Part shown: one piece after another, positions 1 through 60,662 of the stretch | Numbering within the stretch: the stretch's first letter is position 1 | How the letters are laid out: the number at the start of each line of letters is the position of its first letter | Assembly: GCA_944372435.1 (NCBI GenBank) | Contig: CALVZD010000001.1 | Location: 1-60,662, forward strand | Reading direction: 5' to 3' | Length of the DNA: 60,662 bases | From: an uncultured Clostridia bacterium | GTDB taxonomy: Bacteria; Bacillota; Clostridia; Christensenellales; UBA1242 | The notes under the pieces: generated by a model | Seen by the model: only the letters and a program-made list of their open reading frames with translations | Databases searched by the model: none | What the model was told of the DNA's origin: nothing | Made by a program: the position numbers and the translations under genes

Positions 1-140
1 ATTTTCACCGTCTCACCTTGATTTGGAAGTGAGATGTAGGTGTTTTTTGATATGGCAATCTCAAACCCAATGCCGCCAACATCGAGCGACACACAATCCT
101 CTCTTTTTTCCTCTATAATCCCTACAAGAAATGATATCAT
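1..140 (-). CDS. ruvA: Holliday junction protein RuvA, N-terminal 46 codons only (gene runs off the left edge)
   Basis: Hand translation of the reverse strand from the ATG at 140-138 gives MISFLVGIIEEKREDCVSLDVGGIGFEIAISKNTYISLPNQGETVK, a RuvA-type N-terminus. GGAGAA SD at 150-145. It starts 10 nt after the ruvC stop. Confidence 0.85.
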   Translation of the reverse strand, partial: MISFLVGIIEEKREDCVSLDVGGIGFEIAISKNTYISLPNQGETVK

Positions 141-150
141 TGTTTTCTCC

Positions 151-639
151 TTAAACTCTGTTTGTGTTCAGGCGCGGACTCGTTTGTGCATGCGTCAAAG
201 CGACAGCAAGCGCATCGGCGGCGTCGTCTGGTTTTGGCACCTCTTTCAAGCCAAGTATGCTTTTTACCATAAACTGTATTTGCTTTTTTTCTGCCCTGCC
301 TTGCCCTGTCAGCGCTTGTTTGATTTGCATAGGTGTGTATTCAAAAATGTTTTCACAGAATTTTTGCGCAGTCAAAAGAATAACGCCTCTCGCCTCCGCC
401 ACTGGAATCACCGTTTTTTGGTTTTTGAAGTAAAACAGCTCCTCCACTGCCACAGCGTCTGGATGATAGGCTTCAAAGAGCGAGCACAAAGCAGACTCAA
501 TGTTTTTTAGCCTTATCGCGATTGAATCCTCTTTTGGTGTTGTGATAACGCCATAGTCGATGACTTTGTTGTTTTTTGATGTGTCGATCAGCCCAAAACC
601 TATGATCGCATATCCAGGGTCTATTCCAAGAACTATCAT
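151..639 (-). CDS. ruvC: crossover junction endodeoxyribonuclease RuvC
   Basis: ORF 151..885 trimmed to MIVLGIDPGYAIIGFGLID, the RuvC catalytic N-terminus. The 82 upstream codons only translate the promoter and repeat DNA. Confidence 0.9.
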   Translation of the reverse strand: MIVLGIDPGYAIIGFGLIDTSKNNKVIDYGVITTPKEDSIAIRLKNIESALCSLFEAYHPDAVAVEELFYFKNQKTVIPVAEARGVILLTAQKFCENIFEYTPMQIKQALTGQGRAEKKQIQFMVKSILGLKEVPKPDDAADALAVALTHAQTSPRLNTNRV

Positions 640-645
640 GTTAAA

Positions 646-675
646 AGTATAATACATCGCAGCTTTGAAAGTCAA
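646..675 (-). promoter_or_regulatory. sigma-A-type promoter of ruvC; geometry implies a leaderless mRNA
   Basis: On the reverse strand: TTGACT (675-670), 18 nt spacer, TATACT (651-646), then tttaac, then ATG (639). No SD-like purine run. Confidence 0.55.
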
Positions 676-719
676 ACAAAAATCCGCCTCTTGCGCTTTT
701 TGATGAAATTTGTGGACAG

Positions 720-801
720 CGCGCGCAAGCCCAAAATTTTGCTTTGCAAAATTTTTCGAGCCTGCAAGGTTCAGCTCGCGTGAGCGAGCGGCTTGCGCGC
801 G
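720..801. repeat. GC-clamped three-hairpin intergenic element, copy A
   Basis: Outer stem cgcgcgcaagcc (720-731) pairs with ggcttgcgcgcg (790-801). It encloses hairpins AAAATTTTGC/GCAAAATTTT (733-755), GAGCCT/AGGTTC (758-772) and GCTCGC/GCGAGC (774-789). Copy B at 4351-4438 has the same architecture. Confidence 0.6.
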
Positions 802-948
802 CGTTGATGAAAAATTTTTATATCCATCATGCGTTGATGAAAAATTTTTATATCCATCATGCGTTGATGAAAAATTTTTATACACATCATGCGTTGATGA
901 AAAACTTTTATACCCATCATGCGCTGATAAAAACTTTGCAAATCATTT
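801..948. repeat. 30-bp tandem direct repeat, 4 full units plus one decayed unit
   Basis: Unit gcgttgatgaaaaatttttatatccatcat at 801, 831 (identical), 861 (2 mismatches) and 891 (2 mismatches), with a degenerate unit from 921. Each unit carries an A5T5 tract. Confidence 0.95.
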
Positions 949-953
949 TGATA

Positions 954-978
954 TAAAAAAACGAGAGCTTTCTCTCGT
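954..978 (-). terminator. rho-independent terminator of yebC
   Basis: Reverse strand, right after the TAA: ACGAGAG-aaag-CTCTCGT followed by TTTTTTTATAT. Confidence 0.8.
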
Positions 979-1713
979 TTATTCTTCATCTGGAAGATTG
1001 ACGTTGTGATAAACCTCTTGAACATCATCGAGGTCGTTTAACACATCAAGCATCTTTTGAAATGATGCCAGCTTGGTTGCGTCGAGGTCGACATACATAT
1101 CCGGCACAAGCTGCGACTCCGCCATAACGACGTTGTATCCTGCATTTTCAAGCGCTTGTTTGACAGCACTCACCTCGTTTGGCTCCGTGGTGATTTCGAT
1201 TTCGTCATCCTCTTCGACGACATCTTTTGCGCCAGCTTCCAAAGCATCCATCATAAGGGCGTCGCTGTCAAGCCCCTCTTCTCTCGGCACGATAATTATG
1301 CCCTTACGCTGAAAGAGATAACTCACACAACCGTTTGAGCCCAAGCTTCCGCCATGCTTGTCGAAAGCGTGACGAACATCGCCTGCTGTGCGGTTTTTGT
1401 TGTCGGTCAAGCACTCCACGATGACCGCCGATCCGCCTGCGCCGTAGCCTTCATAGACGATCGCCTCATAGTTGACTGCGCCAAGTTCGCCGGAAGCTTT
1501 CTTTATGCTGCGCTCGATGTTGTCGTTTGGCATATTGTTCTGCTTTGCCTTTGAGATAACATCGCGGAGCTTGGCGTTAGAGGACGGGTCAGGTCCACCA
1601 GCTTTGACTGCAACTGCGATTTCGCGCCCAATTTTTGTGAAAATTTTGCTGCGAGCAGCGTCCATTTTGCCTTTTGTGGCTTGAATGTTGTGCCACTTTG
1701 AATGTCCTGACAT
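979..1713 (-). CDS. yebC: YebC/PmpR family DNA-binding transcriptional regulator
   Basis: [32 protein letters not shown] is the canonical YebC N-terminus. 244 aa. GGAGGAG SD. Confidence 0.95.
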
Positions 1714-1724
1714 ATTTTCTCCTC

Positions 1725-2447
1725 CTAAATTTTGTTTTTTGTTAGCTCAAACATGACTATCGAACCGCTGACCGCCGCGTTCAAGCTTTCTATCCCACTT
1801 TTCATAGGGATTGTGATTGTCATTTTGCAAAGCGACCTTATCTCGCTGCTTGCACCGTTGCCTTCGTTTCCGATGACTATGCCCACAGCGGATTTTGGTG
1901 AAAAATTGAAGATGCTTTCACCCTTCATATCCGTGCAGACGAGATTAAGCATGTTGTCACTTGCAAATTTGCAAAACTCTGCCCTTTCCATAGAGTGAAC
2001 GGGTATGTTGAAAATCGCTCCTGCCGAGCTGCGAACGAGCTTTGGGTTGGTTGGCTTGACGCCGGAGATAACAAAAACTCTTTCCATGCCACTTGCCAAA
2101 GCGCTTCGGATCAGCGTTCCAACATTTCCTGGATCTTGAAGCCCATCCAAAACGAGAAAATGCGACTTCGGAGTTTCTACTATGGGTTGTGTGTATTCTG
2201 TCATAATACACACATTTTGTGGTGTTTTAACGCCAACTAGCTCCTTTAAAATCGATTCTTCTGCAACAAAAGTTGGGCAATCAAACTCGATGCCACAATA
2301 GTCCTTTGTCACCAGAGCGATCAAAGGTTTTTGACCACTTGCTATTGCGTCTTTAATGATTTTGTAGTTATCCAAAAAAAGCAAAAAATCGTTTTCTCTT
2401 TTTTGCTTTTTTAGTTCTTTGACAAGTGCTTTGCTTGCCTTTTGCAT
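1725..2447 (-). CDS. TrmH/SpoU-family RNA 2'-O-methyltransferase
   Basis: SpoU motifs [30 protein letters not shown] and [22 protein letters not shown]. Located after rplT, as in many Bacillota. Confidence 0.85.
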
Positions 2448-2449
2448 AC

Positions 2450-2794
2450 TTAGGCCTTAACCTCACTCACAAGAGCGGCAAAAGCTGTTGGGTCTTTGAC
2501 AGCGATGTCAGCAAGCACCTTTCTGTTAAGATCGATGTTTTTAGCTTTAAGTCCAGCGATAAACTTGCTGTATGAAATGTCGTTGAGACGGCAAGCTGCG
2601 TTGATTCTGGTGATCCAGAGGCTGCGGAAGTCTCTCTTTTTTTGTCTGCGGCCGATGTAAGCATACATCCCACTTTTCATCACCTGCTCGCGAGCAACTC
2701 TGTAAAGCTTTGATTTTGCGCCGCGATAACCTTTGGCTTGTTTTAAAATTTTTCTTCTTTTCTTCAATGCGTTAACGCTTCTTTTAATTCTCAT
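2450..2794 (-). CDS. rplT: 50S ribosomal protein L20
   Basis: [34 protein letters not shown]; 114 aa. Confidence 0.97.
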
Positions 2795-2806
2795 GTTCCG
2801 CCTCCA

Positions 2807-3001
2807 TTATTGTGCAAGAAGGGTTTTGATGTTTTTTGCGTTTTTGCCCGCAATATAGGAACCCTTTCTCAACTTTCTTTTTCTTGCTTGTGATTTTGTG
2901 GTCAAAAAGTGGCCTTTGGTTGGTCTTGCATATTTAACTTTTCCGTTTGCAGTGACATGAAAGCGTTTTTTTGCACCACTGTGTGTTTTTTGTTTTGGCA
3001 T
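2807..3001 (-). CDS. rpmI: 50S ribosomal protein L35
   Basis: MPKQKTHSGAKKRFHVTANGKVKY; 64 aa. Confidence 0.97.
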   Translation of the reverse strand: MPKQKTHSGAKKRFHVTANGKVKYARPTKGHFLTTKSQARKRKLRKGSYIAGKNAKNIKTLLAQ

Positions 3002-3018
3002 ACTCTTTCTCCTTTTAG

Positions 3019-3528
3019 TTATTTTTGTGGATTGACAACGGCTATGATGTTTCGGCCATTGACTTCTGGCTCTTTGTCGCAGGTGCCGTGACCAGCGAGT
3101 TTTGCGATAAAGTTTTTGACAACCTCAACGCAGGTTTTGGCATACGCCTGCTGACGACCTCTCATTCTGAGTGTGACTTTGACCTTGTTGCCCTCAGACA
3201 AAAATTTGATGGCATTTGTCACACGATATGCGATGTCGTGGTCACTGATCGTCATAGAGAGCTGAATTTCTTTGATCTCCATCGTTTTTTGGTTGCGGCG
3301 AAGTTCCTTTTCTTTTTTGATGGTGTCAAACTTGTATTTGCCATAATCCATCAATTTGCAAACGGCTGGTTTGGATGAGCCGTTCATAAGAACAAGGTCG
3401 AGGTCCTTTTGATCGGCGATCGACTGAGCTGAAGAGAGCGACATCACTCCAAGCTGAGCTCCATCCTCACCGATAAGCCTGACTTCGTCGGCGGTGATTT
3501 GATCGTTGATTAACAGTTCTTTAAAAAT
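3019..3528 (-). CDS. infC: translation initiation factor IF-3 with a non-canonical ATT start
   Basis: The frame extends upstream of the tracked ORF: (ATT)FKELLINDQITADEVRLIGEDGAQLGV.. In-frame TAA lies just upstream. GGAGA SD is 8 nt before the ATT at 3528-3526. ATT/AUU starts are typical of infC. Confidence 0.9.
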   Translation of the reverse strand: MFKELLINDQITADEVRLIGEDGAQLGVMSLSSAQSIADQKDLDLVLMNGSSKPAVCKLMDYGKYKFDTIKKEKELRRNQKTMEIKEIQLSMTISDHDIAYRVTNAIKFLSEGNKVKVTLRMRGRQQAYAKTCVEVVKNFIAKLAGHGTCDKEPEVNGRNIIAVVNPQK

Positions 3529-3691
3529 AGTCGTGGTCTCCTTTTATAAAAAAATTTGGCAGAACGCAAAAGTTCCACCAAAAATAACTTCATCCTAGCC
3601 TTTTTTAGGCCTGCAAATTTCAAGTCATTTTAACACGGTCTGAATCCTTTGTTCGACCGGTGAGAAGTGGTCTTCTGCTTTCGTCTTGATT
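3529..3691 (-). promoter_or_regulatory. long 5' leader of infC-rpmI-rplT; candidate L20-responsive leader
   Basis: About 160 nt lie between the promoter and the infC SD. Bacillota regulate this operon through an L20-binding leader. The fold was not verified here. Confidence 0.35.
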
Positions 3692-3721
3692 ATATTAGCA
3701 CAATCCGTTGCGCCCTGTCAA
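3692..3721 (-). promoter_or_regulatory. sigma-A promoter of the infC operon
   Basis: Reverse strand: TTGACA (3721-3716), 18 nt, TGc-TAATAT (3697-3692, extended -10). Confidence 0.6.
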
Positions 3722-3740
3722 GCGATTTTTGCAAGTTTTT

Positions 3741-4310
3741 TTAGTTTTTAAACAAAAATAGTCTTTCGATTACTCTGCCTAGCCGCAAGATTATACGGTT
3801 GGCGTGCTTGATCGCTCTGCCCTTCATAATCGCTTTAAAAAAGATGGTCAGGCCTGCTATGAGTGAGCTGACAAGAGTTGAGATAAGCACGACTATGCTT
3901 GGCGAAGAGATATTTTTTGAAAGAGACATTATGACGCAGGCTCCACCAGCGCCGCTCAAAATGCCACAGATGTCCCCCACAACATCCGCACAAAACGAGC
4001 AGACCTTTTCTGAGTGTCTGCAAAGTTTTAAGGCAACTTGTGCGCCCGGATGCTTTTTTTCGACAAGTTTTAAAAAATAGTCTTCATCGCAGCTTGTGAC
4101 CGCTATACCAATCATATCAAAAGCAACGCTGATCGAGATGAAAACCAAAATCAGCACTGTGGCTATCGCCGCGCCCAAAGTGCTCAAAATTGACTGACTC
4201 AAAAGCGAAAAAATGCTGGACAGACAGATTGAAACGACAAACATTTTAACTGCCCAGCGATAGCGTTTGAACTCGATCGTTTGAATTTTGGTTTTCTTGT
4301 CCTTTTGCAT
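3741..4310 (-). CDS. integral membrane protein, DUF21/CNNM-transmembrane-domain-like (uncertain)
   Basis: Four predicted TM segments. The segment AFDMIGIAVTSCDEDYFLKLVEKKHPGAQVALKL resembles the DUF21 core. ATG at 4310 (the tracked ORF begins one codon earlier at TTG). No SD. Confidence 0.45.
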   Translation of the reverse strand: MQKDKKTKIQTIEFKRYRWAVKMFVVSICLSSIFSLLSQSILSTLGAAIATVLILVFISISVAFDMIGIAVTSCDEDYFLKLVEKKHPGAQVALKLCRHSEKVCSFCADVVGDICGILSGAGGACVIMSLSKNISSPSIVVLISTLVSSLIAGLTIFFKAIMKGRAIKHANRIILRLGRVIERLFLFKN

Positions 4311-4350
4311 CAATATATTTATATTGATCGCGCGTTGCTAATATGATCCC

Positions 4351-4438
4351 TCGCGCGCGAGTCGCTTGAAAAAGCGAAAGAGCACCTTTTGAAAAAGGTG
4401 CTCAAAAAATTTTGCTTGCAAAATTTTGTCGCGCGCGG
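4351..4438. repeat. GC-clamped three-hairpin intergenic element, copy B (opposite orientation to copy A)
   Basis: Outer stem tcgcgcgcga (4351-4360) pairs with tcgcgcgcgg (4429-4438). It encloses TCGCTT-gaaa-AAGCGA (4362-4377), GAGCACCTTTT/AAAAGGTGCTC (4380-4403) and AAAATTTTGC-tt-GCAAAATTTT (4406-4427). Confidence 0.6.
4366..4403 (-). terminator. rho-independent terminator after proS (middle hairpin of copy B)
   Basis: Reverse strand: GAGCACCTTTTTCAAAAGGTGCTC followed by TTTCGCTTTTTC. Confidence 0.7.
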
Positions 4439-4468
4439 TATTATGTTATGTTTTTATAACAAAATAGC
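4438..4468 (-). repeat. 32-nt AT-rich hairpin repeat abutting the proS stop codon (decayed copy)
   Basis: ggtattatgttatgtttttataacaaaatagc (4437-4468) matches 29 of 32 positions of the efp terminator hairpin at 13391-13422. Confidence 0.7.
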
Positions 4469-4469
4469 T

Positions 4470-6170
4470 TTAATATACGATGATTTCATCAAGTTTTTTT
4501 GAAAGATTTTCCTCAGTTGCAAAGATCTTTTCGCCTGTTGCTCGCAGCGTGATTTCGATGTTTCCGTTTTCGATAGTCTTTGGGCTGATGACTATTCGAA
4601 CAGGTATGCCCATGAGCTCGCTATCCGTCAACTTGACGCCAGCTGAGGCGGCGCGGTCATCATACAAAACCTCAAAATTTTCTGCTTGCAGTCTGGCATA
4701 CAATTTTTCGGCCTGAGCTCTGACGCGTTCGTCATCCAGCCTTAATGGGCAAAGATAGATGTGCCATGGCGCAACTGCCATCGGCCAGCATAAGCCTTTT
4801 TCGTCGCTGCTCTCCTCTGCTATGCTTGCAAGGCATCTGCCGACGCCGATCCCATAGCAGCCCATAATTGGGTTCATCGCAGAGCCATCCGGATTGCTGA
4901 CAGCAAGCCCCATCGTTTTGGTGTAGCGCGTGCCGAGCTGAAAAATGTTGCCGATCTCGATACCGCGTTTAACAAGCAACTCATGGCCACAAACTGGGCA
5001 CTTTTCGCCCTCTTTGACTTTGGAGATGTCCACATATCTTTCTGGTTTGACATCTCGAGTCATGCTGACGCCGATAAAGTGATAGCCTTCTCTGTTTGCG
5101 CCTGTCACAAAGCTTTCTAGCCCTTCCAAGGATTTGTCATAATATATCTCAGCGCCCTCAACGTTGAGGTTCACGCAGCCTATGTTGCCTTTGACGAGCC
5201 CACTTTCAGACAGGTCCTTTATTGCGATGTCCGATCCAACCAGAATTTTTAGTTTTGCCTCATTGACCTCTTTGTCGCCGCGCAAAAAGGCAATCACCAC
5301 CCTTTTGCTGTCGCCAACGACGGCATAGCAAACCGCTTTTGCAATTTGTGAGGGGTTTTTGTTGAGGTTTGAGCACACCTCGTCGATTGTTTTGGCCTCG
5401 CCTGTGAAAACCTCGGTTTTGACGCCAAAGATATGCTCGTTTTCCTCTGGAATTGAGGTTGCAACGTCGACATTTGAAGCGGTGTCGCAGTGTGGGCAGA
5501 CTATGATCGTGTCCTCGCCGATATCGGTGAGCAGTTGAAACTCATCAGCAACTTTTCCGCCCATCATGCCTGAGTCAGAATGCACCGAAATCACTTTTTT
5601 CATGCCCATGCGATGAAAGATTCGAAAATATACGTCATACACTTTGCTGTAATAGCTTTCTAGGTCTTTTTGAGTGGCGTGAAAGGAATAGGCGTCTTTC
5701 ATGGTGAACTCTTTCACTCTTATAAGCCCTGCCCTAGGTCTTGCCTCATCGCGATATTTTGTTTGAATTTGATAGATCATAAACGGCAGCTGATCATAGC
5801 TTTTCAAACTGCCAAGAGCTGAGTGCACAGCCGCCTCTTCGTGCGTCATGCCAAGCACCATGTCGTGCCCTGTGCGGTCTTTAAAGCGCAACAGCTCCTC
5901 TGCGATCGAGTTGTATCTGCCCGAAAGCTCCCAAAGCTCGCGAGGCATCACGACTGGGAAAAGGCACTCCTGTCCGTCGAGCGCGTCCATCTCCTCGCGA
6001 ATTATCTGTTGCAGTTTCAGATTGATGCGTTGAGCCGGAGGAAGCAAAGTGTAAATTCCGTTTGACACCTGCTTTATGTAGCCCGCTCTGACAAGATAAG
6101 CGTGGCTTTTTGAGCTGGCTCCCGCAGGATTATCTTTCAGCCTTTCGCCGACAAGTTTTGATAGTTTCAT
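4470..6170 (-). CDS. proS: proline--tRNA ligase
   Basis: ORF trimmed to MKLSKLVGERLKDNP. AGGAGGAAGA SD. The ATG overlaps the xseB TGA (ATGA). Bacterial-type ProRS with an editing insert. Confidence 0.93.
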   Translation of the reverse strand: MKLSKLVGERLKDNPAGASSKSHAYLVRAGYIKQVSNGIYTLLPPAQRINLKLQQIIREEMDALDGQECLFPVVMPRELWELSGRYNSIAEELLRFKDRTGHDMVLGMTHEEAAVHSALGSLKSYDQLPFMIYQIQTKYRDEARPRAGLIRVKEFTMKDAYSFHATQKDLESYYSKVYDVYFRIFHRMGMKKVISVHSDSGMMGGKVADEFQLLTDIGEDTIIVCPHCDTASNVDVATSIPEENEHIFGVKTEVFTGEAKTIDEVCSNLNKNPSQIAKAVCYAVVGDSKRVVIAFLRGDKEVNEAKLKILVGSDIAIKDLSESGLVKGNIGCVNLNVEGAEIYYDKSLEGLESFVTGANREGYHFIGVSMTRDVKPERYVDISKVKEGEKCPVCGHELLVKRGIEIGNIFQLGTRYTKTMGLAVSNPDGSAMNPIMGCYGIGVGRCLASIAEESSDEKGLCWPMAVAPWHIYLCPLRLDDERVRAQAEKLYARLQAENFEVLYDDRAASAGVKLTDSELMGIPVRIVISPKTIENGNIEITLRATGEKIFATEENLSKKLDEIIVY

Positions 6171-6385
6171 TCTTCCTCCTCTATTTTTAGTCCGTCGATC
6201 GTGTTTTTGATCGTCAGCATTTTGCCTTTGACAAATTTCAAACTTTCGTGGCAAAATTTGATCAGCTCGCCGCCCTCTTCAAAAAGTTTGGAAGCCTCAT
6301 CCAAGGTTGTGCTTTGAGAGGACAACTTTTCGGTTATTTCACCGAGCCTTTCAATAGCCTTTTCATATGTCAATTTTTCAGTCAT
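6167..6385 (-). CDS. xseB: exodeoxyribonuclease VII small subunit
   Basis: 72 aa. MTEKLTYEKAIERLGEITEKLSS is the XseB pattern. Overlaps xseA. Confidence 0.9.
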   Translation of the reverse strand: MTEKLTYEKAIERLGEITEKLSSQSTTLDEASKLFEEGGELIKFCHESLKFVKGKMLTIKNTIDGLKIEEEE

Positions 6386-7502
6386 TTTTCACCTCTTCCG
6401 GCTGAGCGATCACCCTGCCGTCATAAAATGCGATCTCTATTTTTGATGATAGCACAACGGCTTTTGCGTTGTCAACAACTTTGCCGTTTTGCTCAATTTT
6501 TGCATAGCCTCTTTTGAGCACCGCCTTTGGATCGAGACTTGCAAGCGTCTTTTCCAAAAGTCCAAGCTCATATTCGTGGTCTTTGATAAGGCTGTCGCAA
6601 GCCATAATGAAAGAGTTTTTTGCGCTTTCAAAAGAAAGCTCACTGCTGTGAACCAGCCTGTCAAAAGCGTTTGTGAAGGCGACCGTCGCACTTTTAAGCT
6701 GCAACCTTTTTTTGCCGGTTTCGCTCGTCAAAAGTTCGGCAGCAGCGGATGGGGTTGGCGCGCGCAAGTCGCTGACAAAATCTATGATCGTAAAGTCGGT
6801 TTCGTGCCCAACCGCCGAGATCAAAGGCTTGTGACACTCAAACGCGGCTCTCGCAACTCTTTCGGTGTTGTAAGCGGCAAGATCCTCCATCGAGCCTCCG
6901 CCTCGCGCCACGATGATGACATCGATTTGGTCGAAATCAGAAAGCGCTTCAATCGCCCTTGCAATTTCTTCCTCTGCGCCTTTGCCTTGAACTTTGACAG
7001 GATAGAGCGCGATGTTAATCGAAGGGTCTCTTCGCCAGCTGACGCTGCAAATATCATGAATGACAGCCCCCTCTTTTGAAGTTATCACGCCGATCGTTTT
7101 GACGCTTGCAGGCATCGGCTTTTTTTTGCTTGGGTCAAAAAGCCCCTCTTTTTCCAGCTTTTCTTTCATCATCAAAAATTGCAGATAAAGCTCGCCCTGC
7201 CCAAATTTTTCGGCTTTGCTGACAACAAAAGAAAGCCTGCCGCCTTTGACATAATAGTTTGGCGAGCCGGTCACAACAAGCTTGGCGCCCTCTTGAATCG
7301 AGTCGAAAACAAAACTTGAAAAGCAGACGCAGCTGATCGAACTTGCCTCATCTTTGAGAGAAAAGTAAAGCACATTTCGCGTTTTTGAAACGCCAAAAAC
7401 TTCTCCGACAATCTTGATGTTGTGGAGAAGTTCTTCCGCGTCGAAAATCTGTTTTATATAAGTGCTGTATTGTGAAACTGTCAGCGTGCTGAGAGGAGTC
7501 AT
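6378..7502 (-). CDS. xseA: exodeoxyribonuclease VII large subunit
   Basis: N-terminal OB fold plus the catalytic region (IIVARGGGSMEDLAAYN). 374 aa. Confidence 0.9.
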   Translation of the reverse strand: MTPLSTLTVSQYSTYIKQIFDAEELLHNIKIVGEVFGVSKTRNVLYFSLKDEASSISCVCFSSFVFDSIQEGAKLVVTGSPNYYVKGGRLSFVVSKAEKFGQGELYLQFLMMKEKLEKEGLFDPSKKKPMPASVKTIGVITSKEGAVIHDICSVSWRRDPSINIALYPVKVQGKGAEEEIARAIEALSDFDQIDVIIVARGGGSMEDLAAYNTERVARAAFECHKPLISAVGHETDFTIIDFVSDLRAPTPSAAAELLTSETGKKRLQLKSATVAFTNAFDRLVHSSELSFESAKNSFIMACDSLIKDHEYELGLLEKTLASLDPKAVLKRGYAKIEQNGKVVDNAKAVVLSSKIEIAFYDGRVIAQPEEVKND

Positions 7503-7503
7503 C

Positions 7504-7881
7504 TCACTCCCCCTTTAACGCTGAGCTTAAAACGCCGTTGATAAATTTTGGAGAATCTGATGTGGAATAGAGCTTTGCGATCTCCACCACTTCGTTTATC
7601 ACCACCGGAGCCGGAATTTTGAGATAGTCGATTTCGGTCAGCGCCTCGCAAAGTAATGCGAGGTCTATTTTGTGAACACGATCGATCGAATAGCCAACGA
7701 GAAGTTTTGAAATTTTGTCCTCAATCGCTGCTTTGTTTTGCTGATAGGTTGAAAAAATCTGCCTTGCAAACTCGACATCCTTTTCGCCAAGTTCTGACCA
7801 TAGCTCGTCGTCGACAGGCTGCTCGGTGAAGAAACGCTCAAAAATCATTTTAAAGGCCTGCACGCGTGAATTTCGCCTCAT
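7504..7881 (-). CDS. nusB: transcription antitermination factor NusB
   Basis: Trimmed to MRRNSRVQAFKMIFE, starting right after the asp23 stop. Carries the NusB helical pattern. Confidence 0.88.
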   Translation of the reverse strand: MRRNSRVQAFKMIFERFFTEQPVDDELWSELGEKDVEFARQIFSTYQQNKAAIEDKISKLLVGYSIDRVHKIDLALLCEALTEIDYLKIPAPVVINEVVEIAKLYSTSDSPKFINGVLSSALKGE

Positions 7882-7882
7882 T

Positions 7883-8254
7883 TCACACTCCGCTATCGAT
7901 CCTGTCGCAAATGACTTCCATGATGTGAACATTGATGTTTGAAGCTTTTATTTCCACCATGCTGGAAAGGTTGTTTTTGACATTTTCTTGAATTTTAAAG
8001 GCAAGCTCTGGCACGCTTTCGCCGATATAGACGTCGACATAAACATCAACCTTGACCGCGCCGTTTGCGTCAAATTTGACGACAACGCCCTCGTCATCCT
8101 CTTTTTTTAGCAAGCGTTTAAGCCAAGAGCTTTTGCTTTTTGAAAGCCTTGCCACCCCTTTGATCTCTTTTGCTGCCAGGCTGACGATAGAAGACAAGAT
8201 CGCCTTGTCGCAAGTTATCTTTCCGCCCTCGCCATAAAGTTTTGTGTCTGCCAT
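7883..8254 (-). CDS. Asp23/Gls24 family envelope stress protein
   Basis: 123 aa with the SIVSLAAKEIKGVARL motif. Its position before nusB matches yqhY in Bacillus. Confidence 0.85.
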   Translation of the reverse strand: MADTKLYGEGGKITCDKAILSSIVSLAAKEIKGVARLSKSKSSWLKRLLKKEDDEGVVVKFDANGAVKVDVYVDVYIGESVPELAFKIQENVKNNLSSMVEIKASNINVHIMEVICDRIDSGV

Positions 8255-8278
8255 AAATTTCTCCTAATCTATGACATC

Positions 8279-8306
8279 ATTATAGCATAGTTTAAAAAAT
8301 TTGCAA
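8279..8306 (-). promoter_or_regulatory. sigma-A promoter of the asp23-nusB-xseAB-proS unit
   Basis: Reverse strand: TTGCAA (8306-8301), 16 nt, TGc-TATAAT (8284-8279). Confidence 0.6.
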
Positions 8307-8307
8307 A

Positions 8308-8778
8308 CTAAACTACCGGTATAACATCAATATTTTCAATTCCAAGCCCAAGATATGACTCAGAGATTTCAACGATCTGCGCATTTTGAGCATCAGTCAT
8401 GGTGGCAGAGTCGATGACGATTGTCACTTTTGATGGTGAAATTGCAATCACGCAGTCATTAAAGCCCAAGCCCTTAATCAGCCCTTCCACTTTGAGTTCG
8501 GTGTCCATTTGAGCGATGAGCGCTTCTCTTGCAGCATTGGCACTTGCTATTTCATCAGCGGTGGCAGTTTCGCTGCTTGCAAGCGCTTCATAATACAAAA
8601 GCATTTGGTCGCGCTGAGTTTCTCGATCCTGTCTGTATGCGGCAAAGTAGGATGTTGTCACTGTTGTACTGACTGGCGTTTCGTCCACAGAGTTGTTCAG
8701 TGCGATGTTGAGATATCCAGTCACACCAAGTAGCACAATCATAACTGCGACGATGATGATTTTTGTTCTCTTTTTCAT
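8308..8778 (-). CDS. spoIIIAH: stage III sporulation protein AH
   Basis: N-terminal TM segment plus a YscJ/FliF-like C-domain. Last gene of the spoIIIA operon. Confidence 0.85.
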   Translation of the reverse strand: MKKRTKIIIVAVMIVLLGVTGYLNIALNNSVDETPVSTTVTTSYFAAYRQDRETQRDQMLLYYEALASSETATADEIASANAAREALIAQMDTELKVEGLIKGLGFNDCVIAISPSKVTIVIDSATMTDAQNAQIVEISESYLGLGIENIDVIPVV

Positions 8779-8790
8779 ATTTCTCTCCTT

Positions 8791-9312
8791 TTAAGAACGC
8801 GCTAAAATTATTATGTTTTCACTTGAAACTTCGATGGCAGAGCCTATCGCGCTCATCAAACTCATCTTGACTGAGATGTCGTCAGCGCCTGAGGCCGTGA
8901 CCAGCACTCCTTTTATTGTTGGAAAGATCTCCTGCGTGAGCACTGGCTCGCCATTGACAAGCACGACGGAAGTGGTCGTTTGAGTGCCAGACGAAGTTTC
9001 TCTGACGCTTTCCTCGGTGGCGTAGACATACTCGAAGCCATTTTCGAGGGTTATGGCAACGCTCACCTCTCCTGCGCCTTTCACCGTTGAGAGCAGATCT
9101 TCAAGCTTGGCTTCAAGCGAAGCGGCATATTGCTCGGCAGAAGTGACCGCGGCAGGCTGCTGCTCGTCTGTCTCCTGCGGCGTGCGGAGAAAGGAAAAAT
9201 ACACAATAATCAAAACGAGCGCAAACAGGATGGCCAGTCCTATTTGAACTTTGCGATTTGACTTTAACAGAGAAACAAGTTTTTCAAACTTTTCTGAAAA
9301 CTTATCTTTCAA
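8791..9312 (-). CDS. spoIIIAG: stage III sporulation protein AG
   Basis: C-terminal IKGVLVTASGADDISVK is the SpoIIIAG ring motif. I prefer the TTG at 9312 (AAAGGAG SD 8 nt upstream) over the SD-less ATG at 9330. Confidence 0.8.
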   Translation of the reverse strand: MKDKFSEKFEKLVSLLKSNRKVQIGLAILFALVLIIVYFSFLRTPQETDEQQPAAVTSAEQYAASLEAKLEDLLSTVKGAGEVSVAITLENGFEYVYATEESVRETSSGTQTTTSVVLVNGEPVLTQEIFPTIKGVLVTASGADDISVKMSLMSAIGSAIEVSSENIIILARS

Positions 9313-9802
9313 AGTGCACGCTCCTTTCATCGACGTTGACGCGAGACTGAATCAGCTTCAAAATCTCCCCTTCGATGTCTATAATATTTGTATGTTCAGC
9401 CTTGTCCGTTATGACTAAATTTTCAAGTTCGACATAAATCGATTCAATCGAAAAACTTGTGGCATAATTGTCGCATGACACGCTGACTGAAACGTTTTCA
9501 TAGCCGGCATCCTGCACAGCGAGTGAGAGCTCCTCTTGCAGCGCTTCGGTTTTGTAGACATTCAGCTGAAAGAGATAATCTTCTTGCAGCGAGAACTCCT
9601 GCTCGGAGGTGATTTCGGAGAAGCTGAATTGTTTGCCCACAAGCGATGGAAGCGGCGCGATTATCACCAGCACGACAAAAAACGAAAAGATCGAGCGGAT
9701 ATATTTGTTCAGCGTTCCATCCGGCAAGATAAGCTCAACGATGACCGAGATTATCACGATGCCTGCGATTGAAAGAATCCATGACGAAACTGACGAAAAC
9801 AT
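9302..9802 (-). CDS. spoIIIAF: stage III sporulation protein AF
   Basis: Two N-terminal TM segments (ELILPDG..KYIRSIF). Operon position supports the call. Confidence 0.8.
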   Translation of the reverse strand: MFSSVSSWILSIAGIVIISVIVELILPDGTLNKYIRSIFSFFVVLVIIAPLPSLVGKQFSFSEITSEQEFSLQEDYLFQLNVYKTEALQEELSLAVQDAGYENVSVSVSCDNYATSFSIESIYVELENLVITDKAEHTNIIDIEGEILKLIQSRVNVDERSVHFER

Positions 9803-9811
9803 TTTGCCTCC

Positions 9812-11023
9812 TTAAAGTATATTTGCGCTGCACATCACAAGCCCAGTCAAAATCATATACATGAAAGACACTGCCACAAGCATTGAGATAAGAAGAGACA
9901 TATTTTTTGAAAGCGTGCTGACAAAGGACGCGATCTTTCCGTCGCCGAGCGGCTCGATAATCCCTGCCATAAGCTTTAATGCGAGCATAAAGATGACGAG
10001 CTCTAAGATTGGCGAGAGCAGTGTTCCTGCAAGCAGCAAAAGCCCAGCGGCGCCGATAGCGTTTTTGATGAGGCTGGAAGAAGCGAGCAGAATATAAAAG
10101 CCGTCAGAGATATATGAGCCGACGAGAGGGATATAGCTTTTTATGGCAAATTTTGCCGTCTTGATCGAAAGCCCGTCGATAGAGCCAGCCGTGATCCCCT
10201 GCACAGCGGCAAAGCCGATGAACACTGTGAAAACTATGCCCACGATCCACTTAAACAGAGAGCGCATAAAGCCGATCAGCTTGTCCAATTTTACATTGTT
10301 TGAAAGGTTTGAAACGAGTGCCAGCACGGTTGAAATCAAAAACAGAGGCAGCAAAATCATCGTGAAAATGTTTATCACAAAGCTGGAAAGAAGTGCCATC
10401 GCTGGCTGATAGACCGACACCGAAACATTGCCGCCAACAGCAGTCAGCATCGTGAGCAAAATTGGAAAGACGGCATCCATTTGAGATTTTATCGAAGTGA
10501 GTGTGTTTGAAGTGAGAGTGATCATTTGCATGACGATAGAAAATGTCAGAATAATCACCACACCATATGTGACAAAGTGAATGATGGAGCCGACTGACTT
10601 TTTGCCAAAGCTAGGCTTCAAATTTTGCATCATTCCACCAAGGATCGAAACCGCGATTATGGTTGCGATCACGGGTAGAAAAGTGAGCACTCCGTCAAAG
10701 ATGAGGTTTAAGATTGCCTCCCAAACCGAAGAGGAATCGCTAGCAAAATCGCCGTTTATGATCGAGACGAGTTTGTCAAAAAAACTCATTCCACCAAAAA
10801 GCTCGCTCCCACCCTCGGAGCCGTTCAATATATCTTCAAGCTCAGAAAAATCCAAATCTCCAAGCTGGTCATCTATCGCTTGGTCCAGCTCTTCTTCCAG
10901 CGACTCCTCTTCGCTTGACGCCGACAGCGCAAAGCTGGGAGTTTTGGATATGGCGGAGGTTAGCAAAATTGCAGGCAAAGCCAAAAGCGAAAGCATCAAA
11001 ACGGCAAGAGAAAACTTTTTCAT
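9812..11023 (-). CDS. spoIIIAE: stage III sporulation protein AE
   Basis: 403-aa polytopic membrane protein. Size and operon position match SpoIIIAE. Confidence 0.88.
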   Translation of the reverse strand: MKKFSLAVLMLSLLALPAILLTSAISKTPSFALSASSEEESLEEELDQAIDDQLGDLDFSELEDILNGSEGGSELFGGMSFFDKLVSIINGDFASDSSSVWEAILNLIFDGVLTFLPVIATIIAVSILGGMMQNLKPSFGKKSVGSIIHFVTYGVVIILTFSIVMQMITLTSNTLTSIKSQMDAVFPILLTMLTAVGGNVSVSVYQPAMALLSSFVINIFTMILLPLFLISTVLALVSNLSNNVKLDKLIGFMRSLFKWIVGIVFTVFIGFAAVQGITAGSIDGLSIKTAKFAIKSYIPLVGSYISDGFYILLASSSLIKNAIGAAGLLLLAGTLLSPILELVIFMLALKLMAGIIEPLGDGKIASFVSTLSKNMSLLISMLVAVSFMYMILTGLVMCSANIL

Positions 11024-11412
11024 GTCGGCAGCAGCTCCATAACAATGCCGACTATGCTTGTTATTATCGGAAGCGCCATAACGAGAATGACGATTTTTCC
11101 GCCAAGCAAAATTTTGTCGCCAAGCCCTCCGCTGCCTGCATCAGCACAAAGGCTTGCTGAAAATTCGACGAGGTAGCCGACTCCGATGATTTTGAACACG
11201 AGTGACAAAAGCTGACTGTTGACTCCGGTGCGATTTGCAATCGAGCTGATGAGCGAGATCGCACTTGTCAGCGACGACAAGATCATAACGAGAATGATGA
11301 GACCGCCCACAATCGAAACGAGCATGGCAAAATCTGCCCGCACCGGCTTTAAAATCAGCACGGCGATGCAGGTTACCAGCCCTATCCCGATGATCTTGAA
11401 AATGAGTTCCAC
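11020..11412 (-). CDS. spoIIIAD: stage III sporulation protein AD
   Basis: 130-aa membrane protein. GTG start with a GAGG SD. Confidence 0.85.
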   Translation of the reverse strand: MELIFKIIGIGLVTCIAVLILKPVRADFAMLVSIVGGLIILVMILSSLTSAISLISSIANRTGVNSQLLSLVFKIIGVGYLVEFSASLCADAGSGGLGDKILLGGKIVILVMALPIITSIVGIVMELLPT

Positions 11413-11426
11413 TTTTGCCTCGCTTT

Positions 11427-11624
11427 TTATCCAAAATCGAACATCGTTTTTATCGTTCCAAACAGGTCGCCGATGAGTGACAGCACCATGACAAGCACTA
11501 TGACAAGTCCAGCAAGCGTTGCGAGCGTGCCGATCTCCTCTTTGCCTGTCTGCTTTAAAATTTGTGCGACGACCGCTGTCAAAATGCCAATCGCGGCGAT
11601 CTTGAAAATGATTTCAACTCCCAT
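11427..11624 (-). CDS. spoIIIAC: stage III sporulation protein AC
   Basis: 65 aa with two TM segments. GGAGG SD. Confidence 0.85.
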   Translation of the reverse strand: MGVEIIFKIAAIGILTAVVAQILKQTGKEEIGTLATLAGLVIVLVMVLSLIGDLFGTIKTMFDFG

Positions 11625-11634
11625 GCCCAGCCTC

Positions 11635-12129
11635 CTAAAGCATTATGACCAGCAAAAACAGCCCTGCAACTACCCCAAGCTTTACGCAAAGCGAGCCATA
11701 TTTTTTGTTTTCAGATGCGCATTTGTTTAAGCTGTCATCAAAACGTTTGGAAAAGTTTGCGATCTCCTTACTTTGGCCGAGCACGTCGCTTCTGCCCAAA
11801 GAGCGAAAGAACAAAAAGACGGTCTCCTTTTCCTCGGGCTTTAAAAATTGGATGTTTTTGAAAAGTTCGCTCTGGCTGAGTTCGGCGCTTCCGCCCAAAT
11901 ATGCCAAAAAGTTTTTGTCAAGCCCAAACAGATTTTTCTTGTTCTTTTCATCCATATCCTCGATGAGCTTTTTCAGCCGCTCGCGCGAGAAATTTATTTC
12001 AACATCAAGCTTTTGCGCAAACATAATGAGCGCGGAGTAAAAGTTTTCTCGACGCTTGTATTTGAGCGACATAAAAAACCCAACCGCTACACAAAAAACG
12101 AACAAAACCGCCATGATGATCCACTTCAT
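11635..12129 (-). CDS. spoIIIAB: stage III sporulation protein AB
   Basis: 164 aa, GspF-like. AGGAGG SD. Confidence 0.85.
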   Translation of the reverse strand: MKWIIMAVLFVFCVAVGFFMSLKYKRRENFYSALIMFAQKLDVEINFSRERLKKLIEDMDEKNKKNLFGLDKNFLAYLGGSAELSQSELFKNIQFLKPEEKETVFLFFRSLGRSDVLGQSKEIANFSKRFDDSLNKCASENKKYGSLCVKLGVVAGLFLLVIML

Positions 12130-12145
12130 ATCAACCTCCTAAAAT

Positions 12146-13048
12146 TCACCAGCGCAGCAAGCGCGAAAAATTTTCGTCGAAAATTCCCTCAATCGTGCCA
12201 GGCCCATCACGCATTGAAAGCAGCACAAACCTTTTGAAAATTTTCTCTTCTAAAATCTCTCTGAACGCAAGCTTTTTTGAAAAGGCCTCGATTGAGTCGG
12301 AATGCGCGGAAGCTATGATATTCACCCCAGAATTTGAGGCATATTTGACGGCTTCCATATCCTCCCACTCGCCGAGTTCGTCTGTGACAATAACGTTTGG
12401 CGCAAGCGATCTTATGCCGTTTTCAAAGCCGATTTTTTTGCTTGAAAAGCTGATGACATCCGAAAACACACCAAGCCCTCGCCCTATGTTCAGCTCGCCC
12501 CTTTCGTCCAATACAAGGATGTTGTAAGCAAGATTGCGCTCGGAAAGCTGCCAAACAAAATCACGCAAAAAAGTTGTTTTGCCGGCGCCTGGCGGCGAAA
12601 TGACGAGGGTGTTTAAAATTCCGCTGTCTTTAACTATCGAAGAGAACGCTTTGAGCGAGCAATTTCGGATTTCGTGAGGGATGCGGATGTTGACAGAGGA
12701 AAACGCCGTCATGGTTTTCAGCACGCCGTTTTCTTCGACTACATTTCCTGCAAGGCCTATCCTCACGCCCTCGCTTGTCACGATGTAGCCTTTTTTTATC
12801 TGCTCGTTGACCGAATAGATCGAGCACTCACTCGCGCGAAAAACTATCTCTTCGATCATAGATTTGGTGGCATAGATCGCCCTGCTTGCCTCTTTGCAAG
12901 GCCCAGAATCGCCGAGAAAAATCTTTTGCCCGAGGCAGGATAAAAGTACAGGCTTGTCCGCCCTTAATCTGATTTCATTTAAACGCGAAAAACCCACTTT
13001 GTTTAAAAGCGGTCTGAAAATCTGATCTGGCAAAATCCCTTCCAGCAT
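12146..13048 (-). CDS. spoIIIAA: stage III sporulation protein AA (secretion-type ATPase)
   Basis: Trimmed to MLEGILPDQIF with an AGGAGG SD. Walker A is SPPGAGKTT. Confidence 0.88.
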   Translation of the reverse strand: MLEGILPDQIFRPLLNKVGFSRLNEIRLRADKPVLLSCLGQKIFLGDSGPCKEASRAIYATKSMIEEIVFRASECSIYSVNEQIKKGYIVTSEGVRIGLAGNVVEENGVLKTMTAFSSVNIRIPHEIRNCSLKAFSSIVKDSGILNTLVISPPGAGKTTFLRDFVWQLSERNLAYNILVLDERGELNIGRGLGVFSDVISFSSKKIGFENGIRSLAPNVIVTDELGEWEDMEAVKYASNSGVNIIASAHSDSIEAFSKKLAFREILEEKIFKRFVLLSMRDGPGTIEGIFDENFSRLLRW

Positions 13049-13066
13049 ATCACGCCTCCTGAAAAG

Positions 13067-13097
13067 AGTATATGAGCTGGTGGCTTTGGCGTATGAA
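13067..13097 (-). promoter_or_regulatory. candidate mother-cell (sigma-E-like) promoter of spoIIIA
   Basis: Reverse strand: TTCATA, 17 nt, CATATACT, about 15 nt before the SD. It only loosely matches the ATA ... CATACA-T consensus. Confidence 0.3.
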
Positions 13098-13383
13098 AAA
13101 CAAAAATGCAAATTTTGTCAAAAAAAATTAAAAAAATTTCAATTTAAAACAAATAGTCAAACGTTTCGATTTGCAAGATGAAAAAACTCAAATTTTTTTG
13201 AAGCATTAAGGGTTTTAACGCAAAAATAAACATGACGGCGTTTTCTCCATGCACCCCACAAAACACAAAATTGCTCTCACAAAGTTTTTTCTTTAATCAT
13301 CAAAGCAATGCGATCTTTACAAAAGTCAAGAATATAAAAAGCATGGCGATCTCTGCAATCACAAGCCTTGTGTCGTTAGATAT

Positions 13384-13422
13384 AAAAAAAGCTATTATGT
13401 TATGTTTTGATAACATAATAGC
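13384..13422 (-). terminator. terminator of efp; intact copy of the 32-nt AT-rich hairpin repeat
   Basis: Reverse strand: GCTATTATGTTAT-caaaac-ATAACATAATAGC (13-bp stem) followed by TTTTTTTATATC. Confidence 0.75.
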
Positions 13423-13431
13423 TTGAAAACC

Positions 13432-13995
13432 TTAGTTTTTGCAACGCTCGAGATATGAACCGTCGCGAGTGTCGATGCGAACGCGATCGCCTTGATTGAC
13501 AAAAAGAGGAACGCTGATCACAAAACCTGTTTCAAGTTTTGCAGGTTTTGAGGCTGACTTTGAGGTGTCGCCCTGCACTGCTGGTTCACAATCAACAATT
13601 TGAAGTTCAACAAAGGTTGGAGGATAAACAGCAAACGGAGTGCCCTTGTAGAAATACATCGTTGCGTTCATATTTTCCACCATAAAGTTGAGCGCGTCTT
13701 CAACGGCATCCTTGTTAAGTGGGATTTGGTCGAAAGTTTCGGTATCCATAAAGTAGAAAAGCTCGCCGTCGCTATAGAGATAGGTCATCTCCTTTTTTTC
13801 AATGACTGCTGATTGAAATTTGTCTGACGGGTTGAAAGTGGTCTCTTTGACTTGACCTGTCATAACGTTTTTGATTTTTGCTCTTACAAATGGCGAACCT
13901 TTGCCTGGCTTAACGTGCAAAAAGTCGATAACGGTGTAAACCGCGCCATCCATTTCAAAAGTTGTTCCTTTTCTAAATTCACCTGCTGTGATCAT
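13432..13995 (-). CDS. efp: elongation factor P
   Basis: [33 protein letters not shown]; 187 aa. Confidence 0.96.
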
Positions 13996-14055
13996 AAAGT
14001 TTTCTCCTTTTTTTGTGACTTTGTTAAAACAATTTAATTTTACCTTATTATTCTA

Positions 14056-14928
14056 TCATAACTTGCTTTTCTTGCCAAGTGTTTTTTGATAAATTTCTTT
14101 CATTTCTAGTGCATCTTCTGCCATTTTGCCGGAGGATTCGCAAATTATGTGTGGCGAAAGGCCCAAAGATATCAATGCGTCGCAGAGCGGTTGAAAATCT
14201 GGACCATAAAGTTCGTCTTCGAAAGTCAGGTGCCTGATCTCGCCTTTGCTGCCATACTCGATTTTTGAGAAGTGAATGTGGCATTTTTCAGTTCGCTCTC
14301 TGCCGATGAGTTCGATTGAGCGAGCAAAGATTTTGACAAAGTCGTCTTTTGTTTTAAGCGAGCCCTGAGTTAAAGCGTTTATGTGCCCAAAATCGAAGGT
14401 CGGCAAAAGGTGGCTGTTTTGCGCGCAGATTTGCAAGATTTCTTCATATGTTCCGATCTGTTTGGTCTTTCCCATAGTTTCAGGACAAAGATATACCCCC
14501 TCCAAAAGCCCCTGTTTTTCAAGATTGTCCGCAAGCTCTCCGATTCTGCTTTTTGTAAGCAAAAACGCCTGCTCTCTGCTGAGATTGCCCTCAGAACCCG
14601 GATGGAAAACCAAACGCGAACCTTTGAACTCTTTCAAAAATTTGAGACCTGTTGTTATGTAGCCATATGTTTTTGCAAGAAGTTCGCTGTCTTGCGAAGC
14701 GAAGTTGATAAAGTAAGGCGCATGGATTGAAAGCTCAATGCCCTGCCTTTCAAACTCCTGGCCAATCTGTCTTGCTGTTTCAAAACTCATGCGATAGCCT
14801 CTGCCAAACGAGTATTCATATATATCGAGCCCCTTTTCCTTAACCCATTTTGCAGCTGCAAGTGTTCCGTCGTTGCCCTCTGCATAAAATGAATCGCTGT
14901 TTCCAGCAGGTCCAAACAAAGCTTTCAT
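14056..14928 (-). CDS. endonuclease IV-like TIM-barrel protein (AP endonuclease family 2)
   Basis: Metal-ligand pattern IHAPYFINF, VFHPGS, LCPETMGK, FDFGHINA, HIHFS, ICES. Confidence 0.6.
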   Translation of the reverse strand: MKALFGPAGNSDSFYAEGNDGTLAAAKWVKEKGLDIYEYSFGRGYRMSFETARQIGQEFERQGIELSIHAPYFINFASQDSELLAKTYGYITTGLKFLKEFKGSRLVFHPGSEGNLSREQAFLLTKSRIGELADNLEKQGLLEGVYLCPETMGKTKQIGTYEEILQICAQNSHLLPTFDFGHINALTQGSLKTKDDFVKIFARSIELIGRERTEKCHIHFSKIEYGSKGEIRHLTFEDELYGPDFQPLCDALISLGLSPHIICESSGKMAEDALEMKEIYQKTLGKKSKL

Positions 14929-14937
14929 GTTTTCTCC

Positions 14938-15798
14938 TTAAAATAATCTTGTTTCAAGTTTTAAAAAGTTTTTTTCAATTTTTCCTATGCCTAAAAACAC
15001 ATTTGAATAGATTTTGTAGTTTCCATCAGGTTTTTCGACAAAAATTTTAGCACCGTTGAGCAGCTTTTGAGAACTTTCTTTTTCGACCAAAATTTTTGGA
15101 TAGTCAAACAAGGTCTCTGGTGCGATCAAATGAAATTTGCCTGCTTTTAAATCATCCAAAGTGAAAGCGTCTTTGAGTTGAAAATCTCCACATTTTGTGC
15201 GTATTATGTCATAACACACACCACACGTTGAAAATTCTGTGGCAAGATCGCGAGCGAGCGCTCGGATATATGTGCCAGCAGAGCAGCTGACTTCCAGCTC
15301 AAAAAAGTTTTCAGAAAGCTCTCGCAATACCTTTATAGAATAGATAGTCACTTTTTTAGGCTGCAAAACAACATCTTCGCCTTTGAGTGCAAGCTGATAT
15401 GCCCTTTTTCCGTTCACTTTTTTTGCTGAATAACTTGGCGGAAGCTGATTTTGCTCTCCTGTGAATTTTGAAAGCACCTCTTCCAGCATTTTTTTGGTTA
15501 TTTTTTTGCATTCGACCTTTTCGATTTCTCCTTCAAGGTCAAAGGTGACGCTTTTTTCACCAAATTTTATTTTTGTTGTGTAGGTTTTATCCTTTTTGAG
15601 AAAATGGTCGAAAAGTTTGACTGCCGAATTGATTGCCACCGGCAAGAGCCCCTCAGCTTCGACATCCAAAGTCCCCAAGTGCCCCGCTTTTTTTGCGCCG
15701 AGAGTTTTTTTGACAAGGTTCACCACCGAAAAAGAGGACATCTTTCGAGGCTTGTTTATCAAGATTATTCCGCTTGCATCAAAATTTTGTGCGTTCAT
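14938..15798 (-). CDS. truB: tRNA pseudouridine(55) synthase
   Basis: GIILINKPRKMSSFSVV..GHLGTLDVEAEGLLPV is the TruB catalytic Asp motif. Confidence 0.93.
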   Translation of the reverse strand: MNAQNFDASGIILINKPRKMSSFSVVNLVKKTLGAKKAGHLGTLDVEAEGLLPVAINSAVKLFDHFLKKDKTYTTKIKFGEKSVTFDLEGEIEKVECKKITKKMLEEVLSKFTGEQNQLPPSYSAKKVNGKRAYQLALKGEDVVLQPKKVTIYSIKVLRELSENFFELEVSCSAGTYIRALARDLATEFSTCGVCYDIIRTKCGDFQLKDAFTLDDLKAGKFHLIAPETLFDYPKILVEKESSQKLLNGAKIFVEKPDGNYKIYSNVFLGIGKIEKNFLKLETRLF

Positions 15799-15808
15799 AT
15801 GCTGCTCC

Positions 15809-16750
15809 TTAGCGGTTTTCGCGTATTGCTTTCAAAATCGCTTCACGCACTTGTTTTAAATTGCCTTTCAATATGCATCCAGCGGCTTGAGCATGCCCTC
15901 CACCGCCGAGTTTTTGCGCTATCTTTGCAACATCCACGCTTGGCATCGATCTGAAGCTGCACCTAAAAAAGTGGCGACCGGTTTGTTTGATGAGACAAGC
16001 AATGTTTATGCCGTCGAGATAAATTAGGTCGTTTGTGAACTTTACTTCGCTTTCCTTCAAGCCAAAAGTTTTAAAATCTTTTTGTGTGATTTGAGTGATC
16101 GCGATGTCGTTGTCATAGATTTTTATTTGCTCAAACGCCTTCGACCTAAGCTTTTCTGCGGCGAGCGATTTGGTTTTGAATATGATTTGATTGACCTTTT
16201 GTGTGTCTGCCCCAAAACTTGCAAGTTTGAAGGCATTTTGATAGGTGTCTTTTGTGACATTTGTTGTCAAAAAGCTTGCCGAATCGCTTGCAAGGCCTGC
16301 AAAGAGATAGGTTGCAGCTTTTTTGTTTGGTTTTTTGCCAATTTTTTCGATGAGGTTTAATATAACCTCGGCGGCAGAGGATGCGTTTTGCACAATTTCA
16401 ACTGAGGCGGATTTAAAAATCCCCTTGTGGTGATCGAGACGCAGCGTGTTTTTTTGTGAGGCAAAAAAGTCTGCGTGTTTGCCAATCAAATTTAAAGATG
16501 CTGTGTCGACGAGGATGCAAAGGTCGCAGGGTTTTGGCTGAGCGGAGAGCAAATTTGGATCGAAGAGCTTTGCGTCGTTTGGTGAGATTTCATCGTCAAG
16601 AAAGAGCTGCACCTTTTTTCCCTGCGATTTTAAAAACTCACCTAACCCAAACATCGATCCGAGTGCGTCGCAGTCATATGAGGTATGTGAAAACACGGCA
16701 ACAGTTTTTGCCGCGTTTATCATAGAAGTTGCTTTTTCAAATTTGTTCAT
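15809..16750 (-). CDS. nrnA: DHH-family phosphoesterase (NrnA-like oligoribonuclease / pAp phosphatase)
   Basis: Motifs HTSYDCDALGS, LRLDHHKG and GGGGHAQAAG. Confidence 0.8.
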   Translation of the reverse strand: MNKFEKATSMINAAKTVAVFSHTSYDCDALGSMFGLGEFLKSQGKKVQLFLDDEISPNDAKLFDPNLLSAQPKPCDLCILVDTASLNLIGKHADFFASQKNTLRLDHHKGIFKSASVEIVQNASSAAEVILNLIEKIGKKPNKKAATYLFAGLASDSASFLTTNVTKDTYQNAFKLASFGADTQKVNQIIFKTKSLAAEKLRSKAFEQIKIYDNDIAITQITQKDFKTFGLKESEVKFTNDLIYLDGINIACLIKQTGRHFFRCSFRSMPSVDVAKIAQKLGGGGHAQAAGCILKGNLKQVREAILKAIRENR

Positions 16751-17111
16751 CTTCTTCCTCTTTTGGTGGAATGTTCAGCCCTTTCAAAAGCTCGTCAACA
16801 CGCATTGCGTTTTGCAGATTTTTGTCGAAAACAAATTCGAGTTTTGGCAGATATGGCATATCGAGCATCTGAGAGAGTTTGTGTTTGATAAAACCCTCAG
16901 AGTTTTTGAGAGCTGCGATGACAGAATCAGCGCGCTTGTAATCGCCGTTTGTTATTGCTATTTTGACTTTGCAATGGCGAAAATCCTGCGAGAGCTTCAC
17001 TTCGCTCACTCCAACAAAATCATCGATCCTCGGATCGTTCATTTGAAGATGCAGAATGTTTTGAAGAGCCTTTTGCAGTTGCGAGTTTGCCCTTTCAATC
17101 CTCATTGACAT
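16737..17111 (-). CDS. rbfA: ribosome-binding factor A
   Basis: 124 aa; RIERANSQLQKALQNIL..DPRI. Confidence 0.9.
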   Translation of the reverse strand: MSMRIERANSQLQKALQNILHLQMNDPRIDDFVGVSEVKLSQDFRHCKVKIAITNGDYKRADSVIAALKNSEGFIKHKLSQMLDMPYLPKLEFVFDKNLQNAMRVDELLKGLNIPPKEEEDEQI

Positions 17112-17114
17112 ATC

Positions 17115-19541
17115 TCACCTCTTTATTGGTTCGCTGACAAAAAACTCGATAGTATCGTCCTCTTTAAAGTCGATGTTGTCGCGCAGTTTTATGCCGCACT
17201 CATAGCCTTTGACTACCTCAGCCTTTTCGTCTTTGACGATTTTCAAAGACTCAACGGTTGTTTTGCCGATTTCCTCGCCAGCACGCATAACCTTTGCGAT
17301 GCAGCCGCGAGTCACTTTGCCGTCTTTCACCATGCAGCCCGCAATTTTGCCGGCGGTCGAAAGCTTGAACACAACTCTGATTTCAGCCATACCGATATAC
17401 TTTTCTTCGTATTTGACTGTCAGCATGCCGTTTATCGCGCGCGTGATGTCGTCGACAACTTCATAGATGATCTTGTATTCTTTGATTTCGATCTTCTGTC
17501 TTTCAGCCAGCTGCTTTGCTTTTGCAACAGGTTTGATATTGAAAGCTATGATCACCGACTGTGTTGCGTCTGCAAGGATGAGATCGGATTCTGTCACAGC
17601 GCCTGGTGCAGCATGAACGATGTTGACTTTTGCCTCCTCGTTCGAGATCGGCGAAAGCGTTGAGATCAAAGCTTCAAGCGAGCCTTTTGTGTCCGCTTTT
17701 ATGATAAGGTTGAGATTTTTGAGTGTGCCCTCATGCACTTTGTCCATAAAGTCATCAAGGCTGACGCCACTCGTTTTGAGAGCGTTGGCTTTTTTGATCT
17801 TGTCGATCCTTTCTTGGATGACTTGTTTAGAAAGCGACTCGTTGACCTCATAGAAAGCGTCGCCAGAAGATGGAACATCGTTGAAGCCAAGCACCGACAC
17901 AGGCGTTGAAGGAGCCGCCGATTTGACAGGCTTGCCGTGTTCGTCAAACATCGCCTTGACTTTGCCGTAGGTCAAGCCTGAAAGGAAGGAGTCGCCGATG
18001 TTGAGCGTGCCGTTTTGCACGAGAACTGTTGCAACTGGCCCGCGATTTTTGTCGAGCTCGGCCTCCAAAATAACACCGGTTGCAAGGTGTTTTGGATTTG
18101 CTTTGAGCTCTTCCATTTCAGCAACGAGCAAGATCATAGATTTGAGTTCATCGAGCCCTTGACCTGTTTTTGCCGAAATAGGAACGCAGATCGTGCTGCC
18201 GCCCCACTCCTCTGGCAGCAGGTCATGTTCGGCGAGCTGCTGTTTGACTCTGTCGATGTTTGCCTCTGGCTTGTCGATCTTGTTGATCGCAACGATCACA
18301 GGAACGCCAGCCGCTTTGATGTGATTGATCGCCTCAACAGTTTGTGGCATAATGCCGTCGTCAGCTGCCACAACAAGGATCGCGATATCCGTCGACTTTG
18401 CGCCACGAGCGCGCATTGCGGTGAACGCAGCGTGACCTGGTGTGTCGATAAAAGTGATCTTTTCGTTGTTAAAAGTGATCTGATATGCACCAATTTTTTG
18501 GGTTATGCCACCAGCTTCGCCTGCGACGACATTCGTCTTTCTGAAAGCGTCGAGCAGCGATGTTTTGCCGTGATCGACATGGCCCATGACTGTGACGATT
18601 GGTGGGCGTTTGACGAGCGATGCAGCATCTTCTGAGGCTTGATTTTGCTCTTCGAAAAGTTTTTCTTCCATAGTTTTGTCAAGCTTAAGCTCGAGCGTTA
18701 CGCCAAGCTCGCTTGCAACAAGTTCGGCGGTTTCAAAGTTGATGCTGGAGTTGATTGTTGCCATGATGCCGAGCAGCATAAGCTTTTTGACGATTTCAGC
18801 AACAGGTCTGCCTGTTTTTTCGCTGAGGTCCTTTATTGTGATCTCGTTGGAGGTTATAACGGCGTGTGTGACTTTTGGAGCGACAGTCGTTTCTTGCTTT
18901 TTCTTCAATTTGTTGGTCGCCTTGCGCGTGCCCATCGTCGACTCTTCAAAGTCGTTGTTTTCGTCGAGCATAATCACGCTTTGGCGCCTTGGATCGACAG
19001 CTTTTTTTGCTGGCCTCGTTTTTTCATCGAGGTTTTTCTTTTGTGGGTTTTTGTTTTTGTTGCCAAAAGTGCGCTCTGGCTGAACTGCGATCGTTTCAGC
19101 AGGTTCGTGATTGGCAAAAGATCGAAAATTGTTGACCTTTGTCGAAATAAATTTTGCGCTTTTTCCTGTTTGTTGTTGCGGCTTTGAGTCGAAAGCTTTT
19201 TGCTTGCCACCAAAATTTTGCTTGCGCTGATCGCCGCTTTGTTGCGGTCTTTTATCATCAAAGCGCTTGAAGTTGTTGTTTGGCGCCGGCTTTGAATTTG
19301 AAAAAGACGGAGATTTTTGCGGTTTTTGAGGCTCTTCGGCTTTTGGCTTTTGCTGCTCTTGCTCTTTGATTTTTTGAGCTTCCTGCTTTGCAAGTTTTTC
19401 CTTTTTTGACGCTAAAAGCTGTTTTGAATGATCTTCAAGCTGTGATTTTAGAGCTCGCAAATCCCTGAGCAGTTCAAGCAAACTGCCCTCTTTTTGCATA
19501 TTGTGAATTGTTTTTAGATTGTTTAATGCTTGATTTGCCAA
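17115..19541 (-). CDS. infB: translation initiation factor IF-2
   Basis: G-domain motifs [17 protein letters not shown] and NKID. Low-complexity K/Q/P-rich N-terminus. TTG start with a GGGAGA SD. Confidence 0.95.
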
Positions 19542-19542
19542 A

Positions 19543-19818
19543 CTATTCTCCCTGATTAAGATATTTTTTTATTTGCTCGCTAAGACCTAAATTTTTTATT
19601 CCAACAAGTTTGCAGTTTTCGATGCAGACAAGCTCGGAAAGATTTTCGATCTCAGCGCCGCTAACTCCCCTTTCGACTAGGCTTTGATAGATTTTTTTGC
19701 TTGTTTTGCCGGCGTTTTTGTCGATAAGCGTGAGGTATAGCTTTTTTTGATAGCCGTCAAGTTTTTCGCTGCCGACAATCAGATATCCCGCCTTTTTGGC
19801 AAGGCCGAGATAGGACAT
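19543..19818 (-). CDS. ylxQ: L7Ae/YlxQ-family RNA-binding protein
   Basis: MSYLGLAKKAGYLIVGSEK. I prefer the ATG at 19818, which overlaps the ylxR TAA (TAATG). The tracked ORF starts 5 codons earlier. Confidence 0.8.
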   Translation of the reverse strand: MSYLGLAKKAGYLIVGSEKLDGYQKKLYLTLIDKNAGKTSKKIYQSLVERGVSGAEIENLSELVCIENCKLVGIKNLGLSEQIKKYLNQGE

Positions 19819-20084
19819 TATTTTTTCTCGCATTCGCTCTCCAATTGTTGATAGACTTCGTCAGGCACTTGGCATTTGAAGGCCTTGTTTAAAACTTTTT
19901 GTTTTTTAAGTTTTGCCCTGCAAGCGCTTTCTGAGCAGACATATGCGCCTCGGCCGCCTGCTTTGCCGGTTTTGTCGACAAAAATTTCGCCCTGTTTGTT
20001 TTTTACGACGCGCGTGAGCGAACGTTTATCCTTCATCTCTCGGCAAACTATGCACATGCGAAGAGTTTCATTCTTCATCATCAC
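19818..20084 (-). CDS. ylxR: YlxR/DUF448 RNA-binding protein
   Basis: RMCIVCREMKDKRSLTRVV..GRGAYVC motif. Confidence 0.88.
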   Translation of the reverse strand: MMMKNETLRMCIVCREMKDKRSLTRVVKNKQGEIFVDKTGKAGGRGAYVCSESACRAKLKKQKVLNKAFKCQVPDEVYQQLESECEKK

Positions 20085-21231
20085 TCCCCGTTATCTCCTC
20101 AAGATCGTCGAAGGATTGGAACGAATCATCGTCGTCAAGTTCGGTGAGCTCATACTCAACCTCTTTTTCCTCTTTTTGCTCTTGTGCCGGCGCGATTGAG
20201 CTTTCTGGCTTCACTTCGATCTTCCAACCTGTAAGTCTTGCAGCAAGGCGAACATTTTGACCATTTTTGCCGATTGCGAGTGAAAGTTTATCGTCAGGCA
20301 CGATGACCCTTGAAGCCATCAGGCTTTCATTTGTTTCAACGCTCAAAACTTTGGCTGGGCTGAGCGCACGAGCGATGTATTCAAGTGGATCGTCGCTGAA
20401 AAGGATCAGATCGATTTTTTCGCCGTTGAGTTCGGACACGATCGTGTTGATTCTTATGCCATGATTGCCAACGCAAGCGCCAATAGCGTCAACATTTGGC
20501 TTGTCTGAATAAACTGCAACCTTCGACCTGTTGCCGGGGTCGCGCGCGATGTTTTTGATTTTAACCTCGCCGTTTGCGATTTCAGGAATTTCAAGCTCGA
20601 ACACCTTTCTGACAAAGCCAACGTTGCTTCTTGTCACTTGAATTTGTGTGCCGTGGAAGGAATCTTTAATATTTTTCACATAGACCTTTATGCGCTGGCC
20701 GACCTCATATTTTTCGTTTGGAATTTGGTCGGAAGGCAGCATGATCCCCTCAACATGAGAGCCAGTTATTTGAACATAAACGGTGCCGTTGTCGATCCTT
20801 TTTACTATGGTTGTGAGAAGCTCGTCCTCTTTTTCAGAGATCTCAGAAACCGCGATTCCACGCTCTAACTCTTTGAGTTTTTGCATAACGACCTGCTTTG
20901 CAGTTTGAGCTGCAATTCTGCCAAAATCCTTGGTGGATTCCTCCTGCGAGACGATGTCGCCAAGCTTGTAGCTTTTTTTGATCAAGCGCGCCTCGCCCAG
21001 TGAGATCTCTTTGTCAGAGTCCTGCACCTCGTCAACGATGGTTTTGTAGGAATAAATTCTGATCGTGTTCTTTTCAGGGTTGATTTTCACGCTGGCGCTT
21101 TTTGCCTCGCCATACATCTTTTTGTAGGCCGATGTGAGAGCTGTTTCGAGAGCCTCGATGAATTTTTCCTTGTCAATTTTCTTTTCGGTTTCCAAATCTT
21201 CAAGCGCTTGGAAGAAGTCTTTGTTTATCAT
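20068..21231 (-). CDS. nusA: transcription termination/antitermination factor NusA
   Basis: N-terminal domain, S1 domain and two KH domains, with an acidic C-terminus. 387 aa. Confidence 0.95.
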   Translation of the reverse strand: MINKDFFQALEDLETEKKIDKEKFIEALETALTSAYKKMYGEAKSASVKINPEKNTIRIYSYKTIVDEVQDSDKEISLGEARLIKKSYKLGDIVSQEESTKDFGRIAAQTAKQVVMQKLKELERGIAVSEISEKEDELLTTIVKRIDNGTVYVQITGSHVEGIMLPSDQIPNEKYEVGQRIKVYVKNIKDSFHGTQIQVTRSNVGFVRKVFELEIPEIANGEVKIKNIARDPGNRSKVAVYSDKPNVDAIGACVGNHGIRINTIVSELNGEKIDLILFSDDPLEYIARALSPAKVLSVETNESLMASRVIVPDDKLSLAIGKNGQNVRLAARLTGWKIEVKPESSIAPAQEQKEEKEVEYELTELDDDDSFQSFDDLEEITGSDDEE

Positions 21232-21243
21232 TTTTTTCTCCTT

Positions 21244-21702
21244 TTAAAATTTTATCACAGGCACGATGTGCGCGATAAGTTCTCGGTTTATTGTGAGCGG
21301 TTTGTCCTTTTGCAAAATTGTCACTTGTGTTTGCGAAAAGCTTTCAAGAGTGCCGACAAACTTTTTTTCTCCGTCCAACTTTTTGAACAGTGTGATTTCA
21401 ACCTCTTTGCCCAAGTTGCGTTTAAAGTCGCGCTCGGTTTTGATAGGGCTGTCTATCCCCGGCGAGCTGACGCTCAAAATGTATGGCTTGTCGTCGGTTG
21501 GGTTGAGTTCGTCCAAAATTGGGTCGATCGCCTTGGTCACTTTTTCGCAATCTTCGATTGTGATTGGCGCGTCGGCATCGATCGTGAAGATCAGGTTCAT
21601 GCCGTCTGCCAGTTTTTGATAGCTGACTTCGAGCAACTCATATCCCATTTTTTCGATGATCGGTGTGAGCTCTTTTTCACAAATATCTTTGACTTTTGAC
21701 AA
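21244..21702 (-). CDS. rimP: ribosome maturation factor RimP
   Basis: 152 aa. TTG start with a GGAGGAAA SD. VSSPGIDSPIK motif. Confidence 0.9.
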   Translation of the reverse strand: MSKVKDICEKELTPIIEKMGYELLEVSYQKLADGMNLIFTIDADAPITIEDCEKVTKAIDPILDELNPTDDKPYILSVSSPGIDSPIKTERDFKRNLGKEVEITLFKKLDGEKKFVGTLESFSQTQVTILQKDKPLTINRELIAHIVPVIKF

Positions 21703-21722
21703 AATTTCCTCCTTCTACAAAT

Positions 21723-21745
21723 GAAGTGGGCGAGCCGCCCACTTC
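21723..21745 (-). promoter_or_regulatory. GC-rich hairpin in the rimP-nusA-infB leader (candidate attenuator)
   Basis: GAAGTGGGCG-gct-CGCCCACTTC is a perfect 10-bp stem lying between the -10 box and the SD. It is followed only by AUUUGU. Confidence 0.5.
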
Positions 21746-21763
21746 GAAATTTCTAGTCTCTTT

Positions 21764-21792
21764 ATTATATCATGGTTATTTCCTAAATGCAA
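21764..21792 (-). promoter_or_regulatory. sigma-A promoter of the rimP-nusA-infB operon
   Basis: Reverse strand: TTGCAT (21792-21787), 17 nt, TGa-TATAAT (21769-21764). Confidence 0.7.
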
Positions 21793-21837
21793 GAAAAAAT
21801 AAGGATTTTTTCAAAAAAATACAACAAATTTCAAAAA

Positions 21838-23367
21838 TTAACCCTCTTCACTGAGTTTGAGCAGAACTTTTGCGGTTGCAAACGCATCGTTGTAGGCTCT
21901 GTGGGCGCCTGAAAGGTCGATCCCAAGTGCTGCGGCAACGGTTGTGAGTTTTGAGTTGTTGGTTTTGAGGTGTTTGCTGCGCGCTATCATCAATACATCG
22001 AGATTTTCGTTTTGCAGCGTCAGCCCCACCTTTTGATATGCCTTTCGCAAAAACTTGTTGTCAAAATCGGTGTTGTTGTAGCCTGAAATTATGCAGCCCT
22101 TGCAAAAGTTGTAAAAGTCGACTATCACATCCTCGATCTTCGGCGCGTTTGCCACCATGTCGTTTGTGATGTGATTGATGCGCGAAGCTTCTTCTGGGAT
22201 AGGCTGAGTTGGCTTGACAAAGGTCGAAAACTTTTTGGTGATCTTGCCCTTTTCGATTTTAATCGCGCCGATTTCGATAATCTCGCATATTTCAGGATTC
22301 AGCCCTGTCGTTTCAAGGTCATACACGACGATATCTCTTGAAGCGATAGGCTCCTTGTAGGTCGGATCCTTGACAAAAAGGTTTTCCTGACGATTTTCGT
22401 GATAGTCCTCTGCCAGCACAACCGGAGCTTTGTAAAAAATAGCCTCTTCGTCTTCATGAGGCGGAGTTTTGATTTGAGCGAGGGTCATCGCTGAGATATA
22501 GTAAGTCATTCTGCCTGAAAGCCCAAGTTTTATGTCGCCCAAACACAAAAAGCTGAGCCCGTCTTGCAAGGCGGCAAGTTTTGGCTGATTGGTTTTGGTG
22601 GAAAAATAGATGCACTCGATTTGTTTTTCGTCGTCGAGCACGAAGCTTGCATACTGCTTTTCCTGCCCTGCCTGTTTGCCTTTTTTTGCAGTGAAAGTTT
22701 TGATTTCAACCTTTGAAATTTTGCCAAAAAGGATGACAGAGGTTTTTGGTTTTGTGTTGTTTTTGATCTGTTCAGGAAAAGGCGCGATATCTTTGCCAAA
22801 AAGTTTTTTGATTGGAGTGACTTCATATCGCGGATTTTTTTTGGCCGCAATTTGATATTTTATTGGAGCGATTTCATCTTGGATTTGATAGTTGTCGCTT
22901 TTTTCTGCCACGATTTCAAAGTTGCCCAAAAAATTGTTTTCCAAAAATTCAAGCAGTTTCAGTTTGACGAGTCTGCTTTCATAATAATCTTTGACGAGCC
23001 TGTTCATATGCAAAATTATCGTGGTTTTTTGCGGCTCCTTTTTGATCTCTATCTGCTCTTCGGAAAGCTCAGCCGCAATCGCTCTGAAATTTTTAGTTAA
23101 ATATGCCAAAAGGTCGCGCCTTAAAAGCCGCTCGTCAAGAAAGCTCTTTTTAAACTTGACACGGATGCGGCTATTGAGCTCAACGCGTGACTTGACAAAG
23201 TCTTCGATCTGCTTTCGCTGCTCGTCGGTGATCTCGCTCATTGATTCAGGATATAAAAAAGTGAAGACGCACTCCTCTTGCGAAAGGTCGAGCGCCACAC
23301 CATACAGCCTTAAAAAATCGAATTTTCCGCCCTCAAAGGTTTTGAGAGCTTGCGTTAGTTCATCCAC
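21838..23367 (-). CDS. PolC-like N-terminal/OB-fold protein fused to a DEDDh 3'-5' exonuclease; no PHP or polymerase domains
   Basis: Exo I VVYDLETTGL, Exo II ISGYNNTDFDNKFL, Exo III AHRAYNDAFATAKVL. An OB-like segment spans roughly residues 200-300. It occupies the polC position between rseP and rimP. Confidence 0.65.
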   Translation of the reverse strand: MDELTQALKTFEGGKFDFLRLYGVALDLSQEECVFTFLYPESMSEITDEQRKQIEDFVKSRVELNSRIRVKFKKSFLDERLLRRDLLAYLTKNFRAIAAELSEEQIEIKKEPQKTTIILHMNRLVKDYYESRLVKLKLLEFLENNFLGNFEIVAEKSDNYQIQDEIAPIKYQIAAKKNPRYEVTPIKKLFGKDIAPFPEQIKNNTKPKTSVILFGKISKVEIKTFTAKKGKQAGQEKQYASFVLDDEKQIECIYFSTKTNQPKLAALQDGLSFLCLGDIKLGLSGRMTYYISAMTLAQIKTPPHEDEEAIFYKAPVVLAEDYHENRQENLFVKDPTYKEPIASRDIVVYDLETTGLNPEICEIIEIGAIKIEKGKITKKFSTFVKPTQPIPEEASRINHITNDMVANAPKIEDVIVDFYNFCKGCIISGYNNTDFDNKFLRKAYQKVGLTLQNENLDVLMIARSKHLKTNNSKLTTVAAALGIDLSGAHRAYNDAFATAKVLLKLSEEG

Positions 23368-23376
23368 AGTTAAATT

Positions 23377-24513
23377 TTACAAGATAAAATGCAAAATGTC
23401 AACAATTATCACAAACCCAAACAATATGCACAGCCCAACAAAGTGGATCATGTTTTCTAGGCTGCGTTTGATTGGCTTTTTTCTTATCCATTCTATCGTT
23501 GTGAAAACGACATGCGCGCCATCAAGAGCTGGAATTGGCAACAGGTTAAAGATGGCAAGGTTGGCTGAAATTGCAGGAATCAGAATCAGCAGGTTCAGCC
23601 AGTTTGTTTGAGTTGCCGATGCTATCATCGTGATTGTCGAAATCGGTCCGCCGACAGCGGATATTGGCAGCTGGAAGGTTATAAGCAGCCAAAGCGATTT
23701 GAGCACCACCCATGCAAAGCCAAAGGCGACCTCCCAGCACCTGCCGAGAGCTTCACCAAACGAGTAGACATACGGCGAGTATGAAAAGCAGAGATAGATG
23801 TTTTCTGACGAGAGAGTCGAGGTGTTTTCATAATAAGTTCTTATCACCTGAAATTGCAGCTGAACGGTTTGACTTGTGCCGTTGCGATCGACAGTGGCTT
23901 CAAACGAATAGCCGTCAAGAATGCCGTTTGGCGCCTGCTCAATGCCGCCATATGTGTTTTCAATAAACTCCAGCGCCTCGTTTTGTTTTTGCGCTATCAT
24001 ATTTTGAAAGGTGTCGCCAAACGCAAAATCGACCTTTGTGCCGTCGATGTGTGTGACTATATCCCCTTCTTGCAGCTGGGTTTGCTGATAGGTTTGGCCG
24101 CCAATTTGCACCGAATTTGAGCGAATTTGAGGCACATCATATCCAGCCGTGCAGAGCAAAATTAGTGAAAACAGCACCGCTGTCAAAAAGTTCATCGTGA
24201 TGCCTGCAAGAAAAACGATGATCCTCTTCCACGGTTTTTGCGCGTTGAAGCTGTCTGAGGCAGGCTTTTCGTTTTTATCTTCTTCGCCTTTGAACGCACA
24301 GTAGCCGCCGAGTGGAAAAATGCGCAGCGAAATAAGCTCTCCGCGTTTATTTTTCCGCTGAAAAATAGGCTTGCCAAAGCCTATCGAAAACTCGGTGATC
24401 TTGAATTTTAAAATGCGTCCTGCAATGTAGTGGCCAAGCTCATGGACAAGCACCATGAAAAGCAAAATGACCACTGCGATGACGATATAGAGGACATATG
24501 ATAAAACCTGCAT
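23377..24513 (-). CDS. rseP: RIP (site-2) zinc metalloprotease RseP/YluC
   Basis: HELGHYIAGR and the C-terminal NLLPIPALDG motif, with a PDZ insert. Confidence 0.9.
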   Translation of the reverse strand: MQVLSYVLYIVIAVVILLFMVLVHELGHYIAGRILKFKITEFSIGFGKPIFQRKNKRGELISLRIFPLGGYCAFKGEEDKNEKPASDSFNAQKPWKRIIVFLAGITMNFLTAVLFSLILLCTAGYDVPQIRSNSVQIGGQTYQQTQLQEGDIVTHIDGTKVDFAFGDTFQNMIAQKQNEALEFIENTYGGIEQAPNGILDGYSFEATVDRNGTSQTVQLQFQVIRTYYENTSTLSSENIYLCFSYSPYVYSFGEALGRCWEVAFGFAWVVLKSLWLLITFQLPISAVGGPISTITMIASATQTNWLNLLILIPAISANLAIFNLLPIPALDGAHVVFTTIEWIRKKPIKRSLENMIHFVGLCILFGFVIIVDILHFIL

Positions 24514-24520
24514 TATTCTC

Positions 24521-25465
24521 CTAGATCAAAAATATCACAAGCGCGATCAAAAGATAAGGCGCTACAAAAATATATGAGTCAATTCGGTCGAGCATTCCTC
24601 CATGACCAGGAAGCGCTTTGCCGCTGTCTTTAACGCCAGCTTTGCGTTTTAGGAAGGATTCAAACAGATCCCCTGCTTGTGCCACGATTGAGCCCACGAA
24701 CACTATGATGAGCAGCTGCCAAATTTCGATCTGTGCAATTGCAACAGCAAAGTAGTCGATTGCGCCTAAAATCAAAAAGATGCAAGCCGAGAGCAAAGTG
24801 CACCAAAGAGTGCCACCTATTGCGCCAGAGATCGTCTTTTTTGGGCTTATGTTTGGCGCGAGTTTTTTTCCGCCGATGAGCATCCCCGTCAGCATTGCAA
24901 AAGAGTCGGTCAGCATTGGGATGATAAAGGCAAACAAAAGTGCGATCAGTGAAAGGTTTGAGTTGAAGCTTGCGATGCTGCCAAAGGCGATCTGATCGAT
25001 GTGGTTGATAAAGGTCATCATCATAAAGAGCAGGCTTGGATATATCAAAGCGACCATGGTGTGCAGCGAGCGCATCAGCACAAAGCGAAAGTTTGAAATG
25101 TTTTTGAGCTCACGCACTTTGATTTCGTTGCTCATAGCTTTTTTTCGGAAAATATCGATTGTGAAAGCGATGATCGCGCCAACAAGCACGAGTGCGATGT
25201 CGATCAATGCGATGTAGCCGAAATTCAATTCAAAATAAAAGCCCAGCAGATTTGCAGTTATTATCAGCGCTGGAAAGCACATGGCAACGATGAGGTTGTT
25301 GTAATAACCTGACCTTGAAAGCAGTTTTGAAAGCTCAAAGGCCGCAACCGCAGCGACTATCATAAAGAAAAAGTCGAAAAAGTAAGGGCTGACATAAACT
25401 TTCAGCACAAACAGCAGTGCGATTGTTATCACGATTGCAAGTGAAGTTAAAAGTCTGGTTTTCAT
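24521..25465 (-). CDS. cdsA: phosphatidate cytidylyltransferase
   Basis: Signature SFLKRKAGVKDSGKALPGHGGMLDRIDS. Confidence 0.9.
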   Translation of the reverse strand: MKTRLLTSLAIVITIALLFVLKVYVSPYFFDFFFMIVAAVAAFELSKLLSRSGYYNNLIVAMCFPALIITANLLGFYFELNFGYIALIDIALVLVGAIIAFTIDIFRKKAMSNEIKVRELKNISNFRFVLMRSLHTMVALIYPSLLFMMMTFINHIDQIAFGSIASFNSNLSLIALLFAFIIPMLTDSFAMLTGMLIGGKKLAPNISPKKTISGAIGGTLWCTLLSACIFLILGAIDYFAVAIAQIEIWQLLIIVFVGSIVAQAGDLFESFLKRKAGVKDSGKALPGHGGMLDRIDSYIFVAPYLLIALVIFLI

Positions 25466-26145
25466 TAGTTTCCTCCAAATCTTCTCGTTCGTTTTGAGAA
25501 TTGTTCGATGGCGTTTTTTAGATCCTCTTTTTCAAAGTCTGGCCAAAGTTTTTTGAGAAAGCACAGCTCGGAATAGGAAATCTGCCAAAGCATAAAGTTT
25601 GAAAGCCTCTCCTCGCCGCTTGTGCGTATGACAAGGTCGGGATCTGGAAAGTTTTTGGTGTAAAGGTTTTGCGAGATCTTCTTTTGCGAAAGTTTTTTTG
25701 CGCCCTGCTTTATCGCCTTGTTTGCGGCTTGCAAAATGTCCTCTCTTCCGCCATAATTTAGGCAAAAGCCAACTTTCAAAGTTTGAGCGTTTGCGGTTTT
25801 TTTCTCAATTTTTTGAAGCACCTGACGAATTTTTTTTGAAAAACGGCTTTTGTCGCCGAATATTTCAACTTTGATGTCGTTTTGTTTGAAAAAGCTTTCG
25901 CCCTTTGAAAAATATTCTTCGATAAGCCCCATAAGCCCTTCAACTTCGTCGAGAGCGCGCGTCCAATTTTCGGTTGAAAAGCAATAAAATGACGCAAACT
26001 CGATCTTTTCTTCAATCAGCCACAGCAGCGTGTTTTTGAGCGTTTTGACGCCATGCCTGTGACCTAAGAGCGCTGGAAGCAGTCGCTTTTTTGCCCATCG
26101 GCGATTGCCGTCGACGATGAAAGCTATGTGGGCTGGTTTTGCCAT
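25465..26145 (-). CDS. uppS: undecaprenyl diphosphate synthase
   Basis: Trimmed to MAKPAHIAFIVDGNRRWA with an AGGAG SD. Also RTSGEERLSNFMLWQ. Confidence 0.93.
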   Translation of the reverse strand: MAKPAHIAFIVDGNRRWAKKRLLPALLGHRHGVKTLKNTLLWLIEEKIEFASFYCFSTENWTRALDEVEGLMGLIEEYFSKGESFFKQNDIKVEIFGDKSRFSKKIRQVLQKIEKKTANAQTLKVGFCLNYGGREDILQAANKAIKQGAKKLSQKKISQNLYTKNFPDPDLVIRTSGEERLSNFMLWQISYSELCFLKKLWPDFEKEDLKNAIEQFSKRTRRFGGN

Positions 26146-26158
26146 AAAAGACTCCTGA

Positions 26159-26728
26159 CTAGATCTCCAAAATTTCCTTTTCTTTTGTGGCAAAGGTGGC
26201 ATCAACTTTTGCGATATAGCTGTCTAAAAGCTTTTGCACGTTTGTTTCGAGAGAGGCTTGCTCGTCCTCGCTGATTTCGTTGTTCTTTTTGAGGTTTTTG
26301 ATTTTGTCCATAGCGTCACGTCTTGCTGAGCGCATTGCGATTTTTGTGTCCTCGGCGATTTTTTTGGTCTGTTTGACGATCTCTTTTCTCCTATCTTCTG
26401 TCAGCTGTGGAAAGACGAGCCTGATGACTTTTCCGTCATCTGTTGGCGTGATTCCGATGTCAGAGGCCGCGATCGCTTTTGAAATGTTTTTGATTTGCGA
26501 AACATCCCAAACTGATATGCAGAGAATTCGCGCCTCTTGCACCGAGATGTTTGCCATCTGCTTTATTGGCGTTGGCGAGCCATAATAGTCAACAACGATC
26601 TTGTCGAGTATGCGAGGATTTGCTCTGCCCGCTCTGATCACTGCAAACTCGTTGACTTCATGGTTGTGAGCTTTTTCAAGTTCTTCCTCATATTCAAAGA
26701 ATATTTCGTCAACTATGTCTTGATTCAT
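26159..26728 (-). CDS. frr: ribosome recycling factor
   Basis: 189 aa with the typical RRF sequence (RAGRANPRILDKI). Confidence 0.95.
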   Translation of the reverse strand: MNQDIVDEIFFEYEEELEKAHNHEVNEFAVIRAGRANPRILDKIVVDYYGSPTPIKQMANISVQEARILCISVWDVSQIKNISKAIAASDIGITPTDDGKVIRLVFPQLTEDRRKEIVKQTKKIAEDTKIAMRSARRDAMDKIKNLKKNNEISEDEQASLETNVQKLLDSYIAKVDATFATKEKEILEI

Positions 26729-26771
26729 GTTTTCTCCTGTTTTAAAAATTTTGAACGATGTTCATGCTGAT

Positions 26772-26800
26772 ATTATACAGTAAACGCGGAGATTTTCCAA
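26772..26800 (-). promoter_or_regulatory. sigma-A promoter of frr
   Basis: Reverse strand: TTGGAA, 17 nt, TG-TATAAT. Confidence 0.6.
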
Positions 26801-26801
26801 A

Positions 26802-26831
26802 TAAAAAGAGCCTGGTTTAATAGGCTCTTTT
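26802..26831 (-). terminator. terminator of tsf
   Basis: Reverse strand: AGAGCCT-attaaacc-AGGCTCT followed by TTTTATTT. Confidence 0.75.
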
Positions 26832-26886
26832 GTGAAAATTTTGTGAGTTTTGCTTCGTGATTGTCAAAAATGCAAAATATGACAGC

Positions 26887-27531
26887 TTATTGCATTTGTT
26901 TTGCAACTTCTTCTGCAAGGTTGTCTTGGCGTTTTTCAAGGCCCTCACCCATTTCATAACGAGTGAAACGGCGCACAGAAATCTTTTCGCCGATCGTTGC
27001 TGTTGCCTCTGTGAGCACAGCTTGAATGGTTTTTGATGAGTCTTTGACAAACTCTTGGTCGAGAAGGCAGAAATCTTTGTAGAACTTCACAACTCTTCCC
27101 TCAACCATTTTTTCAACGATTGCTGCTGGCTTGCCTTCGTTCAAAGCCTGAGCGCGAAGGATACTCTTTTCTTTTTCGAGCACTTCGGCAGGAACTTCGT
27201 CACGGGAAACATATTTTGGGTTTGCAGCTGCGATTTGCATTGCGATATCTTTTACGAGCGCGTTGAAAGCGTCAGTTCTTGCCACGAAATCGGTTTCGCA
27301 GTTCACTTCAACAAGCACGCCGATTTTTCCGCCCATGTGGATGTAAGATCCAACCACACCTTCGGAAGCGATTCTGCCCTGTTTTTTTGAAGCCGCAGCG
27401 ATACCTTTTTCTCTGAGCCAAGTGGTGGCTTTTTCAAAATCTCCATCAGATTCTGTAAGTGCCTTTTTGCAGTCCATCATGCCGGCGCCTGTTCTTGCTC
27501 TAAGCTCGGCAACATCTTTTGCTGTAAACAT
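26887..27531 (-). CDS. tsf: elongation factor Ts (short form)
   Basis: [23 protein letters not shown]; 214 aa. Confidence 0.95.
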
Positions 27532-27537
27532 ATGATT

Positions 27538-28476
27538 TTACTCTCCTTTTGGTTCAGTTTTTGCGGTTTTCTTTGCAGCTGGCTTTTTTTCAGCTTTTTC
27601 GGCTTTTTCAGCAGGTTCAGCTTCGGTTTTTTCAGCTGTTTCAGTTTTTTCAGCAGCTTTTTTTGCTGGTTTCTTTTTGGAAACTTTTTTATCCTTGTCC
27701 TCTGGCTTTACCTCATCGATGTCTATCTCTTTGATTGCTTCTTCAAGATTGACTTCTTCTTCGGTTTTTTCTTCCTCGTCAGATTTGAGAGACACGCCCT
27801 CTTTTGCCTCGATGACTGCGTCTGCAATAGCCGAAGCGATGAGTTTGACTGATCTGATAGCGTCGTCGTTGCCTGGGATGACATAGTCGATGCCTGATGG
27901 ATCGCAGTTTGTGTCAACAAGGCCAACCATAGGGATGCCGAGAGATTTTGCCTCTCTAACGCAGATGTGTTCGGTGCTTGGGTCAACAACGAAGATCACA
28001 CCTGGCATTTCGCGCATATCTTTGATTCCGCCAAGGTTTTTTTCGAGCTTGTCGCGCTCGCCTTTGAGAATTGCGACCTCTTTTTTAGGGAGCAGATCAA
28101 ACTCGCCAACCTTTTCCATTTGATTCAGCCTGTTAAGCCTTTCGATCCTCTTTAAAATAGTTTTAAAGTTTGTCAGGCAGCCGCCAAGCCAACGATTGCA
28201 AACGTAAAACATTCCGCAACGTTCAGCCTCTTCTTTTATAGCGTCCTGAGCTTGTTTTTTTGTGCCAACGAACAGCACATTTTTTCCAGAAGCCACAACA
28301 TCGCGAACAAAAAGATACGCTTTGTCGATGAGTTCACTTGTCTTTTCGAGGTTGACGATGTGGATATCGTTGCGAGCCGCAAAGATGTAAGGCTTCATTT
28401 TTGGATTCCACTTTCTCGTTTGGTGACCGAAGTGAACGCCGGCTTCGAGGAGTTGTTTCATTGAAATAACCGACAT
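27538..28476 (-). CDS. rpsB: 30S ribosomal protein S2 with a ~78-aa Lys/Glu/Ala-rich C-terminal extension
   Basis: Trimmed to [27 protein letters not shown] with an AAAGGAGGAAA SD. The tail is [11 protein letters not shown]...[16 protein letters not shown]. Confidence 0.95.
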
Positions 28477-28618
28477 TAAATTTTTCCTCCTTTTAGTTTT
28501 TAGTCTTCCCCGCTCCGTTTTTGGCTCTCCCAAACAACCTGCGAAAGACCCAAGTTTTCACATAGGCAACAAATGGGAAATGGGAAACGGGTGATTATTT
28601 GTCTCAATGACGAAAAAG

Positions 28619-28647
28619 AGTATATCACACTGCAAAAAAAATTGCAA
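28619..28647 (-). promoter_or_regulatory. sigma-A promoter of rpsB-tsf, with a ~140-nt leader
   Basis: Reverse strand: TTGCAA, 17 nt, TGa-TATACT. Confidence 0.65.
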
Positions 28648-28652
28648 GCGTT

Positions 28653-29732
28653 TTAGCCTGCAATTTCTTGTGAATTTTTGCTTTCTTGGGTGGAGCTAGG
28701 TTCTAGCTTTTTGTTTTTGCGTTTGAAAGCGATCGACCAGAGCCCCGGAGCAAGAAAGACTGCGCTGTAAAAGGTTGACAAAATCCCTATCACGATTGGG
28801 AAAGCAAATGCGCGCATATCGCTGACGCCGATGATGCCGATGAGCAGCATGCAGAAAAGCGCGATGAGCGTGGAGAAGATTATGCTTGTCAAAGTCTCCT
28901 TTGTTGCGGCGTTTGCGATCGTCTCGTTCTTCTCTCCCTCAAACCTGCCCGAGCGCTGATATTCTTTCAAACGGCTGAGCATGATGATTTGGTTGCAAGC
29001 TGAGTAGCACATAACAACAACTAGCGCTGCGATGAAGGAAAAGTTGACCGTCAGGCGCATCATGAGCACGAGCGAAGATGTTATCAAAATGTCGTGGAAC
29101 AAGCAGAGCGTTGCGGTGAATGCGCTCGTCACGCCGAACCTGAGCCCAACATAAATTGCGATCAAAACGAGAGCGACGATTATTGCGATAAAAGCATTGA
29201 CAACCATTTCGGTTGAAGCGTTTGGAGTGACAATTCCCCCGTTTGCAACTGCCGACGGTGAAGCAGAATAGCCAAATTCCTCAACGAGACGCGCCTCTAT
29301 TTGCGAGTTGGTTGAAAGGATGTCGGAGGTTTCTTGCTGAGCGTTTTGAAATTTTACCACAATTGCCTGACCGTGATAGACGCCAAGGTCTGCGATGTCG
29401 ATTGTTGTCGATTGATAAGAGCTGCCTGAAAGGTCGAACTCGGCAAGCACGCTTTCAATTTTTTGCTGCATCGCTTGATAGCTGTCTCTGTCGTCAATGT
29501 CATAAACTTCGGCGTCTTCAACCAAAGCTTCATTGTTTGCATAGACCGTCATAATCGATCCGCCGGTGAAATCCAAGCCAAAGTTGAAGCCCAGTGTGCA
29601 GAGCAAGATTATGCCAACCACAAAGATGGCGATCGATGGGATGATGAACCATTTAAGGTTTTTTGTGAAGTTGAATTTTGAAGTTGTGATCGTTTCGTCA
29701 AAAGAGAAGCGTTTTAGTTTTTTTGTTGTCAT
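28653..29732 (-). CDS. secF: protein translocase subunit SecF
   Basis: LDFTGGSIMTVY and the C-terminal TM bundle. Overlaps secD by 4 nt. Confidence 0.9.
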   Translation of the reverse strand: MTTKKLKRFSFDETITTSKFNFTKNLKWFIIPSIAIFVVGIILLCTLGFNFGLDFTGGSIMTVYANNEALVEDAEVYDIDDRDSYQAMQQKIESVLAEFDLSGSSYQSTTIDIADLGVYHGQAIVVKFQNAQQETSDILSTNSQIEARLVEEFGYSASPSAVANGGIVTPNASTEMVVNAFIAIIVALVLIAIYVGLRFGVTSAFTATLCLFHDILITSSLVLMMRLTVNFSFIAALVVVMCYSACNQIIMLSRLKEYQRSGRFEGEKNETIANAATKETLTSIIFSTLIALFCMLLIGIIGVSDMRAFAFPIVIGILSTFYSAVFLAPGLWSIAFKRKNKKLEPSSTQESKNSQEIAG

Positions 29733-31081
29733 TTGTCACCTCCTTCTGAGAAGGCCTCTTCACTTGCCGATTCGCCAAGCGCTTTGCTGCGTTTAAGGCT
29801 CAGGCGCTTTGCGTTTGTTGAGTTGAGCGGCAGATACCACTTGACCAAAAACCTTGTCACAACTTGCGTGCAGAATGCAGCCAAGATCGTGCCTATCAGC
29901 AGCACCATTGCAAAGCTTTTGATTGCGGTTGTGCCCAAGATATAAAGCAAAATTGAAGCAATAAGCGTGACGATGTGAATGTCAAGCACCGGCCACAGCG
30001 ATTTTTTGAACCCGTTTTTTACTGAGAGAGGAATTTTTCGTCCGCTTGCATATTCGCTGCGAATTCGCTCGAACACGATGATGTTGCCAGCAGCAGCAAG
30101 AGCGAGAGAGATCAAAACTCCGGCAATGCCTGCAAGCGACATTTGCACAAAAGGAACTGCCATAAGGAAGAACGCAAAAAGGATGGGAAAAACCACGAGC
30201 GAAACATCGGCAAGCAGACCAAGTTCGCGAAACCTGAGCAGCATCACGAGCATGATCACAAAAACTGCAACGCCGATTGCGATCGAGCTGAACATGAGCG
30301 CATCCCGACCCATCGAAGCTGAAACTACTGTAATCTCTGAAAGCGAAAGGTCGGCAGCATACGAGCCGCTTGTTATGCGAACATTATACTCGGCAGCGGT
30401 TGAGGAGTTTGTGATGACTCCGCCGGAGATGAACGCCGTGCGAGAAGAGTCGATAAAGTTTGTTGAAGAGAGTGAGATTGCGCTTTCCTCGCCCACATAC
30501 GCATAGACGGTTGTGCTGCTAGCAGCTTGTGAGGAAAACTCAGAAAAGGTTTCTGATGCGCTGGATTTGAATTCCACTGCAACGCCATAAGTGCTGTTAT
30601 CCTGCCCAAGGCTGACATATGCGTTTGAGATGTCCTTGCTTGAAAGATATGTGCCGGTTGGATTTGACACATCAAAGTTTTCGTTTAAAGAAAGATAAAG
30701 GCTGACAGGCTCGCCGATGATTTCGAATAAGTCGGTGAAGTCCTCTTCCTGATTTGCTATTTCGATCCTTATTTTGTCGCTGCCCTGCTGCTCGATTGTC
30801 GAATCAGAGAGGCCATAGTTGTAGAGCATGCTGTTGAGCCCTGAGATCGTCGATTGAATTGAGCTGTCAAGATCGTTTGTGACGCTTGCTTTTGAAACTG
30901 AGGCGTCATAGACAACAGAAACGCCACCACTCAGGTCAAGCCCCAGCGGTATAGCGTTAATGAAACCGTTGTAATAATATGCAGTTCCTGCAACGTTGAA
31001 AGAAGCAAAAGTCAGCACCAGCCCAAGGATGATGAAGATTGCTAAGAAAGAAAATTTCCAGATTGAGCGCTTTTTTGACAT
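29729..31081 (-). CDS. secD: protein translocase subunit SecD
   Basis: GLDLSGGVSVVY plus six TM segments. 450 aa. Confidence 0.9.
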   Translation of the reverse strand: MSKKRSIWKFSFLAIFIILGLVLTFASFNVAGTAYYYNGFINAIPLGLDLSGGVSVVYDASVSKASVTNDLDSSIQSTISGLNSMLYNYGLSDSTIEQQGSDKIRIEIANQEEDFTDLFEIIGEPVSLYLSLNENFDVSNPTGTYLSSKDISNAYVSLGQDNSTYGVAVEFKSSASETFSEFSSQAASSTTVYAYVGEESAISLSSTNFIDSSRTAFISGGVITNSSTAAEYNVRITSGSYAADLSLSEITVVSASMGRDALMFSSIAIGVAVFVIMLVMLLRFRELGLLADVSLVVFPILFAFFLMAVPFVQMSLAGIAGVLISLALAAAGNIIVFERIRSEYASGRKIPLSVKNGFKKSLWPVLDIHIVTLIASILLYILGTTAIKSFAMVLLIGTILAAFCTQVVTRFLVKWYLPLNSTNAKRLSLKRSKALGESASEEAFSEGGDK

Positions 31082-31112
31082 TAAAACCCCTTGATGTGAT
31101 TGTTACCTTTCT

Positions 31113-31141
31113 AGTATACAGTTAAAAGAGGCTCGTGTCAA
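31113..31141 (-). promoter_or_regulatory. sigma-A promoter of secDF
   Basis: Reverse strand: TTGACA, 17 nt, TATACT. Confidence 0.6.
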
Positions 31142-31154
31142 ATGATTTTTGATT

Positions 31155-31571
31155 TTACTTTGTTGTTTTTTTAAGGTTTACGCAAATTATGCCACAAATT
31201 CCACCGATAATCGTGCCAAAAATGATGTCGTTGACGAGCGTTCGGTCAAAAACGAAGCTGTGATTGAGCGCTGAAAAAGCAAAAAAAGCGACGATGGTGT
31301 AAACGAGACCGATAAGCAAACCGCTTGCAAGCCCCATCTCCTTTTGTTTTTTCAGGCCGAGCAAAACTCCCAAAAAGATGCTGACACCTTTGATGACTTG
31401 GTTGATCGGAGTTATCAGACTTTCTGAAAGCGGTGTGAATTTGAGGCAAAACGCAAACACCAAAACGCAGACGAGACTTATGCAAAGCGCATAGACACTG
31501 CCCTTTAATATAGAGAGGACGACAGATTTTGCAGCCCCCCTTTCTTCCAGCTTTTTTGCCTTCATCTTCAT
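31155..31571 (-). CDS. small integral membrane protein (TIGR04086/YrzE-like)
   Basis: Trimmed to MKMKAKKLEE with an AAAGGAG SD. Four TM segments. Confidence 0.5.
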   Translation of the reverse strand: MKMKAKKLEERGAAKSVVLSILKGSVYALCISLVCVLVFAFCLKFTPLSESLITPINQVIKGVSIFLGVLLGLKKQKEMGLASGLLIGLVYTIVAFFAFSALNHSFVFDRTLVNDIIFGTIIGGICGIICVNLKKTTK

Positions 31572-31643
31572 AATTGACTCCTTTTGATAAAAATATACCA
31601 AAATATCTTTATGCCGCAAGAGAAAAACATATGAAAAAGATTG

Positions 31644-31671
31644 ACAAAAAAGCCTTCCGATTGGAAGGCTT
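31644..31671 (-). terminator. terminator of yajC
   Basis: Reverse strand: AGCCTTCC-aatc-GGAAGGCT followed by TTTTTTGTC. Confidence 0.85.
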
Positions 31672-31678
31672 TAAAGCT

Positions 31679-32152
31679 TTATTTTTTGCTTTTGGTTTTT
31701 GTTTGCGAAGAGGTTTTTGTTGAGGATTTTTTAGCCGCTTTTGCTGGCTCTTTTTCTTCAACTTTTCCCTTTTCTTCAACCTTTGTTTCTGGCTTTGTTT
31801 CAGCTGCTTCTTTTTCAGGCGCAGTCACATCCTTTGCAACAGGAAGCTGGTCTGAAATCACAGAATAGATGGCATATGCGTCAACCGTCATATAGCTTTT
31901 GTAGTTGCCTGAGCCGGTTTCGATTGTGATCTGTTTTGAGTTGCCCTCAAGCCTAATGTCGATGATCTTGCCGTAAACGCCACTTGTTGTGAGCACTTTG
32001 TCGCCTTTTTTAAGCGAATTTGTGCGCTCAGTGATCTTTTGATTTTCTTTTTTGTTTTTTGCGAACATGATGATTGGATATGCGATGAGCAAAACTGCGA
32101 TGAGGCATATCAAAATGATTTGCGTTGTGTCGAGTGACAAAAGTGTTGACAT
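31679..32152 (-). CDS. yajC: preprotein translocase subunit YajC with a Lys/Glu-rich C-terminal tail
   Basis: TM segment plus KKGDKVLTTSGVYGKIIDI, the YajC core. The ~55-aa tail is APEKEAAETKPETKVEEKGK...KTKSKK. Confidence 0.85.
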   Translation of the reverse strand: MSTLLSLDTTQIILICLIAVLLIAYPIIMFAKNKKENQKITERTNSLKKGDKVLTTSGVYGKIIDIRLEGNSKQITIETGSGNYKSYMTVDAYAIYSVISDQLPVAKDVTAPEKEAAETKPETKVEEKGKVEEKEPAKAAKKSSTKTSSQTKTKSKK

Positions 32153-32181
32153 AAAACTCTCCTTTTTGATTTGATAAGCCG

Positions 32182-32210
32182 ATTATAGCAAAACCAGCAA
32201 AGTTTTCCAA
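32182..32210 (-). promoter_or_regulatory. sigma-A promoter of yajC
   Basis: Reverse strand: TTGGAA, 17 nt, TGc-TATAAT. Confidence 0.65.
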
Positions 32211-32220
32211 GCGATTTTGA

Positions 32221-33948
32221 CTAGATTTTTTTAGATTTTATCTCTTGCAGCAGTCTTTCGACAAATTCAGCCAGTTTTAGCCCGCTTTTGTTTTCATTTC
32301 CCCTGCCGCGGATTGAAATAGTCTCGTTTGCAACCTCCTCGTCGCCGACGATGATTTGATAAGGAATTTTCATCGATGCGGCTTCGCGGATTTTGTAGCC
32401 GACCTTTTCGTTTCGGTCGTCAAGGCTTGCACGAATGCCGAGAGCTTTAAGCTCGTCGAGGATTTTGCTGCCATAGTCGTTTGCCCTGTCGGTGATTGGA
32501 AGAATTCGCACCTGTTCAGGAGCAAGCCAAACAGGGAAAGCGCCTGCAAAGTGCTCAATCAAAATGCCCATAAACCTTTCGATCGAGCCATAAACTACGC
32601 GGTGAATCATGATTGGCCTGTGTTTTGCGCCATCTTCGCCGGTGTATTCAAGCTCAAAACGCAGTGGCAACTGAAAGTCGAGTTGAATTGTTCCGCACTG
32701 CCAAGTTCTGCCAATTGCATCGTGAAGGTGGAAGTCTATCTTTGGGCCATAGAACGCCCCATCACCCTCATTTATCACATAGTCGAGCTTTAAGTCGTCA
32801 AGCGCGGCTTTCAGTGCGTCGGTTGCAAGCTCCCAGTCTTCATCCGAGCCCATGCTGTTTTCAGGGCGCGTGGAAAGCTCGACACTGTAAGTGAAGCCAA
32901 AAAGGCTGTAAACTTCGTTTATGAGCTTCACCACCCCTTTGATTTCATCTTTGATTTGAGCTGGCGTCATAAATATATGCGCGTCGTCTTGCGTGAAACA
33001 GCGCACTCGCAAAAGTCCGCCCAGCTCGCCTGATTTTTCGTGACGATGAACGATGCCAAGCTCGCCCACCCTCATAGGCAGGTCGCGATAGGAGTGCGGT
33101 GAATTTTTGTAAACCAAAATTCCGCCTGGGCAGTTCATAGGTTTGATTGCAAACAGAGTGTCGTCGATTTTGGTGGTGTACATATTGTTTTTGTAGTGAT
33201 CCCAGTGACCTGAGGTCTGCCACAGGTGCTGCGACAGCATGATCGGCGTTGAAATTTCCACATAGCCGGCTTTGGTGTGCAGATCGCGCCAATAGTCGAT
33301 CAGCAAGTTTTTTATTATCATCCCGTTTGGAAGAAAGAACGGAAAGCCAGGCCCCTCAGGTGAAATCATAAAAAGCCCAAGCTCTTTGCCAAGCTTGCGG
33401 TGATCGCGCTTTTTGGCCTCTTCCAGCATTGCGATATGCTCGGCGAGCTGCTTTTTGTCTGCATAGCCATAGGCATAAACGCGTTGCAGCATTTTGTTCT
33501 TTTCGTTACCGCGCCAATAAGCGCCGTTGACTGCGTGAATTTTGAAGGCCGCATTTTGAAGTTCGCGTGTCGAATTTACATGAGGGCCGCGACAAAGATC
33601 GACAAAGTCGTCGCCGAGATAGTATAGCGAAATCTCCTCGCCTTCTGGCAGCTCGCGGATGAGCTCTTCTTTGTATTCATTGCCTTCAAAAAGCTTGGCA
33701 GCCTCTTTTCGCGAAACCACTTTGCGTTCAAATTTTTCGCCTTTGTTTATGATCTCCCGCATCTTTTTTTCGATGAGAGGAAACTCCTCTGGCAATATCG
33801 ACTCGTCAAAGTCGATGTCATAATAAAAGCCGTCGTCGACAGGAGGCCCTATCGTCAGCTTTGTTTTTGGATGCAGGCTCATCAGCGCTTTTGCCAGAAC
33901 GTGCGCAAGTGAGTGACGCATCACAAAAAGTTTGTCATTTTTTTCCAT
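32221..33948 (-). CDS. thrS: threonine--tRNA ligase lacking the N-terminal TGS domain
   Basis: Trimmed to MEKNDKLFVMRHSLAHVLAKAL with an AAAGGAGAA SD. Upstream ORF codons overlap the T-box. Class II core and anticodon domain are present. 575 aa. Confidence 0.93.
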   Translation of the reverse strand: MEKNDKLFVMRHSLAHVLAKALMSLHPKTKLTIGPPVDDGFYYDIDFDESILPEEFPLIEKKMREIINKGEKFERKVVSRKEAAKLFEGNEYKEELIRELPEGEEISLYYLGDDFVDLCRGPHVNSTRELQNAAFKIHAVNGAYWRGNEKNKMLQRVYAYGYADKKQLAEHIAMLEEAKKRDHRKLGKELGLFMISPEGPGFPFFLPNGMIIKNLLIDYWRDLHTKAGYVEISTPIMLSQHLWQTSGHWDHYKNNMYTTKIDDTLFAIKPMNCPGGILVYKNSPHSYRDLPMRVGELGIVHRHEKSGELGGLLRVRCFTQDDAHIFMTPAQIKDEIKGVVKLINEVYSLFGFTYSVELSTRPENSMGSDEDWELATDALKAALDDLKLDYVINEGDGAFYGPKIDFHLHDAIGRTWQCGTIQLDFQLPLRFELEYTGEDGAKHRPIMIHRVVYGSIERFMGILIEHFAGAFPVWLAPEQVRILPITDRANDYGSKILDELKALGIRASLDDRNEKVGYKIREAASMKIPYQIIVGDEEVANETISIRGRGNENKSGLKLAEFVERLLQEIKSKKI

Positions 33949-33969
33949 AGTGTTCTCCTTTTTACGGGC

Positions 33970-34174
33970 AAAATAAAAATCGCCCTTAAAATTTAAGGAC
34001 GATTTGATAAACCGCGGTTCCACCTTAATTGCACAAAAAATTTGTGCCACTTTGATTTTGTTTTGCTTCATCGCCGCAAGTGGTTTCGCTTTCCCTCTCC
34101 GCCAAAAGTTTTTCACCAACCAACTTTTCTCTGGATGCTTTTAAGGGCGCTACTTGTCTTTCAGCTCAGCATAT
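33970..34174 (-). promoter_or_regulatory. T-box riboswitch (Thr, ACC specifier) with an intrinsic terminator
   Basis: Reverse strand: AATTAAGGTGGAACCGCGG T-box motif (34030-34012); terminator AUCGUCCUUA-aauuu-UAAGGGCGAU + UUUUAUUUU (34003-33970); GCGAA-ACC-A specifier context (ACC at 34084-34082); AGAGA box. Confidence 0.88.
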
Positions 34175-34180
34175 ATTCAT

Positions 34181-34209
34181 ATTATATTCATCGCAAAAAC
34201 CAAAGTCAA
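34181..34209 (-). promoter_or_regulatory. sigma-A promoter of the thrS leader
   Basis: Reverse strand: TTGACT (34209-34204), 17 nt, TATAAT (34186-34181). Confidence 0.75.
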
Positions 34210-34232
34210 GCAAAATTGCAAAATATTTTAAT

Positions 34233-35006
34233 TTATCGCAGCAAAGGCGTGACATTTGAATTTAAACGACTGTTTTGATTTGCCAAAAGCAGATTTAGCC
34301 TGCGGTCGAAGATGATTTTTAAAAGGTCTGTGGCGTGAGTTTCGTTTTTGTAATAAAAGTTTATCTTTTGCGGCGACAAGTCGATCAAGAGCGAGATCAG
34401 GGCTGAGCCACCCTTAGCCTCCTGTTTTTCGCCTTGCTCGCAGACATAATATCGCTCATTTTCCTCCTCTATCACATCGACTTCGTCTCGACAGATGTCA
34501 AGGTTGTCGATCAAAAATTTTAGCAGATCGTTGAATGCGTCGGCAGAGACGAGATAGTCGCGATTTTCGTTTGCAAGGCGCACAAGCTCCTGCCATTTGT
34601 CGCGCAGCTTGGGCAGTTTGAAACGATAAAACGACTCCAAAAAAAGGTTGCCGTCAAAGCTCAAATTTTTTGAGATGAGAAAATAGTCGGTTTCTTTGTC
34701 AAAATTTATCAGTGCCTTTTTGAAGGCGGTCATGCTCATTTCGTCTTGGTTTGAGAGGCTAAGGTGGCGATTTAAAAAATCAGCTTTAAAAAAATTGCAA
34801 ATCGCGTAGCTGACTGAGCGCAACACGGCAAGCTCGATTTCAGGCCGAAACGCCTCGTCAACCGCGAGTACGATTTTGCTGCCCTCCTTTTGTTTTGATA
34901 GCACAACAACGCCGTTGCAACTTAAAATATCCTTTCTGATAGAGTCAAAAAAACAAGACGCAAGTTCGTCGCTCTTTGGTCCAAAATTCACAGAATACTC
35001 CCACAT
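34233..35006 (-). CDS. ytxC: YtxC-like sporulation protein
   Basis: 257 aa. It lies immediately upstream of thrS, as ytxC does in Bacillus, and has similar size and character. GAGGTG SD. Confidence 0.6.
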   Translation of the reverse strand: MWEYSVNFGPKSDELASCFFDSIRKDILSCNGVVVLSKQKEGSKIVLAVDEAFRPEIELAVLRSVSYAICNFFKADFLNRHLSLSNQDEMSMTAFKKALINFDKETDYFLISKNLSFDGNLFLESFYRFKLPKLRDKWQELVRLANENRDYLVSADAFNDLLKFLIDNLDICRDEVDVIEEENERYYVCEQGEKQEAKGGSALISLLIDLSPQKINFYYKNETHATDLLKIIFDRRLNLLLANQNSRLNSNVTPLLR

Positions 35007-35051
35007 ACAAACACCTCGATTTTTTGACTACACTTATTTGTATGCAAAGAT

Positions 35052-35083
35052 AAAAAAAATACTCGCAAGCTGGTGCAAGTATT
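35052..35083 (-). terminator. terminator downstream of ORF 35105
   Basis: Reverse strand: AUACUUGCA-ccagc-UUGCGAGUAU followed by UUUUUUUAUC. Confidence 0.65.
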
Positions 35084-35104
35084 TTGTGTAATTTTGTAGT
35101 GAGC

Positions 35105-35356
35105 TTAGTTTGATTTTTTCTTCGGTGAGGCTTTGGAGCGCCTTGTCTGTTTTTTGGCAGGTCTTTTCGTTTCGCCTTTGACTGACACGCTGGTGATTTT
35201 GCCGCGAGAGATGTTGTATTTCATGTCAGCCACATCGTCATACACATCGCTGTGAGTGAAAACCAAGATCGTTTTGTGCATCTTGTAGTTTTCAAGCAGC
35301 GCTTTGACATTGCTTCTGAAACGAGGCTGCGTGTCTTCTGGGATTTCATATATCAT
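35105..35356 (-). CDS. hypothetical 83-aa protein resembling the Walker-B/H-loop end of an ABC-type ATPase, with a basic tail (possibly a gene remnant)
   Basis: LMIYEIPED...ILVFTHSDVYDDVADMKYNISRGKI resembles hhhhDEP...tvlivTHd...ad.i..l..G.i. The tracked 135-aa ORF crosses a terminator, so it was trimmed to the first ATG. No SD. Confidence 0.35.
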   Translation of the reverse strand: MIYEIPEDTQPRFRSNVKALLENYKMHKTILVFTHSDVYDDVADMKYNISRGKITSVSVKGETKRPAKKQTRRSKASPKKKSN

Positions 35357-35423
35357 GAGCACTTTGCTGTCAGAAAGCGTTACAAAAAATGTTTTAAATT
35401 CCTGAAAAATAAATGGCGATTTT

Positions 35424-35460
35424 TTCACAAAAAAGGACGACCTTTTTGTCGCCCTTTTTT
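35424..35460 (-). terminator. terminator of the 42-codon small ORF
   Basis: Reverse strand: AAGGGCGAC-aaaaag-GTCGTCCTT followed by TTTTGTG. Confidence 0.8.
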
Positions 35461-35466
35461 GCAAGG

Positions 35467-35595
35467 TTACTTTCTGGCAGACTTTGATTCTGATTTTGCA
35501 GAACCCGAGCATGCTTTTTCGCTTGAAGCCTCCATGCTCTTGTTTTGAGCAGCGGATTTTGACTTGCTTTGTTTAGAAGCTTTTTTGCCAAACAT
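35467..35595 (-). CDS. unannotated small ORF, 42 aa, Lys/Ser-rich basic protein
   Basis: Hand-translated: MFGKKASKQSKSKSAAQNKSMEASSEKACSGSAKSESKSARK*. GGAGGTG SD 4 nt before the ATG. A terminator follows 7 nt after the TAA. It is shorter than the ORFs listed in the track. Confidence 0.6.
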   Translation of the reverse strand: MFGKKASKQSKSKSAAQNKSMEASSEKACSGSAKSESKSARK

Positions 35596-35673
35596 GTTTC
35601 ACCTCCTATTTTTCAGGTTTCCCTGTGCTCTTATTGTGAGCATAAAAGGCGAAAAATATACAAGCGTTCTATA

Positions 35674-36147
35674 TTATTTTGCGTCAGTTTTCTTTTTTGA
35701 GGTTGTTTTGCTAGCTGACTTTGCAGGAGCTTTTGCAGCAGTTTTTGGAGCTGCTTTTGCGGCTGTTGACTTTGCAGCTTTCTTTTTTGATTCTGCTTTT
35801 TTGTTTTCTTCCTCTTCAACGAGTGTGTAGTATTGATCGAACACTGCGATTGCGATTTCTTCGTTTTCTTCAAGGTTCAAAACAGCCTCGCCGTCGTCAT
35901 CTTCTTCAACCCTAAACACGATCGCCTCATCATCAGCCACGCCCTCGATTTTTGAGATAGGCTTTAAGATGCAGTAAAGTGAATCCTCTCCGTAAGGAAT
36001 AACTGCGATCTGATCGAATTTAAGCCTGCGGCCACTTGCGTCGGTCATATAAATCGGAGCTGTGTTGTTTTCGTCCAAAAGCACATCGAGAAGGTCAACT
36101 TTAACGATATCTTCCTCTTTTTCTTCAACTTTTTTTCTTGGTGCCAT
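35674..36147 (-). CDS. DUF1292 (YrzB-like) protein with a Lys/Ala-rich tail
   Basis: The core FDQIAVIPYGEDSLYCILKP..DEAIVFRVEEDDDGE fits DUF1292. It follows ruvX, as in Bacillus (yrrK-yrzB). Confidence 0.75.
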   Translation of the reverse strand: MAPRKKVEEKEEDIVKVDLLDVLLDENNTAPIYMTDASGRRLKFDQIAVIPYGEDSLYCILKPISKIEGVADDEAIVFRVEEDDDGEAVLNLEENEEIAIAVFDQYYTLVEEEENKKAESKKKAAKSTAAKAAPKTAAKAPAKSASKTTSKKKTDAK

Positions 36148-36160
36148 AATTTTTCCCCTT

Positions 36161-36583
36161 TTATTTTTTTGTGTTGAGATAATCCTGCAAGATGATTTGC
36201 GCGGCGACTTTGTCCAAAATCTTTTTTCGCTCCTGCCATGGCATTTTTGCCTCTTTCAAAAGCTCTTCTGCCTCGATTGAGGAAAATCTTTCGTCAACGA
36301 GCTCTGTTTCAAGCCCGCTTTTTTGCTGCAAAAGATTTGCAAACTGGCGGGTTACTTGCGCTCGCGAGCCCTCTGTGCCATCGGCGTTGAGAGGCAGGCC
36401 TATGATGATTTTGGTTGCGCCTTGACTGCTGGCGAGCTGGCAAAGATAGTCGAGATCGTTTTGCAGACAGGTTCGGTGATACACCTCATATGCCGAGGCG
36501 ATCGTGCCTGTTGGATCCGAAAACGCCACTCCTATCCTCTTGTCGCCATAATCCAGGCAAATGTATCTTTTGGATTTGATCAT
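36161..36583 (-). CDS. ruvX: YqgF/RuvX-family putative pre-16S rRNA nuclease
   Basis: MIKSKRYICLDYGDKRIGVAFSD. Confidence 0.9.
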   Translation of the reverse strand: MIKSKRYICLDYGDKRIGVAFSDPTGTIASAYEVYHRTCLQNDLDYLCQLASSQGATKIIIGLPLNADGTEGSRAQVTRQFANLLQQKSGLETELVDERFSSIEAEELLKEAKMPWQERKKILDKVAAQIILQDYLNTKK

Positions 36584-36590
36584 CAACCAT

Positions 36591-36620
36591 ATTATAACCC
36601 ATGTTGAAAAATAAAGTCAA
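36591..36620 (-). promoter_or_regulatory. sigma-A promoter of ruvX; leaderless geometry
   Basis: Reverse strand: TTGACT (36620-36615), 18 nt, TATAAT (36596-36591), 7 nt, ATG (36583). Confidence 0.5.
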
Positions 36621-36625
36621 ACAAA

Positions 36626-39124
36626 TTACTTGCATTCCATAAGATTTTTTCCGAAATTTAGGCTGATTGGAAGCGGAACTTTGAGGTTCAGCCAGTTTTC
36701 CATCGCCTGTTGCAGAATTTTTTCGACAATTTTCTCTTCGCCTGGATAGACGTCCAGCACAAGCTCGTCATGGATTTGCAAAATCAGCTGCGATTTTAAG
36801 ATGTTTTTTTCAAGCAGCTGTTCGACTTTTAGCATACTGAATTTTATTATGTCCGAGGCGGTGCCTTGCAGAGGCATATTCATTGCGACGCGCTCGCCAA
36901 ACGACTGTTGCAGCCGGTTGGAAGAGGCAAGTTCAGGGATGTGACGAATTCTGCCATACTTAGTTCGAACAAAGCCATGCTGTTTTGCAAAAGAGATGTT
37001 TGAGTCGGAAAACTCTTTGATTTTTGGATAGCGCTGATAGAACGAGTCAATATATTGCTGCGCGCTTTTTAGTGGCACCTTTATGTTTTGCGACAGGCCA
37101 TAGCCGCTTATGCCATATATAACGCCAAAATTCACGGCTTTTGCCTCTCTTCGCATTTTTGGAGTCACCTCGTCTGGCTTTACACCAAAGATGATGCAGG
37201 CGGTTTGCGTGTGAACATCACGGCCTTCTTTGAAAGTTTCGATGAGTTTTTCCTCGCCCGACATATCTGCAAGCAGCCTAAGCTCGATCTGACTGTAATC
37301 GGCGCTTGCGATCAAGCCGTTTTCAAATTTTGAGATAAAGATCTTTCGCAGCGATCTGCCCTCTGCATCGTTTGTTGGAATGTTTTGAAGGTTTGGATCG
37401 GTGCTTGAAAGCCTGCCAGTGTTTGTGAGGGTTTGATTGAAGTTTGTGTGGATGATGCTGCCTTTTTCTTCACAAATCTTTTTGTAGACATTCACATATG
37501 TTGACTTTAACTTTTGATATTTGCGATAGTCGATTATCTTTTCCACGATCGGATGCGCGCCTTTCAGCTCTTCCAGCACCTCTATGCCGGTTGAACGCTT
37601 TTTGTTTTGCCAAGTTGAAAGCCCTAGCCTATCGAACAAAATTTCAGCCACCTGTTTTGGAGAGTTGATGTTAAACTCTCCGCCAGCAAGCTCATAGATT
37701 TGCCCTGTCAGCTCGTCGAGTTTTGTCGAATATTCTCGGTCGAGCTCGTCGAGCCCCTTTTCGTCGATTTTGAAGCCATTTAATTCCATTTTGAAAAGCA
37801 CTTCGCTCAAAGGCAATTCGAGGCTAAAATAAAGTTCGTCAAGCTGCATTTCTATCAATTTTTCAGACAGCTCTCGCTTCAAATCGAGCCACTCGTCGCA
37901 GGACGATGAGATCGGTTGCGGCGCCTGCCCTGTGTGGATGAGATAGGAAGCCAGCGACAAATCGAAATAGTTTTCAAGTTTGACGCTCAGCCCAGCCAGC
38001 TTGTGCATATCGCTTTTTGCCGAGCAGGTCAGTTTTAGAACATTTTTTTTCTCGAAAACCGGCTTCATTTTCAGTATAAAGTCTGAGAGAGTGATGGCTT
38101 GAGAGAACATATCAAAAGTTGGGCTGAGATAATACACCTTGCCCTTGCCGGTTGAAAATTCAAGTTTTTCAAAGTTATAACAAAGACAGTCTGTCACAGA
38201 GCGCGCAAATTCGTCGAGTTTTTGATAGGAGTCGATGAGAATTTTGTTTTTGTTTTGAGTTTTCGCTCCCGAGAAAAGCTCTGGCCTTTTGAGCAGAGAA
38301 CCGAAAGCATATTCCTCAAAAAATTCGCGCACATCTTTTGAAAACGGAAAATCGTAGACGAGGCTGTCAAAGTCGACATCAAGCTCGCAGTCGGTTTTTA
38401 TGGTCGCCAAGCGATAGGACAGCTCTGCCATGCTTTTGCCCTGCACAAGTTTTTCTTGCAGTTTGCCAGAGATTTTTGATATATTGGCATATACGCCATC
38501 GAGAGAGTTAAAATCGTCGATGAGTTTGTGTGCGGTCTTTTCGCCAACGCCAGCCACGCCTGGAATATTGTCGGACGAATCGCCCATGAGCGCTTTTAAG
38601 TCAATCACCTGCGACGGCGTCAAATTGAACTCTTTTTTGAGCGCAGTTTCATCAATTTTGTTCAGCACTGACACGCCTTTCATAGTCAGCCAAACCTGTG
38701 TGTCGCGAGTGATGAGCTGCAAGAGGTCGCGGTCGCCAGAAAGCAAGATCTTTTTGCCAGAAATCTTTTTGGTGGCAGTTCCGATGATGTCGTCAGCTTC
38801 GATCCCCTCCTGTTCGACGACGGCGATGTTCATGAGTTTGAGAACGCGCTTGATTTCAGGAAATTGTGCTAAAAGCTCAGGTGGAGTTTGCTTGCGTGTG
38901 CCTTTGTAGGCCTCAAAAATTTGGTTTCTGAAAGTCTGTCTTGCGTGGTCGAAGGCGACCAAAATTCCGTCAGGTTTTTCCTCGGAGATCACCTTGATCA
39001 AAATGTTGACAAAGCCAAAAATTGCGCCAGAAGGTTTGCCTGCCGAATTGGTCAAAAAAGGCAGAGCATAAAACGCCCTGTTTGCCAAGCTGTTGCCGTC
39101 GATAATGAGGGTTTTCTTTTCCAT
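36626..39124 (-). CDS. polA: DNA polymerase I
   Basis: 5'-nuclease N-terminus LIIDGNSLANRAFYA. Pol motifs DYSQIELRLLA, RREAKAVNFGVIYG and QIHDELVLDV. Confidence 0.95.
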   Translation of the reverse strand: MEKKTLIIDGNSLANRAFYALPFLTNSAGKPSGAIFGFVNILIKVISEEKPDGILVAFDHARQTFRNQIFEAYKGTRKQTPPELLAQFPEIKRVLKLMNIAVVEQEGIEADDIIGTATKKISGKKILLSGDRDLLQLITRDTQVWLTMKGVSVLNKIDETALKKEFNLTPSQVIDLKALMGDSSDNIPGVAGVGEKTAHKLIDDFNSLDGVYANISKISGKLQEKLVQGKSMAELSYRLATIKTDCELDVDFDSLVYDFPFSKDVREFFEEYAFGSLLKRPELFSGAKTQNKNKILIDSYQKLDEFARSVTDCLCYNFEKLEFSTGKGKVYYLSPTFDMFSQAITLSDFILKMKPVFEKKNVLKLTCSAKSDMHKLAGLSVKLENYFDLSLASYLIHTGQAPQPISSSCDEWLDLKRELSEKLIEMQLDELYFSLELPLSEVLFKMELNGFKIDEKGLDELDREYSTKLDELTGQIYELAGGEFNINSPKQVAEILFDRLGLSTWQNKKRSTGIEVLEELKGAHPIVEKIIDYRKYQKLKSTYVNVYKKICEEKGSIIHTNFNQTLTNTGRLSSTDPNLQNIPTNDAEGRSLRKIFISKFENGLIASADYSQIELRLLADMSGEEKLIETFKEGRDVHTQTACIIFGVKPDEVTPKMRREAKAVNFGVIYGISGYGLSQNIKVPLKSAQQYIDSFYQRYPKIKEFSDSNISFAKQHGFVRTKYGRIRHIPELASSNRLQQSFGERVAMNMPLQGTASDIIKFSMLKVEQLLEKNILKSQLILQIHDELVLDVYPGEEKIVEKILQQAMENWLNLKVPLPISLNFGKNLMECK

Positions 39125-39130
39125 ATTTTT

Positions 39131-39159
39131 ATTTTATCACAAAGCCAAAAGTTTTCGAA
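39131..39159 (-). promoter_or_regulatory. extended -10 promoter of polA; leaderless geometry
   Basis: Reverse strand: TTCGAA, 17 nt, TGa-TAAAAT (39136-39131), aaaaat, ATG (39124). No SD. Confidence 0.45.
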
Positions 39160-39406
39160 ACGATTTGACTTAGTTTTGCGAATTTGATCTGCGATTTTGC
39201 CAGTCAGATTTTGCAAAAATCTTAAAAGTTTTTAAGACAATTTAACCTTTTTGCCAATATGCGTTTTTGCCTCAGGATTAAAGTTTGATATTGCGAAAAC
39301 CATGTTAAAAATTTTTTAAAAGAGCGTTTTTGGCGTTTGAATTATAGCTCTCGGTTTTTCGCCTTGTTTTGAAAATTTAACATTTTGCTGGGCTTTATTA
39401 TTTAAC

Positions 39407-39437
39407 CACAACCAGCAAACCGGGGTTGTGATTTTTT
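39407..39437 (+). terminator. terminator-like hairpin on the plus strand inside the polA upstream spacer
   Basis: CACAACC-agcaaaccgg-GGTTGTG followed by ATTTTTT. No plus-strand gene ends here. Confidence 0.35.
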
Positions 39438-39453
39438 GCCTGAAAAAAATTTT

Positions 39454-39538
39454 AAACACAATTTGTCTGATCGTCTGAAAAAGCTTTAAAACACAATTTG
39501 TCTGAAAAAAAGCGTCAACACAATATATTGATTGTGTT
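39454..39538. repeat. cluster of ACACAAT-containing dyads (two 17-bp direct repeats plus one 22-bp palindrome)
   Basis: aaacacaatttgtctga at 39454-39470 and 39489-39505. AACACAAT-atattg-ATTGTGTT at 39517-39538. Confidence 0.85.
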
Positions 39539-39565
39539 ATGTCAGAATACACACCATATTTTGAT

Positions 39566-39595
39566 ATAAAAAAGCTTGCTTTGTTTTAAGCAAGC
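39566..39595 (-). terminator. terminator of the rarA operon
   Basis: Reverse strand: GCTTGCTT-aaaaca-AAGCAAGC (overlaps the stop codon) followed by TTTTTTATATC. Confidence 0.8.
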
Positions 39596-39876
39596 CCGAA
39601 CACTCCTGCAAAATATGCCGGAAATGCAACGACGAAGATATAAAAGATTGTGACGAGGATCAAAAGCACAAGCAGAATTATTTTGAAAATATTGCCTGTG
39701 AAATTTGTCACAGCAAAGGCAAAAAGCAGAGCAACACCGCCATACATCGAGGTGTAATGCACCACCTGCCCCCAAGCGCCGAGTGCTGACAGATCCGGCA
39801 CCGCTGCGACATAGATCATCAGCGCGATATAGGCGATCACTGCAATAGAAAGCACAAGATATATCAATCGTTTCAT
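39586..39876 (-). CDS. small hydrophobic membrane protein (3 TM), unknown function
   Basis: 96 aa. Its ATG overlaps the upstream stop (ATGA). Confidence 0.6.
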   Translation of the reverse strand: MKRLIYLVLSIAVIAYIALMIYVAAVPDLSALGAWGQVVHYTSMYGGVALLFAFAVTNFTGNIFKIILLVLLILVTIFYIFVVAFPAYFAGVFGLA

Positions 39877-40943
39877 TCAGCCACCTTTTTTGTTTTTCTT
39901 TCGGCTTTTTCAAGTTTGCGTTCAAATTTGAGGAGCTTTTTCTCGTCTTTTGCTCGCTCTTTTTCTTCTTTTTCCTTTTCTTTTTCGGCTTTAAGCTGCT
40001 CTTTTTTGAGCTTGATCAAGGTTTTATCCTTTTTAACCTTGCTTTTTTTGACTTTGCTTTTGGTTTTCTTTTTGCGTTTTTTGATTGTAAGCTTTTTGGA
40101 GCCATCCTCAGGCATGCTTTCAAGCAAGCAGTCTGGATTGGCGAACATATCCTTCCAAATTCGCAGAGATTTTGCAAAATAGAAGCCGTCTGCCACACGT
40201 TCGTCCATAGTTATGCCAAGGTTCATGACTTTTCCGAGTTTGAGCTCTTTGTTCTTTTCAACAACAGGCGCAATCTTTTCCTTGCCCATAGCGACAAACA
40301 AGCTGCAATTTCCAAATTCATAGAGATGGTGGAAGATTGCATCGTTTTTGATCGATTTGAGGTTTGTCAAAAATGCACTGCAATGAAAACAGCTGTCTTC
40401 GATGAGCGATTTTGGCATCATGTTGTGGCGATCCATCCATCTGACAACCCATAACGCAAATCTCCTCACCCATTTTGGAAATTTGCAGAACACGGCAGCC
40501 GTGTCGGTTGTGCCATAGTTTGAATCTGGAGAAACATGCTTTTCAATCAGCCCGTCGACATATTCCTTGACCTGTTGAAGGCTCTCTCTGCCGGTGAAGT
40601 GAAACTTGAGATCGACATCCTCACCTTCGTCAGAAAGCTGTTTTTTGACAACCATGCAGATTGAGATGTCCTTATGCTCATATATCACATTGTGGTTGAC
40701 AAAATAGTTGAGCTTTGGTCTGAGATACAAAAGCCTGACAAGTGCCGTCATCATTATGTGCGTGTAGGTGTAGTGATTGCCGAGTTTGCGTTGCCTTGAA
40801 ATGAACTCGTCCATCGCCTCGCATCTGATTTGATCCATAAAATAGTTTGAAGCGCCAATTCGATCTCTCATAAAAAATGGAGCCATTTTTGTGACTGGGT
40901 CGAGCCCTTTTACTATAATTCCGTCACTTCTTTTATTGAACAT
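39873..40943 (-). CDS. stand-alone 2-oxoacid dehydrogenase E2 / CAT-like acyltransferase-fold protein with a ~85-aa Lys/Glu tail
   Basis: GITMDERVADGFYFAKSL aligns to the E2 catalytic DHRxxDG motif, with Glu in place of His. AAAGGAGAAA SD inside the rarA 3' end. Confidence 0.55.
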   Translation of the reverse strand: MFNKRSDGIIVKGLDPVTKMAPFFMRDRIGASNYFMDQIRCEAMDEFISRQRKLGNHYTYTHIMMTALVRLLYLRPKLNYFVNHNVIYEHKDISICMVVKKQLSDEGEDVDLKFHFTGRESLQQVKEYVDGLIEKHVSPDSNYGTTDTAAVFCKFPKWVRRFALWVVRWMDRHNMMPKSLIEDSCFHCSAFLTNLKSIKNDAIFHHLYEFGNCSLFVAMGKEKIAPVVEKNKELKLGKVMNLGITMDERVADGFYFAKSLRIWKDMFANPDCLLESMPEDGSKKLTIKKRKKKTKSKVKKSKVKKDKTLIKLKKEQLKAEKEKEKEEKERAKDEKKLLKFERKLEKAERKTKKVAE

Positions 40944-42213
40944 TGTTGTTTTCTCCTTTAAATTTTTTTCGCAACAAGTTTTTCTCTTTGCCGTTTTGCT
41001 TTGGCTTGTAGTAAATGTGGTCTTTTATCGCATCAGGCAGATATTGCTGTTTGCAGTAGCCGCCATAATCATGCGGATATTTGTATTTTCCATGACCGTC
41101 GTCGTTGGTCGACGGATGATTTTTCAGATGATTTGGAACGTTGTCATCCCTGAGCGAGATCGCGTCTTTTTCAGCTGCATGCATTGCAAGCAGCACCGAA
41201 TTCGACTTTTCCGCCTCGCAAGCATAGATTATCGCGTGAGAGAGGTTTAACATCGCCTCCGGAAGCCCAATCTTTTCAACAGCCGTGAACGCCGCGATTG
41301 CAAGCAAAAGCGCGTTGGAGTCCGCCATGCCTATATCCTCAGAAGCGTGAGCGATGAGTCTGCGCGCGATTATGAGCGGATCGCAGCCAGCTTGAATGAG
41401 GCGCTGAGCGTAGAAGAGTGCGGCGTCGGTGTCAGAACCTCGAATGCTTTTGCAGAAAGCTGAAAGCAGGTCGTAGTGCATGCCAACATCGGTTGAAAGC
41501 GGCTTGCGGTCAAGGCACTCGGCAATCACGTTTTCATCGATCAAGATCTTTTTGTTTTTGCCGATTGGAGTTGTGTTTGCGGCAAGTTCAAGAGCATTCA
41601 AAGCGGCGCGAGCGTCTCCACCGCAGACATATCCCAAAAAGTCCATCGCTTTGTCCGTCATATTGATCGGCAAGTTCCCCAGCCCGTTTTCTTTGTCAGA
41701 CAAGGCGCGCTTTAAGGTTTTTTTGATGTCATCAATCGAGAGCGGTTTAAGCTCAAACACCTTACACCTTGAAACTATCGCTCGGGTCATTGAAGTGAAC
41801 GGATTTTCGGTCGTCGATCCGATGAAGAAAATCTGCCCCTTTTCGATCGCCTCCAAAACGCAATCGCTTTGGCTTTTGCTCCACCTGTGGCACTCATCCA
41901 AAAGCAGATAGGTGTCTTTGCCAAGCAAAATTTTGTCGCGCTTTGCTTTTTCGATGACCGCTTTTGCGTCTGCCACACCTGATGCAACAGCGTTGAGTTT
42001 TTCAATGTTAGCGTTCAGAGAATCTGCGATGATATAAGCGAGCGTCGTTTTTCCGGTGCCTGGCGGGCCATAAAAAATCATGCTGCCAACATTTCCAAAT
42101 TCGATTGCGCGGCGCAAAATCTTTCCCTTTCCCACAATATGCTCTTGCCCCACAAAATCGTCCAGCGTTTTTGGACGCATCCTTTGTGCAAGAGGAACTC
42201 TAAGCTCACTCAT
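40933..42213 (-). CDS. rarA: replication-associated recombination protein A (AAA+ ATPase)
   Basis: LAQRMRPKTLDDFVGQEHIVG and GPPGTGKTT, plus the MgsA C-terminal domain. Confidence 0.92.
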   Translation of the reverse strand: MSELRVPLAQRMRPKTLDDFVGQEHIVGKGKILRRAIEFGNVGSMIFYGPPGTGKTTLAYIIADSLNANIEKLNAVASGVADAKAVIEKAKRDKILLGKDTYLLLDECHRWSKSQSDCVLEAIEKGQIFFIGSTTENPFTSMTRAIVSRCKVFELKPLSIDDIKKTLKRALSDKENGLGNLPINMTDKAMDFLGYVCGGDARAALNALELAANTTPIGKNKKILIDENVIAECLDRKPLSTDVGMHYDLLSAFCKSIRGSDTDAALFYAQRLIQAGCDPLIIARRLIAHASEDIGMADSNALLLAIAAFTAVEKIGLPEAMLNLSHAIIYACEAEKSNSVLLAMHAAEKDAISLRDDNVPNHLKNHPSTNDDGHGKYKYPHDYGGYCKQQYLPDAIKDHIYYKPKQNGKEKNLLRKKFKGENNNVQ

Positions 42214-42219
42214 GCCAAT

Positions 42220-42248
42220 AGTATATCACAACCACGATAATATTACAA
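42220..42248 (-). promoter_or_regulatory. sigma-A promoter of rarA; leaderless geometry
   Basis: Reverse strand: TTGTAA (42248-42243), 17 nt, TGa-TATACT (42225-42220), attggc, ATG (42213). No SD. Confidence 0.5.
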
Positions 42249-42357
42249 CTGTTTTTTAATATATTTTTAAACAAACACAAAAAACTCACCTTCACCTTTA
42301 AAATAAAGGCGAAAACGACATTTTTTAAGTTTTGATTGTTTTTTTAGTAAAAAAACG

Positions 42358-43551
42358 CTATTCGCCTTTTATTATAAGGCAATTCTGCAAATTTTTAAGT
42401 TCTTTCAAATTTATGAAATTTTTTCCGAAAAATTTGGTTTTGTCAAGCTGCAAATAGCTCTGTCCCTCAGTTTTTGCAATGTTTATCGTTTTCCATTCTC
42501 TTCCGTCAAAAAGCTGCAAAGAAAGCAGATTTTCAAGCCCAGCAAACACAAAATTTTTGCCGTTTTTTATCACAAAGTTTTCTTTGAGCTTGCCATACTC
42601 AATTTCGCTTTCGCGTTCCTCTTTGCCGCTGAGCCAAGACAAATATATTCGCTCAGGCAGAGTTTGATTGAGACGGCGCTGCAAAGCCTTGTCTTTCGAC
42701 TTTATGCGCACGTTAAACCTCTCCTGCACTTGCCTGTCAGCCTCTGCCATAAACATCTCCATCTCGCCTTGATTTGACAGCACAAACTTTTGATCGCCAA
42801 AATTGAAAAAATGCACACGCTTTTGTTTTGGTTTTAGTGTCACCTCACACAGCACATTTATGCAAGCGTGCGTGCAGTTTTCGACGCCATCGATGCAGGA
42901 AAACACAAACTTTGACTTTCGACACGAAAAGTTGAAGTAGGTTTTGTCCAACGAAAAAAGGTCGGTCACTTCGATGTGATTTGCCTTTTTTTGAAAAAAA
43001 TAATATCCGCGTTTTAAAGGAATGTTGATGCAAAAGTTGAGAGTTTTTGGTGAGTCTGAAAGGTTTAAAAACTCAAAATAAAAGCTTCTTCCGCACATGA
43101 CGAATTCCTTGGCGTAAAATTTTATGTCGTTCTCAATCCCGCTTGATTGAAGATAAAAGTTATGCAAACATAAGTTTTGTCTGACTCCGTTTATTTCAAC
43201 ATAATTTTCTTCGGCTTTCAGGTGATAGCCTGAATGGCAGCGATAATTTATGTTGAGTTTGTTTATGTCGGTGTTGTTTTTTAAAATTATCGCGCCGAGC
43301 TCTTTTTGGGCGCGTTTGTTTTCTTCTGGCAGAACAAGGTTAAAATCACACACAGATTTTGCGCGTTTGAAGCATTTAAAAAGCGGTCGCGAGAGAGTTT
43401 TGTCGAACTTGAAAACAGGCAGCGAAGGGTCGACGCCGAGCTTTATCAGCCTGTCGAAGTCGACATCAGTGCTGTAAAGGATAGGCGCGTGAAACCTAAG
43501 CCTATTTAGGATCAAATTTGTCATATTGAAAAGATAATCGCGTTTTTTCAT
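42358..43551 (-). CDS. hypothetical Cys/Phe/Asn/Lys-rich protein, 397 aa
   Basis: The tracked ORF was trimmed because its first 11 codons overlap the rnpB terminator. I recognise no domain. Confidence 0.5.
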   Translation of the reverse strand: MKKRDYLFNMTNLILNRLRFHAPILYSTDVDFDRLIKLGVDPSLPVFKFDKTLSRPLFKCFKRAKSVCDFNLVLPEENKRAQKELGAIILKNNTDINKLNINYRCHSGYHLKAEENYVEINGVRQNLCLHNFYLQSSGIENDIKFYAKEFVMCGRSFYFEFLNLSDSPKTLNFCINIPLKRGYYFFQKKANHIEVTDLFSLDKTYFNFSCRKSKFVFSCIDGVENCTHACINVLCEVTLKPKQKRVHFFNFGDQKFVLSNQGEMEMFMAEADRQVQERFNVRIKSKDKALQRRLNQTLPERIYLSWLSGKEERESEIEYGKLKENFVIKNGKNFVFAGLENLLSLQLFDGREWKTINIAKTEGQSYLQLDKTKFFGKNFINLKELKNLQNCLIIKGE

Positions 43552-43570
43552 AACAAAAGTTTTGCCATAA

Positions 43571-43599
43571 AAAGAAAAAAGCAAACCATAAAAGTTTGC
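43571..43599 (-). terminator. terminator of rnpB
   Basis: Reverse strand: GCAAAC-ttttatg-GTTTGC followed by TTTTTTCTTTTT. Confidence 0.75.
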
Positions 43600-43606
43600 T
43601 TTGGTC

Positions 43607-43938
43607 AGCCAAACATAAGCCGAGTTCTGTGTTCTGTGGTCATCTATCTAGGCCTGTTGTTGCCAGCAGGCTCAAGCGTTGCTTTTGGAAGGCGTGAAAG
43701 ACGGCACATTGCCTTCACTTAAACTTGCATCGGGTGGGGTTTACAGTGACGAGAGATGTCTCCACCTCTCCGGTGAGCTCTTACCTCACCTTTCCATCCT
43801 TGCCTTTTTAGGGGCGGTTTATTTCTGTTGCACTTTCCTTAGAGTCGCCTCCACCGGCCGTTAGCCGGCACCCTGTCTTTTGATGCCCGGACTTTCCTCA
43901 CTTTGCTTTTAAGGCAAACCGCGACCACAAGTTTGACT
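43607..43938 (-). ncRNA. rnpB: RNase P RNA
   Basis: Reverse strand carries GAGGAAAGTCCGGGC, GGAAAGTGCAACAGAAA..CCGCC, GGTGAGGTAAGAGCTCACC and ACAGAACTCGGCTTATG. P1 pairs AGTCAAAC (5') with GTTTGGCT (3'). Ends are approximate. Confidence 0.9.
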
Positions 43939-43947
43939 GACGAGATT

Positions 43948-43977
43948 ATTTTAGCACAACTCTCGCTCTGCTGTCAA
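43948..43977 (-). promoter_or_regulatory. sigma-A promoter of rnpB
   Basis: Reverse strand: TTGACA (43977-43972), 18 nt, TGc-TAAAAT (43953-43948). Confidence 0.65.
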
Positions 43978-43978
43978 G

Positions 43979-45334
43979 TCAGTTGACGGTGAAGAGCAGT
44001 TTTGGCTGTTTTTTGTCGCTAGCAAAGCCCTGAATTTCGCCGTCTTGCGATATTTTGAGTGCGACGCCGTATTTTGACAGCGCCATTGCGGCCGCTTTTC
44101 TTCCTCCACCGCTGATAGAGCCAGCTTCGATTTTGAGTATCGCTCCGGCGGTTATGATCGTGCCATCAAAGTCGACGATGGTGGCGCCGTCCATTGCTAT
44201 AATCTCCTCTCTGATCTGTCTGCCGAGTTCATGGAATTTTTTGCCCTGGATGATCTGCTTTAAGCATATCGATTTGAAGTAGCAGTTTTTTGCCAAAAAG
44301 TTTTCAAAATCGTCGCTGTAATATTTTTTCATCTCTTCGGCGTTGTTGATGTTGTAAAGCTTGTCTGCCTCTTCAAGCTGCTGCTCGCGTTTGATGTTGT
44401 AATATTTTTCTTCGATTATGTCGCTTGCGTTGACATGTGAAAGCGCCTGCTCAGCCATGTCGCGATTCAAGTAGACGATTATTCCGCCTGAATATTTGAA
44501 CGAGCAATCGAGAGAGGTCAAATAAATCGCTCTTCGAACTTCACGCAAAGAGTGAGACGAGCGATATGAAAGCAGCTGAATCACCTCTTCGTGGCTGTAA
44601 ATGTTCCACTTTCCTCGCCTTTTTGCAAACATCAAAGTGCGGTTTTTGAAAATGAGCAGGTCGCCGCTTTCAGTGAGCACGATCCCAACTTTGCGGTCGT
44701 TGCAATATCTTGCCACATAGTTAAAATCGTTTGGCGAAGTTGTGGCATAGTTTCTCACCTTGTCAAGCGACACATAGCCGGTCAGATAGCCCTCTCTGTT
44801 GAACTCGACAAATGAGTGCCTGCCGTCTGAAAGCAAAACAAAAAAGTCGGTCGAGATGATGTTGGAATAATGCAGATTTTTTTCGTCTGCGTTTTCGGAA
44901 AGGTTTAAGATGATGCCAAAATCGACGGCTTTGCCCTCGTAGGTGCGATGGCTCCATGTTGTGAGAGCGTTGACAAGCCCAAGCATAACCGAAGATGCCG
45001 AAGACGCCACACTGTCGCAAACCGCCTTTTCCACTGCTTTTTCGTGGAGAGTAAGCTCGTAGGTCGGATCCAAAACTGCCGAGTCATTGATCTGGCTCAG
45101 CTCTTTTAATATGTTTTTTAATAGTGAAATTTCAAATGGTTGAAAAGCCCTGCCGCGTTTGATGATAAATCTGTAATCGGCGGACTTGTTTGGTTTGATC
45201 AAGAGCGAGTTTTGCTTGCCGATTGCAACTTCGGATTCTCTTGCGCTCGACTCCTCTTCACCCAAAAGAATAGATCCGGTGAATAAAGGCAAAATCAATT
45301 TTGTCAGCACAACATAAAACTTTTCTTTCTCCAA
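43979..45334 (-). CDS. divergent DisA_N/DAC (diadenylate cyclase)-fold protein with a large N-terminal region
   Basis: The C-terminus SGGIIVYLNR ... MDGATIVDFDGTIITAGAILKI...GGGRKAAAMALSKYGVALKISQDGEIQGF parallels GALIV ... HDGAVII..AA...GTRHRAA...vvVSEEtG. An upstream segment (GIILN..LLSDGRH..GIVLTESGDLLIF) looks like a degenerate second copy. TTG start. Confidence 0.55.
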   Translation of the reverse strand: MEKEKFYVVLTKLILPLFTGSILLGEEESSARESEVAIGKQNSLLIKPNKSADYRFIIKRGRAFQPFEISLLKNILKELSQINDSAVLDPTYELTLHEKAVEKAVCDSVASSASSVMLGLVNALTTWSHRTYEGKAVDFGIILNLSENADEKNLHYSNIISTDFFVLLSDGRHSFVEFNREGYLTGYVSLDKVRNYATTSPNDFNYVARYCNDRKVGIVLTESGDLLIFKNRTLMFAKRRGKWNIYSHEEVIQLLSYRSSHSLREVRRAIYLTSLDCSFKYSGGIIVYLNRDMAEQALSHVNASDIIEEKYYNIKREQQLEEADKLYNINNAEEMKKYYSDDFENFLAKNCYFKSICLKQIIQGKKFHELGRQIREEIIAMDGATIVDFDGTIITAGAILKIEAGSISGGGRKAAAMALSKYGVALKISQDGEIQGFASDKKQPKLLFTVN

Positions 45335-45386
45335 AGCGCAAAACCCCTTCTAGTTGCATTTTACAATAAAAATAACAAAAAAGCAA

Positions 45387-46103
45387 TCAATTTTCATCTT
45401 TATCATAATAATTTTTTGCCAAATCGCCTTTTATTTCTTCGAGCGCCTTGGCTTCTATGCGAGAAACATAGCTTCGAGATATGCCAAGCTCGTCAGCAAG
45501 CTCCTTTTGCGTGTAGACTTTTTGACCGTTGAGCCCATAGCGTTTTATTATGATCTCTTTTTCCCTGTCGGTCAAACGCAGGTTTATCGCCGAGTTGATC
45601 TTTTCCATGATAAAACTCGATGAAACCGCGTCCTCGACTTCATCTTCGTCGGATTCGAGGATATCCATGAGCAGCACCTCGTTGCCGTCTTTGTCGGAGG
45701 CAAATTTGCTGGAAAGCGAGACGACATCCTTGTGTTTTTTATTGACTCGGATCAGCATCAAAATTTCGTTGTCGATGCACTTTGAGGCGTAAGTTGCGAG
45801 CCCCACGCCTTTTTTGTAGTCAAAGCTGTCGATGGCTTTGATCAGCCCTATCGCGCCCACCGAGATCAGATCGTCGACCTCGATGCTGACAGAACCTGCG
45901 TATTTTTTGACGATATGCGAAACCAGCCTCAAATTGTGGTTGATGAGCCGGCTTCTTGCCTGTTTGTCGCCCTTTTCGCGATAGCGGAGCAGCAATTCCT
46001 GCTCCTTTTCTTTGGTCAGAGGTTTTGGAAACCCCTCGCAGCTGTTGATAAACGCAGTAAAACATCTTAGTTTAGACAAAAAAAACGGCAAACTTTCAAA
46101 CAC
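45387..46103 (-). CDS. sigK: sporulation sigma factor SigK (pro-sigma-K), uninterrupted
   Basis: FPKPLTKEKEQELLLRYREKGDKQARSRLINHNLRLVSHIVKKY, LISVGAIGLIKAIDSF and KCIDNEILMLIR. GTG start with an AAAGGAGAAA SD. Confidence 0.8.
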   Translation of the reverse strand: MFESLPFFLSKLRCFTAFINSCEGFPKPLTKEKEQELLLRYREKGDKQARSRLINHNLRLVSHIVKKYAGSVSIEVDDLISVGAIGLIKAIDSFDYKKGVGLATYASKCIDNEILMLIRVNKKHKDVVSLSSKFASDKDGNEVLLMDILESDEDEVEDAVSSSFIMEKINSAINLRLTDREKEIIIKRYGLNGQKVYTQKELADELGISRSYVSRIEAKALEEIKGDLAKNYYDKDEN

Positions 46104-46170
46104 AAAATTTCTCCTTTTAGAGAAATGTATATGTCGAATTTTACCGAATTTTGCTTGGACATATAAATTA

Positions 46171-46716
46171 TTAAATCATTTTAAATATGTTAATTACAGT
46201 TTTCTTTTTTCGGCAGGCATATTCATAAGCGAGTCTTGTGCCGCTTGTTGGCCTATATAATGTTAAACATCGTTTCGCATATTGTCTTAAATTTGGAGAA
46301 TAGTTTTCATTATAATAAAAAACGCAAATATCACTGTCATCAATCATAGCAAAATTTCGTTCCACATAACCTGCTTTTCCTGCTGAGTATTTTTTTGAAT
46401 GTTCGTATTCTTCCTCAAAACCCATAAATTCACTTTCAACTTTTGAAATTTCTCTAAATTGTTTTTGTAGTAATTCGCGCTCTTTTTCTAACACACAAAA
46501 CTCAGATTTTGAAGTGTAAAATATTCGTTTTATATTATGTTTAGGCATTAAGCTTGTTACGACGATATGACACAAAGTATTAAAATCACTCTTACTACCA
46601 AAGATAAAAGTATCAACAAAATAATTGTCAATTAATGTTTTGACTACACTATAAAGTTTTTCTTTTACTACTTTGTGTTCATCTATTTTCCTGTGGCCAA
46701 TAAAGCATACTTTCAT
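46171..46716 (-). CDS. SLOG-superfamily protein (DUF1273/YpsA-like)
   Basis: MKVCFIGHRK..FIFGSKSDFNT..VERNFAMIDDSDICVFYY parallels YpsA (MKVLAITGYK..ISGQLG..NQFFIDKSDGLLLLY). Confidence 0.6.
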   Translation of the reverse strand: MKVCFIGHRKIDEHKVVKEKLYSVVKTLIDNYFVDTFIFGSKSDFNTLCHIVVTSLMPKHNIKRIFYTSKSEFCVLEKERELLQKQFREISKVESEFMGFEEEYEHSKKYSAGKAGYVERNFAMIDDSDICVFYYNENYSPNLRQYAKRCLTLYRPTSGTRLAYEYACRKKKTVINIFKMI

Positions 46717-46863
46717 ATTATTTTCCTATGGTTATATATAACCATTGATATTATACATTAAAATTTTTTAATCTCAAAACAAAATATAGGATATAGTTAC
46801 ACATAACCATAATAATTTGTTTTAAATTTCTATAATATGGCTATACATAGTTATGAGGTAGCA
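46717..46863. promoter_or_regulatory. divergent promoter/operator region between the SLOG and XRE genes
   Basis: An 18-bp perfect palindrome ATGGTTATATATAACCAT (46728-46745) lies between the SLOG -10 box (TATAAT, 46755-46750) and its SD. Related half-sites are ATAACCAT (46803-46810) and ATGGCTAT (46837-46844). The plus-strand TATAAT is at 46831-46836. Confidence 0.6.
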
Positions 46864-47106
46864 ATGAACTCAGTTTGCAGAGCGGTCGCTCTTAGAATTT
46901 CAGAGTTGTTAAAGCAAAAAGGCATGACGCAATACAGGCTTGCCATGAACAGCGGTATAACTCATTCGACTTTGAAAAATATAATGCACGAAACGATAAA
47001 AGACAGTTTGCTTTCCACAGTCATACTGATTGCTAGCGGTTTTGATATGACTGTCAGTGAATTTTTGGATAGTCCTTTGTTTTTGGAAGAAAATTTGAAT
47101 ATTTAA
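46864..47106 (+). CDS. XRE-family helix-turn-helix transcriptional regulator
   Basis: Trimmed to MNSVCRAVALRISELLKQKGMTQYRLAMNSGITHSTLKNI with a GAGG SD. Confidence 0.8.
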   Translation: MNSVCRAVALRISELLKQKGMTQYRLAMNSGITHSTLKNIMHETIKDSLLSTVILIASGFDMTVSEFLDSPLFLEENLNI

Positions 47107-47135
47107 AAAAATAGGCTCTTTTAGCCTATTTTTTA
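47105..47135. terminator. bidirectional terminator shared by the XRE gene and ftsY
   Basis: AAAAAA-ATAGGCT-ctttt-AGCCTAT-TTTTTT. Confidence 0.8.
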
Positions 47136-48029
47136 AAACAATTCATCCACAAACTCTTTGGCGTTGAATTCTTCTAAGTCGTCGATGCCCTCACCTGTGC
47201 CGATGAAAACAACCGGTTTTTTAAGGTCTCGTTCGATTGCAACCACAACTCCGCCTTTGGCTGTGCCGTCAAGTTTTGTCAGGATTATGCCGTCAACCGG
47301 GATGCTTTCGTTAAAAGCGCTGATTTGATTGACTGCGTTCTGCCCTGTGGTTGCATCCAGCACGATGAAAGTCAGTTTTTGCGCCTCTGGATATTCTCTG
47401 GCAGTCACCTTGCCTATCTTTTTGAGCTCTTCCATAAGGTTGGTTTTTGTGTGGAGCCTGCCGGCAGTGTCAACGATAAGCACATCGGTTTTTTTGGCTT
47501 TTGCGCTGGCTATGCCGTCATATACAACCGCAGCAGCATCTGCGCCCTCGGCGTGCTTGATGATTCTGGTTTTTGAGCGCTCTGCCCACATCGAAAGCTG
47601 TTCGCTCGCAGCTGCCCTGAAAGTGTCTGCTGCAACAAGCGTGACAGATTTTTTTTGATTTTGAAAATATTTGGCAAGCTTTCCGATCGTTGTGGTTTTT
47701 CCCACGCCGTTGACACCGATTATTGTTATGACAACCGGATACGTCAGCTCGATTTTTGGCGCGCTTTCAAGCTGCTCAGAGAGTATAGTTTTGAGAGCTG
47801 CTTTGACTTCGCTGGCCGTTCTGATTTTGTTTTTGCGAGCATAGAGCCTGAGCTCATCGACGATCTCCATTGAAGGTTTTACGCCCAAGTCGCAGGAGAT
47901 CAAAATATCCGTTAGATCGTCAAAAAAGTCGTCATCCAGCTCGCCGTGCGAAAGCAGAGCGTCTATCTTTCGCGAAAACGCCTCTCTGGTTTTTTTGAGA
48001 GCCTCTTTAATTTTTTTGAAAAATCCCAT
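47133..48029 (-). CDS. ftsY: signal recognition particle receptor FtsY
   Basis: GVNGVGKTTTIGKLA, DTAGRL and TKLDGTAKGG. Confidence 0.95.
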   Translation of the reverse strand: MGFFKKIKEALKKTREAFSRKIDALLSHGELDDDFFDDLTDILISCDLGVKPSMEIVDELRLYARKNKIRTASEVKAALKTILSEQLESAPKIELTYPVVITIIGVNGVGKTTTIGKLAKYFQNQKKSVTLVAADTFRAAASEQLSMWAERSKTRIIKHAEGADAAAVVYDGIASAKAKKTDVLIVDTAGRLHTKTNLMEELKKIGKVTAREYPEAQKLTFIVLDATTGQNAVNQISAFNESIPVDGIILTKLDGTAKGGVVVAIERDLKKPVVFIGTGEGIDDLEEFNAKEFVDELF

Positions 48030-48040
48030 AGTTTGCTCCT

Positions 48041-51000
48041 TTAAGCGGATTCGTCAAGCTTTATTGCGTCGGAAAGTTTGACAGAAACCACCTTTGACAC
48101 CCCTTTTTCTTCCATCGTCACGCCAAAGAGTGAGTCGGCATACTCCATCGTCGGCTTTTTGTGCGTGATGAGGATGAACTGAGTTTCATCCGAAAGCTTT
48201 TTGAGATATTTGTCGACAATTTCGACATTAGAGTCGTCAAGCGCAGCCTCAACCTCATCGAAAAGGCAGAACGGAAGAGGCTTGATCCTGAGGATAGCAA
48301 AGATGATGGCCATCGCAGTGAGCGACTTTTCTCCACCAGAATAAAGCGACATATTTTGAATTTTCTTGCCAGGAGGCTGAACGAACACCTCGACTCCGGA
48401 TTCGAGCGGATGCTCTGGGTCGACGAGTTCGAGCTTGGCATTTCCGCCGCCGAACAGCTCACGGAAGGTGATTTTGAAGCTTTCGTTGATTTTTTCGAGC
48501 TCGCTTGTAAACTTTTCGATCATGATCTCTGACAAATCTTTGATAATCTTTGTCAAGTCATCCTCAGCCTTTTTGAGGTCGTCAGACTGCGCCGAAAGCA
48601 GGTTGTATCTTTCAAGCAGCGCCGAGCAATCCTCGATGGCGTTGACATTGATCGGACCGAGAGCCGAGATTGAGCGCTTGATATGCGCGATTTCTGGCAT
48701 CGCGGTTTTTATGTCAAAGTCAGGGCGTTTTAAGCCTAAGCAGTCGTTGTAGGAAAGCGAATACTCTTCAAATATGCGCTCTTGCATAACTTCGATGTCT
48801 TGATCGACTTTTGTCAGGTTCATCTCCTCGCGATATTTGCGGTCGTTGATGCGATTTAGTTCTTCCATAAGGCTGGTCTTTTTGGCGTCAAGATTGCGGA
48901 TGAGAGCAGAGAGCTGAATTTTTTCTTCCTCGGTTTTCTTTTGCTTTTGTGAAAGGCTGTCAAGTTCTTCCTTCGCTTGGCTTCGTGGAGCGCTTGCGAG
49001 GCGGGTTTTTATGAGCTCTTCTGCCGACTCAATAAATGCCTCGTTGTCTTCAAGATGCGCTTTCAGCAGCCTTATGTTTTCGTTCTGCGCGCCTATTTCG
49101 TTTGCAAGGCGGATGGTTTCAGCTTTCAAGTTTTCGATTTGAGTTTTGGTTGATGCGATTTCAACTTTGACGGTCGTCAAGTTTGCACTCAACTCCTCCC
49201 TTTGCTTTCGCAACTTTTCGGTTTGCGCGCGTTTGTTTTCAACAAGCGTGCTAGCATCAGTTTCGTTGCCAGAGAGAGCGGATTTGAGGAGCGCCGATTT
49301 TTCATACTCCTCGCTGACGAGCTTGAGTTTGTTTGAAATCGTCTCTTTTTCCATCTCCTGCACTTTCAAAGTGTCGGAGGTTTCTGAGACTGCGCTTTCA
49401 AGCGCTTCGAGTTTTGCTTGGGCTGAGGTCAGCTGAACGGAAAGCTCGCTTTTTCGATCGATGAGCTTTTGCGTTCGCTCTTTTGCCGCATTGGTTTCTG
49501 CAACGAGAGAAAGCTTTTCACTTTCGGCGTTTTGCAAGAAATTTTTGAGTTTTTCAATCTCTTTTTTAAGGGTTTCGATTTCGCGCTCGCGGCTCATTAT
49601 GCCAACCGCCTCGCTCTTTTTGCTGCCGCCTGTGATTGAGCCCTGAGGATTTATCACATCGCCTTCGAGTGAGACAATTTTAAAAGCATAGCCGCTTGCT
49701 TTTGACATCTGGATAGCGTCAACGAGTTTTTCGACGATTATAGTGCCTCCAAGCAAGCCAGAGACGACATTTTCGATTTTGTTGTCATATGAAATAAGCT
49801 CGCTTGCAACGCCGATATAGCCTTTCATGTTTTTGATTGGGCTTGGATTGACACTGCGCCTTTTCATAGAGGATATCGGCAAAAAGGTCGCTCTGCCAAA
49901 GTGGTTTTGTTTGAGATATTCGACAAGCTCTTTTGCGCCGTTTTCGTCGAAGGTGACGATGTTCTGCACGCTGGATCCAAGCGCCACTTCGATTGCGGTT
50001 TCGTATTTTTCTGGCACTTTTATAAGCGAAGCGACGACGCCGACGATATTTTTTGAAAGTGCCGACGAGGTTGTTGAGAGCTTCAATAGCTTTTTGACCG
50101 CATAGTTGTAGCCTTCAAACTCTGCCTGCATTTCTGAAAGCAGTTTCAGTCTGTTTTCAAACACTTTGAGTTCGGTCGCTTTGTTTTGGCGATCGTTTTC
50201 GAACTCCTGCAAGCGGCTTGTCAGCAGCGCGAGCTTTGCAGCTGCCTCGCCATGCTCTTTTTCGGTCGCAGAAAGCGCGCCGCTTGTTTGGCTGAGCAAA
50301 GCTGAAAGCTGGGTTTTGTTTTGCTGCTGCTCTGAGAGCTTTTGCTTGGTTTCGGCGATCTGATTTTCGATGGTTTGAAAGTTTGTCGTCAAAAGCTCTT
50401 TTTCAGTTCCAAACTTTGAAAGCGAGCTTTTTGCATCAGAAAGCGAACCGAGAGTTTCGATAAATTTTTGTTGCGACTGGCTGGTTTGAGCCTCGTTGAA
50501 CTCGATCTCTTGCGCCGCCTGATGATATTTTTGTGAAAGGTCGTCAAAGGCTTGTTCGAGCGAAGAAAGCTTGTTTTCAAGTTCGAGCTTTTCTGCCTCT
50601 TTTTTGGTTTTTTGCTCGCTTGCAGCCTCCAAAAGCTTTTGCGCGTTTGTCATGTCGAGATTCAGGCGATCGTTTTCTTTTTGCGTGAAGAGGATCCTCT
50701 CTCTTGCCACCTTGGTTTCGCCCTCCTGCTTTTCGAGGTTGACGGTCAGTTCCAAAATTCGCGCGTTGAGTTTTGAGAGAGTTGAATCGAAGTTGTCGAG
50801 CCTTTTCATCGCTTCGTTATATTGCTCTGTGGCCTCGTTCATTTCGCCATCGCGCAGAGCAAGCTCCTCCATGATCGCGTTGAGCTTGACCCTGATCTTT
50901 TCTTTGAAGTCGTTTGCGTTTTCATACTGATAGATGTAGGCATTGACTTCCAAATCTTTTAGCTGGGCTTTGAATTCCAGATATTTTTTGGCGTTTTCTG

Positions 51001-51625
51001 CCTGTTTTTTAAGTGGCCCCATCTGCCTTTCGATTTCCAGCAAAATGTCGCCCACTCTCGCCAAGTTTTGCCTAGCGTTTTCAAGTTTGCGCTCGGCGTC
51101 GGTTTTGTCTTTTTTGTATTTGGCGATTCCTGCGGCATCTTCAAACATACTGCGCCTGTTTTCTGGCTTGGATTCGACGATTTCCGTCACCTTGCCCTGC
51201 CCAATGATCGAATATCCGCTTTTGCCGAGCCCTGAGTTATATAGCAGGTTTGTGATATCACGAAGCAGACAAGTGTTGCGGTTGATGAGATATTCGCTTT
51301 CGCCCGAGCGATAGAGCTTTCTTGTTATGATGAGCTCGTCATAGTCGAAGTCAAAGTAGCGAGTGGAGTTGTCAAAATGCAGCGACACTTCGCAATACGA
51401 AAGGCTTTTGCGTTTTTCGGTGCCGTTGAAAATGACATCCTGCATGCTGTCAGCACGAAGATCTTTGACCTTTTGCTCACCGAGCACCCATCGGATAGCA
51501 TCTGCTACATTACTCTTTCCGCAGCCGTTTGGGCCGACGATTGCAGTGAAGCCGTCGTTAAACTCAATCACCGTTTTGTCGGCGAAAGATTTGAATCCTG
51601 ACATTTCTATCTTTTTTAGTATCAT
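48041..51625 (-). CDS. smc: chromosome segregation protein SMC
   Basis: GPNGCGKSN Walker A, long coiled coils, a hinge, then SGGEKSLTAMAIIFA and CLFDEVEAALD. Confidence 0.96.
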   Translation of the reverse strand: MILKKIEMSGFKSFADKTVIEFNDGFTAIVGPNGCGKSNVADAIRWVLGEQKVKDLRADSMQDVIFNGTEKRKSLSYCEVSLHFDNSTRYFDFDYDELIITRKLYRSGESEYLINRNTCLLRDITNLLYNSGLGKSGYSIIGQGKVTEIVESKPENRRSMFEDAAGIAKYKKDKTDAERKLENARQNLARVGDILLEIERQMGPLKKQAENAKKYLEFKAQLKDLEVNAYIYQYENANDFKEKIRVKLNAIMEELALRDGEMNEATEQYNEAMKRLDNFDSTLSKLNARILELTVNLEKQEGETKVARERILFTQKENDRLNLDMTNAQKLLEAASEQKTKKEAEKLELENKLSSLEQAFDDLSQKYHQAAQEIEFNEAQTSQSQQKFIETLGSLSDAKSSLSKFGTEKELLTTNFQTIENQIAETKQKLSEQQQNKTQLSALLSQTSGALSATEKEHGEAAAKLALLTSRLQEFENDRQNKATELKVFENRLKLLSEMQAEFEGYNYAVKKLLKLSTTSSALSKNIVGVVASLIKVPEKYETAIEVALGSSVQNIVTFDENGAKELVEYLKQNHFGRATFLPISSMKRRSVNPSPIKNMKGYIGVASELISYDNKIENVVSGLLGGTIIVEKLVDAIQMSKASGYAFKIVSLEGDVINPQGSITGGSKKSEAVGIMSREREIETLKKEIEKLKNFLQNAESEKLSLVAETNAAKERTQKLIDRKSELSVQLTSAQAKLEALESAVSETSDTLKVQEMEKETISNKLKLVSEEYEKSALLKSALSGNETDASTLVENKRAQTEKLRKQREELSANLTTVKVEIASTKTQIENLKAETIRLANEIGAQNENIRLLKAHLEDNEAFIESAEELIKTRLASAPRSQAKEELDSLSQKQKKTEEEKIQLSALIRNLDAKKTSLMEELNRINDRKYREEMNLTKVDQDIEVMQERIFEEYSLSYNDCLGLKRPDFDIKTAMPEIAHIKRSISALGPINVNAIEDCSALLERYNLLSAQSDDLKKAEDDLTKIIKDLSEIMIEKFTSELEKINESFKITFRELFGGGNAKLELVDPEHPLESGVEVFVQPPGKKIQNMSLYSGGEKSLTAMAIIFAILRIKPLPFCLFDEVEAALDDSNVEIVDKYLKKLSDETQFILITHKKPTMEYADSLFGVTMEEKGVSKVVSVKLSDAIKLDESA

Positions 51626-51637
51626 GCTTTTTTCCTT

Positions 51638-52258
51638 TTAAACTTTGAAGAGCTTTTGTATCGCGAGTTTTGCGCAAGCCTGTTCTGCCGAAAGCTTGTC
51701 CTTGCCAAAAGCGGTGCTGATTTTGTCTTCGTCCATATAAAAACTTGCCTCAAAGCCGCCCTCGACCTTTTCTGTGACATACTTTATTGCGCACTTGAAC
51801 CCTGCCTGAACAAGCTCTTGCAGCTTGCTTTTGTAGTTGTCATCCTGAACTGTGCGGAAAGATTTTAAATTGAAATGCTTTTTGATAAAGCCCCTTGCAG
51901 CGCTCAGACCGCCGTCGAGATAAACAGCAGCGATGATCGCTTCGATTATATCGGCCTTGACAGCTTTTGAGACCGAGTTTTTCATGCTTTTGCCAAGCAG
52001 AATATCCTCGCCTAGTCTCAGCGAATCGAAGATCGTTGAAAGATAGTTTTCCGACACAAAATGGCTGCGCATCACTGTGAGATAGCCCTCATCTTTGTCG
52101 GAATGCTTGAAGAGATATTCACCGACCAAAAAGTCCAAGATGCTATCGCCCAAAAACTCGAGTCTTTCATAGTTTTCAGCCGATTTGGAGGAGTGAGTCA
52201 AAGCGCGTGAAAGCAGAGCTTTGTCTTTAAATTTGTAGCACAGTTTTTCCTCAATCAT
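51638..52258 (-). CDS. rnc: ribonuclease III
   Basis: ERLEFLGDSILDF plus a C-terminal dsRBD. Confidence 0.93.
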   Translation of the reverse strand: MIEEKLCYKFKDKALLSRALTHSSKSAENYERLEFLGDSILDFLVGEYLFKHSDKDEGYLTVMRSHFVSENYLSTIFDSLRLGEDILLGKSMKNSVSKAVKADIIEAIIAAVYLDGGLSAARGFIKKHFNLKSFRTVQDDNYKSKLQELVQAGFKCAIKYVTEKVEGGFEASFYMDEDKISTAFGKDKLSAEQACAKLAIQKLFKV

Positions 52259-53262
52259 TGCCCTACCTTTTCTGCCAGAGCAGCCTCTATTTTTGGAATG
52301 AGTTTGTTGTTGTGCAAAAGGATCGCTTGATCGATGGAGGATGCGATGTTATCCCTGCCCGACGAGCCGTGGTTTTTCATAACCAGCTTCTTCACGCCCA
52401 AAAATGGCGAGCCGCCGTGCTTTGACAGCACATCAATTCTGCCTTTGAGCTCTTTGAAAGTTTTGCTCATAAAGAGCGCGCCGATTTTTGAAGAAAGATG
52501 CGATTTGATTGAGGATTTGAGGAGTGAAAGCACTGCCCCCACAGCGCCCTCAGAGGCCTTTAAAAGCACGTTTCCTGCAAAGCCCTCGGCGACCATGACG
52601 TCGATATCGCCAGACATATATTCTCTTGCCTCAACGTTACCAACAAAATTGAGCGAGCTTTCCTTTAAAAGCTTGTATGCCTCGCGCGTTAGGTCGTTGC
52701 CCTTGTGCTCCTCGACACCAATGTTGAGCAGCCCTACTTTTGGCGATGGCTCGCTGTATAAAATCGAGTAGTATGCCGAAGCCATGAGCGCGAAGTGATA
52801 GAGGTTGATTGGTTTGCAATCGATGTTTGCTCCGCTGTCGCAAAGCAGAACATCCTTGCCTGATTTTTTTGTTGGCAAAACAGGAGCGAGAGCCGGCCTA
52901 GTTATGCCCTTAATTCTGCCGATTTTCATGATCGCGCCCGTCAAAATTGCACCTGTGGAGCCTGCTGAGACGAGAGCGATTGTCTCCTCGTCATTTTTTA
53001 AAATGTCAAAAGCTCTGACGAGAGAGGAGTCATCCATCTTTCGAATTGCCTCGGTTGGAACGTCGTCATTTGTGATGACCGACGGAGCGTGCTCGATTGT
53101 TATTTTTCCCTCACCTCTTCCTGCGATAAGTTTTTCTAGCCTATCCTTGTCACCGGTGAGAATAACCTCAAGATCCTTGTGTTTTTCAAGCGCGATTATC
53201 ACGCCTTCAACAATTTCCTCTGGCGCCTTGTCGCCGCCAAATCCGTCAACAACAATTTTCAT
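52255..53262 (-). CDS. plsX: phosphate acyltransferase PlsX
   Basis: Trimmed to MKIVVDGFGGDKAPEEIV with a GAGG SD. Its stop overlaps the rnc start. Confidence 0.93.
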   Translation of the reverse strand: MKIVVDGFGGDKAPEEIVEGVIIALEKHKDLEVILTGDKDRLEKLIAGRGEGKITIEHAPSVITNDDVPTEAIRKMDDSSLVRAFDILKNDEETIALVSAGSTGAILTGAIMKIGRIKGITRPALAPVLPTKKSGKDVLLCDSGANIDCKPINLYHFALMASAYYSILYSEPSPKVGLLNIGVEEHKGNDLTREAYKLLKESSLNFVGNVEAREYMSGDIDVMVAEGFAGNVLLKASEGAVGAVLSLLKSSIKSHLSSKIGALFMSKTFKELKGRIDVLSKHGGSPFLGVKKLVMKNHGSSGRDNIASSIDQAILLHNNKLIPKIEAALAEKVGQ

Positions 53263-53369
53263 TTTAACCTCACTGAAATTTGTATGAAAATAGTATAAAT
53301 AAAATATAAAAATAAGTAAAGCGATTTTAAGCAAAAATCTTTTTTTGAAAGCGCTTGTCTTTTAGACAT

Positions 53370-53396
53370 AAAAAAAGCTCGCGAGTGCTGCGAGCG
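53370..53396 (-). terminator. terminator of rpmF
   Basis: Reverse strand: GCTCGC-agcactc-GCGAGC followed by TTTTTTTATG. Confidence 0.7.
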
Positions 53397-53403
53397 TTTT
53401 GAA

Positions 53404-53451
53404 AACACAATATCTTGTGCGTATTATGACATAATAGCACCAACATATTGT
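53404..53451 (-). repeat. long imperfect hairpin abutting the rpmF stop; shares AACACAATAT with the polA upstream palindrome
   Basis: ACAATAT (53407-13) pairs with ATATTGT (53445-51). These enclose GTGC/GCAC and TATTATG-a-CATAATA. Confidence 0.6.
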
Positions 53452-53452
53452 T

Positions 53453-53647
53453 TTAAGCTTTTTTCTTCTTATCCACTTCGATTACGGTTTGGTTTTTGTA
53501 TGTTCCGCATTTCTTGCAAGCAGCGTGAGGCGCTTTCATTTCGTGGCATTGTGGGCACTCAACAAGCGTTGGAGCGGTTGCCTTAAAGTTTGCCGAGTTT
53601 CTTGCATTTCTTCTCGCTTTGGATACCTTACCCTTTGGAACAGCCAT
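53453..53647 (-). CDS. rpmF: 50S ribosomal protein L32 (Cys4 zinc-ribbon form)
   Basis: MAVPKGKVSKARRNARNSANFK..CPQCHE..CKKCG. Confidence 0.95.
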   Translation of the reverse strand: MAVPKGKVSKARRNARNSANFKATAPTLVECPQCHEMKAPHAACKKCGTYKNQTVIEVDKKKKA

Positions 53648-53678
53648 GATTTCCTCCTTTAAGTTTTGTTACTTGACT

Positions 53679-53707
53679 ATTATAGTCATATCAAACATCT
53701 TTGTCAA
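53679..53707 (-). promoter_or_regulatory. sigma-A promoter of rpmF
   Basis: Reverse strand: TTGACA, 17 nt, TATAAT. Confidence 0.75.
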
Positions 53708-53718
53708 GCGTTTTTGCG

Positions 53719-54924
53719 TTATTTTTTAAGTCCAGCAAGTTTTAGCGTGTCGCGTGCGATCAGCAGCTCTTCATCGGTTGGCAATCTGAATGCCCTGATC
53801 GTTGAGCCTGGCAGCGTGAGCTCTTCAACAGTGCCTCGTGGGAGCGTCAAGTTTTTCTTTCTGTCAAACTTCACGCCCATGTATGCGAGCTTGTCAAGCA
53901 CATATTCGCGCAGGTCCTCTTGATTTTCGCCTAAGCCTGCTGTGAACACGATGGCATCTGCCCCACCGAGCACGTTGAGCATAGCGCCGACATATTTTGA
54001 AATGCGATAAAACAGCATGTCGCGAGCAAGGAGCGCTCTTTCGTCGCCCTCACTGATGAGTTTGTTGATGTCGCGCATATCGCTGCTTTTGCCAGAGATG
54101 CCAAGAACGCCGCATTTTTTGTTGAAGTAGTTGATCATCTCGTCGGCATTTAGACCTTTCTTCTTGCCAAGATAAGCCACAACAGTTGGGTCTATGTCGC
54201 CTGTTCGCGTGCCCATCATGAGCCCTTCAAGCGGCGTGAAGCCCATCGTGGTGTCAACACATTTGCCGTGGTCTATGGCAGTGATCGAAGAGCCGTTTCC
54301 GATATGGCAAGAGATGATTTTGAGCTCTTCCGGCTTTTTGCCCATGAGTTTTGCCGTCTCTTGCATGATGTAACGATGACTCGTGCCGTGGAAGCCGTAT
54401 TTGCGAACATGGTATTTTTCATAGTCCTCATATTGTATGCCATACATATAGGCAACTGGCGGCATCGTTGAGTGAAAAGCTGTGTCAAACACGACAACCT
54501 GAGGAGTGTTTGGCATAACCTCTCGGCAGCCCACCATGCCAGCAATGTTTGCTGTGGCGTGAAGTGGCGAAAGATCTTTCATCTTTTCGAGGTTTGCGAT
54601 GAGCTCGTCGGTGATTATCTCGGATTCAAAATACATCCAGCCGCCGTGCACGCATCTGTGCCCTATTGCAGCGATTTCGTCAAAAGATTTGATAACAGCA
54701 AGATCGCCTGTTGTGAGTTTGTTCAAAACAACTTTGAGCGCTTCGGTGTGATTTGGCATGCTGACCTGATCAACCTCTTTGCCGCCTTTTGCCTTGTATT
54801 CGATGAAAGAATCGGCAAGCCCAATCTTTTCGCACGCGCCTTTTGCGATGACGCTTTCATCGTTCATCTCAAAAAGCTGAAATTTTATCGAGCTCGATCC
54901 AGCGTTGATAATCAAAATTTTCAT
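53719..54924 (-). CDS. ackA: acetate kinase
   Basis: MKILIINAGSSSIKFQLF; 401 aa. Confidence 0.95.
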   Translation of the reverse strand: MKILIINAGSSSIKFQLFEMNDESVIAKGACEKIGLADSFIEYKAKGGKEVDQVSMPNHTEALKVVLNKLTTGDLAVIKSFDEIAAIGHRCVHGGWMYFESEIITDELIANLEKMKDLSPLHATANIAGMVGCREVMPNTPQVVVFDTAFHSTMPPVAYMYGIQYEDYEKYHVRKYGFHGTSHRYIMQETAKLMGKKPEELKIISCHIGNGSSITAIDHGKCVDTTMGFTPLEGLMMGTRTGDIDPTVVAYLGKKKGLNADEMINYFNKKCGVLGISGKSSDMRDINKLISEGDERALLARDMLFYRISKYVGAMLNVLGGADAIVFTAGLGENQEDLREYVLDKLAYMGVKFDRKKNLTLPRGTVEELTLPGSTIRAFRLPTDEELLIARDTLKLAGLKK

Positions 54925-55907
54925 TGTTTCTTCTCCTTTGCTTGCAGCACTGTGATTGCTGTGATTGTGACTATTTCTTCAACCGTGCAGCCGCGTGAAA
55001 CATCGTTAACCGGTTTTTTCAGCCCCTGCAAAATTGGGCCGATCGCCTGCATTCCGCCAAGAGATTGCATGGCTTTGTAGCATATATTGCCGGCGTTAAG
55101 GTCCGGAAAGATCAAGATGTTGGCGTCGCCTTTGAGCGGACTGTTTGGCGCTTTCAAAGCCGCCACATTTGGTTTTAGAGCCGCATCAAATTGCAGTTCG
55201 CCGTCGCTGATAACGCCTGGCTTTGAAAAAGCTTTGGCAGCCTTTTGCACTTTTTCAACCTTTTCGCCCTTTGCACTGCCATGAGAGGAAAAAGACAAAA
55301 AGGCAACCTTTGGAGGATCTATGCCAAGAAGTTTTGCGGTGTCAACCGTTTGAGATGCGATTGTCGCAAGCTGGTCGCTGGTTGGATCCACCATAACGCC
55401 GCAGTCAGCCAGCAGCAGATCCTTGCCTTTTAAAAAGTCGTTTTTGCCAAAAAGCAGCATGCTGGATGAAACGATCCCACCTTTTTTTGCAGTTTTGATG
55501 ATCTGCAAAGCTGGGCGAATGGTGTTTGCCGTGGAGGTTTCCGCTCCACACACCATGCCGTCTGCGATGTCAAGGTCAACCAGCGCTGTTGCAAAGTAAT
55601 ATGGATCCATTGCAAGCTTTTCTGCCTCTTCCATCGTCATCCCCGACTCTTTGCGCTTTGAGTAGATATGCTTTGTCACCTTTGTTTTGAGCGGACTTGT
55701 TTTTGGATTCATGATTGTAAACGAGATCAGTGACTTGTCTCTGATCACAAGGCTTGATTCATCACCGATCAAAATCGGAGTGCAAATCTTTTTCTTTTGC
55801 AAATATTTTACCGCAGTCAAAATTCTATCGCTAAAACCCGCCTCTGGAAAAACTATGCTTTTGTTTTTTGATCGGGCTTTTTTATACAAACTTTTTATGT
55901 TAAACAT
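54921..55907 (-). CDS. pta: phosphate acetyltransferase
   Basis: 328-aa PTA_PTB domain. Overlaps ackA (ATGA). Confidence 0.92.
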   Translation of the reverse strand: MFNIKSLYKKARSKNKSIVFPEAGFSDRILTAVKYLQKKKICTPILIGDESSLVIRDKSLISFTIMNPKTSPLKTKVTKHIYSKRKESGMTMEEAEKLAMDPYYFATALVDLDIADGMVCGAETSTANTIRPALQIIKTAKKGGIVSSSMLLFGKNDFLKGKDLLLADCGVMVDPTSDQLATIASQTVDTAKLLGIDPPKVAFLSFSSHGSAKGEKVEKVQKAAKAFSKPGVISDGELQFDAALKPNVAALKAPNSPLKGDANILIFPDLNAGNICYKAMQSLGGMQAIGPILQGLKKPVNDVSRGCTVEEIVTITAITVLQAKEKKQ

Positions 55908-55968
55908 TTTTTCAATTCCTTTAATAATTTTTTAAGATTTCAAGTAAACATATAAAGTATAAAAAATT

Positions 55969-56916
55969 TTGTTTGTTGTTGTCAAATCTTTCGAGGTGCT
56001 TTTGAAAAAAATTAGCAATTTTGTGACCGTTTGCGTTTTGATTTTGATTTTTGCGATTGCTCTGTCTCCTGCAAGATTCATCGAGTCCGCCTCGAACGGC
56101 CTGCTGGCTTTTGCAACAAAGGTTCTGCCCTGCACTTTGCCTTTCATGATCCTGACAAAACTTGTCATCGAACAAGGAAACCTCCAAAGATTTTGCAAGA
56201 TTTTTGCCAAGCCTTTTAAGAAATTTTATGGGACAAGCGAAAGCGCAAGTTATGTGTTTTTTATGAGTGTTTTGAGCGGATATCCGGTCGGATCCAAAAT
56301 GGTGGCAGACCTGTATGAGAGCGGTAAAATTTCGCGAACCGAAAGTTTTAGGATGTGCTCCTTTTGTTCGAATTCTGGCCCGATGTTTATCGTCGGCACA
56401 GTTGGTGCGGTTTTGTTTGGCAGCATAAAAATCGGCTTTATTTTGTTTTTTTCGCACCTGTTGTCTGCACTGTTAAACGGCTCACTCTATCGCAAGTTGA
56501 AGGCGACTGAAAGCGCACTTTTTGAGATAAAGGCGCAAAACAAAGAGCCGATGCAATTTGGCGAAATAGTTTCAAGTTCGGTGAGCGCGTCGCTGAATGT
56601 TGGAGCGATCATTTGCCTGTTTTTCATAATAATAGACGCGCTTTCGCCGCTTTTTTCGCTGCTTCCTGCGTCGCTAGTTCCGCTTGCCGAAGGTCTTGTC
56701 GAACTGACGCGCGGCTGCATCGATGCCTCGAGTTTGCCAACCTTTGCTGGTGCGACAATTTGCAGTTTTGTGATAAGTTTTGGTGGTTTTTCGACGATCA
56801 TGCAGTCAAACGCGATGTTAAAAAAACTGAAAATGCCGGTGTGGCTATTTTCAGTTCAAAAACTTTCTCAGGGCACAATTTCTGCCGCTATAACAACCTT
56901 GCTTTTGCTTTTTTAA
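55969..56916 (+). CDS. ylbJ: sporulation integral membrane protein YlbJ (nucleoside-recognition domain family)
   Basis: LPCTLPFMILTKLVIEQG..LSGYPVGSKMVADLYESGKISRTE..SNSGPMFIVG parallels B. subtilis YlbJ. The start is uncertain: TTG at 55969, or TTG at 56002 after GAGGTG. Confidence 0.75.
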   Translation: MFVVVKSFEVLLKKISNFVTVCVLILIFAIALSPARFIESASNGLLAFATKVLPCTLPFMILTKLVIEQGNLQRFCKIFAKPFKKFYGTSESASYVFFMSVLSGYPVGSKMVADLYESGKISRTESFRMCSFCSNSGPMFIVGTVGAVLFGSIKIGFILFFSHLLSALLNGSLYRKLKATESALFEIKAQNKEPMQFGEIVSSSVSASLNVGAIICLFFIIIDALSPLFSLLPASLVPLAEGLVELTRGCIDASSLPTFAGATICSFVISFGGFSTIMQSNAMLKKLKMPVWLFSVQKLSQGTISAAITTLLLLF

Positions 56917-57707
56917 AACTTTGATTCGTGGTCGAGCTGCCTTTGCAAAATGTCATCAAGCTCGCGCAGATTGTGTCTGATCGATTTCACGCCCTTGGCG
57001 GCATATTTAAGGCCACGCACAAGGCCGAAAACCAGGTCAAAATCCTGCTCCATGCAAGCGATGATTATGGCGTGGCAAATTGAGATGCAATCGCGTTTTT
57101 GTGCGTCGAGGCGCTCATCTTCCAGCCTTTCAACCATCTCAACCGCAACATCCTTTGCCATTACAAAGGTCTGGCACATTCCGCTTTTGTCGCGGAGATA
57201 ATTTGACGCACGTTCGATTGGAAATGGAACAACTTTGAGTTTTTGCTCAGGCGTCATCTCCTCTTCTGGGATCTCGGGAGCTTCAACCTCTTCATGCTTT
57301 TCAGGAGCAACACTGAACGCCTCTGCGATAAGATCTCTGAAAGGCAAAATGACGTTTGTCATAAATTTTTTGCCGTCAAGTTTGCCGTCGTCGTTAAAAT
57401 AAGTCATGACAAGTTCGTCAAACGAGATTTTTTTGTTCCCAACATCTGCCAAGATGCAAAAAGCGAGTGCCAAAATTTTGTATTCCTCTTTTGGTAAAAC
57501 AAAAAGCTTGGCGCCAGAGGCATCCTTTGTGAAGGCTTTTTCAAACTCCTTTTCTTTGTTAAAATTATTCATGCAGTCTGACAGAAGCTCATAAACCTCG
57601 GGACAGCTTGCGATCGCCTCCAAAAGCTTGTCTATCTTTTGGTCAGCAAAAAGCAATTTGCTCTCCATAAGCTCGTTGCAGATTGAAATGACATCATAAG
57701 CTTTCAT
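56913..57707 (-). CDS. hypothetical protein, 264 aa, acidic central linker
   Basis: Trimmed to MKAYDVISICNEL with an AAGGAAGAG SD. No domain recognised. Confidence 0.55.
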   Translation of the reverse strand: MKAYDVISICNELMESKLLFADQKIDKLLEAIASCPEVYELLSDCMNNFNKEKEFEKAFTKDASGAKLFVLPKEEYKILALAFCILADVGNKKISFDELVMTYFNDDGKLDGKKFMTNVILPFRDLIAEAFSVAPEKHEEVEAPEIPEEEMTPEQKLKVVPFPIERASNYLRDKSGMCQTFVMAKDVAVEMVERLEDERLDAQKRDCISICHAIIIACMEQDFDLVFGLVRGLKYAAKGVKSIRHNLRELDDILQRQLDHESKF

Positions 57708-57763
57708 ATCACTCTTCCTTTTAATATATTTTAGCATAAATTAAATAAAAAACAACAAAAAAT

Positions 57764-57792
57764 TTGCAATATTAAAAAAAAACTGCTATTAT
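57764..57792 (+). promoter_or_regulatory. sigma-A promoter of the DUF4364-like gene; leaderless geometry
   Basis: TTGCAA (57764-57769), 17 nt, TATTAT (57787-57792), ttaagc, ATG (57799). Confidence 0.45.
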
Positions 57793-57798
57793 TTAAGC

Positions 57799-58359
57799 AT
57801 GGACAGCATAATATCAGACGAAATCAACAACGAAGAAAAGGTTAGAACAAAATTAACCCTGTTGTTTTTTATGGAAAAAATGGAAATCCCGCTCACAAAA
57901 AACTCTATTCTCGACATCTGCTCGATCGAAAACGATTGGATCAGTTATATGGACTGTGTTGCAATCATTTCGGAGCTTTGCGAGACAGGCTTTATTTACA
58001 AAACCGAAAACGCTGAAAACGATGAGCTTTACTCAATCACCTACACCGGCAGAGAGTGTTTGGCTCAGCTTTATAAGCGCGTTCCATATGAGCTGCGTGA
58101 GCGCATGACCGAATATGTTAAACTCAACAAACTCTCTGTCAAGACCTCGCAGGAATACACCTCGACATATGTAAAAAATGAGGATGGCTCCTACACCGTT
58201 ACGCTGCGCATCTATGAGCCGATGATTTCAACGCCTATGTTTGAAATCAAGATCAAAGCGCCGTCACGACAGAGCGCAATCGAGGCCGATCAAAAATGGA
58301 AGAGGCAAGCCCCGAATGTCTATGAATTTGTCTATGAAAATTTGGTAAACACCGACTAA
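57799..58359 (+). CDS. DUF4364-like putative winged-helix protein
   Basis: 186 aa. The N-terminus KLTLLFFMEKMEIPLTKNSILDI..ISELCETGFIY fits the wHTH pattern of that family as I remember it. Confidence 0.5.
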   Translation: MDSIISDEINNEEKVRTKLTLLFFMEKMEIPLTKNSILDICSIENDWISYMDCVAIISELCETGFIYKTENAENDELYSITYTGRECLAQLYKRVPYELRERMTEYVKLNKLSVKTSQEYTSTYVKNEDGSYTVTLRIYEPMISTPMFEIKIKAPSRQSAIEADQKWKRQAPNVYEFVYENLVNTD

Positions 58360-58362
58360 CCC

Positions 58363-58415
58363 GCCGGAAGCCGCTCGCTAGAGCGCGAGCAAAAAAAGCC
58401 CTCCGGCTTTTTTTT
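58363..58415 (+). terminator. compound GC-rich terminator after the DUF4364-like gene
   Basis: GCCGGAAG ... CCTCCGGC encloses GCTCGC-tagagc-GCGAGC and is followed by TTTTTTTT. Confidence 0.6.
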
Positions 58416-58604
58416 GACTTTTGCGCAGCTGTTTGTTTTAAGAAAAGTGCTTTGCTTTTGTCAGCTCTCCGTTTTAAAGCGAGAAAGCGGCCGAATCCGC
58501 TCGCCCAAGGCGAGCCCCAAGTGCCGCGCGGAGGCGGCGGTTGGGATGCTTTTGCGCAGCAAAAGGCAGCTTCGGCCGGGGCTCCGGAGACAATTTAGAA
58601 AATT

Positions 58605-59051
58605 TTAAGTTTTTGGCTTTATTTTTGCGATTTCGTTTCGAGCGATTTGGTCGCAGCGGTTGTTGAGTTCGTTGTCAGAGTGCCCTTTCACCTTGTGCCA
58701 GCGCACGATATGCCCTTGCATGGCTGAAAGCAACCTTTGCCAAAGTTCGACATTTTGAACCGGCTTTTTGCCTTTGGTGCGCCAATTGTTCAAAAGCCAA
58801 AAGCTGATCCAATCCTGCAAAAAGGCATTGACGACATATGCCGAATCGCTGAAAATGTCGACCTCACATTTTTCTTTTAACGCTTCAAGACCGTTGATAA
58901 CTCCGAGAAGCTCCATTCGATTGTTGGTTGTGAGCTCCTCGCCGCCTGAGAGCACTTTTTCGCGCCCAAGGCTTTGCAAAATTGTCGCCCAACCCCCTGC
59001 TCCTGGGTTCCCCGAGCAAGCTCCGTCAGAATATAGCACAACTTTTTTCAA
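58605..59051 (-). CDS. rnhA: ribonuclease HI
   Basis: VLYSDGACSGNPGAGGWA..TNNRMEL..DSAYV..WHKVKGHSDNELNNRCD. Confidence 0.92.
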   Translation of the reverse strand: MKKVVLYSDGACSGNPGAGGWATILQSLGREKVLSGGEELTTNNRMELLGVINGLEALKEKCEVDIFSDSAYVVNAFLQDWISFWLLNNWRTKGKKPVQNVELWQRLLSAMQGHIVRWHKVKGHSDNELNNRCDQIARNEIAKIKPKT

Positions 59052-59452
59052 TCTTGCATCCTCAACTTTTTTGCAACTGACTCCAAAGTCTGCTTTTTTG
59101 ATGCAGGTCTCATTTCAAGCTTTGCTCCGTCATTGTGCATTCTTGGAAAGATGTGAACGTGAAAATGCGGCACAGCTTGTCCGGAGGCCTCTTTGCAATT
59201 TGTTGCAACATTGACGCCCTCGTATCCAAGGTTCAAAAAGTGCGAAGAGATTTTTTTTGAAGCGAGCATAACCTTGTTGAAAGTTTTTTCATCACAAGTG
59301 TCCATGTCTGAAACGTGTTTTTTTGGAACAACGAGAGTGTGCCCCGGCACATCGTTTTCTATATCCAAAAAGGCAAAAACGTCGCTGTCTTCATATATTT
59401 TAAAGCAGCCAATCTCCCCTTTGATAATTTTGCAAAATATGCAGTCTGTCAT
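59048..59452 (-). CDS. HIT-family nucleotide hydrolase/transferase
   Basis: CIFCKII plus the histidine triad HFHVHIFPR. Confidence 0.9.
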   Translation of the reverse strand: MTDCIFCKIIKGEIGCFKIYEDSDVFAFLDIENDVPGHTLVVPKKHVSDMDTCDEKTFNKVMLASKKISSHFLNLGYEGVNVATNCKEASGQAVPHFHVHIFPRMHNDGAKLEMRPASKKQTLESVAKKLRMQD

Positions 59453-59542
59453 ATCTTTCTCCTTTTAGTTATGACAATTTTAACACATTTGCAATATTTC
59501 TCCAACAAAAAAATATCACAAAAATCAAACGAAGTTCTAAAA

Positions 59543-59572
59543 CAAAAAAAGCCCTAACTTTGAGTTAAGGCT
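59543..59572 (-). terminator. terminator of the right-edge gene
   Basis: Reverse strand: GCCTTAAC-tcaaa-GTTAGGGC followed by TTTTTTTG. Confidence 0.7.
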
Positions 59573-59587
59573 TTTGGCTTTGCATTT

Positions 59588-60662
59588 TTAAATTTTCCAT
59601 TCAGAAGGAATTTGGATTGGAGAATAATTTTTTTTGAGTGACTCGCTGGCGTCGAGGATTTGGTAGTATTCATTTATTGCACTTGAATCCTTCATAGCTT
59701 TCAAAAATTTGTCGATCGCTTCATCAAACACTTTTTTATCAATATTTTTATCAACAATGTAGAAGCCTTTTTCATCGCAAAGAATATTTTCATCTTCATC
59801 AACTTTCAAAAGGCTGTAAGGTGAAATTTTAAGTTTGTCAACACGGTTAGTAATCTTTTTGAGGTTGCTGTTGATAATGCCGCAATCTCTCTTTTGCTTT
59901 TCAGACAAATTTTTATAGTCTTCTGCTGCGTTGTTTAACATGCTGTTGTATCTGAAATTTGCAACATCATACAAAGTGAGCATTTTTGAAAAATCGTCAA
60001 CTTTTGCCTTTTTGGCCTTAATCTTTGCGATCCTTTCTTCTTTTGCAGCTTTTTCAGCTTCTTCGGCTTTGAGTTTTTCTGCTTGTTTTGCCTGATAGAT
60101 TGGCAAAAGCTCTTTGTCGGCAGCGGCAACAAAGTCAAGTTCTTGCAAGTCTGCGTTCATCAATTCATTAACCATTGTTTTGAGACGTTTGAAGAATGGA
60201 TTTTTGTTTTCCAAGCGTTCGTCAGCCACAACTGTGTGAGCGATATTTTTTGCAACTCTCATTGCAACATAGTCATAACTTAAACCAAGTTTGTTCTTTT
60301 CGTAATAGTTAATAAGATCAACCAATCCTGCAATTTTTTCAGCACCCCCAAAAGTTCTTTGTTCGCGCATTTTTGCTGGAACAAATTTGCCGTAAAGCAG
60401 ATCCTCGACAACATTATGTTTGCGAGAGACATTTCTCACCAGAATTTCATTTTTGAGCATATTTTTGACTTTGTTATATGAGTTTTGAATTGAAACAATA
60501 TCTCTATCTAAAAAGCCTTTTTCAGGTTGAGTTTCTGCCTTATAAACTGTTGCAACATAAAGCTTTGCGTTTTTGATGATGTTTGCAGCTGCTGCCTTTG
60601 ATTTTACGTAGAGATCCTTGAGCACTTTCTCATTTTTTTTGTCACCCAAAAACTCAAGAATA
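59588..60662 (-). CDS. hypothetical protein with a central Lys/Ala/Glu coiled-coil-like segment; 5' end may lie beyond the window
   Basis: The frame stays open to the window edge. The tracked start at 60649 is a TTG with no stop upstream. No domain recognised. Confidence 0.5.
   Translation of the reverse strand, partial: ILEFLGDKKNEKVLKDLYVKSKAAAANIIKNAKLYVATVYKAETQPEKGFLDRDIVSIQNSYNKVKNMLKNEILVRNVSRKHNVVEDLLYGKFVPAKMREQRTFGGAEKIAGLVDLINYYEKNKLGLSYDYVAMRVAKNIAHTVVADERLENKNPFFKRLKTMVNELMNADLQELDFVAAADKELLPIYQAKQAEKLKAEEAEKAAKEERIAKIKAKKAKVDDFSKMLTLYDVANFRYNSMLNNAAEDYKNLSEKQKRDCGIINSNLKKITNRVDKLKISPYSLLKVDEDENILCDEKGFYIVDKNIDKKVFDEAIDKFLKAMKDSSAINEYYQILDASESLKKNYSPIQIPSEWKI

What the first reader, a model, noticed from the sequence alone, without database searches (positions are those of the whole stretch)
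21838..23367. The polC slot holds a 509-aa PolC-like N-domain + OB + proofreading exonuclease with no polymerase
In Bacillota the block uppS-cdsA-rseP-(proS)-polC-rimP-nusA-ylxR-ylxQ-infB is strongly conserved. Here the gene between rseP and rimP encodes only 509 aa.

Its C-terminal ~170 aa carry all three DEDDh motifs: VVYDLETTGL, GYNNTDFDNKFL and HRAYNDAFATAKVL. Residues ~200-300 read like the PolC OB fold, compared with PolC [30 protein letters not shown].. The N-terminus resembles the PolC N-terminal domain in layout.

I see no PHP motifs and no Pol III alpha core. The options are a remnant of polC, or a stand-alone proofreading/OB subunit working with a polymerase encoded elsewhere. The second case would be an unusual replisome organisation for this phylum.
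Basis: partly seen in the sequence, partly recalled or inferred. Interest (0 to 1): 0.7.

Follow-up and report, generated by a model that had tools for sequence, protein, structure and literature searches.

The report
Polymerase-less PolC: a stand-alone proofreader
In a large group of uncultured gut Clostridia, the place where the main replicative DNA polymerase gene (polC) normally sits holds a conserved 509-aa protein that keeps PolC's front end and proofreading nuclease, has lost the polymerase, and has gained what looks like a sliding-clamp binding motif.

Summary
Window 21838-23367 (-) is an intact 509-aa ORF between rseP and rimP, the polC slot. It has an active-looking DEDDh exonuclease whose best matches are PolC exonuclease domains, and no PHP or Pol III core.

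Profile-profile comparison shows that residues 1-340 are homologous and collinear to the PolC N-terminal region, NI/NII plus OB (probability 98%, E 1e-13).

It is not a decaying remnant:
- dN/dS is 0.06.
- About 476 clusters at 50% identity share the N-region. The best 150 are all 573 aa or shorter.
- Synteny holds in about 30 loci.

I also found a Q-x-x-[LIM]-F motif in the disordered OB-exo linker, kept in 40 of 42 members. It matches the beta-clamp-binding consensus; real PolCs carry that motif at their C-terminus.

Best reading: a PolC-derived, clamp-tethered proofreader acting in trans with a polymerase encoded elsewhere.

Which polymerase is unresolved. It could be DnaE1 alone, an exonuclease-less PolC (known in Clostridia) or a full PolC elsewhere.

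I found no description of this architecture in the papers searched. GenBank labels members "3'-5' exoribonuclease".

The parts
21838..23367 (-). Whole CDS, 509 aa, GTG start, stop at 21838-21840: polymerase-less PolC derivative (NI/NII-like, OB, linker with clamp-binding-like motif, DEDDh exonuclease).
   Evidence: The start is supported by alignment with homologues that begin at the same residue with ATG.
23074..23367 (-). aa 1-98: first N-terminal subdomain (helix, beta-beta-alpha-beta-alpha). It corresponds to PolC NI.
   Evidence: AF2 pLDDT about 86. hhalign NI alone gives P = 0.0016 and lands on PolC columns 10-115; aa 1-165 give probability 85%, E 5.8e-6. Pfam PF14480 is not detected.
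22900..23055 (-). aa 105-156: second N-terminal subdomain (beta-beta-alpha-alpha-beta). It corresponds to PolC NII.
   Evidence: hhalign NII alone gives P = 0.0059 and lands on PolC columns 115-172.
22471..22827 (-). aa 181-299: OB fold of PolC type, with invariant R180-Y181, P196-x-P198-E199 and the KKGK loop.
   Evidence: PF01336 in relatives, E about 1e-6. hhalign against the PolC OB gives probability 96.9%, E 1.8e-10. Foldseek to 9qpc_A covers 395 columns. tblastn of a Roseburia PolC, residues 270-621, aligns directly onto member L094.
22336..22470 (-). aa 300-344: low-confidence, presumably flexible linker that replaces the N-terminal part of the PolC PHP domain.
   Evidence: pLDDT 52-78. 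hhalign aligns the conserved 'HKxVVFPE' stretch with the first PHP strand 'KRVELHxHT' of PolC. No PHP hit in Pfam.
22375..22389 (-). aa 327-331, QENLF: candidate beta-clamp-binding motif (Q-x-x-[LIM]-F), 15 residues before the first exonuclease strand.
   Evidence: Q is kept in 41 of 42 members and F in 41 of 42, while flanking columns keep 8-28 of 42. The consensus QL[SD]LF / QxxLF is taken from PMC12309361. Clostridial PolCs carry the motif at their C-terminus and none has it at this junction. Binding is inferred, not shown.
21853..22335 (-). [quoted passage not shown]
   Evidence: RNase_T E 3.5e-35. T. maritima PolC exonuclease 2p1j E 1.3e-43 and E. faecium PolC 9qpc E 5.8e-32. Catalytic residues present in 42 of 42 members.
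23374..23402 (-). Promoter-like site TTGACA-17-TAAAAT (11 of 12 matches) inside the 3' end of rseP. Its -10 element ends 6 nt before the GTG start.
   Evidence: consensus scan only; sequence. Function was not tested.
23377..24513 (-). rseP (M50 protease), upstream flank of the slot.
   Evidence: Conserved upstream neighbour in 12 of 18 GTDB loci. In the second subgroup ispG lies between rseP and the gene.
21244..21702 (-). rimP, downstream flank of the slot and first gene of rimP-nusA-ylxR-infB.
   Evidence: Conserved downstream neighbour in 15 of 18 GTDB loci and in the metagenome loci long enough to show it.

Best explanation
The gene is the in-place descendant of polC. It lost the PHP domain and the whole polymerase core but kept, under strong purifying selection, the PolC N-terminal domains, the OB fold and the DEDDh proofreading exonuclease. 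It also acquired an internal clamp-binding-type motif.

Proposed mechanism:
- The protein docks on the beta sliding clamp (DnaN) through QENLF in its flexible linker.
- The OB fold and the tau-domain-V-like N-domains hold it on the primer-template and the replisome.
- The exonuclease removes misincorporated 3' nucleotides for a C-family polymerase encoded elsewhere.

This would be an E. coli epsilon-like trans proofreader rebuilt from PolC parts. I think the most likely partner is DnaE1, with the PolC polymerase lost in this clade.

Shown: the architecture, homology to PolC, positional orthology, selection, and conservation of the catalytic residues and the motif.

Inferred: clamp binding, action at the fork, and the identity of the partner polymerase.
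For: Homology to PolC:
- The exonuclease domain matches PolC exonucleases best.
- The N-region is collinear with the PolC N-region, hhalign probability 98.1%, E 1.2e-13. The OB alone gives 96.9% and the N-domains alone 85%. Reversed-sequence controls give P 0.17-0.55.
- Foldseek's top hit is PolC 9qpc over 395 columns.

Position:
- The gene sits as rseP-[gene]-rimP or rseP-ispG-[gene]-rimP in 17 of 18 GTDB species representatives and in 9 metagenome loci.
- Full PolCs of other Clostridia sit after rseP or ispG in the same slot.

Functionality:
- dN/dS is 0.059, from 38 synonymous and 9 non-synonymous differences.
- The DEDDh residues are present in 42 of 42 members.
- 476 clusters at 50% identity match the N-region, and the best 150 are all 573 aa or shorter.

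Clamp motif:
- QxxLF-type motif in 40 of 42 members, inside an otherwise variable low-pLDDT linker.
- The consensus is from PMC12309361.
- PolCs carry QLSLF at the C-terminus that this protein has lost.

Plausibility from the literature:
- Some Clostridia have only DnaE1, and clostridial DnaE1 keeps a putative epsilon-binding surface (PMC3919608).
- Nine DnaE1-only 'Firmicutes' genomes are listed in the supplement of PMC12926913.
- PMC12926913 cites B. subtilis work in which the PolC exonuclease complements DnaE proofreading in trans.
Against: - I could not check whether the same genomes carry a polC or which dnaE they carry.
- No biochemical evidence exists for clamp binding or for DNA rather than RNA substrates.
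- About 95% of genes in the window share one strand. That is typical of PolC-bearing genomes, which show 78% bias against 58% without PolC (PMC11040001).
- The N-domain homology rests on profile-profile comparison only. Pfam NI/NII models and HMM-versus-PDB searches do not detect it, and no PolC N-domain structure exists to compare with.
- Monophyly of the family's exonuclease domain has weak support, 43% NJ bootstrap.
Confidence: 0.45

Rival explanations
1. Accessory paralog. The genomes keep a complete PolC at another locus, by relocation or acquisition. The slot copy was trimmed to a clamp-binding exonuclease with a side role, for example proofreading specifically for DnaE1 or processing 3' ends in repair.
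For: - PolC is present in nearly all Bacillota surveyed (PMC3919608).
- Strong one-strand gene orientation in the window fits PolC-type genomes.
- polC is often outside the canonical slot in other Clostridia, including Blautia and a large clade of short PolCs near dnaX-recR.
Against: - It needs duplication or acquisition plus relocation, and then retention of a second N-domain, OB and exonuclease set.
- The family's exonuclease domains do not group with the short, relocated PolCs.
- No PolC was seen in any of about 30 flanks of up to 10 kb on each side.
- Matching contig lengths between the family and short-PolC hit lists gave only one chance match, on different contigs.
Confidence: 0.25
2. 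Subfunctionalised pair. The partner is an exonuclease-less PolC (NTD-OB-PHP-Pol3-HhH) encoded elsewhere. After duplication, one copy kept the polymerase and the other kept the exonuclease.
For: - 6% of PolCs lack the Exo insertion, and all of those are in Clostridia or Negativicutes (PMC3919608). Acidaminococcus PolC, 1191 aa, is one example.
- The protein here is the exact complement. It has the exonuclease and lacks PHP and Pol3.
Against: - It is not a simple gene fission. The exonuclease is inserted within PHP, and the PHP N-part has been excised here.
- An exonuclease-less PolC would be expected to keep the canonical slot.
- No such gene was seen in the flanks.
- Co-occurrence could not be tested.
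Confidence: 0.15
3. RNA-processing enzyme. This would be a 3'-5' exoribonuclease, as GenBank labels MAG members, acting on rRNA or mRNA together with the adjacent rimP-nusA-infB genes.
For: - nr name 'MAG: 3'-5' exoribonuclease [Clostridia bacterium]'.
- The Pfam family RNase_T includes RNases.
- The gene lies next to a ribosome-maturation and transcription operon.
Against: - The name is generic domain-based annotation.
- The closest sequence and structure relatives are the PolC, DnaQ and DinG DNA exonucleases.
- The slot neighbourhood is simply inherited from polC.
- The clamp-binding-type motif and the PolC-type OB fold point to DNA replication.
Confidence: 0.05
4. Decaying remnant of polC with no function.
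For: It is shorter than PolC by about 900 aa and lies in the polC slot.
Against: - dN/dS is 0.059 in both halves.
- The reading frame is intact and 505-530 aa long across hundreds of clusters down to about 26% identity.
- The catalytic residues are invariant.
Confidence: 0.02

Closest known systems
PolC (Gram-positive type DNA polymerase III alpha; TIGR01405 / PRK00448)
   Same: - The N-terminal NI/NII domains, OB fold and DEDDh exonuclease are homologous and in the same order.
- The chromosomal slot is the same.
   Different: - It lacks both halves of PHP, the palm, thumb and fingers, (HhH)2 and the C-terminal QLSLF.
- It is 509 aa against 1320-1640 aa.
- It has an internal QxxLF-type motif in the OB-exo linker that PolCs lack.
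E. coli-type epsilon subunit (DnaQ), the stand-alone Pol III proofreader
   Same: - It is a separately encoded DEDDh exonuclease. Foldseek to 2ido and 1j53 gives rmsd about 1.9 A.
- A clamp-binding motif lies in the linker directly next to the exonuclease domain. For epsilon this is from my own knowledge of the QTSMAF motif.
- It passes the general dnaq domain model TIGR00573.
   Different: - The extra parts are N-terminal and PolC-derived (NI/NII and OB), instead of epsilon's C-terminal alpha-binding tail.
- It fails the proteobacterial dnaQ equivalog, 71.6 bits against 222.7.
- Its origin from polC is independent.
Exonuclease-less PolC variants of Clostridia and Negativicutes (Timinskas et al. 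2014, PMC3919608)
   Same: They show that PolC modules have been separated in the same classes of bacteria. They are the reciprocal architecture, NTD-OB-PHP-Pol3-HhH.
   Different: Those proteins keep the polymerase and lose the exonuclease. This one keeps the exonuclease and loses the polymerase. Whether the two ever occur in one genome is unknown.
Other Bacillota DEDDh paralogs (DinG-exo fusions, PRK06807 / PRK07740 3'-5' exonucleases)
   Same: The exonuclease domain is similar.
   Different: All of these score far below their curated cutoffs, and none has the N-terminal PolC-like region.

Membership tests
PolC-type DNA polymerase III (NF001688 / TIGR01405) | Full-length match above the curated cutoff, including the PHP and Pol III alpha core. 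| tested here: not met
   139 bits against a cutoff of 873, and 133 against 1043. Only model positions 418-586 match. No PF02811 or PF07733 hit.
PolC-type DNA polymerase III (NF001688 / TIGR01405) | N-terminal NI/NII domains followed by an OB fold, homologous to those of PolC. | tested here: met
   hhalign probability 98.1%, E 1.2e-13, collinear. The OB alone gives 96.9% and the N-domains alone 85%. The Pfam NI/NII models do not fire.
PolC-type DNA polymerase III (NF001688 / TIGR01405) | C-terminal beta-clamp motif QLSLF. | tested here: not met
   The protein ends at the last exonuclease helix. Its only QxxLF-type motif is internal, at aa 327-331.
DnaQ / epsilon-family DEDDh exonuclease (TIGR00573, PF00929) | Exo I, II and III motifs with D, E, D, H and D, and a score above the cutoff. 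| tested here: met
   TIGR00573 106.3 bits against 71.5. PF00929 122 bits against 24. Catalytic residues conserved in 42 of 42 members.
Proteobacterial epsilon subunit (TIGR01406 dnaQ_proteo) | Equivalog-level score, and a C-terminal alpha-binding segment. | tested here: not met
   71.6 bits against 222.7. There is no C-terminal extension after aa 505.
Beta-clamp-binding proteins | A QL[SD]LF / QxxLF pentapeptide in an accessible, flexible segment. | tested here: met
   QENLF at 327-331 lies in a linker of pLDDT 52-78. The motif is kept in 40 of 42 members. The consensus is from PMC12309361.
Beta-clamp-binding proteins | Physical binding to DnaN. | not testable with these tools
   This needs fluorescence polarisation, pull-down, or a complex prediction with the cognate DnaN.
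Replisome proofreading subunit (works like epsilon) | Absence of another DEDDh proofreader on the replicase, or co-occurrence with a polymerase that lacks one (DnaE1-only or Exo-less PolC). | not tested
The flanks and about 80 kb around the window hold no C-family polymerase.
Anti-phage defence DEDDh proteins (PADLOC) | A full-length match to a defence-system protein. | tested here: not met
   Only the generic exonuclease domain (aa 346-508) matches. The N-region has no match in phages or plasmids.

The most novel reading that the evidence does not exclude
A deep, species-rich clade of uncultured, spore-forming gut Clostridia has lost the PolC polymerase altogether and replicates with DnaE1. 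It would have recycled the leftover front half of PolC into a clamp-tethered trans-acting proofreader. That is an E. coli-like alpha-epsilon-beta organisation re-invented inside Bacillota. Such bacteria would be intrinsically insensitive to PolC-targeting antibiotics such as ibezapolstat.
Probability: 0.4. Interest if true: 0.85.

Novelty: new variant of a known kind. Interest (0 to 1): 0.7.

Why it matters
[quoted passage not shown] Timinskas et al. 2014 ask whether DnaE1 might be the main replicase there.

A widespread natural "polymerase-deleted PolC", kept under selection in the polC locus, is a ready-made experiment on three points:
- What the PolC N-domains, OB fold and exonuclease do on their own.
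- Whether a DEDDh proofreader can serve DnaE1 in trans.
- How replisome modules are reshuffled in evolution.

It also matters in practice. PolC is the target of ibezapolstat-class drugs (PMC12592400). Gut commensals without a PolC polymerase would be spared by them.

The family is currently annotated only as a generic "3'-5' exoribonuclease" or left unnamed, so it is invisible to polymerase surveys that require a polymerase domain.

Tried and rejected
- **Pfam and NCBIfam on the N-region.** No NI/NII hit in 8 members, although a Roseburia PolC control hit both.
- **HMM of the N-region against PDB sequences.** Nothing, not even PolC.
- **Foldseek of the N-domain model.** Only generic tandem alpha/beta domains (BON, PrgH, KH) at E 2e-4 or weaker. 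No PolC N-domain structure exists, and tau domain V was not among the top 50.
- **Looking for the partner polymerase.**
  - Flanks of 18 GTDB and 9 metagenome loci hold none.
  - The window itself and about 8 kb beyond each end hold none.
The single match, 9383 bp, was two different contigs.
  - I tried thrS as a shared marker between a short-PolC contig and family contigs. thrS turned out to be replaced between close relatives, so it is unusable.
- **Exonuclease-domain NJ tree.** The family is one clade, but with only 43% bootstrap and an unresolved sister group. An earlier Biopython version timed out.
- **Literature searches for an existing description.** None found.
- **Rejected readings.**
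  - Defence system.
  - Mobile element.
  - Pseudogene.
Full report
**What is there**

Window 21838-23367 on the - strand is an intact ORF of 509 codons with a GTG start.

Pfam detects only RNase_T (DEDDh) at aa 347-502, E 3.5e-35, and no PHP or Pol III alpha domain. The best NCBIfam match is the PolC equivalog PRK00448. Only its positions 418-586 of 1445 match, and the score is 139 bits against a cutoff of 873.

The neighbours are frr, uppS, cdsA and rseP upstream. Downstream are rimP, nusA, ylxR, a 96-aa ORF and infB. proS lies 17 kb away.

There is no C-family polymerase in the 60-kb window. There is none in about 8 kb beyond either end, read from the matching ENA scaffold.

**It is a real, large family, not a remnant**

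A word-indexed search found at least 120 clusters (90% identity) of 507-524 aa that cover the whole protein, down to 38% identity.

A second, more distant subgroup was seeded with the member from L019. It adds more than 120 clusters of 505-514 aa.

An exhaustive HMMER search with only the N-terminal 318 residues found 476 representative clusters (50% identity) at E <= 1e-3, and 328 at E <= 1e-10. The best 150 are all 573 aa or shorter, so none is a PolC-length protein.

Against a 97%-identical strain there are 38 synonymous and 9 non-synonymous differences:

| Region | dN/dS |
|---|---|
| Whole gene | 0.059 |
| N-domains + OB | 0.073 |
| Linker + exonuclease | 0.043 |

All five DEDDh catalytic residues are kept in 42 of 42 aligned members.

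**Relation to PolC**

The exonuclease domain matches the T. maritima PolC exonuclease (2p1j, E 1.3e-43) and E. faecium PolC (9qpc, E 5.8e-32) best.

An AF2 model has mean pLDDT 84. Its pTM of 0.42 reflects flexibly linked domains. It shows:
- two small alpha/beta subdomains, aa 1-98 and 105-156;
- an OB barrel, aa 183-299;
- a low-confidence linker, aa 300-344;
- the exonuclease.

Foldseek's top PDB hit is PolC 9qpc_A, E 4.8e-17, with 395 aligned columns. That covers OB plus exonuclease.

PF01336 (OB) fires at aa 211-296 in many relatives, at the same marginal score as in a genuine PolC control.

The Pfam NI/NII models do not fire. The PolC N-domain is unresolved in all PolC structures, so Foldseek of the N-domain returns only generic folds.

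Profile-profile comparison does detect the relationship. I compared a 42-member family alignment with the N-regions of 38 clostridial PolCs taken from fetched loci:

| Query region | Probability | E or P value | Where it lands on PolC |
|---|---|---|---|
| aa 2-343 | 98.1% | E 1.2e-13 | columns 6-406, collinear |
| OB alone | 96.9% | E 1.8e-10 | OB region |
| aa 1-165 alone | 85% | E 5.8e-6 | NI/NII region |
| NI alone | not recorded | P 0.0016 | cognate place |
| NII alone | not recorded | P 0.0059 | cognate place |
| Reversed-sequence controls | not recorded | P 0.17-0.55 | not applicable |

A first run with the 24-member alignment was weaker but had the same geometry.

About 80 residues are missing relative to PolC. 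They correspond to the N-terminal part of PHP. The conserved 'HKxVVFPE' of the linker aligns with the first PHP strand.

**Position**

One genome-contig scan returned 18 species representatives with a 507-528 aa member. All are uncultured Clostridia or 'Christensenellaceae' MAGs.

- Twelve have rseP-[gene]-rimP.
- Five have ispG-[gene]-rimP.
- Two have dxr-rseP-ispG-[gene].
- One (L008) is elsewhere.

Nine further metagenome loci agree.

In PolC-bearing Clostridia from the same scan, polC follows frr-uppS-cdsA-rseP in about 30 of 44 loci. It precedes rimP-nusA in those long enough to show it. L063 and L025 have rseP-ispG-polC.

The gene is therefore the positional ortholog of polC.

Flanking-gene identities set the carriers apart as their own deep clade. 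nusA is 52-93% identical to the window's, against 44-49% for PolC carriers. rseP is 35-86% identical, against 26-35%.

In an NJ tree of exonuclease domains, the family is a single clade. Bootstrap support is only 43%, and the family is not sister to any sampled PolC group.

In the otherwise variable, low-pLDDT linker, Q327 and F331 are each kept in 41 of 42 members. Position 330 is L, I or M. Flanking columns keep only 8-28 of 42.

Q-x-x-[LIM]-F, here QENLF, matches the beta-clamp-binding consensus QL[SD]LF / QxxLF (PMC12309361).

Genuine PolCs carry QLSLF at their extreme C-terminus. That holds in B. subtilis and in nearly all 44 clostridial PolCs I extracted. None has such a motif at the OB/PHP/exo junction.

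The truncated protein has thus lost PolC's clamp motif and carries one 15 residues upstream of its exonuclease domain. This is the arrangement known, in mirror image, for E. coli epsilon (my own knowledge).

**How it most likely works**

The protein would be tethered to DnaN by the linker motif. It would be positioned by the OB fold and by the N-domains. Those N-domains are described as distant relatives of tau domain V (Timinskas & Venclovas 2011, cited in PMC3919608). The exonuclease would then edit 3' ends for a polymerase encoded elsewhere.

Trans proofreading of DnaE by the PolC exonuclease has a B. subtilis precedent, cited in PMC12926913.

**Which polymerase?**

I could not test this. 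Three scenarios remain.

1. **DnaE1 only.** Timinskas et al. 2014 state that some Clostridia have only DnaE1. They also state that clostridial DnaE1 keeps a clamp motif, an active PHP and a putative epsilon-binding surface. The 2026 survey's supplement lists nine DnaE1-only 'Firmicutes', including Gottschalkia acidurici and Desulforudis. In-place truncation is the most parsimonious route given the synteny.
2. **An exonuclease-less PolC elsewhere.** Six percent of PolCs lack the Exo insertion, and all of them are in Clostridia or Negativicutes. The present protein is the reciprocal architecture.
3. **A complete PolC elsewhere.** This is favoured by the near-universality of PolC in Bacillota and by the window's roughly 95% one-strand gene orientation. 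PolC genomes average 78% strand bias against 58% without PolC.

My estimates are 0.45, 0.15 and 0.25 respectively.

**Known or new?**

No Pfam or NCBIfam model covers the N-region or the whole protein. GenBank MAG entries call it "3'-5' exoribonuclease".

Full-text searches, and the two comprehensive C-family surveys, do not describe it. The 2026 survey explicitly discarded sequences without a reliable polymerase domain.

It is not a defence or mobile gene.

I class it as a new variant of a known kind: a stand-alone DEDDh proofreader derived from PolC. The more radical reading, a PolC-less clostridial clade, is open at about 40%.

**Limits**

- hhalign statistics are for single pairwise comparisons of alignments that I built.
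- The PolC set is clostridial only.
- The clamp motif is sequence inference.
- Taxonomy rests on submitter labels.
- The top-80 and top-120 caps of the scans mean that absence of PolC from my lists says nothing about the genomes.

Noticed in passing
window 32221-34119 (-); L002 1-1134; L083 446-2197: thrS of the window and its positional ortholog in a close relative (L002; nusA 93% and rpsB 91% identical) are only 49% identical. L002's ThrS is 72% identical to a ThrS next to a short PolC on an unrelated contig (L083). This looks like xenologous replacement of thrS.
   Followed up: partly
window 23374-23402 (-): A near-consensus promoter-like site, TTGACA-17-TAAAAT (11 of 12), lies inside the end of rseP. 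Its -10 element ends 6 nt before the GTG start of the 509-aa gene, and no Shine-Dalgarno sequence is visible. The transcript may be leaderless or have a very short leader.
   Followed up: no
window ~21723-21745 (-): A perfect 10-bp hairpin, GAAGTGGGCG-GCT-CGCCCACTTC, lies between a TTGCAT...TATAAT promoter-like site and the rimP ribosome-binding site. No T-run follows it. It may be a leader element of the rimP-nusA-infB operon.
   Followed up: no
It is nevertheless conserved at 36-66% identity in the related loci.
   Followed up: no
window 42358-43584 and 43979-45334 (-), flanking 43601-43940: Two ORFs of 408 and 451 aa have no Pfam match. They flank a class A RNase P RNA gene.
   Followed up: no
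window 4470-6254 (-): proS is not in the rseP-polC slot as in Bacillus or Halanaerobiales. It sits after nusB-xseA-xseB, downstream of the spoIIIA operon.
   Followed up: partly
L018, L020, L026, L083 (PolC loci): There is a very large, tightly conserved clade of 'short' PolCs, 1335-1366 aa, with more than 120 clusters at 66-77% identity. They have only about 90 aa before the OB fold and lie outside the canonical slot. In L020 the gene sits between purL and a convergent dnaX-ybaB-recR cluster.
   Followed up: partly
L169 2540-4927 (about 3 kb beyond the window's right end on ENA ERZ28615658 scaffold_127): A 795-aa LigD with LigD_N, ATP-ligase and Prim-Pol domains lies there. This is an NHEJ-type repair polymerase-ligase in a spore-forming gut Clostridium.
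   Followed up: no
window, whole: Almost every annotated gene over 60 kb is on the - strand; the gene calls on the matching scaffold show only three on the other strand. The - strand is also richer in G and A. This pattern is usually linked to PolC-type replication.
   Followed up: partly

Follow-up and report, generated by a model that had tools for sequence, protein, structure and literature searches.

A strongly diverged DAC-domain protein encoded directly after sigK in a lineage of uncultured Clostridia

We analyzed a DNA stretch of 60,662 nucleotides from an uncultured Clostridia bacterium (the whole stretch is hereafter called the window) and focused on an open reading frame for a protein of 451 amino acids, which lies between a sporulation sigma factor gene and RNase P RNA. 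The features of this locus are as follows.

43601..43940, minus strand: class A RNase P RNA (Rfam RF00010, 272 bits)
43979..45334, minus strand: whole open reading frame of the multi-domain DAC (diadenylate cyclase)-superfamily protein, 451 aa, TTG start (open reading frame list)
45335..45386, minus strand: spacer of 52 nt between sigK and the gene, with a ribosome-binding site and no terminator-like site (sequence)
45387..46103, minus strand: sigK-type sporulation sigma factor gene, 238 aa (NCBIfam NF004471 SigK, 275 bits against a cut-off of 252)
46128..46154, minus strand: promoter-like element GCAA-N(12-20)-CATATA located 5' of sigK and conserved in related loci

The TTG start is preceded at a distance of 9 nt by the ribosome-binding site GAAGGGG (45344-45350), and the homologues of the protein begin with the same residues, M-E/D-K. 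The reading frame has a GC content of 45.3% and a GC3 of 0.555, similar to the values of the adjoining core genes; polA, thrS, infB, nusA, smc and ftsY are the core genes found around it. The sigma factor of 238 residues has a pro-sequence-like N-terminus and exceeds the cut-off of the SigK model, and the SigE models of NCBIfam score below their own cut-offs. The RNase P RNA lies 38 nt downstream of the reading frame; promoter and terminator scans assigned it a separate sigma-70-like promoter (43948-43977) and a terminator of its own (43578-43602), and in most of the related loci it is the next gene after the homologous reading frame. An earlier reading of this DNA, made from the sequence only, had placed the gene between sigK and RNase P RNA, 52 nt after the sigK stop and with no intervening terminator. 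The SigK and RF00010 matches bear out this placement, and the terminator scan found no terminator-like hairpin in the 52-nt spacer 3' of sigK, which has a fold energy of -5.6 kcal/mol.

The following parts and motifs were assigned to the encoded protein.

44951..45334, minus strand: N-terminal module 1, residues 1-128 (a helix, four strands and three long helices; pLDDT ~90)
44564..44950, minus strand: module 2, residues 129-257, an alpha/beta domain with the motifs TYEG, SxG, NGEIL-F and FAKRRG-W
43982..44563, minus strand: C-terminal diverged DAC (DisA_N-like) domain, residues 258-451 (PF02457 in relatives, Foldseek, hhalign)
44222..44467, minus strand: helical insertion, residues ~290-371, running from the first DAC strand to the helix that precedes DGA (AlphaFold2 model)
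44183..44191, minus strand: D382-G383-A384, the DGA catalytic motif, aligned to the DGA of CdaA
44087..44110, minus strand: G409-G-G-R412-K-A-A-A416, the altered counterpart of GTRHRAA (hhalign)
44039..44056, minus strand: K427-I-S429-Q-D431-G432, the counterpart of VSEETG with its Ser and acidic residue (hhalign)

The window protein itself matched nothing in Pfam (at E <= 1) or NCBIfam, and a search against PDB sequences gave no match even at E = 1 to 10. Profiles of the full-length family and of its C-terminal part also retrieved no DAC chain from the PDB sequences, only spurious matches to Arp8 and PGK. The search with the DisA_N model (PF02457) that the sequence-only reading had proposed was negative for the protein itself, but it was weakly positive for the relatives: the model matched 8 of 33 close relatives (best E 1.7e-6) and 25 of 112 distant clusters at <=50% identity (best E 4.8e-7). 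A single close relative (P0089) exceeded the gathering score, with 28.1 bits against 27. In the relatives, the match joins residues 376-431 of the protein to positions 45-105 of the profile, and in one of them (P0131) residues 279-391 are aligned to profile positions 7-100. No Pfam family other than DAC was recurrent among the 33 close and 112 distant relatives, and one family member is labelled in RefSeq as a DisA nucleotide-binding domain protein.

Structure prediction, which had likewise been proposed as a check, pointed to the same fold. When the AlphaFold2 model of the 451-aa protein (pLDDT 85.6, pTM 0.72) was compared with the PDB by Foldseek, the top 14 matches were all DisA (E 5.6e-4 to 5.4e-2, probability 0.96-1.0), and there was no other significant match. 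The DisA alignments have a high rmsd and a low TM-score because of the insertion and of the normalization to full length. A search of a viral structure library gave no match. By hhalign, the similarity to six CdaA and DisA sequences reached a score of 30.3 over 103 columns, a value attained by none of 150 column shuffles (12.3 +/- 2.2); the probability reported by the default run is low (14.9%). Given the recurrent sub-threshold matches to PF02457, the presence of DisA alone at the top of the Foldseek results and the hhalign score above the shuffles, we conclude that the C-terminal ~190 residues are a strongly diverged DAC (DisA_N) domain, which agrees with the ~170 residues that had been read in this way from the sequence.

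In the hhalign alignment with CdaA and DisA, MDGAT, GGGRKAAA and KISQDG are in register with HDGA, GTRHRAA and VSEETG, respectively. These correspond to three of the four motif pairs recognized earlier; the fourth, GGIIVY with GALIV, is obtained indirectly, from the alignment of P0131 to profile positions 7-100 and from the first DAC strand of the AlphaFold2 model, which comprises residues 284-289 and follows a helix. We calculated conservation over 112 clusters with a mutual identity of only ~30%. Residues D382, G383, G397, G410, R412, S429 and D431 are invariant, D276, R372, R375, A384, A414, A415, K427 and G432 are conserved at >=90%, and position 413 is variable. Consequently, the RHR phosphate-binding motif is incomplete, as had been noticed, with R412 retained, the His replaced by K413 and the second Arg by a conserved Ala, A414. 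In known DACs, the Asp of DGA, the Ser and the acidic residue bind the metal and activate the 3'-OH, and changes of RHR in DisA of M. tuberculosis reportedly abolish activity. A scan limited to the window and the first 80 loci found no canonical DAC motif of the form DGA...RH[RK]. Given that more than 110 clusters keep DGA, one Arg of RHR and Ser-x-Asp-Gly with little or no variation, residue conservation favours the view that the DAC-like domain is an active enzyme.

The model places five helices in the insertion (residues 294-300, 309-325, 329-338, 343-349 and 353-362). From G283 to D382 there are 99 residues as compared with ~40 in CdaA, so that the window protein has ~55-60 extra residues; an insertion at this position had been correctly described, but its size had been put at ~80 residues. 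About 40 of the residues of the insertion are missing in most distant relatives.

Module 1 has no match in Pfam or among the PDB sequences, in line with the earlier remark that the first ~120 residues resemble nothing familiar. The best Foldseek match of this module is longin-like (E 0.14, probability 0.41), and one distant relative shows a marginal match to Robl_LC7. Module 1 is possibly a sensor or regulatory domain. The motifs of module 2 listed above are common to the whole family, and the 112 clusters vary hardly or not at all at Y132, E133, G134, P201, L220, G224, R239 and W243. It had been suggested that a second, degenerate DAC half occupies residues ~130-240. The hhalign comparison of residues 129-257 with residues 256-451 showed similarity in the expected register (P = 0.006), but 5 of 150 shuffles were equally good; hhalign of residues 129-257 against canonical DACs gave no signal, and a separate model of residues 1-262 (pLDDT 83.8) found no DisA or CdaA match in the PDB by Foldseek. 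Since the fold match is absent and the hhalign result marginal, we do not accept a second DAC half here, and a distant DAC duplicate is a possible reading of the internal similarity. The DAC-associated N-terminal sensor families, which the same reading had wished to see searched, gave no match either: among the 112 members, none of the Pfam families DACNG, DACNH, DACNK and DACNV was found at E <= 0.01, and DACNK appeared only at E >= 0.13, in 3 of the 33 close relatives.

The family comprises at least 1254 clusters at 50% identity, spread over Clostridia, Bacilli and Alphaproteobacteria, with protein lengths of about 400-490 aa. All of the 509 full-length homologues that we found are unnamed or 'hypothetical', and no curated model of Pfam, NCBIfam or PADLOC and no source annotation names the family. 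The PADLOC v2 defence models gave no meaningful match to the window protein and nine distant relatives. A family of this size is thus without any family-level database model; it is therefore an architectural variant new to the databases, and its enzyme class is known. In other words, the window protein represents a known enzyme class in an architecture that is new with respect to Pfam, NCBIfam and PADLOC, and not a new kind of system.

Distant members occur as stand-alone genes on plasmids, in defence islands and among transposases. One relative is flanked by an MmeI-type RM/SNF2 gene pair on one side and by McrBC with GmrSD on the other, another is close to a faint SLATT_4 match and an HNH gene, another, on a plasmid of Agrobacterium vitis, adjoins a type II CBASS operon, and yet another, on a Bacillus plasmid, has HNH, NucS and recombinase genes around it; further relatives were seen amid IS elements and one in a conjugative region. 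These defence and mobile contexts represent about ten sampled loci and not a statistical survey. A scan of viral contigs yielded matches to the search pattern, and no relative was confirmed among them. The branch to which the window belongs is a resident core chromosomal gene, as its GC and GC3, its core surroundings and its synteny indicate.

We also examined the gene order in related loci. As the sequence-only reading had proposed to check, orthologues do stay next to sigK: this gene is the immediate upstream neighbour, in the same orientation, in 70 of the 75 related loci that have upstream sequence, whose proteins are 48-84% identical to the window protein and which represent ~75 species-level genomes. 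The organisms carrying the pair are uncultured MAGs. The gap between sigK and the gene has a median of 114 nt in the 70 loci and is 350-930 nt in some of them, and the adjacency persists at 45% identity. The five close loci without a neighbouring sigK show the order RNase J, methyltransferase, gene, rnpB (L077-L080) or S1 protein, unknown ORF, gene, rarA (L045), and a relative at 43% identity lies between a nucleoside hydrolase and iPGM, with no sigK.

In 63 of the 70 loci, as compared with a shuffle mean of 0.3, the element GCAA-N12-20-CATA[TA]A precedes the start of sigK by 22-68 nt, and none of 71 loci has a CATATA-type motif in the spacer between sigK and the gene. Its -10 part resembles promoters of the sigmaE/sigmaK (mother-cell) type; the classical consensus sequences for sigmaK (CATAnnnTA) and sigmaE (CATACAnT) were not enriched upstream of sigK or in the spacer. 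In the window, the two genes have operon-type features, namely the same strand, a spacer of 52 nt, no terminator and no second GCAA-N-CATATA motif. Together with the adjacency in 70 of 75 loci, this arrangement makes co-transcription of the gene with sigK plausible. The adjacency belongs to one clade only, and it could be an inherited gene order without functional meaning. The earlier idea of a sporulation-linked cyclase says more than the synteny with sigK shows, and this synteny applies to one Clostridia clade: sigK is not the neighbour in the 43%-identical relative or in a few closer genomes, and more distant relatives are single genes in defence islands and mobile elements.

The explanation that we prefer, with middling confidence, is that the protein is a sensor-regulated nucleotide synthase of the DAC superfamily, encoded by a core gene directly after sigK and probably co-expressed with it. 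The N-terminal region of ~260 residues with its two modules would be the probable sensor or regulator, and the diverged DAC domain with its large helical insertion would be the catalytic module. From the kept Asp-Gly-Ala, the one Arg of RHR and the Ser and acidic pair, we infer NTP binding with a metal ion followed by nucleotidyl transfer. The likeliest product, which would form where two copies meet head to head in the manner of other DACs, would be c-di-AMP or a related (cyclic) dinucleotide, and this product is uncertain because the phosphate-binding loop is altered and extra conserved basic residues (R372, R375 and K427) are present. In this Clostridia lineage the gene is probably transcribed from the sigK promoter, which would place synthesis of the protein in the mother cell at a late stage of sporulation.

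It is also conceivable, though rather unlikely in our judgement, that the protein is a non-catalytic member of the DAC fold, either a sensor of nucleotides such as c-di-AMP or a pseudo-enzyme, in which the pocket would only bind and the N-terminal modules would give the output. This would fit the loss of two of the three RHR residues with a variable position 413, and a divergence so strong that curated DAC models miss most members; moreover, the inactive derivative DACNH has been described in CdaG proteins, so that inactive DAC derivatives do exist. However, the Asp of DGA, the Ser, the acidic residue, one Arg and the Gly-rich loop have remained invariant over long distances, and the conserved R372, R375 and K427 could stand in for the lost His and Arg. 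Pseudo-enzymes usually lose the residues that bind the metal or activate the 3'-OH; with D382, G383, R412, S429 and D431 invariant in more than 110 clusters, a pseudo-enzyme is less likely than the sequence-only reading had allowed. A much poorer account is that the resemblance to DACs is due to chance and that fold and function are unrelated. The query alone lacks a significant database match and its hhalign probability is low, but three independent lines (PF02457 recurring without a competitor, structural matches to DisA only and 0 of 150 shuffles) as well as the RefSeq label make this very improbable.

We assign about the same low likelihood as for the non-catalytic protein to a stand-alone defence-type DAC, in which a sensor would respond to phage attack by setting off the synthesis of nucleotides or the consumption of ATP and the position behind sigK would be accidental, with no link to sporulation. 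Recent work has shown that DAC domains act in anti-phage defence, and the distant relatives occur in defence or mobile contexts (RM, CBASS, plasmids, IS elements and a conjugative region). However, these contexts come from the small sample given above, whereas the branch of the window is core-like, with native GC and GC3 and with synteny in ~75 species-level genomes; it has no partner effector gene and no PADLOC match, and no relative was confirmed in the viral contigs. A more speculative reading, less probable still, is that a stand-alone, sensor-coupled DAC-like family, usually at home on plasmids and in defence islands, was fixed after sigK in this Clostridia lineage and repurposed as a late mother-cell signal, in which case the GGR-x-A loop may give a nucleotide other than c-di-AMP that times or executes lysis, programmed death or spore maturation.

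The c-di-AMP synthases have been catalogued almost entirely via the Pfam DAC model. Since this model misses most members of a family with at least 1254 clusters, a considerable part of the superfamily may be missing from DAC censuses. With the metal-binding residues kept and two of the three RHR residues replaced, the family offers a natural experiment on the residues that are required for DAC chemistry. Its fixed place behind sigK in one lineage leads to the hypothesis of a mother-cell nucleotide signal in sporulation, and its remodelled active site might yield a nucleotide product of a new kind; defence DACs have lately been shown to differ in their products.

Among known systems, DisA (PDB 3C1Y, 4YXM, 9Y4S, 9Y9Y and 7Y0D) is the best and sole significant structural match. 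It has the DAC fold and the DGA motif in common with the window protein, as well as the Gly-x-Arg in the phosphate loop and the Ser on the final conserved strand. DisA, however, carries its DAC domain at the N-terminus, ahead of a helical linker and an HhH DNA-binding domain, whereas in the window protein it is C-terminal after 260 residues, RHR is cut to R-x-A and the ~55-60 extra helical residues separate the first strand from DGA. CdaA/DacA (PDB 6HVL and 6HUW) has DGA, G-x-R and S-x-acid-G in register with the window protein. It differs in having N-terminal transmembrane helices, the window protein being all-soluble in the AlphaFold2 model; in addition, the window protein lacks the His and second Arg of RHR and is missed by curated DAC models, and neither cdaR nor glmM is among the identified flanking genes. 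CdaS of Bacillus is a DAC-domain protein tied to sporulation and the sole known precedent for a link of this kind. It has ~200 aa, a two-helix autoinhibitory N-terminus, a canonical RHR and forespore expression under sigmaG. The window protein is not of this type, with its 451 aa, an alpha/beta N-terminal region of 260 residues and an incomplete RHR, and it would be a mother-cell protein, in contrast to the forespore CdaS, if it is co-transcribed with sigK. To our knowledge, the DACs known so far in sporulation are only the forespore CdaS and the DNA-scanning DisA.

The CdaG/DS-2C proteins (DACNG-DACNH-DAC, next to CBASS) are also large soluble DACs with uncharacterized N-terminal domains. Their DACNH has been described as an inactive and very remote relative of DAC, comparable to the weak internal similarity seen for residues 129-257, and their position beside CBASS recalls the defence islands in which distant relatives of the window protein occur, in one case next to CBASS. 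However, CdaG/DS-2C have ~550-575 aa, as compared with ~400-490 aa in the family described here, which has no matches to the DACN* families of Pfam; the DAC domain of DS-2C has been described as a canonical DisA_N detected by Pfam, unlike that of the present family, which Pfam mostly misses. The PanS or minimal DACs (Panoptoo/PanDA) are ~150 aa long and operonic with a 2TM-beta effector, whereas the window protein has three times this length and lacks a partner effector. These minimal DACs have remodelled active sites and are still active, with a product, 3'3'-cUA, beyond c-di-AMP. The residues reported to be universally conserved in them are D, G, G and R, and all four are invariant in the family of the window protein.

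Searched alone, the window protein gave no Pfam or NCBIfam match at E ≤ 1 and no relevant PDB match by sequence. PF02457, the Pfam diadenylate cyclase (DAC) family, was matched by eight of 33 close homologues over their last ~60 residues (best E-value 1.7e-6), where profile positions 45–105 of 119 correspond to protein residues 376–431 and one match exceeded the gathering score. It was also matched by 25 of 112 distant relatives at E ≤ 0.01 (best 4.8e-7), and one of these matches covered profile positions 7–100, first strand included. The distant relatives represent different 50%-identity clusters and are ~30% identical to the query; no other Pfam family matched more than once among them. When the AlphaFold2 model of the window protein (pLDDT 85.6, pTM 0.72) was searched against the PDB, the top 14 structure matches were DisA chains (E-values 5.6e-4 to 5.4e-2, probability 0.96–1.0), and nothing besides DisA was significant. 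We also compared the family C-terminal profile with a profile built from genuine CdaA and DisA sequences taken from PDB entries. The alignment scored 30.3 over 103 columns, against 12.3 ± 2.2 for column shuffles (0 of 150 reached 30.3), with MDGAT/HDGA, GGGRKAAA/GTRHRAA and KISQDG/VSEETG in register. The DAC fold proposed in the sequence-only reading is thus borne out by four independent lines (Pfam in close homologues, Pfam in distant relatives, structure and profile–profile comparison), and the C-terminus is a very diverged DAC domain.

In the model, five helices lie between the first DAC strand (284–289) and the helix preceding DGA (372–380). G283 and D382 are 99 residues apart, compared with ~40 in CdaA, so that the insertion amounts to ~55–60 residues; ~40 of its residues are absent from most distant relatives. 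In residues 1–128 the model shows one helix, four strands and three long helices; residues 129–257 make up an alpha/beta module in which TYEG, NGEIL-F and FAKRRG-W are strongly conserved. The secondary-structure order of this module resembles that of the DAC domain, and hhalign of residues 129–257 against 256–451 gave the expected register (P = 0.006), with 5 of 150 shuffles equally good. Profile alignment of the module with canonical DACs gave no signal, and a separate model of residues 1–262 (pLDDT 83.8, pTM 0.82) matched no DisA or CdaA structure in the PDB, the best match being longin-like (E 0.14). The DACNG, DACNH, DACNK and DACNV models matched none of the 33 close and 112 distant members. 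Given the shuffles and the structure search, the second DAC half that had been read into residues 129–257 is not established, and a DAC duplication within the protein is unproven.

The gene lies among the following window features:

43601–43940, (−) strand: RNase P RNA class A (272 bits), 38 nt past the DAC-like stop
43979–45334, (−) strand: DAC-like ORF of 451 residues with a TTG start (ORF list)
45387–46103, (−) strand: sigma factor of 238 residues, directly upstream of the DAC-like gene (NCBIfam SigK NF004471, 275 bits against a cut-off of 252)
46128–46154, (−) strand: GCAA-N12-20-CATATA promoter-like element upstream of sigK

The TTG start is 9 nt 3' of a GAAGGGG ribosome-binding site, and homologues start with the same M-E/D-K residues as the window protein. 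The sigma factor scored under the cut-offs of the NCBIfam SigE, SigG and SigF models. The 52-nt spacer between sigK and the DAC-like gene folds weakly (−5.6 kcal/mol), and a terminator scan found no terminator-like hairpin in it; the RNase P RNA has a separate sigma-70-like promoter and terminator by scan. The window carries a core region of the chromosome, with proS, infB, nusA, thrS, polA, rarA, smc, ftsY, plsX and ackA all on the (−) strand, and the composition of the DAC-like gene is like that of its core neighbours (GC 45.3%, GC3 0.555).

Other ORFs were also recorded here. A 408-aa ORF (42358–43584, (−)), after the RNase P RNA and before rarA, has no Pfam or NCBIfam match and is kept at the same place in most related genomes (30–69% identity), thus adding another conserved unknown to the gene cluster. 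Between ftsY and sigK lie a 181-aa ORF (46171–46716, (−); GC 29%, GC3 0.21, against 44% for the window) without a family match and a divergent 89-aa ORF (46837–47106, (+)). Because the ftsY–sigK distance varies widely among related loci, this pair has the look of a foreign islet that was inserted recently. Two more ORFs of ~355 aa (39873–40943 and 59588–60649, both (−)) went unmatched in NCBIfam at E ≤ 1e-10.

The close relatives comprise 80 species-level genomes (48–84% identity), all uncultured Clostridia or Christensenellaceae-type MAGs, and 75 of the 80 loci had usable upstream sequence. In 70 of these 75, the gene is immediately preceded, on its own strand, by a sigK homologue; the median spacer is 114 nt (63 are < 300 nt), and the order ftsY–sigK–gene–rnpB–orf408–rarA is mostly retained. 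This adjacency is still present at 45% identity, and is missing from five close loci, the nearest out-group cluster and a relative at 43% identity. The RNase P RNA is inverted beside the gene in close-relative loci L015–L020 and L035, and rnpB was not found in the available downstream sequence (at most 4 kb) in L013, L040, L045, L054, L056, L058, L060, L061, L063, L070 and L075. Therefore, the gene–rnpB junction is less stable than the sigK–gene junction.

In 63 of 70 loci, the element GCAA-N12-20-CATA[TA]A precedes the sigK start by 22–68 nt (shuffle mean 0.3), and it occurs in 0 of 71 sigK–gene spacers; its CATATA form is often preceded by G[GT][AC]CA[AT]. It departs somewhat from the sigmaK and sigmaE consensus strings given in textbooks for B. 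subtilis, and its −10 half resembles mother-cell (sigmaE/sigmaK) promoters. With this conserved element and the missing terminator, the simplest expression model for the window would be read-through of the DAC-like gene from sigK, and a sporulation role would be a reasonable inference from this arrangement. The adjacency could also be the inherited gene order of one clade, without a functional tie.

A word-indexed search found 509 homologues, every one unnamed or "hypothetical", and an exhaustive search at E ≤ 1e-3 yielded 1254 representative clusters (396 at E ≤ 1e-30), most of ~400–420 aa. One member, on a Bacillus bombysepticus plasmid, is named "DisA nucleotide-binding domain protein" in RefSeq. 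No NCBIfam or PADLOC model matched the sampled members, and scans of viral contigs and of a viral structure library confirmed no relative. In the ~10 distant contexts sampled, the members are stand-alone genes in accessory DNA:

flanked by an MmeI-type RM/SNF2 pair and by McrBC + GmrSD
an HNH gene and a faint SLATT_4 match nearby
adjoining recombinase and HTH genes
a transposase nearby
locus L096, Agrobacterium vitis plasmid pRvVAT039d (record 12390–18190): beside a complete type II CBASS operon
Bacillus plasmid: amid HNH, NucS and recombinase genes
Paracoccus plasmid: amid IS elements
Vescimonas plasmid: conjugative region
locus L081: a 472-aa relative after a 68-residue GerE/LuxR-type HTH gene (4690–4896, (+))

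The L096 member (426 aa) is tail-to-tail with the CBASS patatin, DncV-like CD-NTase, ThiF/E1-like and MPN/JAB genes, which would make neighbours of two different cyclic-nucleotide synthase folds. The L081 HTH gene is on the same strand as the relative with a 104-nt gap, on contigs of at least 24 assemblies. Here, for the second time, a family member follows a small gene for a transcription factor of late mother-cell type, which could also be coincidence. In the distant loci L086, L088 and L089, the region upstream of the stand-alone relative's gene (at 5001) is unusually long (~0.55–1.2 kb) and without a called gene; small ORFs or a regulatory RNA may lie there.

Across the 112 clusters, G283, D382, G383, G397, G410, R412, S429 and D431 are invariant, and D276, S278, F279, F367, R372, R375, A384, G391, A414, A415, K427 and G432 are ≥ 90% conserved. 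The family keeps the Asp of DGA and the Ser with its following acidic residue, all three of which hold metal and phosphates in CdaA/DisA structures. Of the RHR triad, it keeps the first Arg, varies at the His and has a conserved Ala in place of the second Arg. This pattern fits a functional enzyme whose phosphate site has been remodelled better than it fits a dead domain, and R372, R375 and K427 may stand in for the RHR residues that are gone. A DAC derivative for binding only would agree with the altered triad and less well with the kept metal and phosphate ligands, and we consider it unlikely. Similarly improbable is a defence-type enzyme with an incidental sigK neighbourhood, which the CBASS and restriction contexts favour and the retained sigK adjacency of the close relatives disfavours. 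Mere chance resemblance to DACs, to which the empty searches with the window protein alone might have pointed, is hardly credible beside the four lines of homology. The reading that we prefer, at about an even chance, is a sensor-regulated nucleotide synthase of the DAC superfamily with an altered phosphate-binding loop, a core gene fixed behind sigK and probably co-expressed with it.

The D, G, G and R described in a minimal-DAC preprint as common to all curated bacterial DACs are the same four that are invariant in the window family. PanS is a DAC with an altered site that makes another product, 3'3'-cUA; since altered-site DACs can make other products, the window protein may make c-di-AMP or another nucleotide. 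In CdaG proteins, DACNH is reported to be inactive and only very distantly related to DAC, a precedent for a second DAC-derived half such as that suggested for residues 129–257, and CdaG proteins are, like the L096 member, reported beside another cyclic-nucleotide synthase fold. As a family it matched no database model, and some members of the window protein's family may figure among the 22 DAC architectures of Galperin's 2023 catalogue. Set against known systems, the protein is a variant within the DAC superfamily with a new architecture and active site; it does not represent a new kind of system.
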